Of a stretch of 64,000 nucleotides of DNA, positions 1 through 64,000 are shown piece after piece. How positions within the stretch are numbered: position 1 is the first letter of the stretch; each line of letters begins with the position of its first letter. Made by a program: the position numbers and the translations under genes. This stretch comes from a virus, in the IMG/VR virus record IMGVR_UViG_3300045988_101835; one strand, 5' to 3'. The notes under the pieces were generated by a model, which was not told where the DNA came from, did no database searches, and saw nothing but the letters and a program-made list of their open reading frames with translations.

Positions 1-102
1 GGTGACGTTCAGCTTAATCAGGCTACCCCGGAGACCAACTGGCAGTGGCAGTATCAGTTCATTTACCAGTGGCTTGAGAATAAGAACCTTCGTGGGTTGT
101 AG
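1..102 (+). CDS. 3' end of an upstream gene (partial, ...YQWLENKNLRGL*)
   Basis: Frame 1 is open from the window edge to TAG at 100-102. Codon style matches neighbouring genes, and a terminator follows. Confidence 0.4.
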   Translation, partial: GDVQLNQATPETNWQWQYQFIYQWLENKNLRGL

Positions 103-130
103 TTCCGGGTATATTTATCCACTTCTAGGA

Positions 131-180
131 GGCTGTGGGCGTGGGTTGTAGTGTCCCACCTCACAGCTTCCTTTTTTTTT
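131..180 (+). terminator. Two-tier hairpin plus T9 intrinsic terminator
   Basis: GCTGTG/CACAGC outer stem and GTGGG/CCCAC inner stem, followed by ttcc and nine T. Confidence 0.5.
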
Positions 181-195
181 CAGATTGGTGTTACG

Positions 196-732
196 ATGAG
201 TATTAAGATTTCTGCTTTCACTGCTGCGATTCCTGCTCCTTTGACGAAGCGGGATATTACGATGGTGTGGCCTAATTTACCTCAGTCTATGTTTCTTGTT
301 CAGTCGTTGACTTTTCCTACTGAGCAGTATGCTAAGGTTGAGGTTCCGGTTCGCGGTGTTTCTGTTCAGCTTCCGACACAGGTTTTTCAGCCGGGGGACT
401 GGTCTTTCGAGGTTCCGGATAGTAGGTTCACGGCGGTTCGTTACGAGATTGAGCGAGCTTACTACGAGCAGCGTCTTCATAATATTCATCTTATTATGGG
501 GGATGTCTCCAATGTTCTCAACATAGGGAGCGGTGCTTCGTTCTTTAGTAACCTTTTGAATGTAGCATCTGCTGCTGCATCTACGTTGCTTACGGCTTGT
601 ACCTTGTGCGATGCTTTTATTACCGATATCGATCCGGTTCAGTTTTCCGTTGCGGGTTCTGCGGGTGATCCTGTTTTGTGGTCGGTGAAGGTTCACTATA
701 CGTACATTACGAAATTGACTAACGTGGGGTAG
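196..732 (+). CDS. Tail-module structural protein (possible tail tube, about 178 aa)
   Basis: First in-frame ATG of ORF 151..732. Its size and its position upstream of the tape-measure-like gene resemble P2 FII. No diagnostic motif was recognised. Confidence 0.4.
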   Translation: MSIKISAFTAAIPAPLTKRDITMVWPNLPQSMFLVQSLTFPTEQYAKVEVPVRGVSVQLPTQVFQPGDWSFEVPDSRFTAVRYEIERAYYEQRLHNIHLIMGDVSNVLNIGSGASFFSNLLNVASAAASTLLTACTLCDAFITDIDPVQFSVAGSAGDPVLWSVKVHYTYITKLTNVG

Positions 733-736
733 AGTT

Positions 737-1495
737 ATGGGTCGTTTAAGTACTTTGGTTCAGCGTGCTGTTGCTTCGCGTCGTGAGTTCATGAGTCTTT
801 CGGCTTCGGGAGGTTCCTCCGGTACTCGTCATGTCATTGCTCCGCTTTTGCAGGGTGACTTTCGTCTTACGTTTGTGGACGGTAGTGATAGCTCCTTGCA
901 GTGGCATTCCACGGATTTCCTTTTGACGAGTTTGAGTGGTCCGAGTGCTACGTTGTCATGGTCACCACATAGCTCGGTCTTGGGTGTTTCCATGCCGTCT
1001 ATTTCGCAGGATTACTTGACTATCAATTTCTATGTTTCCGGCGACCCGGATTATACTCGCGCTAGTTTCCCGTCTTTGTTTTTGTACAATGATCAGTTTG
1101 CACCTAACGGGGCTTTGCGCTTGCCGTCTTCGGAGTACTTTACTTCCCCCATTACGAGTCGTCCTGTAGGTGAGCAGGCTACCAACGAGAGTATTATCAA
1201 TTCTTTAGGGGGTACGGGTAGCACTTATGTTCGTCCTACGATTATCCTTTACGCTCTTTACCGTCCGAGTGCGGGTGGCAGCTCTATGGAGGATACCCCG
1301 ATTGAGCTTTGCAGGTTCGAGGGCTGCGTTTTTGGGACGCCTACGCCTGCTGTGAATCCGTCTGCGGTTGCTCCTATGACTTGGTCACAGCAAATAGGTT
1401 ACCGTTTCGTTGTTTGGCAGGACGGTACGTTCTTGGGTAAGGCTATTTCGAAGGCCGAGCACCTTCGTTCTTTCCATGTCACGTCTTCAAATTAA
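737..1495 (+). CDS. Hypothetical tail-module protein
   Basis: 252-aa ORF that starts 4 nt after the previous stop. Phage-typical GT-rich codons. Confidence 0.5.
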   Translation: MGRLSTLVQRAVASRREFMSLSASGGSSGTRHVIAPLLQGDFRLTFVDGSDSSLQWHSTDFLLTSLSGPSATLSWSPHSSVLGVSMPSISQDYLTINFYVSGDPDYTRASFPSLFLYNDQFAPNGALRLPSSEYFTSPITSRPVGEQATNESIINSLGGTGSTYVRPTIILYALYRPSAGGSSMEDTPIELCRFEGCVFGTPTPAVNPSAVAPMTWSQQIGYRFVVWQDGTFLGKAISKAEHLRSFHVTSSN

Positions 1496-1499
1496 TTTT

Positions 1500-2762
1500 G
1501 GTAAGGCGATTACATACAATTTTACACAACTGTTTGCAATAAACGTAAAATAATTGTAACTTGCTGCCATGCATAAAGTATTCAAATATCGCATTTATCC
1601 GAACAAGGCTCAGCAGTCCTTGCTCCAAGTGACGTTTGGATGTTGCCGCTTCGTGTATAATAAAACACTTGATATTAGGAAGACGGCTTACGAAACCGAC
1701 AAGACGAAGCTTAGTAAGTTTGACCTCATCAAGAGATTAAAGCCACTTAAAGATGAATTCCCGTGGCTGCGCGACGTGCCGCATGTATGCTTGCCGCAAG
1801 CCGTCTACAACATGGATAGAGCTTACCAGAACTTCTTTAAGTCCGACAAAGGCTATCCGAAGTTCAAGACGAAGCATCGCAGCCGCAAATCTTGCAAATT
1901 CCCGTATCCGTTCTGTGATGTGCTTCAAGAGCAAGCGCGGCTCAAGTTTTCTAAATTAGGTTTAGTCAAGTACAAGAAAGATCGGGAGTTCGTTGGTACT
2001 TTACGACACATTGTGGTTACGCAAGACAGCGATGGTAAGTACTACGCTTCATGTTTGGTGGAGACTACTACGGAGATTCCGGAACCGCAACCTGTCGATG
2101 CCAGTACTACGGTCGGTATCGACTTAGGACTTAAAGACTTTATCGTCACGTCGGACGGACACAAGATACCTAATCCACGTTTCTACGCTACTATCGACCG
2201 TCGTATAGCACGCTTGCAGAAGCACGAAGCTAGAAAGACAAAAGGGTCTAAGCGCCGTGCACACATCCGGCTGAAGATTAACAAACTCTATATTAAGAAA
2301 CGCAATTTAATTAAAAATTATATTTACCATGTTGCCAAGACGTTACTGCGTGAAAGCCAAACGCTAGTAATGGAAGACCTTAATATTGTCGGCATGGTTA
2401 AGAATCATAAGTTAGCTAAATCCATTCAGAACATTTGTTGGGGCGAGCTTCGCAGAGTGTTAGAGTATAAGTCGAAGTGGCTTGGTCACAATCTTATTTT
2501 CATAGATCGTTGGGCGCCGAGTACAAAGACTTGTAGTTGTTGTGGTTTTCACAATTCTACGTTAACACTTTCAGATCGTTCATGGATGTGTCCGGGTTGC
2601 GGTACACAACACGACAGAGATGTTAATGCCGCGCTTAACATCAAGCGTATGGGTTTAGAAACATTACTGCCCGCGGTGAGCGGGTTTGACGGACGTGGAG
2701 AGGTCGGTTACGGCTTCGACGAAGCGTCAATATGTGCGAGTTATTAATTGTATATAATCACC
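1500..2762 (+). mobile_element. TnpB-only IS element, copy 1 (about 1263 bp)
   Basis: The left end GGTAAGGCGATTACATACAAT and right end ATTGTATATAATCACC form an imperfect inverted repeat. Homologous copies lie at 39472, 49771 and 60104. Base composition differs from the phage backbone. Confidence 0.7.
1569..2747 (+). CDS. tnpB: TnpB (IS200/IS605-family OrfB, RuvC-type RNA-guided nuclease)
   Basis: FKYRIYPNKAQ..FGCCRFVYN N-terminus. RuvC residues are VGIDLG (D), VMEDLN (E) and HDRDVNAALN (D). Zinc ribbon is CSCCGF..CPGCG. Confidence 0.9.
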   Translation: MHKVFKYRIYPNKAQQSLLQVTFGCCRFVYNKTLDIRKTAYETDKTKLSKFDLIKRLKPLKDEFPWLRDVPHVCLPQAVYNMDRAYQNFFKSDKGYPKFKTKHRSRKSCKFPYPFCDVLQEQARLKFSKLGLVKYKKDREFVGTLRHIVVTQDSDGKYYASCLVETTTEIPEPQPVDASTTVGIDLGLKDFIVTSDGHKIPNPRFYATIDRRIARLQKHEARKTKGSKRRAHIRLKINKLYIKKRNLIKNYIYHVAKTLLRESQTLVMEDLNIVGMVKNHKLAKSIQNICWGELRRVLEYKSKWLGHNLIFIDRWAPSTKTCSCCGFHNSTLTLSDRSWMCPGCGTQHDRDVNAALNIKRMGLETLLPAVSGFDGRGEVGYGFDEASICASY

Positions 2763-2778
2763 TTTCATATGATAGTTC
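2670..2778 (+). ncRNA. Putative omega-RNA (reRNA) scaffold plus flank-derived guide, copy 1
   Basis: Two stem-loops, CCCGC-ggtga-GCGGG (2670-2684) and GAGGTCG-gtta-CGGCTTC (2700-2717), show compensatory changes among copies. The 5' limit is unknown. The guide is assumed to start after ..TCACC at 2762. Confidence 0.45.
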
Positions 2779-3593
2779 AGCTTCCGTCTAATGGTATCTT
2801 TGGTCTCACGCAGACTGTTTTAAACACGCCGCTTGTCGGTCATCTTTCCCAGCTTGCTTCTACGGATTACACGGAGGAGCAGATTCGTCAGGAGTTTGTT
2901 CGTATGCTTCTGGCTCACCCGGAGGACCTTGAGCGCATGACTATCTGCGACCGCGATTACTTGTTCATGATCGCTGCGTCGGGTGTTTGTATGAACCAGA
3001 TCACTACGGACTTTGTTTGTCCTGTGTGTAAGGATGGTGGCAAGGACGTTGTCAGCTCTGTTGTTTATGACATTACTCAGCAGGAGGTTATTGAGCTTGC
3101 GCCTAAGACGCCGTCGGAGGTTAAGAAGACTTGGGATGACTTGGGTGTGGAGTATACTTACCGTATTCTCCGTGCTTCGGACGAGGAGCGCTTGGTCGAA
3201 TATGCTTTAGCCGATTACGATCATTACAGTCTTCGTTATGAGCAGGCTTTCATGGCTGCTACGCTTGGTCAGGATTGTAGCGATAATGAGGCTATCGCTA
3301 AAGGTATTGACGTCATTAGTCAGTATCCGTTAGCGGTTTACTTCTCGGCGTTACTGTTCACGCAGGTTGCGTTTCATGGTGTTCGTCCGAGTATAATGGG
3401 TAAGTGTCACGAGTGCGGTCGTGATGTTAAGGTTTTGGTTCCTTTTGGGGATACGGTTAAGATGCTTGACTCTGCACGTCTTGTTAACCGTTTCTCTCAG
3501 ATTTCACATATGGTTGACTTCAAGTCTTTCTTGGAGCTTTCTATGCCTATGCTTGCGCAGTTTGAGGCGAATGCGCGTGCTCAGGCTAAGTAG
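2769..3593 (+). CDS. Zn-ribbon protein upstream of the tape-measure-like gene (possible tail assembly chaperone)
   Basis: ATG at 2769 lies 7 nt after the IS right end. Contains CPVCKDGG...CHECGRD cysteine pairs. The functional call rests on position only. Confidence 0.45.
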   Translation: MIVQLPSNGIFGLTQTVLNTPLVGHLSQLASTDYTEEQIRQEFVRMLLAHPEDLERMTICDRDYLFMIAASGVCMNQITTDFVCPVCKDGGKDVVSSVVYDITQQEVIELAPKTPSEVKKTWDDLGVEYTYRILRASDEERLVEYALADYDHYSLRYEQAFMAATLGQDCSDNEAIAKGIDVISQYPLAVYFSALLFTQVAFHGVRPSIMGKCHECGRDVKVLVPFGDTVKMLDSARLVNRFSQISHMVDFKSFLELSMPMLAQFEANARAQAK

Positions 3594-3605
3594 TGGTGTT
3601 GTTAT

Positions 3606-6050
3606 ATGGCGTCGGACGAGAAGTTTAAAATTAGCGGCCTGAATGCCGCACTGGATGAGTATTTGGAGAAGATTGACAAGGTCAATCTTAGCCGCAAGGA
3701 CCTTCTTGCCAACAAGGAGCTTCTGGAGGATTCCTTGAAGTTGCTGGCTTCGCTGGATGATAAGATGAAGACGATTGAGTCTTCGTCTGCTTCGTCTTCC
3801 GAGAAGTCAGCCCGTTTAGCTTTGCTTGATAGCATCCGTTCTAACGTCATGTCGGGGAAGCCCGTTGATTCGTTGCTTACACAGGAGTCCCGTATTTCGG
3901 ATTTAGCACGCCGGGGTTCGGGTGCTGCATCGTTTCCGCGCATTTCCTCTAGTGAGCGTGTTGGTCTTCTGCGTGTTTCGGAGCGTGTTGCCGCCGCGGG
4001 GTTAGGTTCTACGCTTGGGGGCTTGTCTCCCCGCCAGCTTGATGCTATGCTTTCGTGGGCTACCCGCTCGGGCGGTGGTCCGGGTCGGTCCGGCATGAGT
4101 GCTGCTTTACAGTCGAGTGCTTTTGAGCTTGGTAGCAGCTTGACTTCGGGTGGCACGTGGGATCGCCTTCGTTCCACGTCTGATGATCATCTTATTGATT
4201 CTTTGGACGAGGCTGAGCGTGAGGAGAAGTTCGATCAGTCGGTGGCTACTATTCAGACTACGTCGGATGCGATCCTTGCTTCTTTGGGCAAGCCTACGAA
4301 GGGTGCGCCAGCGCGCCTTGAGCCTAGACAGGCAAAGCCGTCTAAGAGTGGCCGTGGTGATTGGTGGTCCACTTTGAAGTTGCTGGGCGGCATTGCGGGG
4401 ACGGTTGGCGTTCTGTATGGTCTTTTCAGCAATCAGAAGGTTCAGCAGTGGTTGAACGATGTTCTTCTCAATCCGGATAAGTGGAAGGAGTGGGGCGATA
4501 AGATAGATGCTATCTGGAATCGTCTTGGAGATGTATTCAACTTGGTTATGTCTTCTACCAAGTCTACCCGTGATGCTACTATTGCTTCTGCTAACGCAGG
4601 GTATGAGCTTTATAAGAGCATGGATTCCGATTTGCAGGGTTATGTTAATAGCTTCAATAGGGATGTTGGAGGTATGCAGCCGATGCGTGTTCTCGGCTTA
4701 TCGGATATTGATCGTTCTGTTGCTGCGTCGGGGGTTGACGAGGCTTTGTCTGCTGCTGCTAAGCTAGGGTTCGGTGCTTTGGGTGCAGGCGTTGTACTGA
4801 AGAAGGGTTTATCTGCCTTGTACGCTGGTGGTCCTGCGAGTGCTGCTGCTTTGGCGTTGTTCTCCATTAAGGCGTGGTCTGAGATTAAGGAGACTCAGCG
4901 CAAGACTTTTAATATTGTCTCTGCCGCGTGGGCCGTTGAGCATGGCTTAGCCGCGGCTTATCTTTTCACTGAGGGTTCGGGGTCGTCTCCGTCGTTGGTT
5001 GCTTTGGGTAAGATCGAGGATGCTTCTGGGACGACTTCCTATGATTCCTTGTCTCCCCAAGAGCAGATGGGCTACTCCACATCGTTGTTGCTTCAGGTAG
5101 AGTCGGAGCGCCAGCGATCTAATTCTTATGCTTTGCTGTCTTCTGCTTTCTCATCCAATCCTGCTATGTATGCAGAGTTGGTCTTGGGTAAGTCTGGTTT
5201 GTCGCCCGACGCTGCTCGTGGTGAGCTTATGGATTGGCTGAGTAAGTCTTCTCCGGAGGAGCGTCGTGCTTTCCTTGCTCAGCATCCTGAGATTTATCGG
5301 ATGATTACGAGTGGTAACGTTGGTCTTGAGCTTGGTCGCCCTGCAGATTATTTAGGTCGTGCAAATGGTATGTATTCCCATTTGTTCTTTAATACTGTAG
5401 ACAGTGCTATGGCTGCGAGTGCTCAGGGTTACGAAGGTGGTGAGTCAGACCCGGCCTTTGTAGAGGCTTGGGATAAGATTGCTCGCGGTGAGGTTAACGT
5501 AGCACCATCCGGTCGTGGCTTGCTTCGCACTGCGGACATGCAGCGTCAGTATGATGCTTTGCGCGATCCGCGCGTGGTAGGTTATCAGACTGCGGCTTCA
5601 TTCAATATCCTCAGTATGTTTGCAGGTGATAATGTGGATGCTGGGATAATGAAGTTAGGTATGAAGGGCGCTACGGGTCGCCGTGCATCTGCAGGAGCTT
5701 TGGCAGACTTCCAGCGTGCTTTGGCGTTGCGTAACATTCGTCTTCGTGGAGGTGATTCTGCGGTGGTACCTGAACTTCAGCTTTCCACTTTCTTGCCTAG
5801 TATTGCGGGGTCTATACAGACTACGACGAGTTCTGCTGCTCCGAAGCTGGAGGAGTATGTTTCTGCTTCCGATTTAAAGTTGGATGCTTTGCTGTACAAG
5901 GTTGACACTTTAGCCCATCAGTTGGATGTCCTTCGTGAGTATCGGGCATCGTCACCGTCGACCTCTGAGGGTTCCGGCAATGCTACTATGGTCAATAACA
6001 ATTCTACCACGGTCATTCGTACCGCTAACGATCCTACAGGCTCTATGTAA
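3606..6050 (+). CDS. Tape-measure-like protein (814 aa)
   Basis: Coiled-coil N-terminus and a Gly/Ala-rich hydrophobic segment (WWSTLKLLGGIAGTVGVLYGLF). Its size and position match P2 gpT-like genes. Confidence 0.5.
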   Translation: MASDEKFKISGLNAALDEYLEKIDKVNLSRKDLLANKELLEDSLKLLASLDDKMKTIESSSASSSEKSARLALLDSIRSNVMSGKPVDSLLTQESRISDLARRGSGAASFPRISSSERVGLLRVSERVAAAGLGSTLGGLSPRQLDAMLSWATRSGGGPGRSGMSAALQSSAFELGSSLTSGGTWDRLRSTSDDHLIDSLDEAEREEKFDQSVATIQTTSDAILASLGKPTKGAPARLEPRQAKPSKSGRGDWWSTLKLLGGIAGTVGVLYGLFSNQKVQQWLNDVLLNPDKWKEWGDKIDAIWNRLGDVFNLVMSSTKSTRDATIASANAGYELYKSMDSDLQGYVNSFNRDVGGMQPMRVLGLSDIDRSVAASGVDEALSAAAKLGFGALGAGVVLKKGLSALYAGGPASAAALALFSIKAWSEIKETQRKTFNIVSAAWAVEHGLAAAYLFTEGSGSSPSLVALGKIEDASGTTSYDSLSPQEQMGYSTSLLLQVESERQRSNSYALLSSAFSSNPAMYAELVLGKSGLSPDAARGELMDWLSKSSPEERRAFLAQHPEIYRMITSGNVGLELGRPADYLGRANGMYSHLFFNTVDSAMAASAQGYEGGESDPAFVEAWDKIARGEVNVAPSGRGLLRTADMQRQYDALRDPRVVGYQTAASFNILSMFAGDNVDAGIMKLGMKGATGRRASAGALADFQRALALRNIRLRGGDSAVVPELQLSTFLPSIAGSIQTTTSSAAPKLEEYVSASDLKLDALLYKVDTLAHQLDVLREYRASSPSTSEGSGNATMVNNNSTTVIRTANDPTGSM

Positions 6051-7621
6051 TGCAGAGGGCAGAGGTTGACATACAGGGTGCGGGTGTTGATGCTTTTCTG
6101 GCTCTTTCCGCAGAGACGCTGCAGGTCTGGGCTGCGGCTATGGCCCAACTGTCTTCGGAGGATGTTGCGGATGCAGAGCTGCCTGCCATGTCTCCGTCTG
6201 CCTTACGTGCTTACATTGAGTCTCATGACATAGATGATGTTGCGGATGATGCCGAGCGTTCTGCTTCTACGGATGATGACGAGGATGGCGGTGGGGTTCT
6301 AGGCTGGCTTCTGCGTCGTGCGGGGAGTGCTGCTATTCCTGCGTCGGTTAAGGCGGGCCTTGCTCTTTTGGATATTGTGATGTCTGTAGGTCAGGCTGCC
6401 TTGTGGGGTTTTCTCCTGTTTGGCGGCTTCAAATTGATCCACCGGGCATCTATCGCCAAGTTAAAGATCGACGGCTCAGAATCTGATTTTACGACGGAGT
6501 GGGCTTTGGTTCCTACGTGGTTTTCGGAACTTGCCACCGGGTCCGGGGGTGGTGCAGTTGTTCGAGGTACTCGGGCTTACTCGGAGGTTCAGGGCTATGT
6601 TGGTTCTGAGTTATATAAGCTTCTTGTCGGTGAGGAGTACGCCCGTGAGGATAAGGGTGTTGTTTCTACCGAGTATGGTATTATTGACTCACTTCATAGT
6701 AGACCTCACTCTGGTCTTGATTTGCGTATTGCTGGAGGCACTCCTTTGCGGTCTTTAGGTGATGGTGTTGTGACTCGCGTCTGGGAGGGCGGTTCAGGCG
6801 GCAAATCGCTCCAGATTACGCTTGATAACGGCATAGTGATAGGCATGGCCCACCTGCAGGACAATTCGCTTGTTCCGGTGGGCACACGTGTCCGCAAAGG
6901 GGACGTTGTAGCCGTTTCCGGTAATACGGGTACACATACTACTGGTGCTCATCTTCATATTACTTTCCGGCGTGCTTCGAATATGGGTTCGACGGTTAAT
7001 CCTGCTTCCATCATGCCGGAGTTAGGTATTTCAGTTCCTATGGCACAGACATCTTCTTTTCCGGCAGATAGACAGGCTCAGGGTTATTCTATTACTCTAG
7101 GTTCCTCCTTAGCTAAGAATGCTTATAATTTGACAGGCTTGCAGGCTTTCGGCACACAGTGGAAAGGCAAGTCGGGTACGGTTCAAGCTTCTGGGGGTCG
7201 TGTTTTCGAGCGCTTCACTTCTCCGGAGTGGAGTCTTCGTGCTACTATGGGTACCCTTTTGAACTACCAGACTCGGAAGGACATTTCCCGGTCTGGGGGT
7301 GCTTGGACTACCATTGGTGATATTTCCCGTATGTATGTAGGCGGAGGTTACACGAACCGTCCGGCTTACGAAGGGGATGATATTGTTCAGTATGCCCGTA
7401 ACATTTCGGAGTTTTCCGGTTATGGTGTTGATGAGCGTATTGATGTTCGCCGTCCGGAGGTCATTGAGAAGCTCACACAGGCTATTGCCCGTCAGGAGTC
7501 TTTTTCGATTGTTTCGGATACGGCTATTAAGCAGGTTCGTGCTGTTGCTTTCAATGACTTCTCGTCGGCAGTGAATAAGCAGGATGTTTCGGGGCTTAGT
7601 TCCAACTATCAGAAGTTTTGA
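6050..7621 (+). CDS. Tail-associated peptidoglycan hydrolase with M23 peptidase domain
   Basis: HSGLDL (HxxxD) and GNTGTHTTGAHLH (HxH) LytM/M23 motifs, plus an N-terminal TM segment. TAATG overlap with the previous gene. Confidence 0.75.
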   Translation: MQRAEVDIQGAGVDAFLALSAETLQVWAAAMAQLSSEDVADAELPAMSPSALRAYIESHDIDDVADDAERSASTDDDEDGGGVLGWLLRRAGSAAIPASVKAGLALLDIVMSVGQAALWGFLLFGGFKLIHRASIAKLKIDGSESDFTTEWALVPTWFSELATGSGGGAVVRGTRAYSEVQGYVGSELYKLLVGEEYAREDKGVVSTEYGIIDSLHSRPHSGLDLRIAGGTPLRSLGDGVVTRVWEGGSGGKSLQITLDNGIVIGMAHLQDNSLVPVGTRVRKGDVVAVSGNTGTHTTGAHLHITFRRASNMGSTVNPASIMPELGISVPMAQTSSFPADRQAQGYSITLGSSLAKNAYNLTGLQAFGTQWKGKSGTVQASGGRVFERFTSPEWSLRATMGTLLNYQTRKDISRSGGAWTTIGDISRMYVGGGYTNRPAYEGDDIVQYARNISEFSGYGVDERIDVRRPEVIEKLTQAIARQESFSIVSDTAIKQVRAVAFNDFSSAVNKQDVSGLSSNYQKF

Positions 7622-7668
7622 CGAGCACATACGTATATGTAGGGACTTACTATTTTATTACGATGACA

Positions 7669-7700
7669 GGCCGGGGCTTTCCTCGGCCTTCGTTGTGGTT
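7669..7700 (+). terminator. GC-rich hairpin terminator
   Basis: GGCCGGGG-cttt-CCTCGGCC 8-bp stem followed by a T/G-rich tail. Confidence 0.45.
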
Positions 7701-7790
7701 TATGGGGGTTATGCGGGGTTGTGAGTTGTGAGTTGTGGGTTGTGCGGGTTCCGGTATGTTGTGTGGATTTGGTTTCGGCCTTCGTTGTGG
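7683..7790 (+). repeat. GT-rich intergenic repeat block
   Basis: 16-nt direct repeat TCGGCCTTCGTTGTGG at 7683-7698 and 7775-7790. It flanks four tandem heptamers GTTGTGN at 7718-7745. Confidence 0.7.
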
Positions 7791-7845
7791 GTTCCGGGTT
7801 TTACTTAGGGTTGTGTATGCCGTATGGTTGTGGTGTTGGTTTTAA

Positions 7846-7859
7846 GCAATTATATATCC
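7846..7859 (+). promoter_or_regulatory. Conserved late-gene motif GCAATTATATATCC
   Basis: One of eight near-identical copies, each 13-27 nt upstream of a start codon and usually just after a terminator. Confidence 0.45.
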
Positions 7860-7875
7860 TAGAAATAGTTTTGTG

Positions 7876-8793
7876 ATGTCATTGAGTGTCCAACAGATCC
7901 GGGATTTAAATAAGATACGGCTTTTTGTTACGAGCTGTAGTGATCCTGCAGGTGAGTACTCCGATGGTAGTTCTAGCACTGCTGGTGTTTGGAGCTTCGG
8001 TATGTACTCTGAGGGTGGTCTTGGTCTTGAGGCACCTATCAAGACGACGTCTGTCTTCGGTGCGCTTCCGGGTAGTGGCTTCGGTGATACTATTGTTGGT
8101 CAGACTTTGGGTTCTGCGCTTCAGGTTGGCTGGGGTTTGGTTCCTCAGGTTGACTATCCCCATAAGTTTAAGTTTCAGGGTAGCGAGCCTTTGAGTTTTA
8201 GTGTTAAGTGCTACTTGGTTTTGGAGACGAGCGTGCAGCATGATTTCTTTGCCCCTTTGCTTCGGTTGTTTTTCCTTACTTACCCTCGTCGTACTACCGA
8301 TCCTGATTCGGGTGCTGCTATTAGTGTTCAGGATTGGTTCCGTGATCATGCTTCGGAGTTGGACGCTTCTATTCAGGATTGGATTTCGGCCTTAAATACT
8401 CCGTCTACACGTAATATTTACGATTTTCTCAGTAAGCTTTCGTCGGGCGCTGCGGACGCTGTTTCTGGTGTTGCGGACTTCGTTGATAAGTATGTAGGTA
8501 GTGTTTATCCTTTGGTTACGCCTCCTACGTTTCGGACTAGGGGTAGTAATACACCTAGTCGTTTTCCGTGGGGTGGTCAGGTAAGATATTACCAGACTTC
8601 GGGTAGCGGTTTGGCTTTGGGTTACGGTCGGACTTATGTTGATGATGTTTTCATCCGTAGTTTGAGTGTTCGTATTCCGGAGTTGTATTATGACGGTGGT
8701 TTTCCGCAGGTTATAGAGGTTGACCTGTCGTTTGAGACGTTGCGTGTTGCTACTGCGGATATGCTTTACGGTGCGGTTACGGGTCGTCTTTAG
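7876..8793 (+). CDS. Hypothetical tail/baseplate-module protein
   Basis: ATG follows the GTG at 7873. 305 aa, sited between the M23 protein and the gpX-like gene. Confidence 0.55.
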   Translation: MSLSVQQIRDLNKIRLFVTSCSDPAGEYSDGSSSTAGVWSFGMYSEGGLGLEAPIKTTSVFGALPGSGFGDTIVGQTLGSALQVGWGLVPQVDYPHKFKFQGSEPLSFSVKCYLVLETSVQHDFFAPLLRLFFLTYPRRTTDPDSGAAISVQDWFRDHASELDASIQDWISALNTPSTRNIYDFLSKLSSGAADAVSGVADFVDKYVGSVYPLVTPPTFRTRGSNTPSRFPWGGQVRYYQTSGSGLALGYGRTYVDDVFIRSLSVRIPELYYDGGFPQVIEVDLSFETLRVATADMLYGAVTGRL

Positions 8794-8811
8794 TTTAAAA
8801 ATCTTTTTGTA

Positions 8812-9036
8812 ATGACTATTGAGGAGGCTTATCAGAGTTACGGGAGTCTTACATATGAGACGAGTGTCGGGTGCAATCTGTTATGGTTGTGCCGTGAGTT
8901 GTACGGGAGTGATTCTAGTTATTACCGCAGGATTCTTCGCGTATTGAATCCTCGTATTAACTGGCTTTCTATTCCTAGCGGTGTTTCTATAAGTTATCTG
9001 AGTCCGGACATTGTTTCGGGCTTGAGTTTGCAGTAG
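8812..9036 (+). CDS. Tail protein X-like (LysM-like fold)
   Basis: 74 aa. The pattern LLWLCRELYGSDSSYYRRILRVLNP...IPSGVSISYL resembles P2 gpX/LysM. Confidence 0.5.
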   Translation: MTIEEAYQSYGSLTYETSVGCNLLWLCRELYGSDSSYYRRILRVLNPRINWLSIPSGVSISYLSPDIVSGLSLQ

Positions 9037-9047
9037 GGGTCTATGTT

Positions 9048-9968
9048 ATGAGTTCTCTGATCTTACGTGTTGGTTCCTTGGAGTTTACGCCTACGAGTTG
9101 GAGTTTCGAGGAGAGTGTTTGGAAGTACTGCCCTGAGTTACGGTTCACGCTTCGTTCTGCTTTGCCTAGTGACGTTTTCACGTTTGGGGACAGCGACGTT
9201 TCATGGGTTGTTATTTCGTGCGTGGGGTCTGGGGACGATAAGTATGACTACGTATGCTATCCTAAGAGCTTCTGGGATCAGTGTAACGTTGTTAGCGACT
9301 GCGTTAATGGTGATTACACGTTGCCGGAGTTGTGTAGTGTTCTGGGTCTTCCTTTTTATAATGGTCATAGTGGTAGTAGCTTTTCGCGCTTCCGCTGGGT
9401 TCTGCCACGTCTTCGTGGTATTAAGTTGCTTGATGCCTTGACGCTTGGGGGCGCCTGCCTCGGTGGTGGTTGTAGTACTTTGCATTACGACGCTTCTGGG
9501 GGTTATATTTTTAACGATCTGTTATTGTGGAGTTCTAGTGATCTTAGTAGCAGTAGATTTAGCTTTTTAGGCCGAGGTGGTAGTCCTAGTCTTGACCGTG
9601 GTTGGCAGACGGATGTTCCGGGGGTTGTTGACTTTTACTTCGATGGTGATGGTGGCGTTGGTTCGCTTCGTCGTGAGCTTTTTCGTGGTGGGAGCGGCGT
9701 TGGCGGCTTTCATCTGTATATGAGTAATGACAGCGTTTGTGAGCGTCGCGTTTGGGAGAGCCGTAATCGTTTCTGGCGTTCCTTCTTCCGTGGTAGCTTG
9801 GTCCAGTTTAGCGGTGTCCAGATTGTCGGGGGTTATATCGGTGCTGGGTGCTTATGTCGCCATATGGACGCCGTAGGGGAATCGGGCCGTGGTTACATCT
9901 GCTGTGGTTATCGTACTGCTTATAGTGGTTCTGTTCAGGATATAACGCTGGATTGCGTTTTGGTTTGA
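9048..9968 (+). CDS. Baseplate hub-like protein (gpD / Mu P position)
   Basis: 306 aa between the gpX-like and gpV-like genes. The call rests on position only. Confidence 0.35.
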   Translation: MSSLILRVGSLEFTPTSWSFEESVWKYCPELRFTLRSALPSDVFTFGDSDVSWVVISCVGSGDDKYDYVCYPKSFWDQCNVVSDCVNGDYTLPELCSVLGLPFYNGHSGSSFSRFRWVLPRLRGIKLLDALTLGGACLGGGCSTLHYDASGGYIFNDLLLWSSSDLSSSRFSFLGRGGSPSLDRGWQTDVPGVVDFYFDGDGGVGSLRRELFRGGSGVGGFHLYMSNDSVCERRVWESRNRFWRSFFRGSLVQFSGVQIVGGYIGAGCLCRHMDAVGESGRGYICCGYRTAYSGSVQDITLDCVLV

Positions 9969-10018
9969 TTTGTCCTTCGTTGTAGGTTTGTGAGTTGTTC
10001 TCCTTATTTGTTGTAGGG

Positions 10019-10552
10019 ATGTTGATAAAGGCTTTGGTTGTAGGCGGTAGTTCTAGTGATCCGTCTGGTGAGGGTCGTGTTGAGCTACGGAGTTCTAATG
10101 TCTGGGATCGGAGTTTGCGTATTCCGGTTGTGGGTAATGCGCCTTTGAATGAGGGTGACGTTGTCTTTGTCGATGTTAGTAATGGCTACGACAGTCCTTT
10201 GGTTCTGGGTCGTAGCCGTGACGGTTCATGGAGTACGCATGCTACGGATTCTGCTTCGGGTTATAACGTTCTGTGGGAGAGTGTGAGTAGTGATGGTTCT
10301 ACATGGGGTGTTGCGTACACTGTAGGTTCCTCGTTTGTTTATGAGAATAGCAGTGGTTTTGTTTTTCGGAGCACGGATGGTAATGTTGTAGTGCACGATG
10401 GTTCTAATCGTGGCGTTGTTAACATTGCGTCTTTGGAGTCCTTCATGCAGGCGGTATTGAAGGATTTGGTTGCAGTTGGTAGTGGTACCAATACGGTTTC
10501 TTACTTTGGCAAGGAGTACTACGAGTTGGAGGATAAGACGTTCACGCATTAA
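10019..10552 (+). CDS. Baseplate spike, gpV-like OB-fold protein
   Basis: RIPVVGNAPLNEGDVVFVDVSNGYDSPLVLG matches the gpV/gp5 N-terminal signature. The ATG at 10019 is preferred over the TTG at 9995. Confidence 0.55.
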   Translation: MLIKALVVGGSSSDPSGEGRVELRSSNVWDRSLRIPVVGNAPLNEGDVVFVDVSNGYDSPLVLGRSRDGSWSTHATDSASGYNVLWESVSSDGSTWGVAYTVGSSFVYENSSGFVFRSTDGNVVVHDGSNRGVVNIASLESFMQAVLKDLVAVGSGTNTVSYFGKEYYELEDKTFTH

Positions 10553-10564
10553 TTGGGGGTGATT

Positions 10565-11116
10565 ATGGCAGTTCCTTTTGGTTTGGATGTTGATGTTTGT
10601 ATCGACGCTAAGTATTCGGCGTCTTTGGATAAGTCGGAGGAGAGTGTTCCGGACGATCCTGCGGAGGGTAAGCGTCGTCGTTCTGCGCTGCGCGAGATGA
10701 TCAAGGACGCGGCGAAGGATTACATTAATCGCAAGTTGGATAAGCTTGACTCACAGTGGGAGAAGTTAGGCGACTCTCTCTCTAAGGTTAAATCCTCCGC
10801 GGAGACGGTTTTGACGGGTTCTGCGACGGGTACCGCGACGGAGGCTGCGGGTACCGCTTTGACGGGTCCTCCGACTACTCCGGCTTCTCCAGCAGGTGCG
10901 GGTATTAAGCTTGCGGGCAGTGGTCTTCGTCAGGCTGCTTCGGGTGCTAAGGACTCTTTGGGTGCCGCCTTGAATGATGCCTCGGTCTTGCTTGGTGACT
11001 GCCGTGACTTGTGCGACGAGCTTGGGGTTACGCAGTTGCCTGCCGTGTCTAATGGTCTAGCTACTATTGAGAATCCTATTAATGTCGCCGCAGCGGTGAT
11101 CTCCGCCATTCCTTGA
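10565..11116 (+). CDS. Hypothetical Ala/Gly/Thr-rich baseplate-module protein
   Basis: ATG at 10565 within ORF 10553..11116. Confidence 0.5.
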   Translation: MAVPFGLDVDVCIDAKYSASLDKSEESVPDDPAEGKRRRSALREMIKDAAKDYINRKLDKLDSQWEKLGDSLSKVKSSAETVLTGSATGTATEAAGTALTGPPTTPASPAGAGIKLAGSGLRQAASGAKDSLGAALNDASVLLGDCRDLCDELGVTQLPAVSNGLATIENPINVAAAVISAIP

Positions 11117-11139
11117 GGGGTTTACGGTTTTCTGGTCTA

Positions 11140-11178
11140 AGCCTTCGCGGTCCTGTTGTGATGCTGCGGGGGCTTTTT
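11140..11178 (+). terminator. Hairpin plus T-run terminator
   Basis: AGCCTTCGCGG pairs with CTGCGGGGGCT (11 bp including G-U pairs), followed by TTTTTGGTTTT. Confidence 0.45.
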
Positions 11179-11186
11179 GGTTTTGT

Positions 11187-11200
11187 GCAATTATATATCC
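11187..11200 (+). promoter_or_regulatory. Late-gene motif GCAATTATATATCC
   Basis: Exact copy, 16 nt upstream of the ATG at 11217. Confidence 0.45.
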
Positions 11201-11216
11201 CATAAATCGATGCTTC

Positions 11217-11531
11217 ATGGATTTTCCGTTGGTTTTGTCGGACACTTCTACGTTGAGTTTCGTCTATGGTTATGACGAGCTTAAGCAGGCTTTGTACTTG
11301 CTGTTGAAGACGTGGTATGGTCGCTTTCTGCAGAGTCCTGTTATAGGTTCCCGTGTTTCGCCGCACGTTGTCGAGGAGCTTACGTTGCGTGCGGGTATTT
11401 CGGCTACGATCACGCAGTTGCGTGGTTGTACTTGTGAGGACGTCCGTGTTAGTGGTGATAACGTTGTTGTCCGTGTTTCCTACGGTGGTCGCCTTGATGA
11501 TTTTGAGTATTCGCTGAGTTCGTTTAACTAA
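11217..11531 (+). CDS. Baseplate wedge protein, gp25/gpW-like
   Basis: 104 aa. LKQALYLLLKTWYGRFLQSPVIGSRV fits the gpW/gp25 pattern (..iL.T..GeR...p.fGs). Confidence 0.55.
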   Translation: MDFPLVLSDTSTLSFVYGYDELKQALYLLLKTWYGRFLQSPVIGSRVSPHVVEELTLRAGISATITQLRGCTCEDVRVSGDNVVVRVSYGGRLDDFEYSLSSFN

Positions 11532-11545
11532 TTGTCTATAATTGC

Positions 11546-14278
11546 ATGGCTCGTCCTATAGAGGAGATATATAATTCGCTTGTATCGAAGGTTTCGTCGC
11601 AGAGTGGTTCTTCGTGGTCTTCGTTGAAGGACAGTATGGTTGGCAAGGAGCTTTTGTGGTTCGGTGCTAACATTGAGTCGGATGCTGAGGTTCTGAGTGA
11701 TGCTGTTAATGGTGTTGTATCGCTTGCCCGGTATAGTGCCGATCAGCTTATCTCGTATGCTTACACGCAGGATGTTCCTTTGGACTTGAGCCGTCCGTCG
11801 TCGGTTAAGGTTGGGTTCCGTGGTCTTCCGGGCGGTCGTGCGGTTGTGTGTGCGCCTTTCCAGTTGTGCCTTACGATTGGGACGCTTTCGTTCTATAATA
11901 TCGAGTACTGCCGCACGGATTCGGAGGTTACTCTTTATCAGGGTATCCCTATGCAGATGCTTTCGGGTTCGTCTATGGTCCTTCCTTTTACGGTTCCGGG
12001 AAACCGTGTTACGCCGTGGAAGTTGTACTTGGAGCTTCAGTCGGGTTCTTTCCAGAGCAGTTACGTTAAGTTGGGTTCGGATGTTCTGTCTTCCAGTGTC
12101 TGGGTTTTCGCTCAGGCCCAGAGTAGCTCTACGAGTGACGTTGTGAGTCCGGTCTTTCCTTATACGAGTTATAATGCGTCTTTGTCGTCTCCGCAGGCTA
12201 AGTTGTACAAGGTCCGTGCCTTGTGGGATTATACGACGTGCGTTCTGTTCGGTGATAGTAACTGGGCGCAGCCTGTTTTGCCGTCGCAGTATAATTATAC
12301 GGTTGTTTGGCTTCAGGGGACCTATAATAGGTTCACTGTATCTTCGGGCAGTCGCCTTGAGGTTACGACGCCGAGTTATACGGGTTCTTTGCCGCTTTTG
12401 TCGTCTTCGGACTCCACGGATCTTGGGTTCTATGTTTCGTCGTCACAGGATGGCGAGACGCAGTCGTTATCATATGCCCGCAATTACCTTCTTAGTGAGG
12501 TTTTCAAGAATTCGGGTATTGTCACAGAGTCCCAGATTCGTAATTTCGTATTGAGCTTTCCTAGTGTCCAGAGTTGCTGGCTTGATGTTTCTCCGGGAGT
12601 TATTTCCATTTATGTTAAGCCCACGCATGAGGGCGATAGTGCCTTTGAGTTCTTGACGGATTACTTGTATCAGTACGGGGTTCCGGGTCCTAAGTATAGC
12701 ACTAGTGTCTCCCAGCCGTTGCTGTTCACGGTTGTTCTGCATGATGTTAGTAGTGCTGGTTCGAGCCAGCTTCCACGTGCTATGTCTTTGCTTCGTGAGT
12801 TGTACTCGTACGATAATGTCACGTTGTCGACACAGGTTTCGAGTGCTTTGATCCAGCAGGAGCTTACGTTGCAGGGTATCTCGGGTATTACGGCTACGAT
12901 TCGTGCCATTGAGGAGCTTACGGAGGAGGTTTCGAACTCTTTGGTTCTGCGGTCTTTGCCGTCGGAGGGTACTATTGTGCTGTACGACGCTTCGGGGCTT
13001 GTTTTGGGCTTTGACTCTACGGGCCGCTTTAAGGAGTATGTGATCTTAGATTCCGGCCTTAGTAACGCCTTGAACGCTGCCGATGTTTCGATGTCGGGTT
13101 TGGGTGATTACGTTTGGCTTGGCGGGGGCAGCGTAAGTTACTTGGTATCGCTGGATGATGGGCGCCTTCTTCTTTCGGACTCGTCTGTAGCGCTTCCGCC
13201 TTTGTCGGCATCTTTTGCTCCTTATGGTAGTGGCTTGTACGCTATGTGGTATGATGGGGTCGATAATGGTACGGATGCTAAGCTTGTTCGTTTGTATCAG
13301 GATTCGAGTGTTTTCCATTCGGGTAAGTATTCTATCTTCTCTCATCCGTCGTATGTTACTCCGCTTTCTAACGGTGTCGGGGGTGTTGACTTCGTAGTTC
13401 GTCCCGATTCGTCGTTTACGGTTAACGGTGTTCTTGGTGTTAGTGGTTCGGGGCCGTCTTCGGATAGCCTTATTTGCTCTGTCACCTCTACTCAGAGTGT
13501 TACGGTCGGTGAGTCTACTTATTATCCTAGTGGTCTTGCTCGCTACCGCCGCACGGGCAGCAATTATTACTATGACTTGACGTTGTTGTTGTCTGCTACT
13601 CCTGCATCTTATGTGAATGCTTCGGCTTTTTATAATGGGGTATGGTATATGCCTTTGACGGATATGTCTTCGTCGGAGGCGGGTCTTACGGGCTTTGACA
13701 TCTATGCTCCAGATGGGTCTTCTATTGGTGACGGTAGTTCCAACTGGTCTAAGAGCCTTAGCTTGACTATGCTTAATGCAGGTGTTGGGTCTTTGGAGGG
13801 TGCTACACCTTTGTCGCTTCGTGTTGTTGATCCGTCTACGATGTATGCGTTGTATACACGTGGTTCGGGTGACAGTTTGAAGTACTACTTCGGTGTTGTT
13901 TACTTCGTCATTTCCGTTTCGGAGTCTTCGGAGTTCCGTTACAGATTGATCTCGGAGGTTGAGTTCGGTGCTTCGGCTTACCCGTCTTCTATTTTGTCTG
14001 CTTCGAGTGGTTTGGTCACGCTTGGCGGCTTAGTTAACGGCAGTCGTCTTTTCTGGTCGGGTTCTGCTTCGAGCATTACGGCTTCAGGTTATTCGACACT
14101 TGGTGCTGGCTTGAGTTCGAGTTTGGTTTTGTCTACGGTAGGTAGTGTTGACTATTCGACGGGTACGATCTACGGCTTGGTTGGCGGTGGTCTTGGTGAG
14201 TACGTGGAGTACGAGATTGCTTCCACGCTTACGGGCGGTGCTACTTATCCTTTGTTGTCGGACGTTGTTGTAGATTAG
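11546..14278 (+). CDS. Baseplate J-like protein with long C-terminal extension
   Basis: Lies immediately after the gpW-like gene. The N-terminal 100 aa resemble the baseplate_J family. 910 aa. Confidence 0.5.
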   Translation: MARPIEEIYNSLVSKVSSQSGSSWSSLKDSMVGKELLWFGANIESDAEVLSDAVNGVVSLARYSADQLISYAYTQDVPLDLSRPSSVKVGFRGLPGGRAVVCAPFQLCLTIGTLSFYNIEYCRTDSEVTLYQGIPMQMLSGSSMVLPFTVPGNRVTPWKLYLELQSGSFQSSYVKLGSDVLSSSVWVFAQAQSSSTSDVVSPVFPYTSYNASLSSPQAKLYKVRALWDYTTCVLFGDSNWAQPVLPSQYNYTVVWLQGTYNRFTVSSGSRLEVTTPSYTGSLPLLSSSDSTDLGFYVSSSQDGETQSLSYARNYLLSEVFKNSGIVTESQIRNFVLSFPSVQSCWLDVSPGVISIYVKPTHEGDSAFEFLTDYLYQYGVPGPKYSTSVSQPLLFTVVLHDVSSAGSSQLPRAMSLLRELYSYDNVTLSTQVSSALIQQELTLQGISGITATIRAIEELTEEVSNSLVLRSLPSEGTIVLYDASGLVLGFDSTGRFKEYVILDSGLSNALNAADVSMSGLGDYVWLGGGSVSYLVSLDDGRLLLSDSSVALPPLSASFAPYGSGLYAMWYDGVDNGTDAKLVRLYQDSSVFHSGKYSIFSHPSYVTPLSNGVGGVDFVVRPDSSFTVNGVLGVSGSGPSSDSLICSVTSTQSVTVGESTYYPSGLARYRRTGSNYYYDLTLLLSATPASYVNASAFYNGVWYMPLTDMSSSEAGLTGFDIYAPDGSSIGDGSSNWSKSLSLTMLNAGVGSLEGATPLSLRVVDPSTMYALYTRGSGDSLKYYFGVVYFVISVSESSEFRYRLISEVEFGASAYPSSILSASSGLVTLGGLVNGSRLFWSGSASSITASGYSTLGAGLSSSLVLSTVGSVDYSTGTIYGLVGGGLGEYVEYEIASTLTGGATYPLLSDVVVD

Positions 14279-14284
14279 AGTGTC

Positions 14285-16246
14285 ATGACTTTAGATGCTG
14301 TTCGTGAGGTTTTCCGGAGTTACTTTTTGGAGGAGCTTAGGGTTGATCCGGGTTGGGATGAGTTCTTGGATCTCATCCTTTCGAACATGGACCTTCGTGC
14401 TCTGGACTTCATGCAGTCTAATGGGGTTCCTTATAGTATTGCTTTTAATGATTTTGGGGATCTGTTTAAGACGTCGGGTCCTTTCGTCGAGGTTCTACAT
14501 GTTTCCGGTTCATCACGTTCTTCTGAGGGTTATACTTTGTTGGGCTTCAACATGCCGCTTCGGTATAAGTTTCTATCGGAGTCGGGCCTGACTACGACAG
14601 ACCTTCAGTGGTTTGACTTTACGGCTGCTTCTCTGATGTCGCGTCCTCAGTCTGTGAGCTATTATACGAGTACAGATTTGGATGCCGCCCCTCAGTGGTT
14701 GCTTCGTCCGTCTTGCTATTACTATGTTCCCCAGACGGAGGAGGAGGCTGTGTCGCTGGATACGCTTCAGGGTCTTTCTGTTCTTGTCGATCCGGTTGTT
14801 CCTATTACATGGTCGGAGCGTGTTGACTTGTTTACGTATGCGGATGGTAAGCCTTGCTGCTTCTTTGTCAAGATATGGGATTATGTCCATGATGAATCCG
14901 GGGCTATTTTGCGCGATGCTGTGTCTGGGGAGTACTTCCCTACCATTCCTGCATTACAGCTCGCCACAGTGCCCGAAACGCTTAATGGTGCTGAGATTTT
15001 GAATGCCCGCCGACGGTCGGGTGCTGGGACTTCTCTGTATGGCACTTCTCCGTATGCGTCTGCTCTGTTTGGTGCTCTGTTTGGCTTGGGTTTGAACTAC
15101 GCGGAGGTTCCGTTTCGTATTTACTTGGCGAGTGATGACCGTTTAGGTACTCCTACGGCGTCTTATTCGTCGTTCGTTGAGTTCTGGCAGGTTCTGGATG
15201 CACTTCATGACTTCTTGCCGCGGTCTGTGTTTTTGAATCCGGAGGTTGTGGGTTTGGTTTCGGCGGAGGATACACGTGTTGATGCTGTTCGTGATTATTG
15301 GGGTACGGGTGATAGTATTGTTTCGTCTTTCTCCACTAAGGATCGTCTTCGTCGCATAGCTACTCGTTATGGTAGTATTCTTGGCTATGACAAGAAGCTT
15401 TGGGTTGTAGGGTCTAATGCTCCTTTCTCGGATTTGAACTTCTTGGGTCATGACGGGGGTGACGCTTCTGCGCCTTATATCAACACGCTGCCTACGGATA
15501 TGTACTTTACGCAGTATGGTTCGTCGGCGTCGGCTCCGGGTGGGAGCGTTCGTGTTTTCTCGGATGTTGCTGCATGGGAGGCATATGTTTACAACACTTC
15601 CGATCCTATTTACATTAGTCCGGTTACCATTAGGCTTGATTTGTCGTCATGGTCGGGTAAGCTTTTGGTTTCGCCTACCGATGGTTCTGGGGTTACGGAT
15701 TACCTTGTTACTCCGGATTCTCGTCTTGGTGAGCCAGTTTACGGCATCACTAAGAACTATGTTGACATGTCGATTCCGGATGGTTTTATCAACCGTTTAG
15801 TTCTGTCTTTTGGTGTTTCGGAGGATACTTTCATTGCTAGTCAGTTCGGCGGAGATAGTGCTGCTGCGTCCGCTTTTCTTTCTAGGCTTCAGTCTTTGCT
15901 TGAGGGTGCGGTTCCAGCCGGGGTTTCGGTTCAGGTTCTTTTTGGCACAGATGCCCATCCCGTTACTCTCCGCTTTGCTATGGAGGTTGGTACTCCGGAT
16001 TTCTTTATACGTGTTAGTCCTAGTGTTGTGACGAGTTCCGGCTCGGAGTCTTTCTCGTCTTCGGTTAGTGTTGAGTCCAATACTGCATGGCATGTGACGT
16101 CTCGCGTTGCGCCTTACATTCGTGTTGGTGCGAATGAGTATGAGACTTCGAGTTCTTACACTGTAGAGCTGGATCCTACGTCGGGGAGTCCTGCTTCGGT
16201 TTATGTTGCCACCAATTCGACGGTAGTAGTTAACGGTTCGGTTTAG
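14285..16246 (+). CDS. Baseplate/tail-fibre protein
   Basis: 653-aa ORF following the J-like gene (gpI/fibre position). Confidence 0.45.
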   Translation: MTLDAVREVFRSYFLEELRVDPGWDEFLDLILSNMDLRALDFMQSNGVPYSIAFNDFGDLFKTSGPFVEVLHVSGSSRSSEGYTLLGFNMPLRYKFLSESGLTTTDLQWFDFTAASLMSRPQSVSYYTSTDLDAAPQWLLRPSCYYYVPQTEEEAVSLDTLQGLSVLVDPVVPITWSERVDLFTYADGKPCCFFVKIWDYVHDESGAILRDAVSGEYFPTIPALQLATVPETLNGAEILNARRRSGAGTSLYGTSPYASALFGALFGLGLNYAEVPFRIYLASDDRLGTPTASYSSFVEFWQVLDALHDFLPRSVFLNPEVVGLVSAEDTRVDAVRDYWGTGDSIVSSFSTKDRLRRIATRYGSILGYDKKLWVVGSNAPFSDLNFLGHDGGDASAPYINTLPTDMYFTQYGSSASAPGGSVRVFSDVAAWEAYVYNTSDPIYISPVTIRLDLSSWSGKLLVSPTDGSGVTDYLVTPDSRLGEPVYGITKNYVDMSIPDGFINRLVLSFGVSEDTFIASQFGGDSAAASAFLSRLQSLLEGAVPAGVSVQVLFGTDAHPVTLRFAMEVGTPDFFIRVSPSVVTSSGSESFSSSVSVESNTAWHVTSRVAPYIRVGANEYETSSSYTVELDPTSGSPASVYVATNSTVVVNGSV

Positions 16247-16259
16247 TATTGTAGGTATC

Positions 16260-16844
16260 ATGATAGTTTCTAGTTCTTTGCGTGCCGCGGGCACCACGTC
16301 GGTTGTTACGGAGGATGTTGTGGGGATCTTGTCGCGTCTTATGCTTTTGCCGTCTTCGGATGATACTCGCAAGTTGTCGGACTATGCGGTTACGAATGTT
16401 CTTTACTTCAAGAAGGACATTCTGTCTACTGCTTCGTCTCTGCTTCGTGGTGCTGCGGGTCTAACCTTTTCGGATGTCCAGCCGCATGTTCTGTACTGCG
16501 ACTCTTTAGCATCGGGCTTAGTTGTTTCTCAGCCGGAGCTTATTAACGAGGAGGGTATCGTTGGTTATCATACTGTTGTTACGTCCACTCTTGCCGCCGA
16601 TATTCCTGTAGTAGATGATGGTCTTATTTACGGCATGGGTTTGCTTCTTGGTGGCAATACGGATAACCATAGTGCTAATTCGCAGCCTGCGAATCCGTCT
16701 TTCTATTATGGTGCGGGGACGTATGACGACATGCGTAATTACCTTTTTGTTGTTACATTGTTTTCGGCGGATTCTCCCATTTCGAAGGAGGCGGATAAGG
16801 TTCTGACTCAGTCTTGGGATGTTCATTATATCTGTGAGCTTTAG
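16260..16844 (+). CDS. Hypothetical protein (end of tail module)
   Basis: 194-aa ORF, tightly packed with its neighbours. Confidence 0.5.
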   Translation: MIVSSSLRAAGTTSVVTEDVVGILSRLMLLPSSDDTRKLSDYAVTNVLYFKKDILSTASSLLRGAAGLTFSDVQPHVLYCDSLASGLVVSQPELINEEGIVGYHTVVTSTLAADIPVVDDGLIYGMGLLLGGNTDNHSANSQPANPSFYYGAGTYDDMRNYLFVVTLFSADSPISKEADKVLTQSWDVHYICEL

Positions 16845-16901
16845 TGCTGGCTTCTTGGTTGGTACGTTTATGGAGGACATGGCTTCGGTCATGTCTTTTC
16901 T

Positions 16902-18533
16902 TTGTGTGTTATGGGTAGGTTTTTTAAAGACGGTTTTCAGTTATTTCCGGAGCAGATTGAATTGGCTAAGGGTCTTTCTAGCCGTAAGCGTGCTATCCTG
17001 ATCGACAGTACGGGTAACGGCAAGACGCTTGTATGTTTATATTCCTACAGTTACTTGAAGTCGAAGGGTTTAGCAGATTGTCTTTTGGTTCTCACGCCTA
17101 AGAATGCTTATGACAAGCGGGTCTGGGCGAAGGATGCTGCGGCTCATACTCATTTGACGTCCATTTCTTTGGATGACTTCATCAAGAAGGTTTCTGGTGG
17201 TGCTGACGTTCTGGAGCTTCTGAATAGCTATGATGTTGTTTACGGCAAGCATACTCATTGCAAGACGGATTACGGTGTCCTTCGTCAGATTTATATGTCT
17301 TCTTGTAAGTTGGTTACGGTTCTTGATGAGGTCCATGCCTTCAAGAATTCGAAGGCTCAGCTTACTTCCACTATGAGTTTGCTTGTTAAGAACTGCTATG
17401 CGTTGTGGGGTGTTACTGCCACGGTGCTGAGTAAGAACTGCATGGATACCTACCATTTGGTTAACTTCGTCTATCCTCGGTTTTTCACGTCGGTTCGTGG
17501 GTTCCAGAGCCAGTTCTGTAAGGTCGAGGAGAAGGTCATTGGTCGCAATCCGGATAAGACTCTACGCAAGGCTCGTATCATTACGGATTATAAGGATAGC
17601 GCTGCTTTGATGGACTATCTACGTCCGGTTATGATTGTCGGCACGCCACCTGTTCCTTTAGATATTCACTTCATTGATTACACGATGTCGGCTTCTGAGC
17701 AGGACTTGTACGCTAAGGTTGCTAATGGTTTGATGTTGTCGGGCGAGAGTGATGACGCCACTTGGATTCAGCAGGTTGTGTCGCGTTCTGAGATTCGTGA
17801 GGGTGCCGTCCGGTCGGTCAAGGACTTGGAGCGTCATAGTTCTCGTTTTATCTATCTTCAGGCGGTCACGGATGGTTGCTTGAATTCGGATGGTACGTTT
17901 GGTGTTGGAGGTTCTCGCAAGCTGGATTCTTTACTGACGCTGGTCAGTGATATTGCTTCTCGGAACGAGTCGGTTTTGGTTTATTTCGATTTCTATTCGT
18001 CATTGGATGCTGCCATGTATCACCTTCAGCGTTCCGGCATTACGGATTCCCGTGGCAGGTCCATTGTCGTTGTTGAGTCTTCGTCTCGGAATGTCCTTAA
18101 GCCTACACAGGCTACGGAGTCGCAGTGCTTCATGAATAGTTATGTTATTCTGTGTACTCGTGCCGCTTCGGAGTCTGCCAATTACACTTACATTAATAAT
18201 GTCGTATTGTTCGACGTTCCGGTCACGCCTATTCCGTTCCTTCAGTTTATTGGCCGCATTACGCGCAAGACGAGTAAGTTTTTAGGTGATCTTCATTTGT
18301 GGATATTCCGCAGTGATGACATTTCGGAGTATAAGCTTCAGCTTGTAGGCTTCAAGGTTTATATGCAGGAGAAGATCAGCTTTGAGATTCATAATTTCCC
18401 GCGTGAGTATGTTAAGCCGATGTCGGATGCGGAGCACCTTCGAGTTGCAAAGCAGCATCTGCTGTGGAAGGGTCGCAAGCCGCGTCTTACGCGGTCGTCT
18501 CAGATTGTTCCGCAGGGCGGTACTCTCTTTTAG
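16902..18533 (+). CDS. SNF2/DEAD-like superfamily-2 helicase
   Basis: DSTGNGKT (Walker A), LDEVHAF (DEAH-like box), WGVTAT (motif III) and QFIGRITR (motif VI). Confidence 0.7.
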   Translation: MCVMGRFFKDGFQLFPEQIELAKGLSSRKRAILIDSTGNGKTLVCLYSYSYLKSKGLADCLLVLTPKNAYDKRVWAKDAAAHTHLTSISLDDFIKKVSGGADVLELLNSYDVVYGKHTHCKTDYGVLRQIYMSSCKLVTVLDEVHAFKNSKAQLTSTMSLLVKNCYALWGVTATVLSKNCMDTYHLVNFVYPRFFTSVRGFQSQFCKVEEKVIGRNPDKTLRKARIITDYKDSAALMDYLRPVMIVGTPPVPLDIHFIDYTMSASEQDLYAKVANGLMLSGESDDATWIQQVVSRSEIREGAVRSVKDLERHSSRFIYLQAVTDGCLNSDGTFGVGGSRKLDSLLTLVSDIASRNESVLVYFDFYSSLDAAMYHLQRSGITDSRGRSIVVVESSSRNVLKPTQATESQCFMNSYVILCTRAASESANYTYINNVVLFDVPVTPIPFLQFIGRITRKTSKFLGDLHLWIFRSDDISEYKLQLVGFKVYMQEKISFEIHNFPREYVKPMSDAEHLRVAKQHLLWKGRKPRLTRSSQIVPQGGTLF

Positions 18534-18567
18534 TTTTTTTTTTCTGGTGTGTTCTAAACTTAAGACT

Positions 18568-20067
18568 ATGGAGGATATGTTTGGTGATTTAGGGATTGTT
18601 GACGCGCAGGGTTGGCGTGTCTCCGAGTTTTCTGCTGGCGGTGTTAACTCTCAGAAAGCCCGTCTTGCTTTAGAAGAGCGGTATTGGCCTATCACCGAAA
18701 TAACCGAGCGATTTAATCGTCAAAGCGTCAGTTATCAATTAAGCAAAAGAGATTGTCTGCATAAATGGTTAAAATACAAGGAGGGTTTTTCTGCCGAGTT
18801 GGTCAGTGCCCTTTTGCGTGATTTTCGTTTACAAAAGGGCGATCTAGTAGTAGATCCTTTTATGGGGTCAGGTACGACGGCTTTAGTATCAATGTTCAAT
18901 GGGTACAATAGTCTTGGTTTTGATATTTTGCCTATGTCAGAAATTGCTATTCGTGCAAAGACTGCTATTTATGTATATGATGTATTGGAGCTGAAGGAGC
19001 TTCTTAAAGAGGTGGTAAACTTGCACGTTCCGGAAGAGTATGCAGGGCGCACTCCTGAAATAGGAATTACTAAAGACGGTTATCCCAGTGAGACGAGTCG
19101 TGATTTGGCCTATTATAAAGAACATTTTCTCAATTCCAGATATTCTGAGACTACGAAAATGCTTCTTGAGCTTTGTACTTTGAATGCTTTGGAGCGTATA
19201 AGCTACTCTGCAAAAGATGGGCAATATCTTAGATGGGATTATCGCTGTCCCAAGATTACTGCTGCTTCGGAGGCTAGATTAAGACAGGGTAAGAAGCCTT
19301 TTGCTGTCAAATTGGATAAAGGGTCCTTGCCGTCCCTCAAAGAAGTATTACTGGAAGAATTAAGTGGTGTCCTTCGGGATATAGAATACTTAAATAATAC
19401 TCCTATTGGGTTTGATACGCAATGTAATTTTATTGAGGGAAGTGCGCTTTTTGAATTACCGAAGCTTGCAGACGGAACAGTTAGCGCAGTAATATCTTCT
19501 CCTCCATACTGTAACCGATATGATTACACTCGCACCTACGCTTTGGAGTTAGCCTATTTGGGGTTATCCGAGGCTGATGTGCGGGCATTACGTCAGGACT
19601 TATTGTCGTGTACAGTTGAGAATAAATCTAAAATTGAGCAACTGCGGGATTATTATCATCAAATAGGGCAGGAAGATCATTATGACAGGACAATGAAGAT
19701 CGTCGATGGAAATGCGGCACTTCAAGAAATAAATAACGCTTTGAAGAGCCGTAATGAAAACGGAGAGATAAACAATAAGGGAGTCCTTAAAATGGTGGAT
19801 GGGTATTTCACAGAATTGACCTTTCTGTTTTCTGAGTTGTATCGCGTATGTAAGACTGGTGCATACGTCGCTTTCGTTAATGATAACGTAAGGTATGCGG
19901 GCGAAGTTATTCCGGTTGATTTTCTCACTACCAATTTGGCCGAGCAAATAGGTTTTACTCCAGTAAAGATTTACACTTTAAAGCAACAAAAAGGTAATAG
20001 TAGTCAGCAGATGAAGAGATATGGACGAGTAGCTTTGCGAAAAAGCATTACTATTTGGCAGAAATAG
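18568..20067 (+). CDS. DNA methyltransferase (N6-A/N4-C type, alpha-like motif order)
   Basis: DPFMGSGTT (AdoMet motif I), then about 200 aa, then SSPPYCNRYDY (motif IV SPPY). A-rich composition unlike the phage backbone. ATG at 18568 is in frame with ORF 18382. Confidence 0.8.
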   Translation: MEDMFGDLGIVDAQGWRVSEFSAGGVNSQKARLALEERYWPITEITERFNRQSVSYQLSKRDCLHKWLKYKEGFSAELVSALLRDFRLQKGDLVVDPFMGSGTTALVSMFNGYNSLGFDILPMSEIAIRAKTAIYVYDVLELKELLKEVVNLHVPEEYAGRTPEIGITKDGYPSETSRDLAYYKEHFLNSRYSETTKMLLELCTLNALERISYSAKDGQYLRWDYRCPKITAASEARLRQGKKPFAVKLDKGSLPSLKEVLLEELSGVLRDIEYLNNTPIGFDTQCNFIEGSALFELPKLADGTVSAVISSPPYCNRYDYTRTYALELAYLGLSEADVRALRQDLLSCTVENKSKIEQLRDYYHQIGQEDHYDRTMKIVDGNAALQEINNALKSRNENGEINNKGVLKMVDGYFTELTFLFSELYRVCKTGAYVAFVNDNVRYAGEVIPVDFLTTNLAEQIGFTPVKIYTLKQQKGNSSQQMKRYGRVALRKSITIWQK

Positions 20068-20107
20068 CATTATATTTTTTGCGGTTACCTGTGTTGTATG
20101 CATTTAA

Positions 20108-20180
20108 CGGGCGTGAAGAGGTCGGTTGTGGCTTCGACGAAGCGTCAATATGTGCAAGTTATTAATTGTATATACTCACC
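20108..20180 (+). mobile_element. Solo right end of the TnpB element family (orphan omega-RNA-like 3' module)
   Basis: cgggcgtgaagaggtcggttgtggcttcgacgaagcgtcaatatgtgcaagttattaattgtatatactcacc aligns with the last roughly 73 nt of the four full copies. It retains the GAGGTCG-gttg-TGGCTTC hairpin. Confidence 0.7.
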
Positions 20181-20197
20181 TTTTAAAATAGTATTTT

Positions 20198-20545
20198 ATG
20201 GATATTACGGGCATTTTTTCGGAGAGCTTTTGGTGGCTTGCTCCGGCACTTTCCGCCGCTACGGTTTTGCTGGCGGGTGTTGCTAATGGTCTTTTCAAGA
20301 TCACGAATGGTATCTGGCCGCAGGTTGTGGCTTGGGTTATCGGCACGGCTCTGTCGGTTGACGCCTACTTTGCGGGCTTGATTGAGATGGGTCAGCCGGA
20401 GTGGCTTGGTGTTGTGATGCTGTGTGTAGTCGTTGGTTTGTCTTCGAACGGCATCTACGACATTCCTGCCATTAAGGCATGGGTTGATGCTTGGTTCGCC
20501 AAGAAGCCTACGACCTCTACAGCCAAGAAGAAGACGCAGAAGTAG
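20198..20545 (+). CDS. Holin-like membrane protein
   Basis: 115 aa with three predicted TM segments and a Lys-rich C-terminal tail (KKPTTSTAKKKTQK). Confidence 0.45.
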   Translation: MDITGIFSESFWWLAPALSAATVLLAGVANGLFKITNGIWPQVVAWVIGTALSVDAYFAGLIEMGQPEWLGVVMLCVVVGLSSNGIYDIPAIKAWVDAWFAKKPTTSTAKKKTQK

Positions 20546-20635
20546 ATAGTTCTGCTCTGTGTGTAGGAGTTTAGTCCGGATGACTTTAGTTATATGGACT
20601 TTTTTTTTCGTTTAACATTGTTTTTTTTTTATAAA

Positions 20636-20667
20636 TTTGGATTTATAATTTTAATTATCTACTTTTG
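20636..20667 (+). promoter_or_regulatory. Bacteroides-type promoter (-33 TTTG / -7 TActTTTG)
   Basis: TTTG at 20636-20639, 20-nt spacer, TAnnTTTG at 20660-20667. Member of a five-copy family sharing tTAATTTAACTTTt. Confidence 0.6.
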
Positions 20668-20671
20668 TGTT

Positions 20672-20687
20672 GTAGATATAGTTCTAC
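20672..20687 (+). promoter_or_regulatory. Inverted repeat GTAGA-N6-TCTAC at the predicted transcription start
   Basis: The same element and a roughly 40-nt leader recur at 56125-56165. Confidence 0.4.
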
Positions 20688-20708
20688 GGATAATTTAATT
20701 TCGATTTG

Positions 20709-21395
20709 ATGGTGCGTGATATTACTAATCTTGTATGTCCTAAGCGTATTTTATACTTGTGGGATATTCATAATCAGTTGATCGATGATTCGGGCTATGA
20801 GTTGATTAGCGATTTTGAGTATTACAAGAAAGCTATTTCCTCCCACTTGGAGCCTTATGCTGATATTCTAGATTACTCATGTTTGCCTATTTCTGAAGTA
20901 CAAGCTATTTCTGCTGAGTATAAGTTTGTGCGTGAGCTTGTTCAGTTGAATTACCTACTTAGTTGCAATGATCCTGTTGTTCGTCATGGTTATATGGACT
21001 TGCATTTTTCGGGTAGGTCCTCCTATTTGTTTTCGGGTAGGCATGATGCTTCTCAAGTTTTGTTTGACGTTAAGTTCCACGATGGTCTTCCTTCGATATC
21101 TCAGTTGGAGTTGGTGGCTACGTTTTATACTAAGTCTAAGAATCTTTCTAAGCTTGTCTCTAAGCGATTAGGTATCGATGCTTTTAAGTCTGCGTCAAAT
21201 CCGTTGGCTAGTTATATGGATCGTTTGAGCAATGGGTTTGCGTTACATATTTATCGTTCTGTATCTGATCGTAGTCGTCATTCTATTTCGGATGTCTCTT
21301 TTATATGTGATTTTTATAAGGATATTCCTGAGTTGCGTGTGAAGCATTACATTCCTTCAATTACGACCGCTTTAGAGGTGTTTGACTGTTTGTAG
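20709..21395 (+). CDS. Hypothetical early protein
   Basis: 228-aa ORF downstream of a host-type promoter. Confidence 0.5.
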   Translation: MVRDITNLVCPKRILYLWDIHNQLIDDSGYELISDFEYYKKAISSHLEPYADILDYSCLPISEVQAISAEYKFVRELVQLNYLLSCNDPVVRHGYMDLHFSGRSSYLFSGRHDASQVLFDVKFHDGLPSISQLELVATFYTKSKNLSKLVSKRLGIDAFKSASNPLASYMDRLSNGFALHIYRSVSDRSRHSISDVSFICDFYKDIPELRVKHYIPSITTALEVFDCL

Positions 21396-21428
21396 CTGCA
21401 AGTACGTTGATGCTTAAAAATTTTAGTT

Positions 21429-21953
21429 ATGCTTATCACGAAGGATAATATTAAGGATTTCTCTTTGGGGCTTTCGTTGTCTTCCGGGGACGTTGTTCAG
21501 TTTGATATTGACTGCTACCTTCTGGAGTATGTTTATACTTCCGATGTTGAAGGCTGTAAGTTGTCTTTTCGTGGTGACGCTAATGGCATTTTTAATGCTA
21601 CGCCTAACCCGGATTACGTTGTTACGGAGGGTGGCATGCTGGGTACGGTCTTACGCTTGTTGGGTTGTCGTGCCAAGGATATTAAAGTGTTTTATCGTTT
21701 GATTTACGGTGCAGACTCGGAGTCAGTTTTTCCTTATTTTCCGCTCGGCTGCCTTCGTTCGACCTTTAAGTCCGCATGTGCTCCGATGTATGTCCTTAAC
21801 GCAGTCGTGGCGGTGTTTAGGCTTATGGGTTATTCAGTCCATCCGTCTTTCGATTTAGGTCCGGAGTTTTATGAGTTTATGGTTAAGATTCGTGATTTAT
21901 CATATAACGGGCGTAGTGCCTTTGTTTTAGGTTCTAGGTTCACGATAGGTTAG
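21429..21953 (+). CDS. Hypothetical early protein
   Basis: 174-aa ORF with an ATG start. Confidence 0.5.
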   Translation: MLITKDNIKDFSLGLSLSSGDVVQFDIDCYLLEYVYTSDVEGCKLSFRGDANGIFNATPNPDYVVTEGGMLGTVLRLLGCRAKDIKVFYRLIYGADSESVFPYFPLGCLRSTFKSACAPMYVLNAVVAVFRLMGYSVHPSFDLGPEFYEFMVKIRDLSYNGRSAFVLGSRFTIG

Positions 21954-21962
21954 AAGCTTCAT

Positions 21963-22391
21963 TTGGCGAATGTAGATGTTTTGTGTAGGTATCATGCTCG
22001 CCCAGATCTTCTTAAGCTTGCATGCGTTGTATGTTTTGTTGCAAAAGTAGAGCGTGTTTGTTATACGTGCGATTTTGGTACGGGTGATGTGGATGACTGT
22101 ATACGTTATACCTTTTATGTAGGTAATAAGCCCTTTTCAGTTTCTATGTACTTATTTAAGGAGTATCATGATTTTTTAGTTAAAAATAATAGTTATGGAG
22201 AAGAGTGTGAAAATGCTTCTGGATTACAAGAATCAGAAGTTGCTGGACTCGTCCGAGGTGTCGGATCGGGATGTTTGCGCTGCCGTGTCGAAGACCGACC
22301 TGAGCTTGCAGCAGTCTCTTTTGGAGACGTATGTGGAGTACTTAGATGCTCAGGAGCGTCTTCGCGTGTTAAAGTCGTCCTACCCTCTTGA
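21963..22391 (+). CDS. Hypothetical protein, start and extent uncertain
   Basis: TTG-initiated ORF. Its last roughly 200 nt overlap the better-supported ORF 22195..22545 in another frame. Confidence 0.25.
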   Translation: MANVDVLCRYHARPDLLKLACVVCFVAKVERVCYTCDFGTGDVDDCIRYTFYVGNKPFSVSMYLFKEYHDFLVKNNSYGEECENASGLQESEVAGLVRGVGSGCLRCRVEDRPELAAVSFGDVCGVLRCSGASSRVKVVLPS

Positions 22392-22545
22392 TCTTGAGGC
22401 TATCGCTACGGCGTCGGGAGACGTTTCGGAGCTGAAGGCGGGTATTGACTTGATCATGTCGCTTCGCAAGGAGTTCGGCTTCTCGGAGGTTGATCTGGAG
22501 TCCTTCGTTCGGTCATCTAAGACGCAGGATCGGGTCGAGGGTTAG
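22195..22545 (+). CDS. Hypothetical coiled-coil protein
   Basis: 116-aa ATG-initiated ORF with an acidic, helical composition. Confidence 0.5.
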   Translation: MEKSVKMLLDYKNQKLLDSSEVSDRDVCAAVSKTDLSLQQSLLETYVEYLDAQERLRVLKSSYPLDLEAIATASGDVSELKAGIDLIMSLRKEFGFSEVDLESFVRSSKTQDRVEG

Positions 22546-22705
22546 TTTTCGCCATTGCGCTTGTAGGCTTCAGTCATATGTAACTTGGTAAAATCCGTAT
22601 GCGATAAAATTAGCCATTCTAAAGTTAAGGGACAGGCTATCGGGTTGCTTGCATACTTACGAGTGCTTGCGCCGCGTCAACGACCAAGTAGGAGATGCGG
22701 TTTTT

Positions 22706-22791
22706 GCTCGGATGGTGAAATAGGTATACACGCCGGATTTAAGCTCCTGTGATCAGCAATGGTCGTGCGGGTTCGATTCCCGCTCCGAGTA
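22706..22791 (+). tRNA. tRNA-Leu (anticodon UAA), type II
   Basis: Acceptor GCTCGGA/TCCGAGT (G1-U72). Anticodon loop TTTAAGC. Long variable arm GATCA-gcaa-TGGTC. T arm GCGGG-TTCGATT-CCCGC. Discriminator A. No encoded CCA. Confidence 0.8.
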
Positions 22792-22811
22792 CTTTTTTTT
22801 TGCAACAAAGA

Positions 22812-22843
22812 TTTGCAACTTTAAATTAACTTTTTTATCTTTG
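22812..22843 (+). promoter_or_regulatory. Bacteroides-type promoter (-33 TTTG / -7 TAtcTTTG)
   Basis: TTTG at 22812-22815, 20-nt spacer, TAnnTTTG at 22836-22843. It sits upstream of a small ORF and the tRNA/RNA island. Confidence 0.6.
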
Positions 22844-22867
22844 CATCAAGTAAATACTTGTGATGGT

Positions 22868-23116
22868 ATGCTCAGAATGATTCATAGTTGGGTTAAGGTG
22901 CTTCGTGGCCTTCGTATTCGGGTCAGTGCGGGTTCTTTGCTCTTGCTCAGTTCAGCATCCCCTATTGCTGTGGGGTCTCGAGTGTGGCATTCGGACTATG
23001 GTATCGGTGTGGTGCGTATTGTTGGGACGTGTGAGTATGTTGTTAGTTTCGAAGCTGGTTTTGAGAGTTCCACGTACAAGATGTATTGCTGCAGGGTTCT
23101 CTGTTCTTTGGGTTAA
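22868..23116 (+). CDS. Small protein with Tudor/DUF3553-like GxRVxHxxyGxGxV motif
   Basis: 82 aa. VGSRVWHSDYGIGVVRIVG...VVSFEAG resembles the small beta-barrel found at UvrD/PcrA C-termini. Confidence 0.4.
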   Translation: MLRMIHSWVKVLRGLRIRVSAGSLLLLSSASPIAVGSRVWHSDYGIGVVRIVGTCEYVVSFEAGFESSTYKMYCCRVLCSLG

Positions 23117-23125
23117 TTTACATTT

Positions 23126-23209
23126 GCCGTCTTGTCGGAATTGGTAGACGAGAAGGTCTCAAAAACCTTTGTCCTTTAGGACGTCCGGGTTCGATTCCCG
23201 GAGACGGTA
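23126..23209 (+). tRNA. tRNA-Leu (anticodon CAA), type II
   Basis: Acceptor GCCGTCT/AGACGGT (G1-U72). Anticodon stem AAGGT/ACCTT with loop CTCAAAA. Variable arm GTCC-ttta-GGAC. T arm CCGGG-TTCGATT-CCCGG. Discriminator A. Confidence 0.8.
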
Positions 23210-23795
23210 CGACTTCCCGACGTGGTTGCCGGGGGTCCCCAGCCTTGAAATGGTAGGTGCTGGGTTTTATATTGTGCACATTCCGGTTTTAGCTTGGTTT
23301 ATCCGTCCGGGTGTGGGTGCGTTGCTAGAGGAGTCTTTCCTACCGTAGGTTCCGTTTGCATAGCTGAATATCAGGCGTGGCGGCTTGGAGTAGCACGGCA
23401 ACAGCTAAGTATGGGTTCTTTTGTTTTCGCTGCAGTTAACGGACATATGGTTAGTCCTTGCTGGGTTTCTTATAAAGGGATTTCTCAGGGGTAGTGCAGT
23501 GTTTAACGAAGTTTGTTTATGGGGCATTATCCGTTCGCCACTATGCTTTGGCTATAAGGATTCATACTTTTTATACGTCTATGGTTTGTGTTCCTTGACA
23601 TAGTGAAGACGGCACCGTCGAGAGTGATACTCTTTCGCTTTTAACCTTTGGAGCTCACTCATCTTTTTCTTCAGGCAATTCCTTGTGCATGTTCTGGATT
23701 TAGCCTGTCACTCTCACTTGTTAGTGGCGTGTGCTGTCTTCACCTTTTTTTTTCAGTGGGACCTGCCTGAAAGTAGAGTAGGGTGTATGTGAATC

Positions 23796-23820
23796 AGGGG
23801 TTCGATTCCTTATACCGACT
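23796..23820 (+). other. Orphan tRNA-like T-arm and 3' acceptor fragment
   Basis: AGGGG-TTCGATT-CCTTA followed by TACCGAC. I could not find a matching 5' acceptor or D/anticodon arm upstream. Confidence 0.25.
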
Positions 23821-23878
23821 AAGTTCGTCGCTGGTTGGTGCTGGTTTGCAATATAGTGCCTTCGGGGTCCTTCTTGTT

Positions 23879-23966
23879 GGAGAGTTGGCGGAGTTGGTCT
23901 AACGCGCCTGCCTACTAATCAGGTGTCCGGGTTTCCGGGCCGGGAGTTCGAATCTCTCACTCTCCG
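23879..23966 (+). tRNA. tRNA-Ser with unusual anticodon ACU (A34), type II
   Basis: Acceptor GGAGAGT/ACTCTCC with discriminator G. 3-bp D stem. Anticodon stem CCTGC/TCAGG (31-39 C-U mismatch) with loop CTACTAA. Variable arm CCGG-gttt-CCGG. T arm GGGAG-TTCGAAT-CTCTC. Confidence 0.7.
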
Positions 23967-24236
23967 CGCCGAGTTGTTTCCGGTTGTGCTCTGAATTTAA
24001 CTGGCGTCGTTCCCGAACGTATCGGGGGATGGTTGAGGTGATACCATCAGAAATCACCTGCGGGCAGACGCGTATTTGTAGGAGTTGACTTGCGTCTATA
24101 TCAGCAGGCTGCGGTTAAGATGTATGAGTTCACCGCTACGGTTGACTGTATTAAAACTCTATTCATCGGTGCTTGTTAAGCGCGCAATGACAGGCATGAC
24201 GTCCCTATCTGCAGTGGCGTGCGTAGGGCTTTTTAG

Positions 24237-24321
24237 GAAAGTTGGCAGAGTGGTCGATTGCGCTGGTCTAGAAAACCAGTGATCCTTTAGGATTCGGGAG
24301 TTCGAATCTCTCACTTTCCGC
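24237..24321 (+). tRNA. tRNA-Ser with unusual anticodon AGA (A34), type II
   Basis: Acceptor GGAAAGT/ACTTTCC with discriminator G. Perfect anticodon stem CTGGT/ACCAG with loop CTAGAAA. Variable arm ATCC-ttta-GGAT. The T arm is identical to the other Ser tRNA. Confidence 0.75.
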
Positions 24322-24422
24322 CGCCCCTCCGGTTGTTAGACCTAATTGGAAGTCGACTAAGATTAGGTTGAGGCAACAGTTGTCTCACTTGCGTTTGCTT
24401 AAGTGTGGCAATGAGAGGGTCC

Positions 24423-24594
24423 CATAGAGGGGTATACTCTTAAGATGTCGATGTAGGCTCTTGTGATGACGTCGGCAATCCTACGTAGATGCTTAGGAGA
24501 GGATACCGGATGGATTCGGTTCCGCCTTTCGGAGGTTGCAAACGATGATTGGTATGGGCTGATGTATTCCGAGGTTCGAGTCCTCCCTCTATAC
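24423..24594 (+). ncRNA. tRNA-like element (acceptor plus T arm) enclosing a roughly 100-nt insert
   Basis: 5' CATAGAG pairs with 3' CTCTATA (six Watson-Crick pairs plus C1/A72). T arm is CGAGG-TTCGAGT-CCTCC. The interior has extra helices, e.g. ATGTAGG/CCTACGT. No standard D or anticodon arm was recognised. Confidence 0.3.
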
Positions 24595-25007
24595 AATTTA
24601 AGCTTGGTTCTTTTTTACATGGAGGGTTTCCTGCATTTTCTAGGCTGGCCCGAAGCCTACTTCGAAGAAACCACCGACGCGCAAGGTGAGGGGCTACGGA
24701 GGATAGTAGACGGGGTGAAATTCCGCCGTCGAAGCCGATGGAACCGGATGCAGATACGGATAAGGCGTGCGTTCCTTTTGCGAGGTTCGGCGTTTCTGCT
24801 ACGCTCGTATTCGAGTACGGTACCTTCGAGGTACCGTTTCTTGCCATCCCCTTTTTGGCTGGTTAGGGTGAAGATCAGTCCGGTGCTGGTACGAGAAGTC
24901 AGCAGCAGCCCGTGACGGCTATATTGTTGCGGCGCGGTGAAGCTGTCCGATGTGGGAAATTCGGAGATCAGCGGGATGTCCTATTCTAGATGTGGGTGTC
25001 TGACATT

Positions 25008-25034
25008 AGACGGGTGATTCCCGTCTTTTTTTTT
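25008..25034 (+). terminator. Intrinsic terminator closing the RNA island
   Basis: AGACGGG-tgatt-CCCGTCT followed by T9. Confidence 0.8.
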
Positions 25035-25043
25035 ATGCATTTA

Positions 25044-25075
25044 TTTGGAGTTTTAATTTAACTTTTCTATATTTG
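25044..25075 (+). promoter_or_regulatory. Bacteroides-type promoter (-33 TTTG / -7 TAtaTTTG)
   Basis: TTTG at 25044-25047, 20-nt spacer, TAnnTTTG at 25068-25075. Confidence 0.6.
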
Positions 25076-25104
25076 TGTGGTGCTACTTTAATCGGTGATT
25101 TACT

Positions 25105-25539
25105 ATGGTGTACGAGGATATGGTTGACTTGATGCGGACCTTCGATTCCAACGCTGTGGACGTTCCTCAGCTTGGCATCTTCTGGTTCTTGCCGGAGTCG
25201 GGTTCTTTGTTTGAGGTCCATACGGAGGACTTTGACAGTTCTAAGGTGGTCAATGGTCATTTGTCTTATGGCAAGCTTCACAAGAATTGGTGGACTAAGG
25301 CTCGCATGTCTCGGTCGAAGGGTTCCAACCCTATTTACCAGACTGATTATACTATGATTCCTCGAGGTAGGGTTTCGTTCGACGATGGCAGGTTTGTGGT
25401 GTATGTCGGAAGTTGGTATGCCCCTTATGAGTCTCTGCTTCGTGATCTTATTGTGGATGAGTTCAACATCCCGTATGATTTCGAGTTCTGTGTTAAGGAG
25501 CACTGGGATATCGGTCATGGTTTCAATGAATTGCTGTAG
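25105..25539 (+). CDS. Hypothetical early protein
   Basis: 144-aa ATG-initiated ORF, first gene after the promoter. Confidence 0.55.
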   Translation: MVYEDMVDLMRTFDSNAVDVPQLGIFWFLPESGSLFEVHTEDFDSSKVVNGHLSYGKLHKNWWTKARMSRSKGSNPIYQTDYTMIPRGRVSFDDGRFVVYVGSWYAPYESLLRDLIVDEFNIPYDFEFCVKEHWDIGHGFNELL

Positions 25540-25542
25540 GTT

Positions 25543-25755
25543 ATGGGAAAGTCAGGTCTTTATAGTTTAGCGTTGGTGGTTAGTGCACTTTCTGCTGGTC
25601 AGGATTTGGGTATGTTTTCTGCCCGCGCCGGGGGTTGCTCGTCTCAGTGTACGGGTGTCGGAAATGATACGCATCCGGTTGGTCACTTTAAACCTAAGAA
25701 GAAGCCGTTTGGTGCTCGGCGCCAGAGTAAGAAGGAGCGTTCTCGATCAAGGTAG
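25543..25755 (+). CDS. Small protein with signal-like N-terminus and basic tail
   Basis: 70 aa. It starts 4 nt after the previous stop. Confidence 0.35.
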   Translation: MGKSGLYSLALVVSALSAGQDLGMFSARAGGCSSQCTGVGNDTHPVGHFKPKKKPFGARRQSKKERSRSR

Positions 25756-25790
25756 GTAGTACGTATAGGGTACAAAAATCTGTTTTTATT

Positions 25791-26102
25791 ATGCGTTTCG
25801 TTCCTAGTGCAGTTGATGCATTGAGTTCCTACGTGAGCGGTCTTGATGCCTTGCGCCATCCGCAGTTTGTTATCGATAAGATCGAGGTGGTTGAGCTTAT
25901 GTTGCCTGAGCTTGCTGAGTTGCATGCTGTTCGTCCTAGCGAGGCTGAGGGTGCATGGGGGTCTGCGTGCTATGACTTGAGTACTACCATTGAGTTTCTT
26001 GGGAGTCTCAATCCAGACTTTGTGGATGTTGTATCAGGTCCGGAGAGCGTTCGAGTGCTTATTCGTCTTCATGAGCTGTTGTCTGCTGTGTTTGTAGATT
26101 AG
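25791..26102 (+). CDS. Hypothetical protein
   Basis: 103-aa ORF. Confidence 0.5.
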   Translation: MRFVPSAVDALSSYVSGLDALRHPQFVIDKIEVVELMLPELAELHAVRPSEAEGAWGSACYDLSTTIEFLGSLNPDFVDVVSGPESVRVLIRLHELLSAVFVD

Positions 26103-26104
26103 TT

Positions 26105-26281
26105 ATGCTTGTTGAGGAGTTGATCTTGAAGTTGCAGGCTCTCCAACAGTCCCATCCGGAGGCGCCTATTATCTTTGTTTCAGCTAACGGCGCCCATAAG
26201 TATTCTTGTTGCGTGACGAGCGTCTCGGAGGCTGGTTTCATTGTGGTTCGTTTGCAGGAAAATATCGTTAAGAAAAGGTAG
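26105..26281 (+). CDS. Small hypothetical protein (58 aa, below the ORF-track cut-off)
   Basis: ATG at 26105 lies 3 nt after the previous stop. Translates as MLVEELILKLQALQQSHPEAPIIFVSANG... Confidence 0.4.
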   Translation: MLVEELILKLQALQQSHPEAPIIFVSANGAHKYSCCVTSVSEAGFIVVRLQENIVKKR

Positions 26282-26291
26282 GGTTTTTATT

Positions 26292-26999
26292 ATGGGTTTG
26301 GATTTCGGATGTCCGTTTCGTTCTGCTGCGGGTTGCAAGTCTTGTGACTATGTGATCTACCGGAAGTGTTCTACTTTCCGCCAGCATCATCTTCGTCGCT
26401 GTGCGTCCGAGCTTGTCCCTTTTAAGTTCACTACTATTAAGCGTCAGGATGGTTCTGTGTTTATGCCGTCGGCGCCTGTTGTCTGGGGTTTCTGTGAGGT
26501 CCCGAACGTTGTGAGTGTTGATATGCTGTATCGCAATAGCACTTATGTTTGGTTATCGGATCGGTTGAAGTCTTTAGCGGTTCGTGCCGCCATTGAGCGT
26601 AATACGGCTTTTCCTGTTCAGTACTTCAATCTGGAGCGCGTCATTAGTTCTTGCTTTGCTTACAATCGTGGTGAGTTTGACTTTCAGGATTCCATTTACT
26701 TTCTTGAGATTTACAGTCGTGGGAGCCGGGATTCGAAGGCTATTAGCATGGTTGATTCGTTCATCAACTTGGCGTTGAGTATGCATGGTCGGGTGTTCTT
26801 GCTTTCGTCGTGGTGCCCGCCTACTATTGGGTCAGATTGGTTCGAGCTTCCTGCGCCGCGTATGGTTCGTCCTGCGGCTACGTCTAGTGTAGGGTCTGCG
26901 ACTTCGACGTCGGCGCCTTTGTCGTCTGTAGGACCTTCGTCGGGTTTGCTGTCTTCTCCTGAGACGCGTCAGTTTCGGGATCATGATGAGATTGTGTGA
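26292..26999 (+). CDS. Hypothetical replication-module protein (possible helicase loader by position)
   Basis: ATG at 26292. Its stop overlaps the start of the DnaB-like gene (TGATG). Confidence 0.5.
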   Translation: MGLDFGCPFRSAAGCKSCDYVIYRKCSTFRQHHLRRCASELVPFKFTTIKRQDGSVFMPSAPVVWGFCEVPNVVSVDMLYRNSTYVWLSDRLKSLAVRAAIERNTAFPVQYFNLERVISSCFAYNRGEFDFQDSIYFLEIYSRGSRDSKAISMVDSFINLALSMHGRVFLLSSWCPPTIGSDWFELPAPRMVRPAATSSVGSATSTSAPLSSVGPSSGLLSSPETRQFRDHDEIV

Positions 27000-28375
27000 T
27001 GCTAGGTTTTGAGATTTACTTTTACACGTGTGCGGGCAAGAAGTCGCATCCTGATTTTGACGATTGGTTTTCTCGCTTTTTACAGATTCCTAATTTATCC
27101 AAGAATGACAGGCAGGTTCTAGAGTATACGCTTTCCTGTTCTGCTGCTGGGTGCTATCCGTCTTGGGCATGGTATGGTAAGTATTACCCTACTCCGGACC
27201 ATGCCTATAATCTCGGTGAGCTTAGTGTTGCGTATGCGGACATTGTAGATGGCTATAGCCGCCTTAAGTTGGCTACGGATGTCACGGGTTCCCTTAGTAG
27301 CACTTCGACTACTAAGGAGCTTGCGGAGGAGCTTAAGCGTGCGCTTCAGTCTGTTAGTGTTGCTTCGGATGCGAGTGTCGCTGACTTTAGTTCATGGTCC
27401 TACGGCGAGGAGCTTAATACGCCTTACGGTGACGGTCTTTCTCTGGGTGTTCCGGAGGTAGATTCATTGACCAATGGTTTCCAGCCGGGTACGGTTGCTA
27501 GTATTTGTGCTTTCACGGGCGGCGGCAAGACACAGCTTTGTTTGTCTATGCTGTTCAAGAATGCCAAGGCGGGTCGTAAGATTGTTTATGTGTCTTTGGA
27601 GCTTGAGCCTAAGATGGTTTGGCTTATGCTTGAGACTCGGTACATGTATGAGGTTAAGGGCATCCAGTTGGATTCTCAGGACTTGCTTTTTCATAAGTTG
27701 TCGGGCGATAAGTTGAAGGCGGTTCTTGCTGCCGAGGATGACTTCAAGCGGGACTTCGTTCCTAACGTTCTTGTTGTAGATACTTCGTTGTTCACGAAGT
27801 CGGTTTTCACCAATGTCGATAGCCTTGTTACTTTGTATGGGGTTCTGGATAAGCATTTAGGGGGTCTTGACTGCATTATTTACGACCATGTCAATCAGTT
27901 TGACCTTCTGTTTCAGGATCGTGGTAAGGGCTTAGGAAATTCTATCATTGTCAATCTTCGAGCCGCTTGTTTAGCTTTCACCAATAGTGCGGGTAGTAAG
28001 TGCACTACGGTTTTTGCCGTTCAGGTTAACCGTGCGGGTTTTACCCGTGCGGGTCGTCGTGGCGGGGCTTATGACCTTACAGCTATCTCGGACTTGAATG
28101 AGATCGAGCGCACGAGTGCCTACTGTGTTTTCATGTATACGGGTTTGGACGTTGCGGAGACTCAGGAGACGAAGATCTGTATGATTAAGCATCGTCTTGG
28201 TCGCATCTTGCCGGAACCTGTTACGGCTCAGTTTTTGCCGAAGGTTGTTCTTGTGGGTGATAATGTCGAGTTTATCTCTTACGAGGGTGAGTTTGCGCAG
28301 TTGGGTTCTATGGACGATTTTGGTTCTTCTAGCGACTCTCTTACGGCGGAGCTTACAGCCGATCTAGGTCTATAG
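26999..28375 (+). CDS. DnaB-like replicative helicase (RecA-fold C-terminal domain)
   Basis: Walker A FTGGGKTQ, Walker B LDCIIYDHV, and VFAVQVNRAG (the DnaB QxNR motif). Confidence 0.65.
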   Translation: MLGFEIYFYTCAGKKSHPDFDDWFSRFLQIPNLSKNDRQVLEYTLSCSAAGCYPSWAWYGKYYPTPDHAYNLGELSVAYADIVDGYSRLKLATDVTGSLSSTSTTKELAEELKRALQSVSVASDASVADFSSWSYGEELNTPYGDGLSLGVPEVDSLTNGFQPGTVASICAFTGGGKTQLCLSMLFKNAKAGRKIVYVSLELEPKMVWLMLETRYMYEVKGIQLDSQDLLFHKLSGDKLKAVLAAEDDFKRDFVPNVLVVDTSLFTKSVFTNVDSLVTLYGVLDKHLGGLDCIIYDHVNQFDLLFQDRGKGLGNSIIVNLRAACLAFTNSAGSKCTTVFAVQVNRAGFTRAGRRGGAYDLTAISDLNEIERTSAYCVFMYTGLDVAETQETKICMIKHRLGRILPEPVTAQFLPKVVLVGDNVEFISYEGEFAQLGSMDDFGSSSDSLTAELTADLGL

Positions 28376-28388
28376 CAATTATATATCC
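28375..28388 (+). promoter_or_regulatory. Late-gene motif GCAATTATATATCC
   Basis: Exact copy overlapping the helicase stop codon, 23 nt upstream of the ATG at 28412. Confidence 0.45.
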
Positions 28389-28411
28389 CACAAATCAAAA
28401 TTTTGTAGGAT

Positions 28412-28858
28412 ATGCGATTTCCGATTGAGGTTCATAATAAGTTCCTTCCCTTTCCGGGGTTTAGTTGGATGACGTGGCTTGTGTTCTGTTTCACGCGCAA
28501 GCCGAAGGACGTCCATCTGGAGGGTACTACTCGCCGACACGAGTTGGTTCACGTGGTGCAACAGGGGGAATTAAGCGTCTTGTTTACCGTCATCCTCCTT
28601 CCCATAGCCATCCATTTTAGCTTTGCATGGTGGGCTTGGGTTCTGACGATTCTGGGTATTCTGTTTGCGGGTTGGATTTGCTATGGTATTAGTAATGCCA
28701 TAGAGTTCTTTTGTCCTCCGTTTGGCAAGAGCTATTATTACACGTGCTGGGAGACGGAGGCTTATAATCACGAGGGCGATCCGGGGTACTTGCGTCGTAG
28801 GATTCCGATCTGGGGTTCTTTGAAGCACATTCCGAATCGGCTTGTGCGTCATAAATAG
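28412..28858 (+). CDS. Membrane protein with HExxH zincin motif (HELVHVVQQ, DUF4157-like)
   Basis: RRHELVHVVQQGE is followed by two or three hydrophobic helices. Confidence 0.5.
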   Translation: MRFPIEVHNKFLPFPGFSWMTWLVFCFTRKPKDVHLEGTTRRHELVHVVQQGELSVLFTVILLPIAIHFSFAWWAWVLTILGILFAGWICYGISNAIEFFCPPFGKSYYYTCWETEAYNHEGDPGYLRRRIPIWGSLKHIPNRLVRHK

Positions 28859-28877
28859 TGTTTACTTTTTGGTTCGA

Positions 28878-28890
28878 GCATTATATATCC
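28878..28890 (+). promoter_or_regulatory. Late-gene motif variant GCATTATATATCC
   Basis: One-base-shorter copy. It is followed by the hairpin AAGACCAC-ataga-GTGGTCTT (28901-28921) and the ATG at 28957. Confidence 0.4.
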
Positions 28891-28956
28891 AACATCTTGT
28901 AAGACCACATAGAGTGGTCTTATGAGGTGTTTTTATTAAAATAAGGTTTCTTTGTT

Positions 28957-31900
28957 ATGGGTGATTTTTATACTCATGTTGTAGCGATCGATGATGATTC
29001 GATTGGTACGGCTCCGGAGTCCACGGGTGTTCGCCGTGTTGGTGACTCTGTTAGTTCGTTCCTGCAGGTGGAGTCGGGTGCTTCGCGTCGTGTTACGGAC
29101 GCGCGTCGTGGTGGTTTCACTGATGGGGAGATTCACAAGGTGGCTTGTAGTCTTTGCAGCATGTCGCGTGGCAGTCGCCGTGCGTCTTTGGCTAAGATGA
29201 GCGCTCCTTTGCGTCGTCGTCTTCTTGCGGAGGGTAAGCGCATTCAGTCTGTTGTTGCGGATTCGTTTATCGAGTACACGCCGGAGGTTTGCTGGGCCAT
29301 CAATGACATTATAGAGAATGACTCGTCTGCGGGTTATGACATCTTGAAGTCTAAGTACCGTTCTTTGCCGCCGGAGGTTAAGACGTTCTATGACGAGTTT
29401 TTGAAGAACCGTTACTCTCCTGCTGCTGTTCGTGCTCAGGAGATGTTGGGTCCTTATCGTCTTGTTCAGGATGACGCTCGTGTGGAGGCATTCCTTGAGG
29501 GTGGTTCTACGCAGGAGGGTGCTTTGGATGAGGTTATCGAGGCGGCTTCTGTTTCTGGCGAGGAGCTGTACGAGACTACTCAGGAGAAACTTGACGAGCT
29601 TGGCGAGCGTGCTCAGTCGGCAGCTATGACTTTCATTGAGGAGGTTTCTAATATCTACGAGGAGGGCATTGCGGATGTTGTTTCGGCCCAGACGTTGGCT
29701 TCCGCCGAGGAGGCTACGGAGGATGTCTTGGAGGCACCTATTCCGGAGGAGGATGTTGATGCCCTTCCTGATCCGAATGTGGATGATACGGATGCCGGAG
29801 CTTCTTCGGAGGTTCAGGATTCTGCCGCGTCTCCGGAGTTTGTTGTTCATGGTACTATTGATCCCGTAGATGATCCCGATTGGGCGTCTAAGAGTAAAGC
29901 TACCAATTGGGATATTGTAGACCTTGCTAGTTACACTCAGCGTCAGGAGTTCTTGGGTTCGCTTGGGAAGAAGGATGCTAAGGGTCGTGATCTTTATGGT
30001 CTTCGTTACTATTCTCCCAATGGTCGCAATTCGAGTGTTGCGGAGTTGATCTTCGAGGATTACTCTCGTTTGCTTGATCGTGCTAAGGCAGCATCATCGT
30101 CTAAGCCTGTTGCCGATGACGTCGATGGCTTGGTGTTGGCTTCGGAGCTTTCCGCTCAGCCGCTGCCTGCTGCTCAGGCGGCTCCAGTTGTTGAGGGTGC
30201 TATGTCGCAGGCTGTTCCGTCCGTTCCGGTTAACGTTGGTACTACGGTTCAGGTTTCGTATTTGGGTAATGTTTATTCGGGTGTCATCACTTCTGTTGGC
30301 AATGGTGTTGCCGTCATCGAGGGTCTTCCTTTTGAGTACTTCTCCTTGCGTCAGGCCGAGGGTGCCTTCACGGGTTCTGATGATGACGTGACTTTCGCCC
30401 TTGCGGATGTCGTTCCGGTTCAGATTGTCGAGGAGACGTCTGTTGCACCTTCGTCGAATGATGCTGACGTTATTATGGCTTCGGAGGATGTTGTTGAGGG
30501 CGATGATGCTCCGATAAGTGCGCCGGAGGAGACTCAGGTTACGGAGGATGAGATTATCGAGGATTCTGCTTCAGAGGAGTCTTCTAAGCTGATGGGTCGC
30601 ATTCTTAATGCCTACTTGGACCGGGGTGCTGCTGACGAGTTCGACGTCTATTTGACGGACGATAAGAGTGGTGGTCCTCGCCTGCATATCGTGTGCGGGG
30701 ATGATTCGCTTCATGCTTCTATTTTCTATCGTGGTAATCGTGGCTGGAATAAGGTTTATACCTTCGAGTCGGATGACGCTGCTATTGAGGCTGTCGAAGA
30801 GCTGACGGACGATGTTCTTGCGAAGCTTCCCGGCGTCATGGCGGAGCCTGTAGATGCTTCTGCTCTGCTGTTCGATAGTGTTCGTGACGATGTCGATCCT
30901 GCTGTTGTTTCGGAGTTCGAGTCTGTCGTGGGTCCTGAGATTCTCAACGACGTTGCTCCGCTTATTCATGTAGTTCATACGACCGAGGATGATGTTGTTC
31001 GACGGAGTGTATGGTCTTCGTTGAAGTCCATTGCGGAGGATATTATTCTGGACTTTGGTGACACTTTGGGTGGGTTGTCTGTAGGTGATATCTTGTCTAT
31101 CTTCAATAGTCACAAGTTTTCTACGCCGTGGGGTGCTGTTGTAGACTCTGCTGTTTCGGATGCTGCCGTTAACTTCACGGTCGATCAAATTATGACGGCT
31201 TTGCGCAATGGGGTTGACATTGCTAATGCGGATGATTCTGTATCTATCGTTTTTGATGATGGTGATGGTCTTGGTGATGTATTCGTATTCACCACGCCGT
31301 CGGGGTCGGTTGTTAAGGATGGCTCCGAGGCTGTTGCTTACTTGTCGGATCATCTTGCTGAGTTTAAGGACGCTATTTCGAATTCCTATGACGATATTTC
31401 AAAGGCTTTGGCTTCTGCGGGGTCCCCTACAGGCGAGGTTCCTGTGGAGGATGCGGAAGGCGATGTTTCTCCTGAAGTTGTGGTTGAAGATGCACCGCAT
31501 GCCGTAGACGAGACTTCCGATCCTGCAGCTATTGACTGGGGTGCTGTGGCTTTGGTTCTGAAGGACTGGGGTCTTGCTAATTGCTTCACTTTGGCTCAGA
31601 CGCCCGATCAGACTCATTTGGTTTCCGCTGCGGAGGCTTTGGCTTCGGCATTGTCTTCGGATACCCGTCTGGAGACTCGTCTTGATGCTTCTGTTCCTCG
31701 TATTCTTTGCAAGGATCAACGGTTTATTGACATCAAGGCCGATGGTGTCTATGTAGGCACTACGTTGTTTGTTTACCAGACTGCCGATGATGCTATTGTT
31801 ACCTTCGCGTCTACCATGTCGAATGCTGCTATTCAGCTTGCTCATAAGATTTACGATGCTACGGCTTCGGATGTTGTTGCTGAGGTTGCGAATGAGTTAT

Positions 31901-32619
31901 CGGAGGAAGAGGAGATCGCTCTGCTGCAGGATTCTTTGGAGACGGTTCGTTCGAAGGCTGATTGGAAGGATCGCCCGTGGGCACAGCATGCATCTTTCCT
32001 CCAGAAGTACCCGCGTCTTCGTATGGTGATTGATGACGAGAGTATCTTGTCGGACGCCGCTAAGCAGGAGGTTCTGCGGTCTATCGAGAACGAGATTTCG
32101 GAGGCTTTGAAGTCTAAGAACATTTTGATTGAGGATTCTGCGTCTCTGGCGATTGATCCGGATAAGGTGAAGGATAGTGCTCCTAACACTTTGGACATTC
32201 CTCATACGGCTTCGACTTATCATCGTGTTCGCAATACCCGGAAGGTTCTGGATTCGGTTCTTTCTGTTGCTTCTGAGATCATGGGCGAGCGCATTAGTGC
32301 CGCTAACTACAAGAGTCTCTGCAAGTCTTCGAGTAAGGCCGCTAAGGCGAAGGTTCAGCGTGTTGTGGATACCGCCGTTGTTATGAACGAGTTGGACTTG
32401 ATTTGTCCTGACTTATACAAGCGCAAGTTAACGGATTCCTATTGGGTTTGCGACAATGCATCGCGTGTTTCGGATTCGTTCAAGCTGAATGCTTCGTTTG
32501 CTGCGGGTCACGGTTGCTTGGTGTCTAATGCTCCGTTGGATGCGGACGTTGTTGCGGACCGGGAGGTTTCGAGCTTCAAGCTCAAGAATGGCTCTGAGCT
32601 TCACGTGGTTTTAGTTTAA
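28957..32619 (+). CDS. Very large acidic protein (1220 aa), function unknown
   Basis: Long uninterrupted ORF with D/E/A/V/S-rich composition. No catalytic motif was recognised. Confidence 0.6.
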   Translation: MGDFYTHVVAIDDDSIGTAPESTGVRRVGDSVSSFLQVESGASRRVTDARRGGFTDGEIHKVACSLCSMSRGSRRASLAKMSAPLRRRLLAEGKRIQSVVADSFIEYTPEVCWAINDIIENDSSAGYDILKSKYRSLPPEVKTFYDEFLKNRYSPAAVRAQEMLGPYRLVQDDARVEAFLEGGSTQEGALDEVIEAASVSGEELYETTQEKLDELGERAQSAAMTFIEEVSNIYEEGIADVVSAQTLASAEEATEDVLEAPIPEEDVDALPDPNVDDTDAGASSEVQDSAASPEFVVHGTIDPVDDPDWASKSKATNWDIVDLASYTQRQEFLGSLGKKDAKGRDLYGLRYYSPNGRNSSVAELIFEDYSRLLDRAKAASSSKPVADDVDGLVLASELSAQPLPAAQAAPVVEGAMSQAVPSVPVNVGTTVQVSYLGNVYSGVITSVGNGVAVIEGLPFEYFSLRQAEGAFTGSDDDVTFALADVVPVQIVEETSVAPSSNDADVIMASEDVVEGDDAPISAPEETQVTEDEIIEDSASEESSKLMGRILNAYLDRGAADEFDVYLTDDKSGGPRLHIVCGDDSLHASIFYRGNRGWNKVYTFESDDAAIEAVEELTDDVLAKLPGVMAEPVDASALLFDSVRDDVDPAVVSEFESVVGPEILNDVAPLIHVVHTTEDDVVRRSVWSSLKSIAEDIILDFGDTLGGLSVGDILSIFNSHKFSTPWGAVVDSAVSDAAVNFTVDQIMTALRNGVDIANADDSVSIVFDDGDGLGDVFVFTTPSGSVVKDGSEAVAYLSDHLAEFKDAISNSYDDISKALASAGSPTGEVPVEDAEGDVSPEVVVEDAPHAVDETSDPAAIDWGAVALVLKDWGLANCFTLAQTPDQTHLVSAAEALASALSSDTRLETRLDASVPRILCKDQRFIDIKADGVYVGTTLFVYQTADDAIVTFASTMSNAAIQLAHKIYDATASDVVAEVANELSEEEEIALLQDSLETVRSKADWKDRPWAQHASFLQKYPRLRMVIDDESILSDAAKQEVLRSIENEISEALKSKNILIEDSASLAIDPDKVKDSAPNTLDIPHTASTYHRVRNTRKVLDSVLSVASEIMGERISAANYKSLCKSSSKAAKAKVQRVVDTAVVMNELDLICPDLYKRKLTDSYWVCDNASRVSDSFKLNASFAAGHGCLVSNAPLDADVVADREVSSFKLKNGSELHVVLV

Positions 32620-32640
32620 CGAAGTTTACATACGTTGAGA

Positions 32641-32674
32641 AGGTTGCTAGGGATGTTCCTAGCAACCTTTTTTT
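32641..32674 (+). terminator. Strong intrinsic terminator
   Basis: AGGTTGCTAGG-gatgtt-CCTAGCAACCT (11 bp) followed by T6. Confidence 0.8.
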
Positions 32675-32685
32675 ATGTGCACCGC

Positions 32686-33198
32686 ATGGAAGTTAAGAGT
32701 GATTTTGCTTATAAGTCTCCTTTGGGGGGCGTTAGTCTTCAAGTGACGTTTGCGGTTCCGGATGAGGTTGATGACTTAGACTTCATACCTCGGGTTGCGG
32801 ATAGTGTTTCCGTTTTATGCGACCGGACTTTCACCGTTGGTGACTTTGTTGTTCGAGGCATGGTTGCGAAGTACCCTTCGGAGTCGCTTCCGGAGTTAGC
32901 TTCTACGCTGTACACGGTTTGGGTTTATGTTTATTGCCAGCCGGAGGATTTCTTTTCGGCCGTAGGTACCGACTCTGCTCAGGACATTATGATCCAGCGT
33001 TGGAATTCGGATTCTATTCATGGGTTCGTTTCTAAGCGTTTGGTTTCGCTTGGGTCGTTTCCGTCTTCGTCGTTGCTGTCTACGGAGATCCAGAAGTCAC
33101 TGGGTATTGCTATGTGTACGTGGTGGCACGTGTGCCTTCAGGACATTTACTGGCGACATATGGAGTCGCTTAAGGTTCCCGCTCTGGTTGTAGATTAG
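32686..33198 (+). CDS. Hypothetical protein
   Basis: The in-frame ATG at 32686 is used because the track start at 32635 lies inside the terminator hairpin. Confidence 0.5.
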   Translation: MEVKSDFAYKSPLGGVSLQVTFAVPDEVDDLDFIPRVADSVSVLCDRTFTVGDFVVRGMVAKYPSESLPELASTLYTVWVYVYCQPEDFFSAVGTDSAQDIMIQRWNSDSIHGFVSKRLVSLGSFPSSSLLSTEIQKSLGIAMCTWWHVCLQDIYWRHMESLKVPALVVD

Positions 33199-33212
33199 TC
33201 ACCTGCTTCCCT

Positions 33213-33608
33213 ATGGGCCGCTTCAATCCTAAGTTAGCACAGTGGGTAAATTCCAACTTATCGTTCCGTGATGAGTATAAGGCTATTTTCGGCAAGGAGT
33301 TGGATTACGGTACTTGCTACTGTCCTTTTCATGCTAACACGGATACGAAGGCAGCTAAGCTATATGGTAATTGGTTGAAGTGCTATGGTGAATGCCAGCG
33401 GTCTTATAGTGTTTATGACTTGCTTTGTAAGTTCAATCCTGATCGCCTCCGTGAGTTGCGTTACTCGGGTGTTTTGCCGGAGCAGGGTGTTGTCTTTCGC
33501 AATGACGTTAAGCCAGTAGTTTTTTCCTACGCTTCGGCGTCGGATATACCTTCGGATTTGGTTCCGGGGTCTTTTGAGTTTTATACTTTCATTTCGGATT
33601 TTCAATGA
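33213..33608 (+). CDS. CHC2 (DnaG-type) zinc-finger protein, primase-associated
   Basis: CYCPFHANTDTKAAKLYGNWLKCYGEC matches CPFHxexxPSf..(n)..CfgC. Confidence 0.55.
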   Translation: MGRFNPKLAQWVNSNLSFRDEYKAIFGKELDYGTCYCPFHANTDTKAAKLYGNWLKCYGECQRSYSVYDLLCKFNPDRLRELRYSGVLPEQGVVFRNDVKPVVFSYASASDIPSDLVPGSFEFYTFISDFQ

Positions 33609-33781
33609 GTGCTTTGCAGAAGAAGACGTTGGTGTACGTCGATGGTCATACGGAGGATGTCATTATACTTTTCACTTTGGAGATGTGCTACGTTGTTCTG
33701 GCTTCTAACCGCCGGGTTGTTTTGGTTTCCCGTGGTGTTGTCAAGAACGTTGTTCCTTACGTTAAGCGCCAGAAGGAATAG
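33605..33781 (+). CDS. Small hypothetical protein (58 aa)
   Basis: ATGA overlap with the upstream stop. Preferred over track ORF 33609..33881, which is off-frame and overlaps the pol start. Confidence 0.4.
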   Translation: MSALQKKTLVYVDGHTEDVIILFTLEMCYVVLASNRRVVLVSRGVVKNVVPYVKRQKE

Positions 33782-33787
33782 ATCTCT

Positions 33788-35779
33788 ATGTTGTGGGGCA
33801 CTTTTAATGGGTACAAGGTTGGCTTGGTTCAGAGTCTGTCGGATTTGGATTACATCCGGGCAGATTTGCATGCCAATATAGTGGCTGGTTTGGATTCGGA
33901 GACGACGAGCTTATCTTTTGTTCACGGTCGAGTGGTAGGGGTATGTATCGCTACGGGTAAGACTTACAGCAAGGATGACTACTGTGGTTATTACATTCCG
34001 ATTCGTCATGTGGGCTATCACGCCAATCTTCCGGTTGACCTTGTTATTGCTTTCGTGCAGTATGTCGTCGATAATTATATGACGATGTGGTGGAACCGGA
34101 GTTTCGACTTTTCTATGTTGGAGCTTGACGGGTTCAAGGCACCTTTTGTTGGTAAGACTCATGACGTCCAGTTCATGGCGCATGAGATTTTCAATGAGCG
34201 TTATCCTAAGCTGAAGGTCTTTGCTAAGCGTCTTTTTGGGTTTAAGACTATCGACTTCGAGGATAATAATGCGGTTAATGGTAACTTCGGCTCACTCGAC
34301 CCGGAGGTCTCTTTCATCTATGCTGCTGCCGACCCTCTCATCACGACACTGTGTGGTCTCCGTATTTGGAGTGACTATCCTCATATTCGTCAAATTTACC
34401 CGCTGGATAACGAGTCCGGTGAGGCTGTTCGTCGCTTGGCTAAGGCGGATATCCTTCTTGATTATGATTTCTTGGATCAGGAGGTCATTCGCACTTCTGC
34501 CCGCATGGAGGATGTCCGGCAGCGTATCTATCAGCTTGTGGGCTACGTTTTCAACATCAGTAGTGAGGATGACAAGGCGGATGCCTTGAGCCGCTTTGTC
34601 ACGTTGACGGTCCGTACTAAGAGTGGCAAGTTCAAGACGGATAAGAATGTCTTGGCGACGATAGATCATCCGTTAGCTAAGCTTATGCTGGAGTATAATG
34701 CCTTGAGCACTTACTTGAAGTCTTTCGTTTCCAAGATGGTTTCGTGGCGTCATCGTCAGATTCCGGTTCATATTAATTATAACCTTGTCGTGGCGTTGAC
34801 GGGTCGTATGAGTAGCTCCGGGTCGGAGGGTAATGACTTCTACGTTCCTTTTAATGGCCAGAACTGTGTTCGTGGTTCTAATACTACAGTTTTCACTCGT
34901 TCCGGGTCCAAGTTGATTTCGGAGGTTGTTGTTGGTGACGAGGTTTGGGATGGCGATGCTTTTCGGCGCGTGTCTGCGGTTTTGGATCAGGGTGTGCGTG
35001 AGATTTACCGTTTGACTTTGGAGGATGGTCGTTTCTTGGACGCGACATCAGATCACCCGGTTCTCACGGCTTCGGGGTTCCACGAGGTTTCTACGTTACT
35101 CGGGGTCGATGTTTTGGTGAGTGAGAACCCTCATGTTTTCCTGACTGGTGTAGATTGTGGTCCCGCTAGGTACTTATGTAGGGTTGTGTCGATCCACCCT
35201 ATTGGCTATGATCGTGTTTATGACATTACGGTCGATGTATCAGAGCGTTTTGTGGCCAACGGTATTATAGTTCATAATTGCCCGAAGGTTTCTTTGAAGA
35301 TGTATTTGCATACAGATCCTCTTATAGGCTACTGTTTGAAGCATGAGGCGGAGGGTGCTGTGTGTGATGAGTCGGGCAAGCCTATTAAGTATAAGACGAA
35401 GGGAGGACTTCGTGATGCCTTCTTGGCCAACCCGCCGGGGGAGGATGACTGGGTAATGGTTGGCAACGATTATTGTATTCATCCGGATACATTAGTATCG
35501 ACACCTTCGGGAGATGTTCGAATAGGTGATATGGTTGGTTGTGAGTTCGAGGTTTCTACGCCTTATGGTCCTTGCGTTGCTTCTAATGTTCACCATACTG
35601 GTCGTCGCAAGCAGTATCGTATAGAGTTGTCGGACGGTGCGGTTCTGGTTTGCTCTCCAGATCATCGTTTGTGGGTGTGTCGTGATGACGTAGATATGTG
35701 GGTTAAGGCTTCTGAGCTTTTGAGTAGTGATTATATTTACACTCAGTCTGATGTTACTTATCCGGAGATTGTGAGCTAG
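33788..35779 (+). CDS. Family-A DNA polymerase, N-terminal gene (exo domain, palm start, intein 1, IntN of split intein)
   Basis: GLDSETTSL (ExoI), ALTGRMSSS and FNGQN (PNLQN-like), ..VGNDY (motif A Asp). Ends at TAG 35777-35779 inside intein 2. Confidence 0.85.
   Translation: MLWGTFNGYKVGLVQSLSDLDYIRADLHANIVAGLDSETTSLSFVHGRVVGVCIATGKTYSKDDYCGYYIPIRHVGYHANLPVDLVIAFVQYVVDNYMTMWWNRSFDFSMLELDGFKAPFVGKTHDVQFMAHEIFNERYPKLKVFAKRLFGFKTIDFEDNNAVNGNFGSLDPEVSFIYAAADPLITTLCGLRIWSDYPHIRQIYPLDNESGEAVRRLAKADILLDYDFLDQEVIRTSARMEDVRQRIYQLVGYVFNISSEDDKADALSRFVTLTVRTKSGKFKTDKNVLATIDHPLAKLMLEYNALSTYLKSFVSKMVSWRHRQIPVHINYNLVVALTGRMSSSGSEGNDFYVPFNGQNCVRGSNTTVFTRSGSKLISEVVVGDEVWDGDAFRRVSAVLDQGVREIYRLTLEDGRFLDATSDHPVLTASGFHEVSTLLGVDVLVSENPHVFLTGVDCGPARYLCRVVSIHPIGYDRVYDITVDVSERFVANGIIVHNCPKVSLKMYLHTDPLIGYCLKHEAEGAVCDESGKPIKYKTKGGLRDAFLANPPGEDDWVMVGNDYCIHPDTLVSTPSGDVRIGDMVGCEFEVSTPYGPCVASNVHHTGRRKQYRIELSDGAVLVCSPDHRLWVCRDDVDMWVKASELLSSDYIYTQSDVTYPEIVS
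34865..35278 (+). mobile_element. Mini-intein 1 (138 aa) in the PNLQN|IP-like motif
   Basis: Starts CVRGSNTTVFTRSGSKLISEVVVGDEV. Block B is TSDHPVL. Ends FVANGIIVHN followed by C. Confidence 0.8.
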
Positions 35780-35899
35780 TGTATGGGACGCGCTTCTAAT
35801 ATAAAATCCATTTCGGTATTACAGGATGAAGTTGACATGATTGACTTCTCTGTTGCGGGTGCTCATTGCTACTATGCCAATGGTATGTTGGTCCATAAC
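35474..35899 (+). mobile_element. Split intein 2 in motif A (IntN 35474-35776, TAG, TGT, IntC 35783-35899)
   Basis: IntN (101 aa) starts CIHPDTLVSTPSGDVRIGDMV and contains SPDHRLW. IntC (39 aa) is MGRASNIKSISVLQDEVDMIDFSVAGAHCYYANGMLVHN, followed by C. Confidence 0.7.
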
Positions 35900-38707
35900 T
35901 GCTCTGAGGAAATCGCCCTTGTAGCTAACATGTCCCGTGAGGAGGGTTTCTTGTATCCGCTGCGTCATGATCTCGATGTCCATATGTACGTTGCGGAGAC
36001 GCGCTTCCATGTTTCGGACCCTGAGTTTCGTGATAAGTCTAAAGCTGTCTCGTTCGGTAAGATTTACGGTGGTGGTCCTACGATGATCGCTAACCGACTT
36101 GGTATTTCGAAGCAGGAGGCCAATAAGATCATCTATGACTACGATACGGGTATGCCTGTTTTTGCTAGGTGGCAGAAGGCTTTGCAGAAGCAGGCAAAAC
36201 GTACGGGTTTTGCTAAGACGTTCTTTGGGCGCACTATTTACTTGGCTCGGTGGTTTAATTCTCCGGATAACGGATTGCGCGCTTATGCTGACCGAGTTGC
36301 TCTCAACAGTCCAATTCAGGGTCCCACGCCCCCTAACACTCTGATTTTGACCACTTTAGGCTATGTTCCTATTAAGCATTTATATACCTTAGATGTTGCA
36401 GGGCAGCTTGCTCCATATGGTGTTAAGTGTTGGAATGGTGTTCGATGGTGCGATTTTCATGTTGTTGATGCGGGGTTAGGTGATATCCTTCGTTTTAAGT
36501 TCAAGCGTGGCAACTATGTTGACGTTGACGTTCGCCATCAGTTTAAGGTTTGGACTTCGGATGGGTGTGTTTTTGAGGATGCTACTAAGTTGTCGGTTGG
36601 GGATCGTGTTGCGGGGTCTTTGTGCCGTCGCCTTGAGTTCCCGGCACTGACGTTCTGTTGTTCTTCACAGTCGCGGTTGAAGGGTCTGCTTATCTCTCAT
36701 TCTCCCCGTACCCTTTCCTACGAGGATAGCGTGACTTTGATGTGGTGGGTCGGTTATGCTTTAGGTGATGGTAACTTTAGTACGCCTAATGCTATTCGGT
36801 TTACATTAGGGGCTACGGAGACTTTCCGGTATGACGATGCTTCGGCTTTCTTTCCGTCTATTGGTTGTACGGTTGGTAAGTTGAATCATTGTACGGCAGA
36901 TATGCCGGGGCGTAAGGGTGAGTGTTACACGTTCGTTGTGTATGGTGTCGATGTTATGCGGTGCTTGCGGCGCTTGGGTCTTGATTTTCGTTGGCGTCAT
37001 CACACTAAGCGCATTCCGTGGCGACTGTGTTGTTCGTCTATTGCCCAGCGCAAGGCTTTGGTTGATGGATTGTTTGCTTCAGATGGCTGTAAGACAGAGG
37101 AACAGTTCATGTGGCATATGTGCCAGTCGGACATTCTTCGTGACTTGCAGCGGTTGCTTCGGACTTTAGGGTTTGATAGTACTTTGTATGCTGCGCCAGA
37201 TGGTAAGTCCTATCGCTTGGTTGTGTGTGCGACTCAGGATTTCGCTCGGTTTATGGGTTATCCTTTGAAGGAGCAAGCGGGTCGTATTGGTCCGGGTCGC
37301 TGGAATGATCGTCGGATGGTTCCGTCGGTTTTGTGCCAGCGGTTTGTCTCTTGGCAGCAATCGCACGGAGGTCCGTCGCCTGATCTGCCCTCTAAGCGTC
37401 GCCAGTCGGATATGGCATTAATGAGTCGCCTTCGTCATGGTGGTTCTGTTTCGTTTTCGACTTTCGAGAGCTTGGCTTCGGATTATGGCTATACGGAGTA
37501 TCAGACGTGGGATGACTATCTGGAGGCTCAGGAGATCGTTGATATTGTTTCTTTGCCGCCGGAGAACTGCTATTGCCTTTCGTTGGATGATGAAAGCCAT
37601 TGCTACGACACGGATGGTCTTATTTCTCATAATTGTTTACCTCGGTCCTTGTATTCGCCGTCGCAGGATGGTAAGGTTTATTCTCCGTGGCAGTCGTTCG
37701 TCGGCCACCGTATGACTTTCCAGACTCGGTCGGACGGCGCACGTGTTGGCGTTCCTACGTTCCGGGGTGAGCACGACCTTCATGTTGCTTTGTTCGATAC
37801 GGGTGACTTCTGTGTTTGCAATCTGGGTCATAAGTTCGTTAAGTATGGTACGGATCGCGTCTTGCTTGGTTTGGATGAGATAGGTACTGCGCCTGTTGCT
37901 TTGATTCCGCCTATGCGCAAGAGTAAGTGGGGCTGGTTGAAGGGCTTGTTTAGTAGCCATAAGTGGACTTTGGAGTCGCTTCTTGCGCATGGTAAGATGG
38001 GCCGTGACATCCGCACGGACGATTGGGCTGTCTGCTGGTGTATGCTGAAGGCATTTATGACGCGAAAACGGGTCCATACGCGGTCGATGTTATCCGCAAT
38101 GATCCTACGGTCCATCTGCGATCTTTTCGGCTGGAATTTGGTCTACGATTTGCGCCATTCGGTTGTTGATGATTATGCTTTCAAGTTACGGTGGGGTCGT
38201 CGGCGTAAGGGTCACGCTATTTTCGCCACGGAACTTGGAATTCGGGATAACGTTATTTCTCCGTCCATGTCTTCGGGCCTTCAGACTTACCCGTTGTGTG
38301 GCTTCATTCATAAGAACACGGGTGGTGACTTGATTCGCCGTGACTTGGTTAAGTTCGAGCGTTTGAATGATCTGCTCCCGGAGTGGCGTGAGAACGTCCG
38401 CTTCGTGGTTACGGTTCACGATGAGGTCCAGTTCCGTGTTCGCCGTAAGTATTTGTTCAAGGCTATTCCTATCATCCAGAAGGTCATGAACTTCTGGCCT
38501 AAGAATTTTGAGACTCCGGTTGTTGTTGAGCCGGGTGTTGGTTTCCGCTGGGGCGGTGAGCTTGATATTGACGCTGTTCTGGATGACGGTCGTATTGTTC
38601 CTAAAGGTTACATGCCGCCGCCGGAGTACTTCGAGGGCCACGAGGTCTATTGGCTTCGTTCGTGGAAGGAGGAAGAGGAGAAGAAGCGTGGTTTGTCTAA
38701 GAAGTGA
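35783..38707 (+). CDS. Family-A DNA polymerase, C-terminal gene (IntC, motifs A-C, inteins 3 and 4)
   Basis: CSEEIALVANMS (rest of motif A), KAVSFGKIYGGG (motif B), NSPIQG / TGGDLIRR, VTVHDEVQF (motif C). Same frame as the N-terminal gene. Confidence 0.85.
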   Translation: MGRASNIKSISVLQDEVDMIDFSVAGAHCYYANGMLVHNCSEEIALVANMSREEGFLYPLRHDLDVHMYVAETRFHVSDPEFRDKSKAVSFGKIYGGGPTMIANRLGISKQEANKIIYDYDTGMPVFARWQKALQKQAKRTGFAKTFFGRTIYLARWFNSPDNGLRAYADRVALNSPIQGPTPPNTLILTTLGYVPIKHLYTLDVAGQLAPYGVKCWNGVRWCDFHVVDAGLGDILRFKFKRGNYVDVDVRHQFKVWTSDGCVFEDATKLSVGDRVAGSLCRRLEFPALTFCCSSQSRLKGLLISHSPRTLSYEDSVTLMWWVGYALGDGNFSTPNAIRFTLGATETFRYDDASAFFPSIGCTVGKLNHCTADMPGRKGECYTFVVYGVDVMRCLRRLGLDFRWRHHTKRIPWRLCCSSIAQRKALVDGLFASDGCKTEEQFMWHMCQSDILRDLQRLLRTLGFDSTLYAAPDGKSYRLVVCATQDFARFMGYPLKEQAGRIGPGRWNDRRMVPSVLCQRFVSWQQSHGGPSPDLPSKRRQSDMALMSRLRHGGSVSFSTFESLASDYGYTEYQTWDDYLEAQEIVDIVSLPPENCYCLSLDDESHCYDTDGLISHNCLPRSLYSPSQDGKVYSPWQSFVGHRMTFQTRSDGARVGVPTFRGEHDLHVALFDTGDFCVCNLGHKFVKYGTDRVLLGLDEIGTAPVALIPPMRKSKWGWLKGLFSSHKWTLESLLAHGKMGRDIRTDDWAVCWCMLKAFMTRKRVHTRSMLSAMILRSICDLFGWNLVYDLRHSVVDDYAFKLRWGRRRKGHAIFATELGIRDNVISPSMSSGLQTYPLCGFIHKNTGGDLIRRDLVKFERLNDLLPEWRENVRFVVTVHDEVQFRVRRKYLFKAIPIIQKVMNFWPKNFETPVVVEPGVGFRWGGELDIDAVLDDGRIVPKGYMPPPEYFEGHEVYWLRSWKEEEEKKRGLSKK
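36323..37633 (+). mobile_element. Intein 3 (437 aa) with LAGLIDADG homing endonuclease; Pro at position 1
   Basis: Inserted after PIQG. Block A-like PTPPNTLILTTLGYVPIKHL, block B VDVRHQF. LAGLIDADG motifs WVGYALGDGNF and LVDGLFASDG. Block F CYCLSL, ending DGLISHN followed by C. Confidence 0.65.
37634..38317 (+). mobile_element. Intein 4 (228 aa) directly abutting intein 3
   Basis: Starts CLPRSLYSPSQDGKVYSPW. Block B is CNLGHKFV. Degenerate LAGLIDADG-like GWLKGLFSS. Ends CGFIHKN followed by T of the extein TGGDLI. Confidence 0.55.
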
Positions 38708-38719
38708 GTACGTTGATTT

Positions 38720-38944
38720 ATGGAGTGCTGTTACAGTCCCGGCGACTTGGTTTCCGGCAGTTGGGTTGCCGTGGGGACGTTTAAGTCTTGCGGTGCAGTT
38801 TGTGGGAGTTACATTTGCCTTCTTTCGGATATGTCGGAGGTTCGTCTCTATTGGGATGGCTCCGGCTTTTTGAAGGACTTGGGTTCCTTTTACGTGGCGG
38901 CGCTGGAGGAGGATTTTGTAGTTTCGGTTTTATGCACGATGTAG
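38720..38944 (+). CDS. Small Cys-rich hypothetical protein
   Basis: 74-aa ATG-initiated ORF after the pol gene. Confidence 0.35.
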   Translation: MECCYSPGDLVSGSWVAVGTFKSCGAVCGSYICLLSDMSEVRLYWDGSGFLKDLGSFYVAALEEDFVVSVLCTM

Positions 38945-39017
38945 GTATGCATGAGTTTGTAGCAGATTGGGAGTTGGTTATTATTCCTGTTGAGGAATGT
39001 TTTAATAGTGAGGTGGT

Positions 39018-39329
39018 ATGGGCTTTTTAAGTGTGCTGGCATGGTGCTTGGGTAGTTACTATGCCCTTTCGTACTTTGTTTTCGTTCTTATTCTTTGGAA
39101 TCTGAATGACATGTATAAGTCGGAGAATGGTATTCCGTGGGGTTATGCTAAGATAGTTGCCATTCCGTTTATAGGGTTCTGGCTCTTTGTTATGGTTGTC
39201 ATAGGGGACATTGCTCGCCATCGTGACAATGAGCTTCTGAAGGCTCAGAATGCTAAGGATCGAAATGGTTCTATGCACACCGGGTCGGACACTCGTTTCC
39301 ATCGTGGTGGAGGCGATACGGAGGATTAA
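39018..39329 (+). CDS. Small membrane protein
   Basis: 103 aa with two or three hydrophobic helices followed by a polar tail. Confidence 0.5.
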   Translation: MGFLSVLAWCLGSYYALSYFVFVLILWNLNDMYKSENGIPWGYAKIVAIPFIGFWLFVMVVIGDIARHRDNELLKAQNAKDRNGSMHTGSDTRFHRGGGDTED

Positions 39330-39437
39330 CTGGTGTTGTGTGGCCGGCGTCGCATTAAAGTGCAAAATTGTATATAGCTGTATGCTAAAGATGGGAATCT
39401 TTGGCTGTTGGGATAAAAAATAGGCGTTCTGTCTGTT

Positions 39438-39466
39438 CCTCCGCGAATTCTTTGCGGAGGTTTTTT
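39438..39466 (+). terminator. Intrinsic terminator
   Basis: CCTCCGC-gaattcttt-GCGGAGG followed by T6. Confidence 0.75.
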
Positions 39467-39471
39467 GTTGA

Positions 39472-40729
39472 GGTAATCATATACAATTTTATTCTGCCGT
39501 TTGTAATAGACGTAAAATAATTATAACTTGCAGCCATGAAGAAGACATTCAAATATCGCATCTACCCGAACAAAGCCCAGCAGGCTTTGTTACAGGCGAC
39601 GTTTGGATGCTGCCGCTTCGTTTACAACAAAACGCTTGATATTAGGAAGACGGCTTACGAGACCGACAAGATGAAGCTTAGTAAGTTCGATTGCATCAAT
39701 CGGATGACTGCGTTGAAGGATGAGTATACGTGGTTGCGTGCCGTTCCTGCGGTTTGCTTGGTTCAGGCTGTTGACAACATGGATACAGCCTACCAAAACT
39801 TCTTCAAATCTGGTAAAGGTTATCCGAAGTTTAAGTCGAAGCATCGTAGCCGTAAGTCCTGTAAGTTTATGGTGCCTAAGTGTGTTGTATTGCAAGATAT
39901 TAGTCGTTTAAAGCTTTCTAAGTTAGGGTTAGTCAAGTACAAGAAAGACCGGGAGTTCGTTGGCGCTTTGCGTCACATTGTGGTTACACAAGAAAACGAT
40001 GGTAAGTACTACGCGTCGTGCTTGGTGGAGACGGGCGTTGAAGCACCTAAGCCAAAGCCCGTTGATGATAGCACAACGGTCGGCATTGACTTGGGGCTGA
40101 AAGACTTTATCGTCACGTCCGACGGGCGCAAGATACCTAACCCGCGCTTTTATGCTACTATTGACCGACGCATAGCTAGGTTACAGAAGCATGAAGCACG
40201 AAAGACGAAAGGCTCGAAGCGTCGTGCCCGCATTCGCTTAAAGATTAACAAACTTTATATCAAGAAGCAAAACTTAATTAAGAATTATATTTACCATGCC
40301 GTCAAGACGTTACTGCGTGAGAGTCAAACGATAGTAATGGAGAATCTTAATGTTGGCGGCATGGTTAAGAATCATAGTTTAGCTAAATCCATACAGAACA
40401 TTTGCTGGGGTGAACTTCGCAGAGTGTTAGAGTATAAGTCTCAATGGCTTGGTCATAACCTTATTTTCATAGATCGTTGGGCACCGAGTACGAAGACTTG
40501 TAGTTGTTGCGGCTTTAAGAATGATATATTAACACTTTCAGATCGTTCGTGGACATGTCCGGGTTGTGGTACGCATCACGACAGAGATGTTAACGCTGCC
40601 CTCAACATTAAGCGTATGGGTTTAGAAAAGTTATTGCCTACGGTGAGTGGGTTCGACGGACGTGGAGAGATCGGTTACGATCTCGACGAAGCGTCAATAT
40701 GTGCAAGTTATTAATTGTATATAATCACC
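39472..40729 (+). mobile_element. TnpB-only IS element, copy 2 (about 1258 bp)
   Basis: Left end GGTAATCATATACAATTTT matches the reverse complement of the right end, GGTGATTATATACAATTAA, at about 16 of 18 positions. It sits between a terminator and an early promoter. Confidence 0.7.
39536..40714 (+). CDS. tnpB: TnpB (RuvC-type RNA-guided nuclease)
   Basis: 392 aa with the same motif set as copy 1 (VGIDLG, VMENLN, CSCCGF..CPGCG, HDRDVNAALN). Confidence 0.9.
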   Translation: MKKTFKYRIYPNKAQQALLQATFGCCRFVYNKTLDIRKTAYETDKMKLSKFDCINRMTALKDEYTWLRAVPAVCLVQAVDNMDTAYQNFFKSGKGYPKFKSKHRSRKSCKFMVPKCVVLQDISRLKLSKLGLVKYKKDREFVGALRHIVVTQENDGKYYASCLVETGVEAPKPKPVDDSTTVGIDLGLKDFIVTSDGRKIPNPRFYATIDRRIARLQKHEARKTKGSKRRARIRLKINKLYIKKQNLIKNYIYHAVKTLLRESQTIVMENLNVGGMVKNHSLAKSIQNICWGELRRVLEYKSQWLGHNLIFIDRWAPSTKTCSCCGFKNDILTLSDRSWTCPGCGTHHDRDVNAALNIKRMGLEKLLPTVSGFDGRGEIGYDLDEASICASY

Positions 40730-40745
40730 CTTTGTTTGTAGAATA
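40637..40745 (+). ncRNA. Putative omega-RNA scaffold plus guide, copy 2
   Basis: Stem-loops CCTAC-ggtga-GTGGG and a perfect GAGATCG-gtta-CGATCTC. Both carry compensatory changes relative to other copies. Confidence 0.45.
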
Positions 40746-40777
40746 TTTGGATTATTAATTTAACTTTACTATCTTTG
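40746..40777 (+). promoter_or_regulatory. Bacteroides-type promoter (-33 TTTG / -7 TAtcTTTG)
   Basis: TTTG at 40746-40749, 20-nt spacer, TAnnTTTG at 40770-40777. Confidence 0.6.
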
Positions 40778-40820
40778 TGGTGTGGTAATAGTGCCGCGCA
40801 TAACTAATTTGGATTGTATC

Positions 40821-41156
40821 ATGCCTAAGCGTAAGATTTCCGTCGGCTCTTATGTCTATTTGCCGCTTCCGGGTATTCAGAGTTGTTCTTTAGGAGTTTG
40901 TGCTCGTGTCGTCTTGTTGTACTCCACTCCTTGTGAGGAGTGCGTTGCCGTTGGGGATCGTTATTATGATCCTGTTTCGGGTGAGTCGGGCGACCTGTCT
41001 TCTCATTCGCATATTGTAGTTCGTCCTGCGAGTTACTTGACGGGATATGGCCTTGAGGATTGCCAGCAAGTTGTTGCGATCTTTTCGCGGAGCATGATAA
41101 GCCCTACGAAGCCGTCTCCGTCTATTGTTCGTTTAGCACGTTATGCAGGAGTCTAG
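40821..41156 (+). CDS. Hypothetical early protein
   Basis: ATG at 40821 within ORF 40782..41156. Confidence 0.5.
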   Translation: MPKRKISVGSYVYLPLPGIQSCSLGVCARVVLLYSTPCEECVAVGDRYYDPVSGESGDLSSHSHIVVRPASYLTGYGLEDCQQVVAIFSRSMISPTKPSPSIVRLARYAGV

Positions 41157-41159
41157 GCT

Positions 41160-41594
41160 ATGGAGTCGAGAGCTACTTTTCTAGATTTTCACAATCTGGT
41201 CCGAGCTTATTATGGTCCGTATGTGGATTCGAAGCCGCTGTTGCGTTCGGATGCTGCGTCGGGTGCTCATTGCTTCGACTTCTTAGCGTGTAGCTTTCTG
41301 CCGCATTCTCTGGAGCGTGTTTTGGTTCGTGTGACGGCTATCACTAGACCGTGGGGTTATTCTGAGGTTTTGTCCGCCTGCTTAGACGCTTATGATATCA
41401 ATTCTCTACGTGTTTCCTTAGAGTGCGGGAACTATCGTTGTGAGTGGATCTATTCGGATTTAGTGTCTGGTTCGGTATTAGAGCGTCTGTTCGATGTCTG
41501 TGCTATGCTTCCTACGCTTAAGTCTGCTTATGATGTTGTCACGCTGCATCGTCGTCTTAGTTTGGTTCTGCGGTCTTGGGGTTATACGAAGTAG
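41160..41594 (+). CDS. Hypothetical early protein
   Basis: 144-aa ORF. Confidence 0.5.
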   Translation: MESRATFLDFHNLVRAYYGPYVDSKPLLRSDAASGAHCFDFLACSFLPHSLERVLVRVTAITRPWGYSEVLSACLDAYDINSLRVSLECGNYRCEWIYSDLVSGSVLERLFDVCAMLPTLKSAYDVVTLHRRLSLVLRSWGYTK

Positions 41595-41602
41595 TCTTTG
41601 CT

Positions 41603-42148
41603 ATGGATTCCTATCGCCGCATACCGTTGTCTAAGCCTTTTGAGGGTGCCCGGAGGATTTCTCCGGAGCTTTACATGTCGGGAGTTGCTTCGGCCTTTCT
41701 GGGTTATCAACTTGGTCGCACTAAGAGCGTAGATGACTTTTACCGTATCTTGGAGGATCACTTAATTTCGGTCCGCAATGTTTGGCGGTCGCCGGATTAT
41801 GATGCTAGCCGTGTAGTGTGCTGCTTTGTGAAGTTGGAGTCGCAGGCTATTTCCGTCAACCATCGTGAGATTATGCGCGTTCTTAGTTCTGCTTTGGGTC
41901 TTGAGTACCGGGAGGTCCGTGGTACTACGTCTCGTAATGCTCGCATCTTTGATGTTATGGGTCCGGACTATTCGGTTTTGGCTTTCTTGCCGCTCTTTAG
42001 CTACACGTTGATTTCGTATGATCGTATAACACGTAGGGTCATTAAGAACATGCGTGGGGATCGTTTTGCGAAGTTTGCATGGCGTGCGGATTTCACTTCG
42101 GAGTTTCTCCGCCGCATTCAGGAGATAGTGTTGAATGTTTTAAAGTGA
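41603..42148 (+). CDS. Hypothetical early protein
   Basis: ATG at 41603 within ORF 41576..42148. Confidence 0.5.
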   Translation: MDSYRRIPLSKPFEGARRISPELYMSGVASAFLGYQLGRTKSVDDFYRILEDHLISVRNVWRSPDYDASRVVCCFVKLESQAISVNHREIMRVLSSALGLEYREVRGTTSRNARIFDVMGPDYSVLAFLPLFSYTLISYDRITRRVIKNMRGDRFAKFAWRADFTSEFLRRIQEIVLNVLK

Positions 42149-42160
42149 GTTTTGGGTAAT

Positions 42161-42568
42161 ATGGATTCTGCTTTTTTCAGGTCTAATGTCAACTTCTGTG
42201 CTGAGTCGCATTTGGATACTGTTAATTATTCACAGGAGTATGCTGATAATAATTTTCGTCTTTTCGGCAATAAGCTTTCTCTTATTGAGGGTAAGCTTGA
42301 TGCATGGCGCGCTTGTGGTTTCCGCGATGCACTTGGGGCTTTCAAGGTTCTTCGTATGATTAGAGCTTTGTGCGGGGACGGGCGCCTTACGAAGCTTGGC
42401 TGTAGTGGCGCTTTGCTTACATACGGAGATTATACTATGAGCCTTAATAGGTATGTGTTTTTGCTTTGCCATAACGACAAGGTTCTTTTTCGGTGGTTTA
42501 CTTTGGACTATGACTGGATTTACCTGTTGCCGTCATTGTTGGGTTTAGATATTGAGAGTCATGAATAA
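42161..42568 (+). CDS. Hypothetical early protein
   Basis: ATG at 42161 within ORF 42152..42568. Confidence 0.5.
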   Translation: MDSAFFRSNVNFCAESHLDTVNYSQEYADNNFRLFGNKLSLIEGKLDAWRACGFRDALGAFKVLRMIRALCGDGRLTKLGCSGALLTYGDYTMSLNRYVFLLCHNDKVLFRWFTLDYDWIYLLPSLLGLDIESHE

Positions 42569-43028
42569 GGAACTGTTGTGTGTATCGGCCATTAGGTTTG
42601 CCTGTGGTCCTCGGGGTTCACGCCTTATGGATAGCAGCTTTGCTGCGCAGGTTGTTGACTTGAGTCTTCGAAGGTTCGGGGCGTCCTTGCGCCCGCTTCG
42701 TGAGTTCTGCTTCTACGCTTCGCCTGCTAATATTCCTTTGGCTGCTTACGATCTTAGAGATATTGCTTATCTGATTTCGGCGTTTCTTTTAGATTATGAT
42801 ATCAAGCCACTGCATAAGGTTTCGTCATTAGATGATACTGCAGATTGGAGTGTTCAGCATGGTGACTTGGTGGTTCGTATTTCTACGGATCAGATTCGGT
42901 TTTTTGATTTGTCATCTTCGGAGTCTTTCATTCTGGGTGTAGACACAGGCGCTTGGTTGATCTGGATTCATTTAATTCCTTATATCTTTGGATTAATGGA
43001 TGGCGCATACGTAGATGATATTGTCTAA
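42561..43028 (+). CDS. Hypothetical early protein
   Basis: ATG at 42561, overlapping the previous stop by 8 nt. Confidence 0.5.
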   Translation: MNKELLCVSAIRFACGPRGSRLMDSSFAAQVVDLSLRRFGASLRPLREFCFYASPANIPLAAYDLRDIAYLISAFLLDYDIKPLHKVSSLDDTADWSVQHGDLVVRISTDQIRFFDLSSSESFILGVDTGAWLIWIHLIPYIFGLMDGAYVDDIV

Positions 43029-43047
43029 CTGTTTATGATGATATTCT

Positions 43048-43368
43048 ATGGCTTATCGAGGATATAAGTTTGTGCGTACTGAGGGTTCTGGGGCTGAGTT
43101 GGTTCCGGTTAAGTATTCCACGGCGATTACGCAGTTGGTTCCGGGTGATCGCTATTTGCTTCACGCTCCGGTTCGTGTTTTGAATGCGGGTCAGTGGGTT
43201 ACGGGTCAGTATGTTGATACGACTTTAGCAGGTATGGCGCGTTTTACGGCGTTGTGTGGCTCGGCCGATACCATTGCTCGCTTGGTTCCGGATGACGATG
43301 GTCTTTTCCCTTATCCGGAGGCGGATTTGCTTAGTAGCAAGACGTTCGTTCCGACATATGGTCTTTAG
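43048..43368 (+). CDS. Hypothetical protein
   Basis: 106-aa ORF followed by a terminator. Confidence 0.5.
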   Translation: MAYRGYKFVRTEGSGAELVPVKYSTAITQLVPGDRYLLHAPVRVLNAGQWVTGQYVDTTLAGMARFTALCGSADTIARLVPDDDGLFPYPEADLLSSKTFVPTYGL

Positions 43369-43377
43369 TGCAGCTTA

Positions 43378-43407
43378 GGACGGAGGTTTATCCTCCGTCT
43401 TTTTTTT
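43378..43407 (+). terminator. Intrinsic terminator
   Basis: GGACGGAGG-tttat-CCTCCGTCT followed by T8. Confidence 0.75.
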
Positions 43408-43417
43408 CTATTGGTCT

Positions 43418-43452
43418 GGTTTTCCTTCGTGGGTTTTCCTTCGTGGGTTTCC
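43418..43452 (+). repeat. Tandem 14-mer GGTTTTCCTTCGTG x2 plus a partial third copy
   Basis: Perfect tandem copies at 43418-43431 and 43432-43445. Shares the CCTTCGT core with the repeats at 7683, 7775 and 9974. Confidence 0.7.
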
Positions 43453-43508
43453 TCCTTTTTCTTTTCGTCTTTTGCCTGCATCTTCTGGAGGTGTTTGTCC
43501 TAGTTTTC

Positions 43509-43534
43509 CGGCCCGGTTTTTCCGGGCCGTTTTT
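43509..43534 (+). terminator. Second intrinsic terminator
   Basis: CGGCCCGG-ttttt-CCGGGCCG followed by T5. Confidence 0.7.
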
Positions 43535-43540
43535 GTTGTT

Positions 43541-43554
43541 GCAATTATATATCC
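43541..43554 (+). promoter_or_regulatory. Late-gene motif GCAATTATATATCC
   Basis: Exact copy 6 nt after the terminator and 21 nt before the GTG at 43576. Confidence 0.45.
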
Positions 43555-43575
43555 GATAAATAAAAATAGTTCGTT

Positions 43576-44784
43576 GTGTACAGGTCGCAGTTGCTAACAT
43601 ATCTTAGTGCTCTTTTTAGTAGCGGCAATCCGTCGGCGTCTGATTTTCAGAAGTTGATTCAGGGTTTGGGTAGCGAGTCGGATAGGCCTCATATTGTGTG
43701 TGTATCGTCTGCGTCTAACATTCCTGATGATCAGCTTCTGACTTCGACCTATGACATGCCTACAACTACTTCTGGTTCGGGTTGTGGTTCTACGGGTGTT
43801 TCACCTGCGCCGTCGGGTTGTGGTTGTCCTCCTGCGCCGACGCCGCCTACCCCGCCGCTTCCTACGACTCGCAAGGAGAAGGTTATCAATGTTCTGTGCG
43901 ATTGGTTCCGTGAGGGTTGGCTTCTGGATTGTATTGGCATTTGTACGGGTACTGATGCTGCTCGCGCCTACTATTGGGTTGTTAGCATGGACTCGGATGC
44001 AGGCACCTACGAGATACTGTCTGTCCAGTTTAATAACCCGGGTTTTGGCAAGGGCGGCTTTGCTTCGGAGAACGCTATCCGCCTTCTGCGCCTTGTTTAC
44101 AATCGCTCTACGCAGACGGTTGTTTCTACGGATGCCCGTCTGGTTATTACGGAGCTTACGAATGCCGTCATGTCGGAGGACGTCCGTGAGATTAAGATTG
44201 TTTACTCGACGCCGCCTATGCAGGAGGATGGTGTTCTGTATGTCCAGATGTCGCTTCCTAAGCTTGATAAGCCTGATGTCTCGGTTTCTGCTGTTACTCA
44301 GACGTCGTGCGTCCTTAGCTGGCCTAGCATTGCAGGCGCTGCAGGTTATAGGTTTGCGATTGAGGGCACGGACATTTCGGCCATTGTGTCTTCGCCTTAC
44401 ATGGTCACGAATTTGAAGCCTAGCCGTTCTTATGTTTTCACGGTCACGGCTCTTGGTGATGGTGTTAAGTCGAGTGACTCGGAGGCATCGAGTGTCAACG
44501 TCTTGACTCCTGCAGCAAGCATTCTGTCTGCTCCGGTTCCTGTAGTGTCTAATTTGAGTTCTACTTCTGCCGTTGTTTCGTGGTCTGCTGCCCGTGGTGG
44601 CGATAGTTACACATACAGGCTTAATAACGGTCCTTTGGTTTCGGAGGTTATGCCTCCTGTTACTTTGGATGGTTTGACTCCGGGTTTCCGTTACACGTTT
44701 GCTGTTAAGGCTATTTCCACGTCGCCTGCAGTTCTGGACTCGGATTGGGGTTCTACTGATTTTGTCACGGAGAGTGGCGATTGA
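43576..44784 (+). CDS. Virion surface protein with two fibronectin type III repeats
   Basis: Pro-rich linker, then PDVSVSAVTQTSCVLSWPSIAGAAGYRF...YVFTVTALGD and APVPVVSNLSSTSAVVSWSAARGGDSYTYRL...YTFAVKAIS. Confidence 0.6.
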   Translation: MYRSQLLTYLSALFSSGNPSASDFQKLIQGLGSESDRPHIVCVSSASNIPDDQLLTSTYDMPTTTSGSGCGSTGVSPAPSGCGCPPAPTPPTPPLPTTRKEKVINVLCDWFREGWLLDCIGICTGTDAARAYYWVVSMDSDAGTYEILSVQFNNPGFGKGGFASENAIRLLRLVYNRSTQTVVSTDARLVITELTNAVMSEDVREIKIVYSTPPMQEDGVLYVQMSLPKLDKPDVSVSAVTQTSCVLSWPSIAGAAGYRFAIEGTDISAIVSSPYMVTNLKPSRSYVFTVTALGDGVKSSDSEASSVNVLTPAASILSAPVPVVSNLSSTSAVVSWSAARGGDSYTYRLNNGPLVSEVMPPVTLDGLTPGFRYTFAVKAISTSPAVLDSDWGSTDFVTESGD

Positions 44785-44811
44785 TTGTTGATTGGTTTTT
44801 GTTGCTGGGTC

Positions 44812-45042
44812 ATGACGCCTTCTGTTGTTCGTTCGGATAATAATGTGTGGGTTTTGCTCACGGCGTTGAGTGTTGTTTTCAACGCGGAGGAAGCATTGCG
44901 CTGTTGGCTTAACGGTCAGATTGTCTGGGAGCGGAAGGGTCCTTATCTGGAGGTTTCTCCGGATGTTGTATGGTTTGCGTCGGCTGCGGGGAGTTCCGGC
45001 AGTTTTAAGATTACTAGCAATACGGACTGGGTAATTATTTAG
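44812..45042 (+). CDS. Small protein ending in the first half of a BACON-like domain
   Basis: LEVSPDVVWFASAAGSSGSFKITSNTDWVII*. ATG at 44812. Confidence 0.4.
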   Translation: MTPSVVRSDNNVWVLLTALSVVFNAEEALRCWLNGQIVWERKGPYLEVSPDVVWFASAAGSSGSFKITSNTDWVII

Positions 45043-45064
45043 TATTCCTTTTTTTTTTTGCATT

Positions 45065-45712
45065 ATGGCAATACCTTCTTGGCTAACGCTATCACAGCTT
45101 TCGGGTAATGGTGACGAGAACATTAACGTCACGGGTACTGAGCATACTGGTCGTGTTGTTCGTACCTACACCTTGACGGTTACCGCTACGGGTCCTGCGG
45201 CTTGTAAGGTGACTACGAATCAGACTCCTACTGCTGAGTTCTGTACTTTTGATTCTAACACCGCTTCTATTGGTAAGGAGGGCGGTGTTCTTACCATTAC
45301 GGGTAAGTCTAACTCTTCTAAGCTTACGTTTGCGGTTACGGAGGGCGGTTCTTTGGAGCTTACGCTTCCGAGCAACTACAAGGCTTCTGGTCTTGACACG
45401 GCTAACGGTGTTGTTATTGCGGGTGACCCCGGTGCTGCTGCTGCTTTTAGTTTCTCGATTGAGTTTACGGTTGATCTGAATACTACTATCGAGTCTAAGA
45501 CGGCTACGGTTACGGTTACGGATGCGGGCGGTACTTCTGCGGGTGCGGGTCAGTACCATTCTTGCGTTGTCACTCAGAATGCAGGTGATGCTTACCTGTA
45601 TGTCAACGATGAGGGCACTACGACGGCTACGATTACCATTCCCGCTGCGGGCGGTTCTGGTAATCAGACGCAGTTCTCCGTAATTTCTAATACGGACTGG
45701 GTCATATCGTAG
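45065..45712 (+). CDS. BACON-like domain protein
   Basis: PSWLTLSQLSGNGDENINVTGTEHTGRVVRTYTLTVTA...VTTNQ fits the BACON consensus (sWl.vs..sG.g...v.v..N....R.a.itv). Its C-terminus again ends ..FSVISNTDWVIS. Confidence 0.55.
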   Translation: MAIPSWLTLSQLSGNGDENINVTGTEHTGRVVRTYTLTVTATGPAACKVTTNQTPTAEFCTFDSNTASIGKEGGVLTITGKSNSSKLTFAVTEGGSLELTLPSNYKASGLDTANGVVIAGDPGAAAAFSFSIEFTVDLNTTIESKTATVTVTDAGGTSAGAGQYHSCVVTQNAGDAYLYVNDEGTTTATITIPAAGGSGNQTQFSVISNTDWVIS

Positions 45713-45738
45713 TGATTTTCAGACACTTACGCTATCGG

Positions 45739-45769
45739 GTCGGGATTGGTTTTCCAGTCCCGACTTTTT
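45739..45769 (+). terminator. Intrinsic terminator
   Basis: GTCGGGA-ttggttttccag-TCCCGAC followed by T5. Confidence 0.65.
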
Positions 45770-45820
45770 ATTTTACTTTTTTTTTTCTTTCATTTATAGA
45801 TTAATCTTTTTATATTTGTG

Positions 45821-45828
45821 CAAATAAA
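45821..45828 (+). promoter_or_regulatory. Possible -7 box TAtaTTTG (weak -33)
   Basis: TAnnTTTG lies 12 nt upstream of the ATG at 45840, but there is no TTTG at the expected -33 position. Confidence 0.35.
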
Positions 45829-45839
45829 TTCCGTTGGTT

Positions 45840-46061
45840 ATGGTGACTCATAAAGCTCAAAAGATTCGTGCAGGTCATTACTTGTACCGTGGTTTCCATG
45901 TGTATTCCGTCGGCTATTATGAGCCGGAGGGTTGTGTGTGCTGGGAAGCAGTTGATCATGATGGGTGTGGCTTCGCTCATTCACACTCTTTACGCGATAC
46001 GAAGGCTATGATTGATGCCGAGCTTAATTCCCCTCGGTTTTCCCCTTCCCTTCAGCGTTAG
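45840..46061 (+). CDS. Small hypothetical protein
   Basis: 73 aa, MVTHKAQKIRAGHYLYRGFHVYSVGYYEPEG... Confidence 0.45.
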   Translation: MVTHKAQKIRAGHYLYRGFHVYSVGYYEPEGCVCWEAVDHDGCGFAHSHSLRDTKAMIDAELNSPRFSPSLQR

Positions 46062-46084
46062 ACGTTGCCTCCGGCGGCATTGAT

Positions 46085-46098
46085 GCAATTATATATCC
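46085..46098 (+). promoter_or_regulatory. Late-gene motif GCAATTATATATCC
   Basis: Exact copy 15 nt upstream of the ATG at 46114. Confidence 0.45.
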
Positions 46099-46113
46099 TA
46101 TAAATTGCATTCG

Positions 46114-47952
46114 ATGTCTTCGGTTAGGGTTGTAAGTATTCCGTCTGACGGTGGTATTTCGTTAGCTGCATCTCATAGTTACACCGCTGATTTTCCGTGG
46201 GAGGATGACAGCGGTCAGTATGTTCGTATGGGTGCAGACTCTAATACGGGTCCTGTTTCTACTGCTGATTTCTGGTCGGACGAGAATCTTTCGGGTAAGC
46301 GTCGGTCTATGCTTATCGACCTCTGTGCTGGCGGTTCGTCTTCCGTTTATCGGACACGTGTTAAGGTCACTCAGGATTCCGCTTACCTTAGTGCGGACGT
46401 TGCTTCCTACACGCTTCCTGCAGAGGCGGGGTCTTCTGTTGATCTTTCGTTCACCTCTACGGTTTCGTCCCTAGGTATCATTACGATTGAGAGTTCGGAT
46501 ACGTCTTTGTATACTGTTTCTAACCGTCGTCAGGGTGGTCGTGTTGTGACGGTTACGGTTACGGCGGTTAAGTCGTGGTCTTCGACTACGACTACGGGTA
46601 ATGCTGCTGTTATTACGGCGAGTGTTCATGGTGTTGGGGGTAAGGTTACGCTTTCTGCTGTGACGTACGTTCGTCAGGCTCCGAGTACGTTCCGGGGGTA
46701 TGTGGGTGTTTCGTCTTCGGTCAATTCCTATACGTCTTCTAGCTTCAGCTTTGATCAGCAGAGCACATCGAGTCCTGTTGAGGTTCCGGTTTCTATTTCG
46801 GAGGGTAGCACGTGTAGCTATGTTTTTAATTCTGTCTCTATTGTCGAGCAGTGGGGCGACGGTGAGAAGCTTGTTCCTATTTCTAGCTTTGCTTCTCGTA
46901 TTACCCTTTCGGCTTATGGTCCTTTTACGGACTTCCAGTCGCCTACGACGTCTGTATCTTTGGTTGGTGATGATATCCATACTACATGGAACTCTTTGGA
47001 CTTGACTTCCAATGCAGCTCCGTCGGTTTCGGGCTACGTTGTTGTAGCCGTTTCTTTGGATGACAAGTTGCTTGGCACACTTCGGTCCTTTGAGTTTACG
47101 CGAAGTGCTAATCGTCCTGTTTCTACCTATGGGGCTTTAGCTTACCGTCTTCGTTACTCGCAGGCGGGGGTTATCGCTTCGGAGTTATCCGCGGAGGCTA
47201 CTACCACTAGCAATGATGGTGGCAATCCTCAGTATTTCGAGTTCTACCGTCCTGAGACGGTAACCTATACTTCGGGTACGGTTTTGACCCGCGACGCTCT
47301 TGTTGCTATGGACCCGTCTAAGGGTGGCGCTGTGTCTTTGAGTTCCGACATGCTGAAGGATGGTTATACTACGTTCCGCTCTGCAGGTGCTTCTGTTCCT
47401 TATTCGCAGTGGGACGTATGGAATCCGGATCGGACACCGTTCATAGGCCCTCGTTATTACGAGTCAGGTCTTACGGCGATTGCTCCGGGGGGTGCTGCTA
47501 TTTCGGGTTCCGCTCGTAACTTGACACGTGCTGCGGGGTTGTTTTCGAGTACGGTTCCTTACTCGGTTTACTTTGTTTTTGGTCGCTGGCCGTCGGATGT
47601 TCCTACGTCTACACAGTTGGACGTTTATTATAAGTTAACCTCCTCGGATGACTCTGCGACTACGGATTACGTTTATCTTCAGTCCATTTTTTTGGGCGTC
47701 CAGCCGGGTTCGGATAATTACTGGGTTTCTATTCCGGGAGGTCCTACGTCGTTGTTGATTCAGGCGTTGTCTTCTACGCAGCTTGGCTCTCGCCCTGTGC
47801 AGTATGGGGACGCTATAGGCTTCAACTTGCGTCTGTTTGGTCAGGATCATGGTTTCTTTTCGGGTACGGGCAGTAACTATCCGTGGAAGTTAATCCAGCA
47901 CGATGGGGTTGGTTCTAGCTTGTCTAATCCGTTCTATATGATTTATGAGTAG
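46114..47952 (+). CDS. Structural protein with BACON-like N-terminal domain (paralog A)
   Basis: IPSDGGISLAASHSYTADFPWEDDSGQYV...NLSGKRRSMLIDL...VKVTQ. Paralogous to the next gene. Confidence 0.55.
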   Translation: MSSVRVVSIPSDGGISLAASHSYTADFPWEDDSGQYVRMGADSNTGPVSTADFWSDENLSGKRRSMLIDLCAGGSSSVYRTRVKVTQDSAYLSADVASYTLPAEAGSSVDLSFTSTVSSLGIITIESSDTSLYTVSNRRQGGRVVTVTVTAVKSWSSTTTTGNAAVITASVHGVGGKVTLSAVTYVRQAPSTFRGYVGVSSSVNSYTSSSFSFDQQSTSSPVEVPVSISEGSTCSYVFNSVSIVEQWGDGEKLVPISSFASRITLSAYGPFTDFQSPTTSVSLVGDDIHTTWNSLDLTSNAAPSVSGYVVVAVSLDDKLLGTLRSFEFTRSANRPVSTYGALAYRLRYSQAGVIASELSAEATTTSNDGGNPQYFEFYRPETVTYTSGTVLTRDALVAMDPSKGGAVSLSSDMLKDGYTTFRSAGASVPYSQWDVWNPDRTPFIGPRYYESGLTAIAPGGAAISGSARNLTRAAGLFSSTVPYSVYFVFGRWPSDVPTSTQLDVYYKLTSSDDSATTDYVYLQSIFLGVQPGSDNYWVSIPGGPTSLLIQALSSTQLGSRPVQYGDAIGFNLRLFGQDHGFFSGTGSNYPWKLIQHDGVGSSLSNPFYMIYE

Positions 47953-49765
47953 GCAAAAAATAAAAGGCTTGACTCCGGTTGTTCCGGGTTCTGCTTCAGT
48001 TTCGATGCTGGATGTTCCGTCGGAGGGCGGTTCTTTTCCGGTGTCGGGGTTGTCTTCGGATTCGGATGTTGTGACTTATGCTGCGGGTTCCTATCCGTGG
48101 GAGGATGGTAGTGGTCAGAGTGTTACTGTTACTCCGTCTTCGGGTGTTGGGAGTATTAGTGACGTTGTGATTTCTGTTCCTGAGAATTTCACGTCGCGTT
48201 CCCGCCGGATGGAGTTGGACTTTACTTTGGATATGGACCCTACGAAGCAGGTTACGGTTTACTTGTCTCAGTCTTACGCTTCGTTTTACGCGGAGTCTGC
48301 GGAGGTTATTGCTCCTACGGCTGCTGGGTCTCCGTTCCGTGTTTACTTTGTGACGTCTGCGTCTTCTATTGCTGCTGGGGGTTCTGTTTCGGGTGGGTCT
48401 AAGGATGAGAGTCTTTATACTTACTATAACTCTGGTATTGATCCGGATAATCCCAAGCGCATGTGGGTTGAGTTCCTTACTGTGCAGTCATGGAATTCGA
48501 GTACTCCGGGTAATACGGCTACTTTGTACGCTAGGTTTGGCTTACTGCAGGCCACGGTTTCGGTTTCCCAGCAGGCAGACTCTGTAGTGTCCTATACGGG
48601 CTTGGGTTGCACTACGATCTCTGTTACGTCTGAGTCTGGGAATGTTGAGGTTCTGGATGCTCCTTATACGGGTGTTGGTGCTATTAATATTCCTATTACT
48701 GCTGCCGAGACTATCACGCAGACTTTCGATGACGCTTACTTGATAGCTTTGTATTCGTCGGGTCGTGAGGATCATGTCCCCTTGTCGTCGCTTAGTGCTT
48801 CGCGCTTACGTGTTGAGTTCGCGGGGTCTTCGGAGTGGTCTTCTTATCTTGAGGACAGCAGTGCTTCTGTTGTCAATAGTAAGTTGACCTATTCTTTCTC
48901 TACTACTTATGCGGGTTCGGAGCTTCGTCCGTCTACGAGTGGCTCTGTTTCAATTCGTGTCTACTATAACGATCAGGCCGTCGGTACTTTGTCGAGTCGT
49001 GTCTTTGAGTTGCCTGCTAATGAGAAGTCGGAGTTGGTTTACACGTCTATTGCCGCCGATCCATTGTCTTTGTATTATCTTGACGCGCCAGTTTACGCAG
49101 GTATCGTTGCCACATACAGGGAGGAGTATACCTCTGGTGCCGCTAATAGTGGTCGTACACGGTTTACGTCGCCCTCGGATATTACGGTTACGCAGCAGCC
49201 TTATGCGTCTGGGTTCTACACTTTGGGGTCTAATGCCTCCGGGTATTATGTTTCCTTTGCCACCCCCAATGATTTAGGAGGAGCTATTTACTATCGGGAT
49301 TCGGGACTTGCAGGTTTGGACATGAAGTTTATTCCTACGGGAGGTACGACTACTTGTGCTGTGGCTTATGTGGGTCGCGGCTTTGCGGATTCGGGGACTT
49401 TGTACTTCAAGGTTAATAAGTCGGAGTGGACTTCGTCGAGTTCGCTTCCTGTAGGTCAGTTGTATTTAGACTGGACTGTGCCGTCGGGTCCTTCTTTAAA
49501 TTCGGACTGCGGGGTGACGACATCGGCTTCGGGTCCAGATTCGTCTTACTTTTACTTTTCCATTCCGTGCGGCAGTTACTCTAAGATGGCTAATAGTCTT
49601 TCTTTTGGTTGGGATGAAGGTGTTGTTTACAACTGGGGTCAGAGCGGTGTTTTCCGTCTTGAGATTAGCGGGGCTAACGCTGCTGCTTTCAAGAGCTTTA
49701 GCTTTAATGCCGCTTATGGTACCTACGGCACTCCGGAGGATGCTTGTTTGATGACACGAGTTTAG
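47945..49765 (+). CDS. Structural protein with BACON-like N-terminal domain (paralog B)
   Basis: VPSEGGSFPVSGLSSDSDVVTYAAGSYPWEDGSGQSV...NFTSRSRRMELDF. 8-nt overlap with paralog A. Confidence 0.55.
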   Translation: MSRQKIKGLTPVVPGSASVSMLDVPSEGGSFPVSGLSSDSDVVTYAAGSYPWEDGSGQSVTVTPSSGVGSISDVVISVPENFTSRSRRMELDFTLDMDPTKQVTVYLSQSYASFYAESAEVIAPTAAGSPFRVYFVTSASSIAAGGSVSGGSKDESLYTYYNSGIDPDNPKRMWVEFLTVQSWNSSTPGNTATLYARFGLLQATVSVSQQADSVVSYTGLGCTTISVTSESGNVEVLDAPYTGVGAINIPITAAETITQTFDDAYLIALYSSGREDHVPLSSLSASRLRVEFAGSSEWSSYLEDSSASVVNSKLTYSFSTTYAGSELRPSTSGSVSIRVYYNDQAVGTLSSRVFELPANEKSELVYTSIAADPLSLYYLDAPVYAGIVATYREEYTSGAANSGRTRFTSPSDITVTQQPYASGFYTLGSNASGYYVSFATPNDLGGAIYYRDSGLAGLDMKFIPTGGTTTCAVAYVGRGFADSGTLYFKVNKSEWTSSSSLPVGQLYLDWTVPSGPSLNSDCGVTTSASGPDSSYFYFSIPCGSYSKMANSLSFGWDEGVVYNWGQSGVFRLEISGANAAAFKSFSFNAAYGTYGTPEDACLMTRV

Positions 49766-49770
49766 TTTTA

Positions 49771-51026
49771 GGTAATTATTTACTTTTTCATTTTCATTTG
49801 CAATAAATGTAAAATAATTGTAACTTGCAGTCGTGAAGAAGGCATTTAAATATCGCATTTATCCGAACAAGGCCCAGCAGGCTTTGTTGCAGGCGACGTT
49901 TGGGTGCTGTCGCTTCGTGTATAATAAAACGCTAGACATCAGGAAGACGACGTATGAGAGGGATAAGACGCAGCTTAGCAAGTTTGACTTAACCAAGAAG
50001 ATACCGCTGCTTAAAGAAGAGTTTCCGTGGTTGCGCGACGTTCCGGCGGTATGCTTGCCGCAAGCAGTCGGCGATATGGATGATGCCTATCAGAAGTTCT
50101 TTAAGTCCGGTAATGGTTATCCTAAGTTTAAGACGAAGCATCGCAGCCGTAAGTCTTGTCGTTTTCCGGGCCAGAGTTGTGCGGTATTGCAAGACATTAG
50201 TCGTTTAAAGTTTCATAAGTTAGGCTTAGTCAAGTATAAGAAGGATCGTGAGTTCGTCGGTACTTTACGTCACATTGTGGTTACACAGGAAAGTGACGGT
50301 AAGTACTACGCTTCGTGTGTAGTAGAGACGGGTGTCGAAGCACCTAAGCCACAATCCGCAGAAGCTAGTACGACGGTCGGTATTGACTTAGGACTCAAAG
50401 ACTTTATCGTTACGTCGGACGGACGCAAGATAGCTAACCCGCGGTTCTACGCTACTATTGACCGTCGTATAGCTCGGTTGCAGAAGCACGAAGTTAGAAA
50501 GACGAAAGGGTCTAAGCGTCGTGCACGCATCCGATTGAAAATTAACAAACTTTATGTTAAGAAACGCAACTTAATCAAAAATTATATTTACCATGTTGCC
50601 AAGACGTTACTGCGTGAAAGCCAAACGTTAGTAATGGAAAATCTCAATATTGTCGGCATGGTTAAGAATCATAGTTTAGCTAAATCCATCCAGAATATTT
50701 GTTGGGGTGAACTGCGTAGAGTGTTGGAGTACAAGTCTCAATGGCTTGGCCACAATCTCATCCTCATAGATCGTTGGGCACCGAGTACGAAGACTTGTAG
50801 TTGTTGCGGTTTCCACAATTCTATGTTGACGCTTTCAGATCGTTCGTGGGTTTGTCCGGGTTGCGGTACGCATCACGACAGAGACGTCAATGCTGCGATT
50901 AATATTAAGCGTATGGGTTTAGAGTCATTATTGCCTGCGGTGGGCGGGTTTGACGGACGTGGAGAGGTTGGTTACAACTTCGACGAGGCGTCAATATGTA
51001 CAGTGTAGAAATTGTATGCATTCACC
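49771..51026 (+). mobile_element. TnpB-only IS element, copy 3 (about 1256 bp, most diverged ends)
   Basis: Left end GGTAATTATTTAC..., right end ..AATTGTATGCATTCACC. It begins 5 nt after the stop of the upstream structural gene. Confidence 0.65.
49833..51008 (+). CDS. tnpB: TnpB (GTG start, altered C-terminal residues ..ASICTV)
   Basis: 391 aa. The RuvC D/E/D residues and zinc ribbon are intact. Confidence 0.85.
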   Translation: MKKAFKYRIYPNKAQQALLQATFGCCRFVYNKTLDIRKTTYERDKTQLSKFDLTKKIPLLKEEFPWLRDVPAVCLPQAVGDMDDAYQKFFKSGNGYPKFKTKHRSRKSCRFPGQSCAVLQDISRLKFHKLGLVKYKKDREFVGTLRHIVVTQESDGKYYASCVVETGVEAPKPQSAEASTTVGIDLGLKDFIVTSDGRKIANPRFYATIDRRIARLQKHEVRKTKGSKRRARIRLKINKLYVKKRNLIKNYIYHVAKTLLRESQTLVMENLNIVGMVKNHSLAKSIQNICWGELRRVLEYKSQWLGHNLILIDRWAPSTKTCSCCGFHNSMLTLSDRSWVCPGCGTHHDRDVNAAINIKRMGLESLLPAVGGFDGRGEVGYNFDEASICTV

Positions 51027-51042
51027 TTGGTTTAGCGCCATT
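50934..51042 (+). ncRNA. Putative omega-RNA scaffold plus guide, copy 3
   Basis: CCTGC-ggtgg-GCGGG and GAGGTTG-gtta-CAACTTC. C-G pairs are replaced by T-A pairs relative to copy 1. Confidence 0.4.
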
Positions 51043-51072
51043 GAGGCCGAGATTGAGCTTTATGTTGAGGTT

Positions 51073-51351
51073 GTGGACTTGTCTGAGTCGTTGTCGGAAG
51101 TTCGCTGGAGACCTTACGATAGTAAGACGCCGAACGTGACGCAGAGCCGCCGTTATCCTCGGTCTATTGCTCATTCTATGTATCGTCGTCTTCGTCGTGA
51201 GTACATGGCTCATGTTTACTACGACTTTTTGAAAGGTTACTCTAAGACACACTTAGATTCGCAGTCTAAGTTTTCGCGTTGGTATGTTTCTCATCGCAAG
51301 TGGTTCTCGCCACGTTGGGTTCTTGCTAAGTTTTTGCATATTTATATTTGA
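51073..51351 (+). CDS. Hypothetical basic protein, 5' end uncertain
   Basis: The frame is open from inside the IS (track ORF 50950..51351). No ATG lies between the IS end at 51026 and the GTG at 51073. The IS may have displaced or supplied the start. Confidence 0.3.
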   Translation: MDLSESLSEVRWRPYDSKTPNVTQSRRYPRSIAHSMYRRLRREYMAHVYYDFLKGYSKTHLDSQSKFSRWYVSHRKWFSPRWVLAKFLHIYI

Positions 51352-51845
51352 TGGTCATGGAGTTGGGTACCATTCGGTCTTCGTCGCGTCAGTCTGTGCT
51401 GCGAGAGTTGAAGACTTTCTTTAAGATTCAGGAGCTTGTATGCTCTCATGTTTATAATCGGTTTGGTGAGAATGCATGGCAGTTCTTGGATACCGATTTG
51501 CTTCGTTTTCTGCTGTGGGTTCGTCTGCTTACGGATAAGCCTATCACGGTAAATAACTATCATTCTGGGGGTAGTTATTCTCAGCGTGGTCTTCGTTGTA
51601 ACAAGTGTGACCTTGTTGCCACTAAGACGTACGCCTATGTTTCTGCTCATATTCTCGGCAAGGCGGTTGACATGACGGTTGAGGATATGGATGTGGAGGA
51701 GGTTAGATCGCTCATCAAGGAGAATAAGAGTTCGCTTCCGTGCCAGCTTCGCCTTGAGGAGGGTGTTTCGTGGGTTCATGGCGACGTTCGGTCTTCTATG
51801 GGCTACGATAGTGATGACTATTGCATTATCACGTTCACGGATTAG
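51351..51845 (+). CDS. Endolysin, LAS-family zinc peptidase (M15-like)
   Basis: SAHILGKAVD (SxHxxGxAxD) and VSWVHGDV (second His). Confidence 0.7.
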   Translation: MVMELGTIRSSSRQSVLRELKTFFKIQELVCSHVYNRFGENAWQFLDTDLLRFLLWVRLLTDKPITVNNYHSGGSYSQRGLRCNKCDLVATKTYAYVSAHILGKAVDMTVEDMDVEEVRSLIKENKSSLPCQLRLEEGVSWVHGDVRSSMGYDSDDYCIITFTD

Positions 51846-51955
51846 TGTACGTATACATAATGTGCCTTTGGTAACAACGAGGCGCTGTTTCATATTTTTG
51901 GGCGACGGCGGGGAGCGTTGAGGCGCGCTTCCTGCCGTTTTTAATTTTGTCGGTT

Positions 51956-52534
51956 ATGGGTAAGACTTTCTGGCAGGTTGTAGCTATTCTGCTTCTTTTG
52001 GGTTTGATCTTCGGCGGTGGATACTACTTGGGTTACAAGTCTGTCTCGGTCACGGAGCGTGTTGTTGAGAAGTTGGTTCCGGGGGATACTATTAGGGATA
52101 GCATTAGATTTCCGGTTCCGGTGTATGTTGACCGTTGGCATCCGGGCAAGGTCGATACGGTTTATTTTCCGGCTCCTACGTCTCCTATAGATTCTGCTTC
52201 TGTTGTGGAGGACTATTTTGCTACACGGGATTACCTTTTGGATTTCAGTTCGGATTCTTGTGGTACTTTCAAGGTTTCCTGTAAGGTTACACGGAATCAG
52301 CTTGTGGATGCTTCGTCTATGATTGTTCCCATGTACCGTTATGTTGAGAACGTTCGTGAGGTCCGTACGACTCGTTTCTTTCAGCCGTGGGCTATGGTTG
52401 GTACAGACTTCCGATTTGGCACGCAGCAGCTTATGTTAGGTGGTGACTTTCGTGAGAAGTATAAGGTCGGAGTTAGTGGCATACGTATAGGTGATAATTA
52501 TGGTTGGACCCTGAATGTTGGCTTCAACTTTTAG
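51956..52534 (+). CDS. N-terminally membrane-anchored protein next to the endolysin (possible lysis accessory or spanin-like)
   Basis: MGKTFWQVVAILLLLGLIFGGGYYLG TM anchor. The functional call rests on position only. Confidence 0.4.
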   Translation: MGKTFWQVVAILLLLGLIFGGGYYLGYKSVSVTERVVEKLVPGDTIRDSIRFPVPVYVDRWHPGKVDTVYFPAPTSPIDSASVVEDYFATRDYLLDFSSDSCGTFKVSCKVTRNQLVDASSMIVPMYRYVENVREVRTTRFFQPWAMVGTDFRFGTQQLMLGGDFREKYKVGVSGIRIGDNYGWTLNVGFNF

Positions 52535-52543
52535 CTGTGTTGT

Positions 52544-52771
52544 ATGGGTAGTGCGTTAGTTAATCCGCCACGTGTTGTTGAGCCGTCGGGGTCGGATTAT
52601 TGCCGTTCAGATAGATATACGTTTTTCATGACCGCGGAGGAGCTTAGCTTGTACATTGCAGAGACGGCCCTCCGTTGTGCGGCTTATCAGGAGCAGTCTT
52701 TGCACCGAGGTTATCATCGTGGTCGTCGCGGCAAGGCTTTAAGTTCAAGTTCTAATGAGGATGATAGATAG
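52544..52771 (+). CDS. Small hypothetical protein
   Basis: 75-aa ORF. Confidence 0.4.
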   Translation: MGSALVNPPRVVEPSGSDYCRSDRYTFFMTAEELSLYIAETALRCAAYQEQSLHRGYHRGRRGKALSSSSNEDDR

Positions 52772-52787
52772 TTAATGGTGATTATAC

Positions 52788-53657
52788 ATGGAAGATTTTA
52801 ACTGTGACATTTATAGGCGCTGGGATATTGACACGCCGCGTGAGGAGGTTGTTCGTAGCATGGTTGACGTTATCATGTGGGCGGACGAGAATGGTAATGG
52901 TTCCGAGGAAGGTTCTCCCATTTCGGGTCTTCATATGGACGACTTTGCCTTCGCGGGTAACAATTCGATGTGGGCGCGTCGCTTCGATGCTACTCCGGAT
53001 GGGTCTTTCTGGCGAGTTCTTGTTGCTGCCAACCGTGGTCGTTTCTTGATCGAGGTTCGCCAGAGTGATTCTGCGGTTACAGCGTGGCTTGCTACGCTTC
53101 GTTCTTGGCTTTGTGGGGGTGATTATAAATCCCGCTTCGCTTATTTAGAGAAACACTACGCTGGTGCGCTTCAGCGGGCTTTGAGCGCTGCAGAGTCTAC
53201 TGCGAAGGATGTTGGTCTTCGTAAGGGCTTTGCTGAGGCTGCGGTTCCGGTTGTTGCTCAATATTTGGAGTGCGCTTCTATGGTTAATGTCTTCGGCTTG
53301 CTTCCTACGCAGCGGCGTCCGGTCTTCACGGAGAAGTATAGCTTCCCTGCGGAGGTTAGTTTTCTGCAGATGCTAGCTCCTTTGATGTATGGCAAGGATG
53401 AGCTTGCTTTCGCTGATGGTAGCTTCCCGGAGGAGGTTTACTATATCCATCGATTCCTTCGTATGGCTTACGAGCAGATCCTGCGTCGTCTTAGTAAGTT
53501 CTACTATGATGATATTCATCAGTACCGTAAGTTTAAGAACGACTATTGCCTTGAGCTGGGTACGATGTTCTATGCTGCTCTGAAGCCTTGTCTGCAGGCG
53601 GGTCAGGGTAAGTGGTCCAATTCGTTGACGCCTGTTTTGTTCGACTTCTATGCTTAA
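52788..53657 (+). CDS. Hypothetical protein
   Basis: 289-aa ORF. Confidence 0.55.
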   Translation: MEDFNCDIYRRWDIDTPREEVVRSMVDVIMWADENGNGSEEGSPISGLHMDDFAFAGNNSMWARRFDATPDGSFWRVLVAANRGRFLIEVRQSDSAVTAWLATLRSWLCGGDYKSRFAYLEKHYAGALQRALSAAESTAKDVGLRKGFAEAAVPVVAQYLECASMVNVFGLLPTQRRPVFTEKYSFPAEVSFLQMLAPLMYGKDELAFADGSFPEEVYYIHRFLRMAYEQILRRLSKFYYDDIHQYRKFKNDYCLELGTMFYAALKPCLQAGQGKWSNSLTPVLFDFYA

Positions 53658-54789
53658 AAGCACGGGTTTGGGCCATGATGGTCTGGTGGTTGATCCGCTG
53701 AGCGGTCCTACTGCTATCTTTGCCACATTGGAGCCGGATCAGGTTGATTTCAGTGATACGAAGTTTAAGTCTGTCTTCGAGTGGGGTAAGTCTTCGGGGT
53801 TCTTGGAGTCGGCGCCGCATGAGTGTACGGTGCGTGACGGCATGCTTTTCTTTCCTGCTGCCAACACTGTCGGTTATTCTGTTTCGCTTCCGGATGGAGA
53901 TACGGTCTGGCTTCTCATGTATGTTGCTAAGGACTTCTGCTGCGTCTTTGATAGTCTTCAGGATTCGTCTGATAGCCCGGCGGCTTTTCAGGAGGGGTTG
54001 GCTGCTAAGTTACTGGCTATGAACCTTTTCGGCTCGTCTGCTTCTGCTCCACGTAAGGTAGAGTTCTTTGATAATACTACTTGGACGGAGTTGAGGGATT
54101 CTATCGTCTCTAGTGATTTGTCCTGCGATTATGATCGCTTTGCTCGCTACGTTGCTATGTGGTTCCATCACGAGCTGCTTCGCGGTCTTTTCGACTCGGA
54201 GGTTCATACTTCCATAGGCGTTGTCGATCATGCTTGGGAGCGTGAGATTCTTTCCGTTCTGTGTAGTACTTTAAATGGTGCTGTTTTCAAGTCGGTTCCT
54301 AATAATCCCTATGCTTATGAGATGACGTTGCCGTGGGACGGTGAGCGTGTACTTCGTCGTGTTGCTAGTCTGCTTAGTAGTTTCATCATGGCTTTCATGA
54401 GCGTTGTCGAGACGGGTGTTGTTGCAGTCACACAGGATGCTTCTGGCTTTGCCGCTTCCCGTGTTCCTATGTTCAGTGCTTTGCTGAAGGTCATGCTCTG
54501 CTCTTTTCTTTCGGAGCTTTATTGGAGTCTTAGTTCCTTCGGGTTCCTTACGCGCCGTGTTTTGGTCATGGAGGAGGGTGATATTAATGCTGTGCTAGGG
54601 TTTCCTACGTCTTCCTGCATGGAGGTCCAGTCGGGTGCTTGGGGTTGCTCGGGTAGCATTACCGACTTCGGTTTTTCGGATATAGCACAGCTTATGTCTC
54701 ATCTGGAGTCTACTGTTGGGTCTCTTTCTCCTGCGCCGTCTCCAGATTCTATTGTCATCCCGATTAAGGGTTCCGGCAAGGTGTCGTAG
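53650..54789 (+). CDS. Hypothetical protein
   Basis: 379-aa ORF with an 8-nt overlap with the previous gene. Confidence 0.55.
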   Translation: MLKSTGLGHDGLVVDPLSGPTAIFATLEPDQVDFSDTKFKSVFEWGKSSGFLESAPHECTVRDGMLFFPAANTVGYSVSLPDGDTVWLLMYVAKDFCCVFDSLQDSSDSPAAFQEGLAAKLLAMNLFGSSASAPRKVEFFDNTTWTELRDSIVSSDLSCDYDRFARYVAMWFHHELLRGLFDSEVHTSIGVVDHAWEREILSVLCSTLNGAVFKSVPNNPYAYEMTLPWDGERVLRRVASLLSSFIMAFMSVVETGVVAVTQDASGFAASRVPMFSALLKVMLCSFLSELYWSLSSFGFLTRRVLVMEEGDINAVLGFPTSSCMEVQSGAWGCSGSITDFGFSDIAQLMSHLESTVGSLSPAPSPDSIVIPIKGSGKVS

Positions 54790-54848
54790 TTGCAGTACGT
54801 TTATTCAGTGTGTTTTTCCGGCATGATTTTAAATTAATAAGAAGAGGG

Positions 54849-54877
54849 CGTCCGGCTTTGCCGGGCGTTTTTTTTTT
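54849..54877 (+). terminator. Intrinsic terminator
   Basis: CGTCCGG-ctttg-CCGGGCG followed by T10. Confidence 0.8.
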
Positions 54878-54971
54878 AATTTATTGACATTTTACTTGCG
54901 AGTTTGAATATGATTTTGTAGTTTTGTGACGTTGGTGCTTGAGCGCCAGCAGAAGGAAAAACACACTTAAA

Positions 54972-55793
54972 ATGGATACTAATTTTGTTCGCACGTTTCT
55001 TCGTGGTTCTACGGAGGTTGAGCTTATCGGCTCGGGATTATCATCAACAGACATCTGGGTTCATTGTTTAGGTCGTCGCGGTGTCGGCAGTTACGACATT
55101 ACGCTAGAGGACCTTCGTGCGCGCCTTTTCGATCTTGTCCGCGAGAGTGTTCGTATGGACCTGCATCGTTTCTGGCCTACGTTCGATGGTGACTGGATGG
55201 ACTTGGTCCATATGTTCTACTACGGTTATATGACGCCTAAGTGTCGATATAAGGGTAAGAAGTACTACTTCGACGGTGACTATATGAAGGCACTTCAGGA
55301 GGGCATTCCTTACCTGACGCTTATTGATCGCTATGCCAATAGCACTCATGTAAGCTTTGAGACTTACGTCCGGGGTTGCGTTAAGAATCGTCTTCTTGAC
55401 GGCATCCGTGGGGGTGTTAAGGGCTACGACGCTGCGGGCCGCAAAGTATCCGTTGATGAGTCTCTGGAGGCGTGTGGTGATAGCACGCTTGTTAAGTTCG
55501 GGCTGCTGTGCTCGCAGGACGGTTTCCTTGATGATTCCTCGGCGGAGATATGGCATGATCCGCGCGCTGCTGCTCGGTGTCACGAACAAATGGCCGTTAT
55601 CCGGGAGCAGGATGCCGCTACGGCGCGTCGGATGCTTGTTTCGTATATTAAGATGCGTTCGTCTTTAGAGGCCGACATTCGGGCGTTTTTTGACTTTACG
55701 TTCGAGGTTCCGGATAGCACGGAGGATTCTCCGGAGTTTCAGGCTTTCGTAGTTTCTAACAGGCTTGGTCGTTACTTCTCATCAAGTTGCTGA
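54972..55793 (+). CDS. Sigma-70/ECF region-2-like protein (candidate phage transcription factor)
   Basis: IDRYANSTHVSFETYVRGCVKNRLLDGIR resembles sigma region 2 (..F.TY...i..N...D..R). ATG at 54972. Confidence 0.35.
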   Translation: MDTNFVRTFLRGSTEVELIGSGLSSTDIWVHCLGRRGVGSYDITLEDLRARLFDLVRESVRMDLHRFWPTFDGDWMDLVHMFYYGYMTPKCRYKGKKYYFDGDYMKALQEGIPYLTLIDRYANSTHVSFETYVRGCVKNRLLDGIRGGVKGYDAAGRKVSVDESLEACGDSTLVKFGLLCSQDGFLDDSSAEIWHDPRAAARCHEQMAVIREQDAATARRMLVSYIKMRSSLEADIRAFFDFTFEVPDSTEDSPEFQAFVVSNRLGRYFSSSC

Positions 55794-55810
55794 TTTTATA
55801 TTTTGTGCTT

Positions 55811-55921
55811 ATGAAAAAGCAGGATGATTATCGCAAGTGGTTCGCCTACGGCGGCCAGTTGTTTCTGGAGATTGTTGTATGCTTTGTGCTGGTGTATGGT
55901 CTTCTCCTTCTCTTAAGCTAA
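55811..55921 (+). CDS. 36-aa single-TM peptide (not in the ORF track)
   Basis: MKKQDDYRKWFAYGGQLFLEIVVCFVLVYGLLLLLS*. Confidence 0.35.
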   Translation: MKKQDDYRKWFAYGGQLFLEIVVCFVLVYGLLLLLS

Positions 55922-56088
55922 CTTAACACTTTCGGGAGTTGTGATTCGTTGGGTTCCACTACTGCGTGCCTTGTTGTGACACGTAGGGTCTTTTCTTGTC
56001 GGCTTTATCATAGTCGTATGGTTCATTATTGTCATGGGCGCAGTTGTCGTATTTATTTTGCGCGATGTTGGAATTTGTCCCCCTTAGA

Positions 56089-56120
56089 TTTGGATTATTA
56101 AATTAACTTTTCTATCTTTG
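56089..56120 (+). promoter_or_regulatory. Bacteroides-type promoter (-33 TTTG / -7 TAtcTTTG)
   Basis: TTTG at 56089-56092, 20-nt spacer, TAnnTTTG at 56113-56120. Confidence 0.6.
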
Positions 56121-56124
56121 TAGT

Positions 56125-56140
56125 GTAGAAATAGTTCTAC
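56125..56140 (+). promoter_or_regulatory. Inverted repeat GTAGAA-N4-TTCTAC at the predicted transcription start
   Basis: Second copy of the element at 20672-20687. The shared leader is ..GATAATTTAAT..GATTTGA. Confidence 0.4.
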
Positions 56141-56165
56141 AGATAATTTAATATGGATTTGAGCT

Positions 56166-56543
56166 ATGCGCGTTTTCGAAACATTAACCAAGCTTATTTT
56201 ATACGCAGTAGGTTTTGCTATTGAGCTTGCAAGTTTTCTTGTGTTCTTGTATGCTTCCATTTTCACGGTTTTCTGCGTAACTCGTCCCGGTACTTACTTC
56301 AAGGAGCCGTTTCTTTCTATGCCTTATGCTATCTGGGGTGCTATTGGCGGGGCTGTTGTCTACTTGGTTTTCGTCTTCCTGAATAAGAGCTTCTACGTAA
56401 GTTTCATTAAGCAGGTTTCGACTTCTAGTCTTATGATGTTCTTCACCTGTCTTATTCTTCGTTGGAAGTATGTTATCTTCTGGTGGGTTATGTATACCTT
56501 CTTCGTTTACATTGTCTTTGGAGTTGATCCCTATGGCGTATGA
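56166..56543 (+). CDS. Polytopic membrane protein
   Basis: 125 aa with four hydrophobic helices. Confidence 0.55.
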   Translation: MRVFETLTKLILYAVGFAIELASFLVFLYASIFTVFCVTRPGTYFKEPFLSMPYAIWGAIGGAVVYLVFVFLNKSFYVSFIKQVSTSSLMMFFTCLILRWKYVIFWWVMYTFFVYIVFGVDPYGV

Positions 56544-56791
56544 GAATGAGACATCATATGGCTATGCACCTTGCGGGGTGCTTGGAGCACTTTCGGCGGC
56601 GCCGCATGACGGGTCTTTTTACGGATGATACGGGCCGTCCTTTGTCGGATTCGGAGGCCCGCGAGTATATTCGTCAGTGTATGCTGAATGGCTGGAATTA
56701 CGTTCCTTTGTGTCCGTCGTCGGAGTGTCCGGATTTCGATTATATCACGGGTGAGTGTCCGGGTCATCCATTACCAGATGAGGAGGAGTAG
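56540..56791 (+). CDS. Small Cys-containing hypothetical protein
   Basis: 83 aa with an ATGA overlap. Confidence 0.45.
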   Translation: MRMRHHMAMHLAGCLEHFRRRRMTGLFTDDTGRPLSDSEAREYIRQCMLNGWNYVPLCPSSECPDFDYITGECPGHPLPDEEE

Positions 56792-56793
56792 TT

Positions 56794-57150
56794 ATGGCTT
56801 GGTTTCGGTCTATGTTCGAGATGCTTTTCAGTACTTCTGTAGGGTATTCACTTGATCTTCTTGACTCGGAGGACTGGTGTATCAACCCTCGGAATATGAA
56901 TACACCGCGTGCGTCGCTTCCGGCAGAAGGAGCATTGGTGGTGGCTACGTATAGTGTTGTGCGCGATAACGTTGTAGGTCGTAGGAGCTATTCGCTTATG
57001 ACCCGCCGAGGTGATCGCTGGTACTCGGATGCCTTTCGTGGTCGCTACTTCGTCCCGGAGTTCATGTATGCTTCTTGCTGTGCTGATAGTAGATGCGCAG
57101 GCTTTGTTTCATCGTGGGAGTCAATACCGCGTTATATTGATAATGCTTAG
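56794..57150 (+). CDS. Hypothetical protein
   Basis: 118-aa ORF. Confidence 0.5.
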   Translation: MAWFRSMFEMLFSTSVGYSLDLLDSEDWCINPRNMNTPRASLPAEGALVVATYSVVRDNVVGRRSYSLMTRRGDRWYSDAFRGRYFVPEFMYASCCADSRCAGFVSSWESIPRYIDNA

Positions 57151-57161
57151 TTTTTGATTAT

Positions 57162-58118
57162 ATGGGTTTTATTGGGGATGCTATTCAGCAGATTGATAGT
57201 GAAGATTTGACTGTAGGTGCTTCGTGGGTTTGCAGATTTTACAATTACCGAAGTAGCGGGACTGCGTCGGAGCTGGAGCCTTCGTTGTTGTCGTGTTTCA
57301 AGGATGAGTCGGATGCGCTTAGGGTTTTCAATAAGGAGATGACTGCGAATGCGAAGGCCATCAAGGAGGAGGGAGGTTTATTCTTTTTTCGTGGTGCTGA
57401 TCCGATGCATCCGGCGGTTAATTCATTATCGGGTCAGGCATTATCGTCTTGTCAGGCTATGGGGGTTCCGGTTAACTTCTGTACGACATATTGGGAGTGG
57501 GCTAAGGATTACCCGGGTTACGCTGCCATGCTTGGCATCGACAAGGGCTTAGTGGCATTTGGCGCTGATATTGGTCGTCCTTTTTATTCGGGCAAGGTAT
57601 CCTCTCTTGAGGTTGTGACGGAGGGTCTTGCTTCGCTTCATAAGTACAGGTTCAAGACTTGGGCGTTGTTTACTCCATGCGTTTCCGTGAATTCTGATGA
57701 TCCGTATGCTTCGGATTACGATGTAGCTAAGTCGGAGGAGGTATTCAAGAGCATTGTTCCTTTTATTGACTTTGTTCGGATTTGGCTTACTCCGGTTGCG
57801 GTCTTGACGGATGCTGAGTTGCATGGTGTTTCTCAGATTCTCAATAAGATTACTTCTCTGGCCAAGAAGTATAAGGTCCATGTGATCTTGGATTCTACGG
57901 TTCGAGATGTCGTAGGTTTCCCGGATGCTTCCTCACCTTCGGCTCCTAAGTGGTCCAAGTACAAGTATTTGAATACGGGTCAGTGGCCACGGTTCGAGGT
58001 TTCATTTGACGATACCCGCGAGGCGGGCAATATCGAGGCTGCGGTTAAGGAGGCTATGGATGCCACGAGCGAGGCCGCTATGCGCCAGCATGAGCGTCGG
58101 TCTAAAAAGAATAAGTAA
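57162..58118 (+). CDS. Hypothetical protein
   Basis: 318-aa ORF. Confidence 0.55.
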   Translation: MGFIGDAIQQIDSEDLTVGASWVCRFYNYRSSGTASELEPSLLSCFKDESDALRVFNKEMTANAKAIKEEGGLFFFRGADPMHPAVNSLSGQALSSCQAMGVPVNFCTTYWEWAKDYPGYAAMLGIDKGLVAFGADIGRPFYSGKVSSLEVVTEGLASLHKYRFKTWALFTPCVSVNSDDPYASDYDVAKSEEVFKSIVPFIDFVRIWLTPVAVLTDAELHGVSQILNKITSLAKKYKVHVILDSTVRDVVGFPDASSPSAPKWSKYKYLNTGQWPRFEVSFDDTREAGNIEAAVKEAMDATSEAAMRQHERRSKKNK

Positions 58119-58120
58119 CG

Positions 58121-58357
58121 ATGATGCAGAAAATCTGTTTGTTTCTGGCCGTGGTGCTGGGTTTTACGTTGTTTCTCGGCGGCTTGGGATTAACTGCTGC
58201 TCTTATATCGTACTGCACAGAACTTAGCTCTGTTGAGTTCTTAACGGTTGTGGGTCTTGTTGTGCTCTTTGGAGCGTGCGCAGCTATTGTCTTAGGAGGT
58301 CTTTCCATGCTGTTCTCAGCAGTTGCCATTCTTTCATTAAATGGTCGTGAGCGATGA
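58121..58357 (+). CDS. Small two-TM membrane protein
   Basis: 78 aa, ICLFLAVVLGFTLFLGGLGL... and VVGLVVLFGACAAIVLGGL. Confidence 0.5.
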   Translation: MMQKICLFLAVVLGFTLFLGGLGLTAALISYCTELSSVEFLTVVGLVVLFGACAAIVLGGLSMLFSAVAILSLNGRER

Positions 58358-58653
58358 TTTTGGATTGTTACCATACGTCTCTCTTGCCGTTCCCGGCTCA
58401 CTTATCGATTACACGCACGCAGGTTGCGTCGGATGATCCTCATAGCGACGTTTATTACTTCGTAAATCCGCATTCTGGGGGTTGCGCAATTAAGTCATCT
58501 AATGGCGATGTTATTTCCATTAATGCTACTCATTTAGTGCTTCACAGGTCTACAGGTGAGTGGGAGCTGTGGTATAAATTAATTTCGTCTAATTCTCGTA
58601 GAGGTGCTCCTATGCGTCAGCTTCTGGGGTGTCGGGTCGAGGAAGTCAAGTAG
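58354..58653 (+). CDS. Hypothetical protein
   Basis: 99-aa ORF with an ATGA overlap. Confidence 0.45.
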   Translation: MILDCYHTSLLPFPAHLSITRTQVASDDPHSDVYYFVNPHSGGCAIKSSNGDVISINATHLVLHRSTGEWELWYKLISSNSRRGAPMRQLLGCRVEEVK

Positions 58654-58736
58654 GATATGCGCGCATATGTAAAGAAAAGTCGATTTTCTTTACATATGTC
58701 AAGTGATATAGAAAAATAATTGCAAAATCTTTTCAT

Positions 58737-60083
58737 ATGGTAAAAGCAGATTATGTAAGTTTGTGGTCCGTAAAGCAGGAGTTCTACCAGCCTCGGCTGC
58801 TCAGTAGTCTTTTGACGCCTACGGGTCGAGGCGGTTCGGTTGTGATCCGGGATTACGTTCGGGCTTTGAAGTGGCTTACGGCTTTGGAGTCTGCGATGCA
58901 TTCTCTGGGTCATCCTATTACGAAGGGTACTTGCTCTCAGGTAGGCTCACTGCAGGACTTGTGCTCTATGCTCCATCCGTCGGATAAGTTCCGGCTTGGT
59001 ATGGACATGTGCCTTTGTGGTACCTTGAGTAGCCTTCCGGATGATCGCCAGACGGAGATTCTGGAGTCTTCGTCGTGGCTTGCTACGGAGAAGATACGAG
59101 GTGTCCGGGCTTTGCTCTTGAGTTACGCGGCACCGGGGCGTGGTTCACGGTTCAGTCTTTACTCTCGGTTCTTGTCGGACGACTGTGGTCTTATAGATTG
59201 GGGTCCTAAGCTTTGGCAGCAGCACAACTTCGGTCAGGGGGTTACGGCGGTGGATGTTGAGATTTGCTATCCTCACTCTATGGATGACTTCAAGACTTTG
59301 TTCGAGGGTGCTGAGAATTTGGCTTCTACTTCTACGGGTGTTGTGGAGTACGTTCTTAGTCTTCCGGAGAATCAGGCTTTGGGTATCCAGTCTCAGTTTT
59401 ACGCTAAGTACCAGCGTCATATGTTCTCGCTTATGGTTATTTGTCCTATTTTCTACGAGAAGGTCAACTACCTCAAGCAGCCCTTGCGTGCGGGGTGGGA
59501 TGTGTATACGCAGGTCGTTTCTCATCTTCGTTCCGCGGGCTTAAATGCCTTCGAGGTTAACCGCTGCTTTGGTGGCAAGTTCGAGAAGGTCTCGTTCTTG
59601 GACTCTATTCTTAACCGAGGCGGCGAGGGTGTTGTGCTTCATAACGGAGATGCCTTCTACGACATTACAGGGTCCCGTGATTCTAATGTCATGGTTAAGA
59701 TTAAGAACCGTGTCGGCGGCCCTGCTAAGCGGATTATGGACGATACGTTCGACGCTTTCATTACGGGCGGTTCGGGCGCCGCGTCTTCTATTCTCCGCCT
59801 TGAGCTTAGCATCATCTGTGAGAATGAGGACGGCTACCAGCATCGTCAGGTTCTGGGCTTCCTGCCTATTAGTGGTGATCTTTCACTGCAGGCTACGATT
59901 CTGGATAGTGGTGTTCCACGATTGAATCCTGACTTTATGGATAAGGTCGTTGAGGTTCAGGCCCGTGCTTTGGATAACAACTTCCATTTGATTGATCCTA
60001 CTTTGATTCGTCTTCGTCACGACAAGGCCGCTTCGGACTGTGTCTATACGGCTACATATTTACGGTCCTTGCCGCGGGGTTAA
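58737..60083 (+). CDS. ATP-dependent RNA/DNA ligase-like nucleotidyltransferase
   Basis: Motif I-like TEKIRGVRA (K-x-R-G rather than K-x-D-G), motif III-like AVDVEICY, motif IV GGEGVVLH, motif V VMVKIKN. Confidence 0.45.
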   Translation: MVKADYVSLWSVKQEFYQPRLLSSLLTPTGRGGSVVIRDYVRALKWLTALESAMHSLGHPITKGTCSQVGSLQDLCSMLHPSDKFRLGMDMCLCGTLSSLPDDRQTEILESSSWLATEKIRGVRALLLSYAAPGRGSRFSLYSRFLSDDCGLIDWGPKLWQQHNFGQGVTAVDVEICYPHSMDDFKTLFEGAENLASTSTGVVEYVLSLPENQALGIQSQFYAKYQRHMFSLMVICPIFYEKVNYLKQPLRAGWDVYTQVVSHLRSAGLNAFEVNRCFGGKFEKVSFLDSILNRGGEGVVLHNGDAFYDITGSRDSNVMVKIKNRVGGPAKRIMDDTFDAFITGGSGAASSILRLELSIICENEDGYQHRQVLGFLPISGDLSLQATILDSGVPRLNPDFMDKVVEVQARALDNNFHLIDPTLIRLRHDKAASDCVYTATYLRSLPRG

Positions 60084-60086
60084 GGG

Positions 60087-60100
60087 GCAGTTATATATCC
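60087..60100 (+). promoter_or_regulatory. Late-gene motif variant GCAGTTATATATCC, interrupted 3 nt downstream by IS copy 4
   Basis: One mismatch to the consensus. No ORF follows it, either before or after the IS. Confidence 0.4.
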
Positions 60101-60103
60101 CAA

Positions 60104-61361
60104 GGTGATTATATGCAACTTTATATCATCGTTTGCAGTAAATGTAAAATAATTGTAATTTTCAGACATGAAGAAAGCATTCAAATATCGCATCTACCCG
60201 AACAAGGCTCAGCGGGCTTTGTTTCAGGCGACGTTTGGATGTTGCCGTTTCGTTTACAACAAAACGCTTGATATCAGAAAGACAGCTTATGCGATGGATA
60301 AGACGCAGCTTAGCGAGTTTGATCTCATCAAGAAAATAAAGCCGCTTAAAGAAGAGTTCCCGTGGCTGCGTGACGTTCCAGCGGTTTGCTTACCTCAAGC
60401 AGTTGGTGATATGAATGATGCTTTCCGTGATTTCTTTAAGTCGGGTAAGGGTTACCCTAAGTTCAAGACGAAGCATCGTAGTCGGAAGTCTTGTCGTTTT
60501 CCCGGCCAGAGTTGTGCAGTGTTGCAAGACATTAGTCGCTTAAAGCTTCCCAAGCTTGGTTTAGTTAAGTACAAGAAAGATCGTGAGTTCATTGGCACTT
60601 TACGGCATATAGTGATTACGCAAGAAAGTAATGGCAAGTATTATGCTTCGTGCTTGGTTGATACGGGCGTCGAAGCACCGAATCCGAAGCCAGTAGAAGC
60701 TAGTACGACGGTCGGCATTGACTTGGGGCTTAAAGACTTTATCGTCACGTCGGATGGGTGTAAGATGCCCAATCCACGTTTTTATGTTACTATCGACCAC
60801 TCCATCGCCCGCTTGCAGAAGCACGAAGCGCGGAAGATGAAAGGATCGAAGCGTCGTGCGCGCATTCGGTTAAAGATTAACAAACTTTACAGTAAGAAAC
60901 GGAATTTAATCAAGAATTATATTTATCATGTCGTCAAGACATTACTGCGCGAAAGCCAAACGCTAGTAATGGAGAACCTTAACATTGTTGGCATGGTAAA
61001 GAATCATAGTTTAGCTAAATCCATCCAGAATGTTTGCTGGGGTGAGCTTCGCAGAGTACTGGAGTACAAGTCGCAGTGGTTGGGTCACAACTTAATCTTC
61101 ATAGATAGGTGGGCGCCTAGTACGAAGACTTGCAGCCATTGCGGGTTCCATAATTCTACGTTAACGCTTTCAGATCGTTCATGGACATGTCCGGGGTGTG
61201 GTACACATCACGACCGGGACATCAACGCCGCGATTAACATTAAACGTATGGGTTTAGAGACATTACTGCCCGCGGTGAGCGGGTTCGACGGGCGTGGAGA
61301 GGTCGGTTACGGTCTCGACGAAGCGTCAATATGTGCAAGTTATTAACTGCATGTAATCACC
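60104..61361 (+). mobile_element. TnpB-only IS element, copy 4 (about 1258 bp) flanked by direct repeat TCCCAA
   Basis: Left end GGTGATTATATGCAAC matches the reverse complement of the right end, GGTGATTACATGCAGT. TCCCAA occurs at 60098-60103 and at 61362-61367. Confidence 0.7.
60168..61346 (+). CDS. tnpB: TnpB (RuvC-type RNA-guided nuclease)
   Basis: 392 aa. VGIDLG, VMENLN, CSHCGF..CPGCG and HDRDINAAIN are all intact. Confidence 0.9.
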   Translation: MKKAFKYRIYPNKAQRALFQATFGCCRFVYNKTLDIRKTAYAMDKTQLSEFDLIKKIKPLKEEFPWLRDVPAVCLPQAVGDMNDAFRDFFKSGKGYPKFKTKHRSRKSCRFPGQSCAVLQDISRLKLPKLGLVKYKKDREFIGTLRHIVITQESNGKYYASCLVDTGVEAPNPKPVEASTTVGIDLGLKDFIVTSDGCKMPNPRFYVTIDHSIARLQKHEARKMKGSKRRARIRLKINKLYSKKRNLIKNYIYHVVKTLLRESQTLVMENLNIVGMVKNHSLAKSIQNVCWGELRRVLEYKSQWLGHNLIFIDRWAPSTKTCSHCGFHNSTLTLSDRSWTCPGCGTHHDRDINAAINIKRMGLETLLPAVSGFDGRGEVGYGLDEASICASY

Positions 61362-61377
61362 TCCCAATGGCCAATTG
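61269..61377 (+). ncRNA. Putative omega-RNA scaffold plus guide, copy 4
   Basis: CCCGC-ggtga-GCGGG and GAGGTCG-gtta-CGGTCTC. The candidate guide tcccaatggccaattg is followed by a T11 run. Confidence 0.45.
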
Positions 61378-61816
61378 AGATGGTCTGTTGTTGACGGTTT
61401 TTTTTTTCTTTTCTTCTTGAGGACTTACGCTGTGACGGTGCGAGTCCTCTTTCTTTTACGTATATGCCAGCAAGGCTTTCTGCGGTTTTCCGCAGTTGGT
61501 CTGGTTAGTTTTCCATCATTTCGTGTGGGGTTCTTCTGCTGAGATAGCATGAGTCTCCATTTTGCAGATTGCTTTGTAGAATTTTTTCATGTCCTCCGTA
61601 GCTTTGTGTGTTCTTGCTGCGGAGGTTTTCGTTGTACGTATATGTATTTGCGTTACATTTTGTAAGTGTTTAGTGTGACGCATGTCATCGTATGGTTATG
61701 TACCTTTCGTCGTGAGATGCGAGTACATATGACGCAGGTCCTGTTTTTCCATTTTGTATAGCACCTTCACTTTCCTTCACGTGACCTGCGTTCCTTCTTC
61801 AATTCGTTTGGAGTTT

Positions 61817-61847
61817 CCGCCGAGGCTAGAGTGACCTCGGCGGTTTT
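61817..61847 (+). terminator. Intrinsic terminator
   Basis: CCGCCGAGG-ctagagtga-CCTCGGCGG followed by T4. Confidence 0.7.
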
Positions 61848-61849
61848 GT

Positions 61850-61863
61850 GCAATTATATATCC
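61850..61863 (+). promoter_or_regulatory. Late-gene motif GCAATTATATATCC
   Basis: Exact copy 2 nt after the terminator tail and 23 nt before the ATG at 61887. Confidence 0.45.
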
Positions 61864-61886
61864 TATAAATATTTATCAGGGTTACT

Positions 61887-64000
61887 ATGGCAAAGAAATC
61901 GCTCAAGACGGCTCGTCTTGCTTTGGAGACGTCGCCTACGCCGAAGGCTTCTGGGGATGTTCCTACGCAGACGGTTACGCCGTTGAATGATCTTCCTATT
62001 CTCATATCGTCTACGGGTCAGAATGTCAATCTGGACACGTCTTTTGTTGTAGGTTACGCTCATGATTCTACGGGATCGCCTTATGCTGTTCGCATGACGC
62101 TTCGCCAGCTTATGGCCTACGTCGGTGGGTCTGGTGGTTCGGACGGTAGCGGTGGAGGTAGTGGTGAGCCGGGTGCTACGGGTGACTACACATCCTTTGC
62201 CTTCAAGAAGAGTGATGATCAACCTGCCACGCCACAGAGTTCGAGTCCGCTTCCTGCGGGTTGGTCTGTGCTTCCGGATAGTGACGGTAAGTGGTGGATT
62301 TCGAGTTCTAAGGTTTCGGGTTCCACGAATACGACGTATGGTGGCTGGGGTCTTCCTCAGCCTATTACCGCGGAGGATGGTGCTCCGGGGTCTATGGGTC
62401 CGGCGGGTCCTTTCATTGAGACACGCTACGCTGCTAATAATAGCTATACGGAGGCTCCTGCGTTAGCCAATCCTGCACTTCGTGATCCGGAGGGGTGGGT
62501 TGTCGGCAGTCAGTTTGATGCTGGTGACTTGAAGGCCGTATGGACTATCAATGCTAAGATTTCGTCGGAGACGGATGCCTTGATGACTAATTGGTCTACG
62601 CCTTTCTGCCTTACGGGCGGTGTTCCGGATTATCAGATCAACCGTTTTAAGAAGAGCGACACGGCGCCGTCGGCTCCTACGTCTCAGTCTCAGAATCCGT
62701 CGGGTTGGTTGGAGGCTCCTGATTCTACGGGTAAGTGGTGGATGACGGTTGGCTTGGTTAATGGCGCTGACGGTCTTGTTAAGGGCTGGTCTACGCCTAT
62801 TCAGGCTACGGGTGAGGATGGTGTTGCTTCGGATTATTACAACTTCAAATATGCTGTCAATCAGGACCCGAATAATGCTCCTGCTGTAAATTCGACGAGT
62901 ACCGATCCGGGTGAGGCTTGGGGCGACATTGTTCCTACTACGAATAAGGGTTGGTATTTGTGGATGATTATTGGAAAATTCCACGAGGGTAAGTTGGAAG
63001 GTAACTGGTCTACTCCTGTTCGTTTGACGGGTCAGGATGGCACTAATGGTACTAACGGTACTGATGGTACGGATGGTCATACGATTACTTCTCGTTATCA
63101 GATTACGAGTAGTCCGGATGACACGCCTAGTGTTAACCGCACGAATGCCAATCCGGGTTCTTTGTGGGCTGTTTCTGTAGATACTCCTGAGCTTGGTGAG
63201 GCCGTCTGGATGATTACTGCAGAGTTTACGGGTTCCGGGTCGCTTGTCGGCGAGTGGCAGGGTCCGTTCTGTATGACGGGTACGAAGGGTGAGCCGGGCA
63301 CCTCTCCTACGCCGCCTAATTATACTTTCACGGTTTATGCTAAGAGTTCCTCGCAGCCGAGTGCTCCTGTGTCTCTTGATCCGGATGATTACAGTCCTTC
63401 GACTACTCCGTGGATGACGATTCCGGATTCGTCGGATGGCACTTGGTGGCAGTGTCTTGGTGTTGTTCTGGGGTCCACGGGTAAGGTTGATGAGTGGGGT
63501 TCTGTTTTGCCTTTGAATGGTAAGGACGGTACTGCTCAGAATGGCCGAGAGTCACGTCTTATCTTCAAGAAGACGAATAGCTGGTCGGAGGCTCCTGCTT
63601 TGGATACGAGTGCTGTGAATCCTCCGGGTTGGACTACGGATCAGTCTTCGTTGATGCCGCTTGGGGATGATGAGTACCTCTGGATGTCTTCGGGTATCAT
63701 TGAGTCTACGGGTACTTCTATGTACCAGCCGTGGAGTACTCCTTGCTGCATCACTGTTCCGGGTCCTCAGGGTCAGCAGGGTCCTATTGGTGAGACGGGT
63801 AATCCGGGCGCTATGGGTCCGTCAGGGGTTCCGGGGGTTAGTATTGAGATTCGTTATAGTTTAGGGTCAGCTACTGCTTCCCTTGCTGCCGCTCCGGTTG
63901 GTAATGTTCGCAATCCGGAGGGCTGGTCTCTCACGCCGCCTACGCCGTCTTCGGGTGATGAGACGAACATTTACATTTGGTTTGTTCAGGCTCGGTTGAC
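61887..64000 (+). CDS. Tail fibre with collagen-like G-X-Y tracts and at least seven tandem ~65-75-aa modules (3' partial; absent from the ORF track)
   Basis: My manual translation from ATG 61887 found no stop before the window edge. G-X-Y tracts include GEDGAPGSMGPAGP, GQDGTNGTNGTDGTDG and GPQGQQGPIGETGNPGAMGPSGVPG. The repeated module is FKKSD..P..P...GW...PDS.GKWWM.....W..P. Confidence 0.75.
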   Translation, partial: MAKKSLKTARLALETSPTPKASGDVPTQTVTPLNDLPILISSTGQNVNLDTSFVVGYAHDSTGSPYAVRMTLRQLMAYVGGSGGSDGSGGGSGEPGATGDYTSFAFKKSDDQPATPQSSSPLPAGWSVLPDSDGKWWISSSKVSGSTNTTYGGWGLPQPITAEDGAPGSMGPAGPFIETRYAANNSYTEAPALANPALRDPEGWVVGSQFDAGDLKAVWTINAKISSETDALMTNWSTPFCLTGGVPDYQINRFKKSDTAPSAPTSQSQNPSGWLEAPDSTGKWWMTVGLVNGADGLVKGWSTPIQATGEDGVASDYYNFKYAVNQDPNNAPAVNSTSTDPGEAWGDIVPTTNKGWYLWMIIGKFHEGKLEGNWSTPVRLTGQDGTNGTNGTDGTDGHTITSRYQITSSPDDTPSVNRTNANPGSLWAVSVDTPELGEAVWMITAEFTGSGSLVGEWQGPFCMTGTKGEPGTSPTPPNYTFTVYAKSSSQPSAPVSLDPDDYSPSTTPWMTIPDSSDGTWWQCLGVVLGSTGKVDEWGSVLPLNGKDGTAQNGRESRLIFKKTNSWSEAPALDTSAVNPPGWTTDQSSLMPLGDDEYLWMSSGIIESTGTSMYQPWSTPCCITVPGPQGQQGPIGETGNPGAMGPSGVPGVSIEIRYSLGSATASLAAAPVGNVRNPEGWSLTPPTPSSGDETNIYIWFVQARL

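Follow-up and report, generated by a model that had tools for sequence, protein, structure and literature searches.

Four TnpB elements and a solo right end

The window, a 64-kb stretch of phage DNA from IMG/VR analysed here at its full length, holds four TnpB elements of ~1.26 kb each (c1 to c4) and one solo right end, all on the + strand; nucleotide identity between c1-c4 is 76-89%. Copy c1 (1505-2762, inverted repeat to inverted repeat) lies between an ORF at 737-1495 and a downstream gene with its ATG at 2769. It carries a 392-aa tnpB gene (1569-2747), the last ~40 codons of which overlap a five-helix omega-RNA scaffold (2626-2762) whose final helix is formed with the right-end inverted repeat. 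Copy c2 (39472-40729) has a 392-aa tnpB at 39536-40714, a scaffold at 40593-40729 and a putative guide from 40730; copy c3 (49771-51026) has a 391-aa tnpB with a GTG start at 49833-51008 and a scaffold at 50890-51026; and copy c4 (60104-61361) has a 392-aa tnpB at 60168-61346 and a scaffold at 61225-61361. The solo right end (20043-20180; repeat family D7), which scores 73.8 bits with the covariance model described below, retains helices 3-5 and the inverted repeat (20165-20180) intact, while its helix 2 has decayed. It follows directly on the stop codon of an N6/N4 DNA methyltransferase gene of low GC content (18568-20067; Pfam MTase). A related phage, L007, has neither the methyltransferase nor the solo end, and its homology with the window restarts at position 20181.

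The first-pass annotation of this DNA had reported four co-oriented copies and a solo right end, and we recover all of them at essentially the same positions, with the left edge of c1 placed at 1505. Its description of the copies as all intergenic and co-oriented applies to the window but does not extend to related phages, in which one copy is antisense (L021) and another is inside a gene (L014).

TnpB proteins and selection

Cas12 descends from TnpB, an RNA-guided nuclease whose natural role is known almost exclusively from IS200/IS605 elements of bacterial chromosomes. All four ORFs in the window match Pfam HTH_OrfB_IS605 (PF12323), OrfB_IS605 (PF01385) and Cas12f1-like_TNB (PF07282), and c1-c4 all have the TnpB domain order of HTH/WED-REC, split RuvC and zinc ribbon (TNB). 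Alignment to ISDra2 TnpB (PDB 8BF8/8EXA; E=3e-63, residues 2-363) shows that the motifs GIDLG, VMEDL and HDRDxNAA are conserved; these contain the catalytic residues D185, E269 and D351, respectively, all intact in each of the four full copies. Across 10 copies, D185, E269, D349/D351 and the C322/C325/C341/C344 of the CxxC..CxxC zinc ribbon are invariant. Pfam, the ISDra2 alignment and the invariant columns all bear out the earlier observation that every TnpB keeps the RuvC D/E/D residues and the zinc ribbon. We ruled out that these proteins are TldRs (nuclease-dead TnpB-like repressors), since the catalytic residues are intact and the loci are polymorphic.

Values of dN/dS among c1-c4 are 0.05-0.11, with dS of 0.85-1.45, and the median dN/dS over 91 pairs is 0.09; the tnpB tail that overlaps the RNA has a lower dS than the rest of the gene. 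The c1-c4 paralogues are old and under purifying selection. Decaying orthologues are found in related phages: L008/L009 have lost the third RuvC Asp to a frameshift, and in L010 the gene is cut short by a premature stop.

An RNA scaffold at the 3' end of tnpB

The last ~137 nt of the element, closing with the right inverted repeat, form a scaffold of five helices, and 15 nt separate the tnpB stop codon from the right end. In an alignment of 22 variants, pairing is seen in 98.4% of cells, with 25 extra pair types; the covariation score of 0.213 compares with at most 0.089 for slid controls, and was reached by 0 of 500 shuffles. The amino-acid changes V/I, G/D/N and F/L are such that helix 4 stays paired. 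A covariance model recovers all five window modules (156.7 bits for c1, where RNAalifold and pair counts also identify the scaffold) as well as relatives at 51-61% protein identity, and it matches the 3' ends of distant cellular tnpB genes weakly. With distant relatives added, 25 of 32 pairs carry compensatory changes, in a broad alignment that was fitted to the covariance model. We conclude that the 3' guide-RNA scaffold is real. Moreover, its right-end helices tolerate G-U pairs, which suggests pairing at the RNA rather than the DNA level. The scaffold has no Rfam match in the c1 right-end region (2450-2800, E up to 10), and Rfam applied to the whole window at gathering thresholds returned only tRNAs; on these grounds we also ruled out an IStron (a group I intron with TnpB).

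The first-pass annotation had singled out three covarying hairpins, and had suggested building a covariance model from the five 3' modules. The two hairpins in the tnpB 3' end do covary in a proper multi-variant alignment with controls, and the covariance model finds all five modules. The third, at the left end, fails: only 78.7% of its cells are paired, no better than shuffles (158/500).

With the right inverted repeat as its terminus, the scaffold RNA would continue into the flank, so that the first 16-20 nt past ATCACC, starting with the duplicated target, would occupy the guide position. For c1 this putative guide is TTTCATATGATAGTTCAGCT (2763-2782), which spans the start codon of the downstream gene and matches the empty allele of L015/L016 exactly. 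Guide-position flanks match the empty alleles of relatives at 20/20 positions for c1, 19/20 for c3 and 16/17 for c4; the four downstream flanks that the earlier annotation offered as guides were quoted correctly, and three of them thus correspond to vacant sites in related phages. In ten targets, vacant or inferred, the 5 nt that precede the guide match are ATTAA, ATATA, AGGTA, ATATA, ATAAA, AATTA, ACTTA, TGGGT, AGGGT and TAAAC, from which no TAM consensus can be derived. Since there is no clear TAM across these ten targets, any cleavage of vacant alleles may work only at some sites.

Inverted repeats, target duplications and empty sites

Inverted-repeat ends and short target duplications give the elements the build of classical cut-or-copy transposons. 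The terminal repeats measure 16-25 nt, (A)GGTGATTATATACAAT[TTTACAC] ... ATTGTATATAATCACC(T). In c1, the left repeat GGCGATTACATACAAT (1505-1520) is complementary at 14 of 16 positions to its partner ATTGTATATAATCACC at 2747-2762; the match is likewise 14/16 in c2, rising to 16/16 in L010 and ~23-25 nt in L020. The left repeat of c3 is degenerate, and its right end has mutated to ATTGTATGCATTCACC. A single change is shared by left and right repeats across the copies (c4, position 12); it is explained by helix 5 of the RNA, and we make no claim of repeat covariation.

Filled and empty alleles in related phages reveal target duplications of 6-8 bp with a T-N6-A pattern. TCCCAA, TGCATGAG, TAATTGC and TTTCAAGA are confirmed against empty alleles, and TATGTATA, TTGATTTA and TATCTTTG are deduced from the two flanks alone. 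Copy c4, located 3 nt past a promoter-like motif (60091-60100), has a direct duplication of 6 bp, TCCCAA, on either side (60098-60103 and 61362-61367); its empty allele in L005 is TTATATATCCCAATGGCC, with the vacant junction TTATATA/TCCCAATGGCCAATTG (slashes mark junctions). The empty allele of c1 (L015/L016) is CAAATTAATTTCATATGATAG, with the vacant junction AAATTAA/TTTCATATGATAGTTCAGCT, and the filled allele has a TTT duplication and a 6-nt filler, TGGTAA, at its left junction. The vacant allele of c3 is ATACTTAC/TGGTTTAGCGCC...; ~23 nt of the empty alleles (L017/L018), including the original ATG (MNTYWFSAIE), are replaced in the window, where the downstream gene begins MHSPWFSAIE from an in-frame ATG supplied from inside the right end.

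Other targets on the + strand are empty in the window and filled in relatives. At 38948-38955 (TGCATGAG), L001 has an extra element with the 8-mer on both sides; the target GCAATTA at 28375-28381, which falls within a promoter-like motif, is occupied in L021 by an antisense copy that shows a 7-bp duplication and, at its left junction, a 53-nt filler; and at 61878-61886 (GGGTTACTATGGC), L005 is filled, yet L005 lacks c4. The target TAAAAATA at 43561-43568 begins 7 nt after a promoter-like motif at 43545-43554 (6 nt between) and is filled in L248/L249; we class it as an imperfect duplication because its two copies in the filled allele have diverged. Irregular junctions include target deletions of 23 nt (c3) and 300 nt (L007). 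The 53-nt filler in L021 has no match among the sequences compared here, and the left flanks of new insertions, compared by eye with the guides of other copies, show none of the resemblance that would fit insertion at TnpB cut sites. The pentamers 5' of the left end vary across copies, and no target sequence is conserved on that side.

These observations bear on whether the copies are canonical IS200/IS605 (IS1341-type) TnpB-only elements, moved by a Y1 TnpA acting in trans through single-strand peel-and-paste 3' of a fixed TAM, with no duplications. The TnpB is close in sequence to ISDra2 TnpB, and a sister phage, L024, has a complete IS605 with a Y1 TnpA inside the left end of its c3 orthologue, so Y1 transposition does occur in this system. 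The hairpin ends of that IS605, CCCACGGCTAAAGCCGCGGG, are quite different, however; the 5 nt before the left end vary among the copies described here, their left-end hairpin fails our test, and they have 16-25-nt inverted repeats and 6-8-bp duplications checked on empty alleles, whereas the IS200/IS605 family has neither (reviewed in PMC13565253). We regard this origin as extremely improbable, and the IS200/IS605-type anatomy implied by the first-pass annotation does not survive. The inverted repeats and the target-site duplications had both been overlooked there.

Presence, absence and apparent copying among related phages

Among phages 93-97% identical to the window, elements have been gained or lost at nine or more sites that map onto the window or just upstream of it. 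At orthologous sites, elements are 99.6-99.9% identical and flanks 93-96%. The element is the most conserved 1,256-nt segment in four of five comparisons, which involve four relatives, two comparisons sharing one contig; identity is 99.92% for c1, where the flank mean is 95.2%, and 99.6% for c3, where it is 93.2%. In the comparison of c1 with L245, 4 of 353 segments equal the element in conservation. L024, a fifth relative, provides a sixth comparison, based on flanks, in which c3 is 99.84% identical and its flanks 94.75%. At the c2 site, L001 has an element of another lineage, with 85.8% identity in the element and 93.8% in the flanks. We thus find both marks of a homing element, namely presence and absence at the same site in close relatives, and an element more conserved than its flanks. 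Since orthologous copies resemble each other much more closely than their flanks do, the elements are on the move at present, and they look to have been copied recently between related phages. The first-pass annotation had favoured long-term retention over recent transposition; the age of the paralogues agrees with the former, but gain and loss in relatives and the near-identity of orthologues show that movement is going on as well.

Mosaicism is general among these genomes, in which other blocks of 250-750 nt are also 100% identical, and ordinary recombination plus a sweep could mimic homing. It might even be that the elements spread only by general homologous recombination of mosaic phages, with rare illegitimate insertion at breaks, such that TnpB is irrelevant and the repeats are not transposase sites. 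The identical blocks elsewhere along the genomes, and the equally conserved segments in the comparison with L245, are what such a process would leave, and the left junctions with their fillers and deletions resemble break repair. Nonetheless, we consider it quite unlikely, given that ~8-bp T-N6-A duplications recur at independent sites and with three different cargoes, that the inverted repeats are kept to 51% TnpB identity and in TnpB-less elements, and that purifying selection on tnpB and the RNA scaffold requires a function.

That function could in principle serve the phage, if the copies have been domesticated and are no longer selfish, with TnpB and its RNAs kept to exclude competitors or to provide regulatory or translational signals. 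Strong purifying selection acts on all four copies, all window copies are co-oriented with transcription, the right end of c3 now gives the downstream gene its start codon, and the solo right end has been retained beside an acquired methyltransferase. Yet every site is polymorphic among phages 93-97% identical, with no copy universally kept, and the decayed orthologues and the antisense and gene-disrupting insertions are hard to square with a phage benefit. We therefore think domestication unlikely, while noting that competitor exclusion is indistinguishable from homing on present data.

Relatives of the elements and the search for a transposase

Close relatives of this TnpB lineage were found only on phage contigs. 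They make up ~79 protein clusters (81-100% identity) on contigs of up to ~145 kb, and related phage genomes (~140 kb) carry up to ~ten copies. In a genome scan, relatives above 46% identity were confined to two phage-like contigs binned with a Muribaculaceae MAG. INPHARED, searched with the window DNA and with a 1,220-aa protein, returned nothing, indicating that the phage has no close cultured relative.

We scanned IMG/VR for the inverted repeats with a 20-mer degenerate pattern; an exact 16-mer gave mostly chance matches among those listed. Elements of ~325 nt without TnpB end in the same repeats, as do those of a second, 22%-identical TnpB clade, and the repeats are conserved down to 51% TnpB identity as well as in these small elements. 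The first-pass annotation had noted the absence of TnpA, and we likewise find no transposase domain, TnpA included, in the 46 ORFs of the window. No transposase was found in neighbouring stretches of the related ~139-142-kb phage genomes, ~30-50 kb of phage genome and the host genomes lying outside the repeat search; no DDE transposase sharing these ends was found among 19 repeat-bearing viral loci; and no transposase partner lies beside TnpB relatives at 47-62% identity, all of which are solo genes in phage-like contexts.

A more radical idea is that there is no protein transposase, and that the TnpB-omega-RNA itself recognises both transposon ends. Each omega-RNA has the right inverted repeat as its 3' part, which makes that part complementary to one repeat strand at either end. 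Such an activity would explain both the lack of a transposase and the sharing of repeats by two TnpB clades and TnpB-less elements, and the duplications, fillers and deletions at left junctions would be break repair after RNA-guided staggered cuts. We hold this to be very unlikely.

Proposed mechanism and comparison with known systems

We propose, with a probability of about 0.6, that c1-c4 and the solo end are phage-resident, non-autonomous inverted-repeat DNA transposons in which TnpB and its guide RNA serve as a drive module. An active-looking TnpB nuclease and its omega-RNA are the sole cargo, and the elements insert with a staggered target duplication of ~8 bp (T-N6-A). De novo insertion would be the work of a transposase acting in trans on the inverted repeats, in all likelihood a DDE enzyme encoded by the host; the same repeats would mobilise the second, unrelated TnpB clade and the ~325-nt TnpB-less elements. 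The TnpB-omega-RNA of an inserted element would then cut the vacant allele in a co-infecting related phage, and recombinational repair would copy the element and some flank into the cut genome, amounting to transposon homing, or gene drive, among phages. Drive, together with ordinary recombination between paralogues, would maintain purifying selection on each copy while presence and absence stay polymorphic. For plasmids, gene-drive or homing behaviour of this kind has been demonstrated in the laboratory; for phages it has been proposed. Our comparisons add population-genomic evidence for element copying between diverged phage genomes at fixed sites, and filled and empty alleles, guides and candidate targets are known for c1, c3 and c4.

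The nearest well-studied relative is the OMEGA system of ISDra2 and other IS605-family TnpBs with their omega-RNAs, reportedly described by Karvelis and by Altae-Tran in 2021 and by Meers in 2023. The phage proteins belong to the same family, ~38% identical to ISDra2 TnpB, with the same domain order, RuvC D/E/D and zinc ribbon; the RNA scaffold similarly overlaps the tnpB 3' end and the right end, with the adjoining 3' flank in the guide position, and the proposed role is also the same, namely cutting of the vacant allele, after which recombination restores or spreads the element. Unlike ISDra2, the phage elements lack a Y1 TnpA, subterminal DNA hairpins and a fixed 4-5-nt target/TAM at the left end, and have instead inverted-repeat ends and a 6-8-bp duplication, in a lineage found only in phage contigs.

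Inverted-repeat ends are shared with the Fanzors of eukaryotes and viruses, reportedly described by Bao and Jurka in 2013. An active-looking TnpB and guide module inside inverted-repeat transposons of human and animal gut tailed phages parallels the eukaryotic Fanzors, and in one case, c3, the element has become entangled with a phage gene to the point of providing its start codon. TnpBs that accompany DDE transposases between inverted terminal repeats have been reported, as have solo TnpBs that share those ends (PMC10691335). As in the Fanzors and the IS630-linked DDE-6 branch described there, the phage TnpB lies inside symmetrical inverted terminal repeats; the tnpB 3' end is near the transposon end (within 250 bp in the DDE-linked elements, 15 nt here), so that the guide is read from the flank; and solo copies that share their ends with transposase-bearing copies have been described for DDE-linked branches. 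The phage family differs in that no DDE gene was found in any member, in its duplication of ~8 bp (T-N6-A) rather than the TA of IS630/Tc1, in being hosted by a Bacteroidota-type tailed phage, and in having two unrelated TnpB clades and TnpB-less elements on one repeat set.

Homing between phages or plasmids has been discussed (PMC13565253), and in their distribution the elements resemble the free-standing homing endonuclease genes seg and mob of T-even phages. Both are selfish nuclease genes, mostly intergenic and co-oriented, that are present or absent between close phages, and in both the element and adjacent flank are more alike than the remaining genome. Unlike seg and mob, the phage elements would recognise their targets through an RNA guide that is reprogrammed by every new site, and, since they have defined transposon ends and duplications, they can also reach new loci.

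Promoters

The first-pass annotation had suggested that the right end of c1 might replace a late promoter of the downstream gene. The empty allele, TAA-TTTCAT-ATG, refutes this, as it contains no promoter motif to be replaced, and the likeness of the right end to the phage motif TGCAATTATATATCCnATAAAT is confined to an AT-rich 8-mer core. Insertions directly 3' of phage promoter motifs would also receive read-through transcription. At the left end, the conserved core TTTG-N20-TAACTTG, ending 7 nt before the tnpB ATG, is most simply read as a Bacteroidota-type tnpB promoter.

Inverted-repeat transposons that carry TnpB

We read the TnpB elements of the window as probable non-autonomous, inverted-repeat, target-duplicating transposons in which TnpB would act as a drive module, and they appear to be restricted to one group of gut phages. 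The four units described in the first-pass annotation are indeed there: a repeat search returned a ~1.26-kb unit in four copies at 76-89% nucleotide identity (families D1-D8), and a fifth copy consisting of the 3' end only (100 nt, 20085-20184). Similarity in a four-way alignment begins at GG(T/C)(G/A)AT and ends at ATCACC. Measured between inverted repeats, the units, c1 to c4, occupy 1505-2762, 39472-40729, 49771-51026 and 60104-61361. Each holds one tnpB ORF on the + strand (1569-2747, 39536-40714, 49833-51008 with a GTG start, and 60168-61346), and all four ORFs match HTH_OrfB_IS605, OrfB_IS605 and Cas12f1-like_TNB in Pfam. In the PDB, the protein encoded by c1 matches ISDra2 TnpB (8BF8/8EXA; E=3e-63), and its GIDLG, VMEDL and HDRDxNAA align with the catalytic motifs. 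Ten intact members of the family show no variation at D185, E269, D349/D351 or the four cysteines of the zinc ribbon. Both the nuclease family and an intact active site are thereby shown.

The two terminal 16-mers of the element, GGTGATTATATACAAT at the left and ATTGTATATAATCACC at the right, are reverse complements, matching at 16/16 positions in the related phage sequence L010, 15/16 in L021, and 14/16 in c1 and c2; a right-end variant, GTGTAAAATTGTAYATAATCACC, lengthens the inverted repeat to ~23-25 nt. Related phage contigs (L numbers) have flanks 93-97% identical to the window and differ in which sites are occupied. The c4 site has no element in L005, where the empty allele reads TTATATATCCCAATGGCC; in the filled allele TCCCAA stands on both sides. 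An extra copy in L001, at window 38948-38955, has TGCATGAG on each side, and the L021 copy, antisense at window 28375-28381, has TAATTGC duplicated and a 53-nt filler at its left junction. The L014 copy is flanked by TTTCAAGA, an 8-mer present once in the empty allele of L245, inside a NUMOD-type endonuclease-like gene, and a copy shared by L248 and L249 lies at window 43561-43568 (TAAAAATA). At the c1 site, which lacks an element in L015 and L016, TTT alone is duplicated and a 6-nt filler (TGGTAA) precedes the left end; at the c3 site, which lacks one in L017 and L018, insertion replaced ~23 nt; and a copy in L007 took the place of 300 nt in the tRNA region. The right junction is exact in all cases (ATCACC, then almost always T), the left junction is untidy in some copies, and the clean duplications follow a T-N6-A pattern. 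No conservation was found in the pentamers preceding the left end.

IS200/IS605 elements have neither inverted repeats nor duplications (PMC13565253). Because the window elements have both, they fall outside that family, although their TnpB is a typical IS605-type protein; of the earlier interpretation, the TnpB and omega-RNA part stands, and we reject the IS200/IS605 assignment. The nearest published architecture is that of DDE-associated TnpB branches with inverted terminal repeats, and of solo TnpBs that also have such ends (Altae-Tran et al., 2023, PMC10691335).

A complete canonical IS605 is present in the sister phage L024 (CANQWS010000032.1, 1284-2939; 1,656 nt, with subterminal hairpins). 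It encodes a 132-aa Y1 TnpA and, on the opposite strand, a divergent 376-aa TnpB, and it has inserted into the left inverted repeat of the L024 orthologue of c3. Members of this IS605-type family also adjoin the left end in L023 and stand as a solo gene in L250 and L251.

Shared ends and a proposed transposase in trans

We scanned IMG/VR for the left repeat with a degenerate 20-mer pattern and obtained four kinds of match. The first comprises further copies of the c1-c4 type of TnpB (type 1), down to 58-61% identity; a 51%-identity relative was found separately. The second comprises ~1.2-1.35-kb elements whose TnpB belongs to another clade: it measures 366-407 aa, is 22% identical to c1 and reads GHN where the canonical RuvC Glu aligns. 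These elements have 8-bp duplications, TATCTTTG and TTGATTTA (L191 1377-2722; L234 3909-5129; L241; L199). The third comprises ~325-nt elements that consist of the repeats only, without tnpB and the omega-RNA scaffold, at two loci in ~150-kb phage contigs (L143, reverse complement, 3009-3335, with the same element in L197; and L130 7865-8188), one of them with an 8-bp duplication, TATGTATA. The fourth consists of five chance or unrelated occurrences inside a conserved gene. That three kinds of cargo, one of which encodes no protein, have common ends points to a transposase that works on the repeats in trans. No transposase was found in the window (46 ORFs), in neighbouring 10-kb stretches of the ~140-kb related genomes, beside more distant solo TnpB relatives, or among 19 repeat-bearing loci. 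The second-clade element contains an internal copy of the left-repeat sequence, onto which its right end folds back.

A predicted omega-RNA at the 3' end and a promoter-like left end

A putative omega-RNA scaffold at the tnpB 3' end is well supported by sequence comparison. Our set of 22 different right-end modules came from the window, from IMG/VR, from a single MAG and from metagenomes; for this set, RNAalifold predicts five helices in the last 137 nt of the element. Counting pairs on this structure gave 98.4% of cells paired and 25 extra pair types; the covariation score was 0.213, against at most 0.089 in slid controls, and none of 500 shuffles reached the observed value. Helices 2 and 4 are the two 3' hairpins that had been proposed from the window alone, and their covariation survives the 22-module alignment. 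Helix 2 is GCCYGC/GCGGGT. Helix 4 occurs as GAGGTCG/CGGCTTC, GAGATCG/CGATCTC and GAGGTTG/CAACTTC, with GGGGACTC/GAGTCCCC substituted in the related sequence L246, and lies within the coding sequence, where amino-acid changes (V/I, G/D/N, F/L) preserve the stem. The frequent exchange of G-U with G-C or A-U points to pairing at the RNA rather than the DNA level. dS is 0.24-0.56 in the RNA-overlapping tail, compared with 0.85-1.45 over the remainder of tnpB. From the 22 sequences we built a covariance model, which recovers c1-c4 and the solo right end in the window, also matches relatives with 51-61% TnpB identity, and weakly picks up distant tnpB genes of Firmicutes and Bacteroidaceae at their 3' ends. 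In the broad alignment fitted to it, compensatory changes affect 25 of 32 pairs, and the paired fraction of cells is 91%, against 34-40% in slid controls. Covariation and model matches both bear out the earlier omega-RNA claim. No Rfam family matches the scaffold.

A third covarying hairpin, claimed at the left end, did not survive: only 78.7% of cells were paired in a 15-sequence alignment, a value equalled by 158 of 500 shuffles. The conserved part is instead TTG (columns 40-42), a ~20-nt spacer and TAACTTG ending 7 nt before the start codon, and relatives at ~60% identity have TATCTTTG there. A Bacteroidota-type promoter would fit this core better than a hairpin.

The phage and its likely host

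All large ORFs of the window are on the + strand, and the sequence is ~48% GC and T-skewed. The INPHARED phage collection contains no match to the window DNA (megablast) or to a 1,220-aa protein (tblastn). Metagenomic contigs of 139-145 kb carry identical or near-identical TnpB proteins, placing the window at ~57.6-121.6 kb of a ~142-kb phage genome. The host is likely to belong to the Bacteroidota: a Muribaculaceae MAG bin includes two phage-like contigs with relatives, and 8 matches to the Bacteroidota promoter consensus (TTTG-N18-22-TAnnTTTG; 2.3 expected), all of them on the + strand, lend support to such a host. A second repeat family (D9; 20636, 22812, 25044, 40746 and 56089) matches this consensus as TTTG-N20-TAnnTTTG, followed by a short hairpin. 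A 22-nt motif, TGCAATTATATATCCnATAAAT, with eight intergenic + strand copies just upstream of genes (7850, 11191, 28379, 28881, 43545, 46089, 60091 and 61854), several preceded by terminator-like hairpins, is probably a phage-specific promoter class.

Among the 46 window ORFs, Pfam identified a split family A DNA polymerase bearing an intein and LAGLIDADG, SNF2 and DnaB helicases, an M23 peptidase, an N6/N4 methyltransferase, and fn3 and BACON domains, and no transposase, integrase or reverse transcriptase. The polymerase occupies two adjacent ORFs (33788-35779 and 35783-38707), both with intein-splicing matches and the second with the LAGLIDADG domain; the gene is split or intein-laden, or both, and L248 and L249 have the same layout.

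Exchange at fixed sites and a homing model

The type-1 lineage appears to be confined to the window's phage group. In a pattern-based scan covering one genome for each of 185,579 species, relatives with 85-96% identity turned up on just two contigs, both from a single Muribaculaceae MAG and one (88.4 kb) phage-like; the next best matches, in Lachnospiraceae and others, were at most 46% identical. In a large protein database, ~79 clusters are 81-100% identical, and there are more distant groups at ~57-62% and at 48-51%. Almost all derive from metagenomes, one is named as a Caudoviricetes protein, and many are on 130-145 kb contigs. Related genomes carry several additional type-1 copies, and one 21-kb stretch has three type-1 TnpB genes together with a fourth (369 aa) that belongs to the L024 IS605-type family.

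Values for c1-c4 of dN/dS 0.05-0.11 and dS 0.85-1.45, with a median dN/dS of 0.09 over 91 pairs, indicate old paralogues, each under strong purifying selection. By contrast, orthologous elements are far more alike than their surroundings, a homing-like signature in these population comparisons. The c1 element is 99.92% identical to that of L014 (flank mean 95.2%, best other 1,256-nt window 97.8%) and 99.76% to that of L245, a value reached in 4/353 windows; c3 is 99.6% identical to L019 (flank mean 93.2%, best other window 98.2%) and 99.84% to L024 (flank 94.75%); and c4 is 98.0% identical to L008 (flank mean 95.2%). The c2 site in L001 holds a different, mosaic lineage (85.8% identical, versus 93.8% for the flanks), the c1 site in L222 holds a different right-end lineage, and decaying orthologues have a frameshift (L008, L009) or a premature stop (L010). 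The overall picture is of diverged elements forming a pool: at fixed sites they come and go, are swapped, and have recently been copied from one phage genome to another, and now and then one jumps to a new site. Of the ten insertion sites that can be placed on the window, four are no more than ~25 nt from any of the eight TGCAATTATATATCC motifs (p ~0.003, a rough binomial estimate against an intergenic-only baseline of ~7%); clustering at or just after the motif could reflect target preference or selection for expression.

Besides the nuclease family and its active site, the data show the RNA scaffold, the inverted repeats with duplications, the polymorphism between relatives, the greater conservation of elements than of flanks, and the match of the guide-position flanks, directly after the terminal ATCACC, to vacant alleles. 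The first-pass annotation had suggested comparing these flanks with related phages lacking each insertion, and they match at 20/20 positions for c1, 19/20 for c3, with the mismatch at the first position, and 16/17 for c4. In the mechanism we propose, a trans-acting transposase, probably of DDE type, would move the elements; TnpB would be guided to cut vacant alleles in co-infecting phages, and recombinational copying would follow the cut. This mechanism is weakest at the TAM. The pentamers just upstream of the guide match (ATTAA, ATATA, AGGTA, ATATA, ATAAA, AATTA, ACTTA, TGGGT, AGGGT, TAAAC) display no more than a slight bias towards A in the final position. That leaves two readings: a relaxed TAM, or homing by only some of the copies.

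Elements and neighbouring genes

The earlier placement of c1 inside a tail operon is plausible; its neighbours have no family matches, and downstream lie an 814-aa protein and an M23-peptidase protein matching tape-measure and endolysin families. The suggestion that the right end of c1 replaces a promoter is ruled out by the vacant allele, in which the two genes are 6 nt apart, with no promoter motif. Insertion of c3 cost the downstream gene its ATG, and the mutated right end (ATTGTATGCATTCACC) gives a new in-frame start. An N6/N4 DNA methyltransferase gene (from 18568; low GC, 0.43, and weakly skewed) ends 17 nt before the solo right end, and L007 has neither. The arrangement suggests that a methyltransferase was acquired at the expense of most of a TnpB element, of which the RNA module was left.

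The NUMOD-domain homing-endonuclease-like gene that the TnpB element interrupts in L014 is at 5163-6170 in L245, upstream of the window region; genes of the NUMOD type occur in window-related phages, and a phage-like contig that is more distant has GIY-YIG genes. The tRNA cluster (22706-24322) has four long-arm genes, Leu(taa), Leu(caa), Ser(act) and Ser(aga), and the 300 nt that L007 has swapped for a TnpB element (23574-23874) are conserved in relatives. Short direct repeats lie at 7683-7815 (41 nt, spaced 92 nt apart) and 62252-62743 (48 nt, spaced 444 nt apart).

Follow-up and report, generated by a model that had tools for sequence, protein, structure and literature searches.

The phage tRNA island analyzed here contains a previously undescribed conserved folded RNA of 372 nt, which is encoded on the + strand and starts exactly at the 3' end of tRNA-Leu(CAA). 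We refer to this element as the Leu-linked RNA. The island (22550-25035) is part of a 64,000-nt stretch of viral DNA (IMG/VR record IMGVR_UViG_3300045988_101835), which in its full length is called the window throughout. A sequence-only reading had proposed the long spacers between the tRNAs of this island as candidates for a novel large structured RNA. Comparison with related phages supports this proposal in the form of a 372-nt and an approximately 120-nt module, but not of a single RNA across the 2.5 kb; in composition the spacers are mosaics (Table 1).

Table 1. Features of the tRNA island, with positions in the window
Feature	Position	Strand	Basis and remarks
tRNA-Leu(UAA)	22706..22792	+	ARAGORN Leu(TAA); Rfam tRNA 51.2 bits; T9 run downstream
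Bacteroidetes-type promoter motif (predicted)	22812..22843	+	TTTG ... TAtcTTTG (pattern TTTG...TAnnTTTG)
82-aa protein-coding gene	22868..23116	+	Selection and no indels among relatives
tRNA-Leu(CAA)	23126..23210	+	ARAGORN; Rfam 52.1 bits; without encoded CCA
Leu-linked RNA, 372-nt structured RNA	23209..23580	+	Conservation, covariation, tRNA linkage
Long stable hairpin and T9	23603..23753	+	Hairpin 23603-23743, T9 23745-23753
tRNA-like relic	23780..23817	+	AGGGTGTA, then degenerate T-arm GGGGTTCGATTCC
tRNA-Ser(ACU)	23879..23967	+	ARAGORN Ser(ACT); Rfam 50.9 bits
Spacer 2	23968..24235	+	Window's lineage only; structure unsupported
tRNA-Ser(AGA)	24236..24322	+	ARAGORN; Rfam 54.5 bits
Ser-linked RNA, second structured module (~120 nt)	24323..24442	+	Homologs and covariation
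Degenerate class-II tRNA-like element	24503..24594	+	ARAGORN, 80% threshold only
Candidate third structured RNA	24644..24890	+	Window's lineage only; includes ACGGTACC/GGTACCGT hairpin 24816-24838
Intrinsic terminator, end of island	25008..25035	+	Stem-loop 25008-25026, 7 bp including 5 G-C, then T9

Conservation and tRNA linkage of the Leu-linked RNA

The Leu-linked RNA was present in every syntenic relative recovered, amounting to 15 distinct copies from three lineages. It was found once per genome and always directly 3' of tRNA-Leu(CAA) (15/15 copies), with zero gap between the tRNA and the element in every copy. This pair was kept in relative L035 despite the loss of both Ser tRNAs as well as spacers 2 and 3. 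Window positions 23103-23468 shared 70% nucleotide identity with L009, L012 and L013, while a neighboring 144-aa protein was about 54% identical across the same lineages and no alignment was possible for the gene that precedes the tRNA. On this comparison the Leu-linked RNA is conserved above background. Invariant blocks are located at 23315-23324 (GGGTGCGTTG), 23364-23372 (CTGAATATC), 23387-23401 (GGAGTAGCACGGCAA), 23414-23423 (GGTTCTTTTG), 23442-23466 (GACATATGGTTAGTCCTTGCTGGGT) and 23552-23558 (CTATAAG), and the block at 23442-23466 includes a CAUAUG that is invariant, unpaired and self-complementary. At its 3' end the element carries a conserved U-run (23568-23572) that follows the closing long-range helix.

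The element was represented by an nhmmer profile, not a covariance model, in the search for homologs. The family consists of about seven IMG/VR contigs, eight metagenome contigs and one MAG contig, all belonging to one small phage clade. Scanning by the longest invariant block alone led to the same contigs again. Four sequences obtained in a pattern scan for GGGTGCGTTG...CTGAATATC (L036, L037, L038 and L041) did not match the nhmmer profile and were dropped. Beyond tRNAs, the sole match in INPHARED was MT839121, a 4.5-kb fragment, and a tblastn search of INPHARED with the DnaB-like helicase of the phage yielded no match. The bacterial homologs of the 144-aa protein (Bacteroides MAG, Coprobacter) were chromosomal, not syntenic and uninformative. 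A literature search found no description of the Leu-linked RNA, which is weak negative evidence.

Secondary structure and coding potential

The RNAalifold consensus of the Leu-linked RNA comprises 82 pairs in 16 helices. Compensatory changes were observed for 24 of the 82 pairs, each of them reflecting one or two independent events among the three lineages, compared to 0-3 in slid controls. Furthermore, 98.4% of cells were paired, as opposed to 38-50% when slid, none of 500 shuffles reached the observed covariation score, and helix 4 was represented by three different base-paired sequences. With compensatory changes above controls, the Leu-linked RNA is thus a structured non-coding RNA, and this covariation supports the proposal of the sequence-only reading. 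Approximately 19% of the paired cells, counted from the pair table, were G-U pairs. Read from the opposite strand, they would turn into A-C mismatches, which assigns the fold to the + strand RNA.

The same observations bear on the reading that the element acts as DNA, serving as a replication origin, packaging or recombination site in the replication module, to which we assign a very slim chance. Its position between helicase or methyltransferase genes and the DnaB and PolA genes as well as the invariant blocks, which could be recognized by a DNA-binding protein, are in line with such a function, but the variation is compensatory and includes many G-U pairs workable only on a + strand transcript. 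In addition, the element is continuous with the tRNA gene, has a U-run at its end and is free of iterons and direct repeats, the only expanded run being a TTTGG run inside a loop in L035 alone.

The aligned relatives displayed 1-nt indels between the invariant blocks, and these single-base indels indicate that the Leu-linked RNA is not coding; a protein-coding reading of 23209-23580 also found no Pfam match and was rejected. No relation to GOLLD, ROOL, group I introns or tmRNA emerged from the Rfam check, which returned no match to any of them even at E <= 10. GOLLD (RF01998) and ROOL (RF03087) gave no cmscan match either at gathering thresholds on the window or at E <= 10 on 22400-25200, the Leu-linked RNA matched no Rfam family under the same two settings, and six relatives (L001, L003, L007, L009, L012 and L013) had no GOLLD or ROOL match at E <= 1. 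For group I introns, no Rfam intron matched at E <= 10 and no island tRNA was interrupted, and for tmRNA neither Rfam nor ARAGORN at default settings gave a match. Intron-containing tRNAs, likewise suggested earlier, were not recovered either, with ARAGORN in intron mode at the default threshold reporting only four ordinary tRNAs. Among the calls at relaxed settings, one at 24503-24594 was a plausible pseudo-tRNA and the others were rejected. The rejected calls consisted of an implausible permuted tmRNA spanning the tRNA-Leu genes (80% threshold), a spurious "tRNA-His with 448-nt intron" with its 5' half in a non-conserved helix (85%), and a spurious Ser tRNA with an 80-nt intron (introns allowed, lowered thresholds). 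The Rfam matches to Plastid-psbl-rps4 (antisense of tRNA-Ser), leuA-Halobacteria, sX4 and a tRNA-Sec-like element in the window and six relatives were regarded as chance matches.

The spacers had also been described as rich in helices. The hairpins named in support are present in the sequence, but the MFE z-scores of the spacer segments were +0.81 (Leu-linked RNA), +1.12 (spacer 2), -0.95 and -0.23, with only spacer 1b reaching -2.43. Since these scores are mostly like those of shuffled sequence, helix richness alone is not evidence. At the same time, the MFE z-score is uninformative as a test of structure, because the covariation-supported Leu-linked RNA itself folds no better than shuffled sequence by this measure.

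Organization of the island

Consistent with the initial description of four tRNAs with long spacers, ARAGORN and Rfam identified four island tRNAs, all of them intact and uninterrupted and with Rfam scores of 51-54 bits, while the spacers measured 668, 268 and 685 nt. The island tRNAs fit codons favored by the phage: in the ORFs of the window TTG is the commonest Leu codon (38%) and TCT the commonest Ser codon (31%), with AGT accounting for 17% of Ser codons. The 82-aa ORF, with a pN/pS of 0.10-0.31 and zero indels relative to L001, L003, L007 and L035, is a genuine gene even though searches of Pfam and PHROG provided no match. As anticipated, no other long ORF of the island survived the comparison with relatives.

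The Bacteroides-type promoter motif reported earlier was confirmed. On the + strand, the window contains TTTGnnnnTTAAnTTAACTTTnCTATnTTTG in five near-identical copies, the other four being located at 20636, 25044, 40746 and 56089. The pattern of the motif corresponds to the established consensus of Bacteroides sigma-ABfr promoters. The strong terminator at the end of the island was equally apparent and is kept in L003. The further claim that one promoter and one terminator govern the island is correct in that both motifs exist, but the promoter motif is located downstream of tRNA-Leu(TAA), which is therefore not under its control, and the long hairpin followed by T9 inside spacer 1 makes this arrangement probably too simple. 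The latter hairpin has an MFE of -52.6 kcal/mol compared to -32.3 kcal/mol for shuffled sequence (z = -6.05), and the L003 copy gave a z-score of -5.66. At the equivalent place lineages B and C carry a GCCTC...GAGGC hairpin followed by T6-8, and in several of these copies a new promoter motif comes after the terminator-like hairpin. Hairpins of this type are thus found downstream of the Leu-linked RNA in all three lineages, and the element at 23603-23753 is likely an internal terminator or RNA stabilizer.

Proposed role of the Leu-linked RNA and comparison to known systems

The reading that we consider probable is that of a phage tRNA operon with mosaic spacers, in which the Leu-linked RNA forms a tRNA 3' extension and gives rise to a stable trans-acting RNA. 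The comparisons above establish the conservation, strand and fold of this non-coding element and its linkage to the tRNA; that it is transcribed and processed, remains stable and acts in trans is inferred. Transcription would probably start at the promoter motif at 22812-22843, pass through the 82-aa gene and continue from tRNA-Leu(CAA) straight into the + strand element. Its 5' end would be made by the enzyme maturing the 3' end of this CCA-less tRNA, whereas its 3' end may be located either at the U-run after the closing helix or at the hairpin and T9 about 170 nt further. It may then persist as a stable folded RNA that acts in trans during infection, a role of the same kind as that of GOLLD, ROOL and T4 RNAC/RNAD. 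The Ser-linked RNA is attached likewise to tRNA-Ser, possibly with a third module at 24644-24890, and the remaining spacer would represent decayed tRNA genes and near-neutral filler that was lost or swapped in related phages, partly via TnpB insertion-sequence activity.

Alternatively, the Leu-linked RNA could function in cis only. As an elaborate 3' trailer it would govern how the tRNA-Leu(CAA) transcript is matured, stabilized or terminated, in the manner of a processing platform or a large terminator/attenuator. The gapless junction, the conserved U-run right after the closing long-range helix, the terminator-like hairpins further downstream and the joining of the Ser-linked RNA to tRNA-Ser in the same way are all compatible with a trailer, but with its 16 helices and about 100 invariant nucleotides in unpaired or junction positions the element far exceeds the needs of a trailer or terminator, the other tRNAs of the island do without one, and tRNA-Ser(TGA) occurs in lineages B and C with or without the second module. 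We therefore consider a purely cis-acting trailer possible but on balance unlikely. Clearly unlikely is also a far-reaching extension of the trans-acting reading, according to which the Leu-linked RNA would found a new class of ornate phage RNA, a covalent tRNA-Leu fusion acting with or on the tRNA. Such an RNA might self-associate via the palindromic CAUAUG and sequester, deliver or protect the phage tRNA, in parallel to the GOLLD/ROOL nanocages and evolutionarily independent of them, with the tRNA-Ser-linked module as a second "tRNA-tail RNA".

The large structured RNAs that accompany phage tRNA genes (GOLLD, ROOL, T4 RNAC/RNAD) are common and elaborate, and their function has long been a puzzle. 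GOLLD and ROOL are found near phage tRNA islands, in the case of GOLLD sometimes with covalently linked tRNAs (PMC12286853). Like the Leu-linked RNA, they are large multi-helix non-coding RNAs; they are encoded by phages and prophages and typically lie beside tRNA islands. At 372 nt, the Leu-linked RNA is shorter than GOLLD and ROOL, which range from about 580 to more than 800 nt. It matches neither covariance model even at E <= 10, occurs in a single small gut-phage clade and there invariably extends the 3' end of one particular tRNA. In the classical T4 literature, RNAC and RNAD are described as products of the T4 tRNA cluster that are set free by the machinery for tRNA processing. Both are small and stable, with no known function (PMC9697503). 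Compared by description only, these species 1 and 2 stable RNAs differ from the Leu-linked RNA in their size of about 120-140 nt and in belonging to other hosts and phage lineages.

To these RNAs, phages of the human and animal gut add the Leu-linked RNA as an independent, compact 372-nt case. It has an unusually clean 5' boundary, which coincides exactly with the end of one specific tRNA, and a second module follows the same plan. Through the strict tRNA linkage, the question of the role of tRNA-island RNAs becomes testable on a tRNA-RNA fusion. The family is small and limited to one clade, and its general importance is therefore uncertain.

Other spacer modules and tRNA relics

The Ser-linked RNA is located directly 3' of tRNA-Ser(AGA) and consists of an outer stem with two hairpins and a trailing hairpin. 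Homologs were detected in L024 and L021 directly 3' of tRNA-Ser(TGA), with a BLAST match of 79% over 106 nt (E = 9e-21). Three variants are known, all of them directly continuing a tRNA-Ser at its 3' end. Their consensus has 37 pairs including nine with compensatory changes, and the previously noted ACCTAAT/ATTAGGT hairpin falls within this covarying module. The L003 group is devoid of the Ser-linked RNA due to a deletion corresponding to window 24322-24422, and tRNA-Ser(TGA) was found both with and without it in lineages B and C.

For the region 24614-25035, three close sequences yielded a 107-pair consensus with five compensatory pairs and 99% of cells paired, compared to 0-2 compensatory pairs in slid controls and one in 500 shuffles matching the observed values. 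These findings are only suggestive of a third structured RNA at 24644-24890. The ACGGTACC/GGTACCGT hairpin, another of the helices singled out initially, lies in a part of this region with compensatory changes among close relatives. Frame-breaking indels show that 24644-24890 is not coding. The overlapping track ORFs, 24463-24915 (+) and 24440-24847 (-), had been suspected to be artefacts and proved to be so: 1- and 2-nt indels separate the window from L003, the translations switch frame and neither ORF matched Pfam. Modules 2 and 3 are each absent from some relatives and thus dispensable.

The tRNA-like pieces that had been noticed in the spacers were located at 23780-23817 and 24503-24594 and look like decayed relics. 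Lineages B and C have a fuller tRNA-like gene, exemplified by L013 6843-6945 (Rfam tRNA 27.6 bits, GCCA end), and the former piece, for which ARAGORN at default settings makes no call, aligns with its 5' end. The latter was called tRNA-?(tgca) with an 8-nt anticodon loop by ARAGORN, scored 20.2 bits for Rfam tRNA-Sec (E = 1.1) and is probably a pseudogene.

Spacer 2 was 88.8-90.3% identical to L003 and L001, close to the synonymous rate. Its alignment fold contained only two compensatory pairs, and five pairs were disrupted or gapped in one or more relatives. As had been reported, the window contains the AGACGC/GCGTCT hairpin (24078-24109), but L001 and L003, both close relatives, have a broken version of it. 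No convincing conserved structure was evident in spacer 2 or in most of spacer 1b, both of which evolve at about the synonymous rate, and spacer 2 is apparently neutral.

Extending this picture to all spacers, the entire sequence between the tRNAs could be the non-functional debris of a degenerating tRNA array: decayed tRNA genes, scars left by insertion sequences and filler from recombination, with helices arising by chance. Both tRNA relics and the extra tRNAs at these places in relatives agree with this, as do the indels at module boundaries, the TnpB elements or miniatures in five relatives, the near-synonymous divergence of spacers 2 and 1b and the mostly unremarkable MFE z-scores. Debris describes spacer 2, most of spacer 1b and the pseudo-tRNA region well. 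It fails for 23209-23580 and 24323-24442, both of which exhibit cross-lineage conservation and compensatory changes, and is highly improbable as an account of the spacers as a whole.

Turnover of tRNAs and TnpB insertions among relatives

The tRNA content of the island differed among relatives. While tRNA-Ser(ACU) is also present in lineages B and C, extra tRNAs (Met, Phe and Ser(TGA)) occupied spacer positions in relatives, and indels followed the module boundaries. Clustered tRNAs that fit codon preferences, turnover among relatives and degenerate relics are features shared with other phage tRNA arrays, which differ in usually having short spacers, whereas here conserved structured RNAs fill defined segments.

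As in systems involving TnpB omega-RNA and IS200-IS605 elements, relatives carry TnpB elements in this island along with a 166-nt miniature insertion sequence, the latter inside the hairpin corresponding to 23603-23743 in L001 and L035. The window encodes four intact TnpB genes and one remnant, and these together with the TnpB insertions in the islands of relatives might suggest that the Leu-linked element derives from or serves TnpB insertion sequences as an omega-RNA-like guide scaffold. However, tblastn detected no TnpB copy in 22550-25035, the nhmmer profile of the element revealed no second copy in the window, TnpB 3' regions included, and the Leu-linked RNA, which is unlike TnpB flanks, was adjacent to a TnpB gene in no genome. 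Moreover, the element is fixed beside tRNA-Leu(CAA) while the insertion sequences differ between genomes, and we regard the probability of an omega-RNA-like origin or function as close to negligible.

Independent of the Leu-linked RNA, the island is a hotspot and recurrent landing site for TnpB insertion sequences in relatives. TnpB elements or miniatures were present in the islands of L001, L003, L007, L024 and L035, and three of the TnpB elements abut or sit just upstream of the 5' end of a tRNA gene.

Organization of the tRNA island

The novel structured RNA that the sequence-only reading had suspected between four tRNA genes was found as discrete modules of ~372 nt, ~120 nt and perhaps ~250 nt, set among relics and filler, and not as a single 2.5-kb RNA. 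The observations behind that reading largely stood and its interpretation stood in part; its alternative, in which the structured RNA would consist of intron-containing or permuted tRNAs, was not borne out. All four tRNA genes were recovered by ARAGORN on the + strand and scored 51-54 bits with the Rfam tRNA model (see table), and all four encode class II tRNAs with long variable arms. The three spacers behind tRNA-Leu(CAA), tRNA-Ser(ACT) and tRNA-Ser(AGA) measure 668, 268 and 685 nt. Since their folding energies were in general not distinguishable from those of shuffled sequence, the description of the spacers as rich in helices needed a test against relatives.

A motif matching the Bacteroidetes -33/-7 promoter pattern (TTTG ... 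TAnnTTTG) is present as proposed and recurs, nearly identical, at four other + strand sites of the window (20636, 25044, 40746 and 56089), but it cannot serve the whole island, as tRNA-Leu(TAA) lies upstream of it. The strong terminator at the island end was confirmed as a 7-bp stem-loop (5 G-C) followed by T9. It is probably not the sole terminator, since a long hairpin of very high stability (23603-23743, z = -6.05) lies within spacer 1 and, with the T9 run behind it (23745-23753), resembles an internal terminator.

Coordinates of features in the window and of insertions and deletions in its relatives
Feature	Position	Strand	Basis or remark
tRNA-Leu(TAA)	22706-22792	+	ARAGORN; Rfam tRNA model
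tRNA-Leu(CAA)	23126-23210	+	ARAGORN; Rfam tRNA model
tRNA-Ser(ACT)	23879-23967	+	ARAGORN; Rfam tRNA model
tRNA-Ser(AGA)	24236-24322	+	ARAGORN; Rfam tRNA model
Promoter motif	22812-22843	+	Pattern match
82-aa ORF	22868-23116		
Leu-linked RNA	23209-23580	+	Conserved from last bases of tRNA-Leu(CAA) to U-run
Ser-linked RNA (module 2)	24323-24442		
Candidate module 3	24644-24890		
Terminator stem-loop	25008-25026		
144-aa protein gene	25105-25539		
Intact TnpB genes	1569-2747, 39536-40714, 49833-51008, 60168-61346		~392 aa (IS605 OrfB / Cas12f-like)
TnpB 3' remnant	20085-20181		
Segment missing in L001, L007	22552-22701		
1.26-kb insertion, L003 group	5' end of tRNA-Leu(TAA)		
166-nt insertion, L001	23630/23631		
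1.26-kb replacement, L007	23574-23874		
Deletion, L003 group	24322-24422		
~200-nt insertion, L003, L007	24613/24614		
TnpB or miniature sites in relatives' islands	L007 7267-8530; L003 2253-3512; L024 ~1340-1560; L001 3368-3533; L035 ~6381-6546; L007 9749-9803		

A conserved structured RNA joined to tRNA-Leu(CAA)

Close relatives of the window comprised MT839121 (L001) and three IMG/VR contigs (L003-L007) with 91-97% nucleotide identity, while distant syntenic relatives were reached via homologues (~54% identical) of the 144-aa protein encoded downstream of the island and by DNA-pattern scans. Window positions 23103-23468 aligned with 70% identity to the distant contigs L009, L012 and L013, and the upstream gene was unalignable between lineages. 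The conserved element was present in 15 distinct copies from three lineages, the window's own lineage W (window, L001, L003, L007/L020 and L035), lineage B (L009, L012, L013, L023 and L025) and lineage C (L021, L024, L027, L029 and L039), each genome carrying one copy directly 3' of tRNA-Leu(CAA). Long invariant blocks (in order GGGTGCGTTG, CTGAATATC, GGAGTAGCACGGCAA, GGTTCTTTTG, GACATATGGTTAGTCCTTGCTGGGT and CTATAAG) are separated by variable stems, and single-base indels between the blocks exclude a reading frame.

The RNAalifold consensus contained 16 helices with 82 pairs, among them a long-range one closing the 3' half immediately upstream of the U-run. Standard pairs occupied 98.4% of the cells compared to 38-50% when the 3' partners were slid by 1-3 columns, two-sided changes affected 24 pairs compared to 0-3 in the slid controls, and none of 500 shuffles reached the covariation score, all of these being statistics that ignore phylogeny and draw on the few independent substitution events of three lineages. 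Helix 4 occurred in three different versions, each fully paired. About a fifth of the paired cells, as counted from the pair table, were G-U; on the opposite strand they would read as A-C mismatches, and the fold therefore belongs to the + strand transcript. The element is conserved, non-coding, folded and linked to tRNA-Leu(CAA), and there is solid evidence that this island encodes a new structured RNA, though one of narrow distribution. Two features may serve as leads, and no more, to the function of the element: an invariant, unpaired and self-complementary CAUAUG, and UAGUC/GACUA segments of the invariant blocks that might form a tertiary pairing.

No Rfam family matched the element, whether in the window or among six relatives, and a profile search with the element retrieved no paralogue and no similarity to TnpB flanks. 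Group I intron, tmRNA and omega-RNA were rejected as identities.

Proposed expression and relation to known RNAs

Transcription would start at the promoter motif and pass through the 82-aa gene and tRNA-Leu(CAA), and the enzyme that matures the 3' end of the CCA-less tRNA would free the 5' end of the element. Its 3' end would lie either at the conserved U-run (23568-23572) past the closing helix or at the hairpin and T9 (23603-23753). Lineages B and C have a terminator-like hairpin at the equivalent site, and in several copies a new promoter motif comes next, so that a transcription unit seems to end with the element. The released molecule would be stable and active in trans; that it acts in trans in a GOLLD- or ROOL-like way is a tentative proposal, which we rate somewhat below even.

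The T4 RNAs RNAC and RNAD are encoded in a tRNA cluster and processed together with the tRNAs. They are, along with GOLLD and ROOL, the closest kinds to the element: GOLLD and ROOL are large RNAs that phages encode near tRNA islands, sometimes with linked tRNAs (PMC12286853), and RNAC and RNAD are stable RNAs for which no function is known (PMC9697503). The element would resemble this kind of RNA in its manner of working, but it belongs to neither the GOLLD nor the ROOL family, as it matched neither covariance model. It is best regarded as a new family, restricted to one clade, among the tRNA-island-associated structured phage RNAs; what sets it apart is that it is invariably fused head to tail with one specific tRNA.

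Additional structured modules

Module 2 is a second, smaller tRNA-tail RNA located directly 3' of tRNA-Ser(AGA). Its homologues in L024 and L021 lie directly 3' of tRNA-Ser(TGA) (79% over 106 nt, E = 9e-21), linking the module to tRNA-Ser, and nine of the 37 consensus pairs were compensatory. The ACCTAAT/ATTAGGT hairpin noticed in the sequence-only reading lies within this module. The module is dispensable, since it was lost by the L003 group and is absent from lineage B.

Module 3, which includes ACGGTACC/GGTACCGT, is known from lineage W only. The fold, derived from window 24614-25035 and three sequences ~9% apart, had five compensatory pairs, 12 pairs that stayed paired despite a one-sided change and only three broken cells; slid controls gave 0-2 compensatory pairs, and one of 500 shuffles was as good as observed. 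This is suggestive but weak evidence for a structured RNA.

tRNA relics and spacer filler

The tRNA-like pieces reported in the spacers exist, but they are relics. One (24503-24594) was called by ARAGORN only at the 80% threshold, with an 8-nt anticodon loop, and scored 20 bits as tRNA-Sec-like, and another (23780-23817) retains remnants of the 5' acceptor and the T-arm of a tRNA-like gene, of which lineages B and C have a fuller version. Divergence from close relatives was 10-14% in spacer 2 and in most of spacer 1b (the later part of spacer 1), about what the synonymous sites of the neighbouring gene show (pS 0.10-0.26). Spacer 2 had two compensatory pairs, compared to five in which at least one relative showed a break or gap, and the AGACGC/GCGTCT hairpin proposed there was not kept.

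Lineages B and C also carry tRNA-like genes missed by ARAGORN (L013 6843-6945; L009, L016, L019 and L024 ~620-727; a further one at L024 ~1100-1222). These have a good acceptor stem, D-arm, T-arm and encoded GCCA end, with an insertion of at least ~35 nt at the expected position of the anticodon loop, and could be either tRNA-like RNAs of an unusual kind or tRNAs that carry small insertions.

Island turnover and TnpB elements

Close relatives differed from the window by module-sized indels. L035 (CANQWS010000007.1, 88 kb) wholly lacks window 23873-25966 and retains tRNA-Leu(CAA), the element and spacer 1b. Islands of distant relatives encode Leu(TAA), Leu(CAA), Met, Phe, Ser(TGA) and Ser(ACT), with Asp beyond the next gene, and these differing sets indicate that tRNA content turns over among these phages.

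The large insertions in the relatives' islands were TnpB elements. The L007 copy (7336-8511) has HTH_OrfB_IS605, OrfB_IS605 and Cas12f1-like TNB domains, that of L003 is degraded, and what is inserted in L001 is a miniature derived from the L003 type, making the relatives' tRNA island a hotspot for TnpB elements and the 166-nt miniature. None lies inside the window's own island. The window copies shared ~83% protein and ~80% nucleotide identity with that of L007, and the phage genome is heavily colonised by this one insertion-sequence family. The right end of the element directly adjoins a tRNA gene at its 5' end in both L007 and L003, so that the omega-RNA guide would be tRNA-gene sequence; in L024 a TnpB remnant lies ~55 nt upstream of a tRNA gene. 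The insertion damaged tRNA-Leu(TAA) of L003 (ARAGORN anticodon 'taag', Rfam only 32 bits).

The ~150-nt segment between the upstream gene and tRNA-Leu(TAA) was shared by the window and the L003 group, and an unrelated ~37-nt stretch takes its place in L001, L007 and L035. The ~200-nt segments of L003 (5313-5510) and L007 (9263-9470), missing in the window and L001, are 84% identical to each other and end in a hairpin and T-run; they could represent one more dispensable RNA module, or else sequence that the window has lost by deletion. L035, a close relative of this phage, was binned in a rabbit-gut Muribaculaceae MAG, which hints at a Bacteroidales host range or may be a binning artefact.

Coding potential and codon use

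The 82-aa ORF is a real gene without a recognisable family (pN/pS 0.10-0.31 and no indels among four relatives). The track ORFs 24463-24915 (+) and 24440-24847 (-), suspected to be composition artefacts, were indeed spurious, as 1- and 2-nt indels between the window and L003 switch the frame of their translations. The 144-aa protein has no Pfam domain and has chromosomal homologues (42-50% identity) in non-phage contexts in Bacteroides and Coprobacter, the latter adjoining a REase-ARP gene.

The window uses the standard genetic code, and its preferred codons match the island tRNAs (TTG 38% of Leu; TCT 31% and AGT 17% of Ser). Both Ser tRNAs have a wobble-position A (anticodons ACU and AGA), an unusual trait for bacterial-type tRNAs, and fit the phage preference for AGT and TCT; Ser(ACU) was conserved in all three lineages. 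Elsewhere, a family A DNA polymerase is split over adjacent ORFs (33788-35779 and 35783-38707) with intein-splicing and LAGLIDADG domains, and relatives also have an intein in a SNF2-type helicase.
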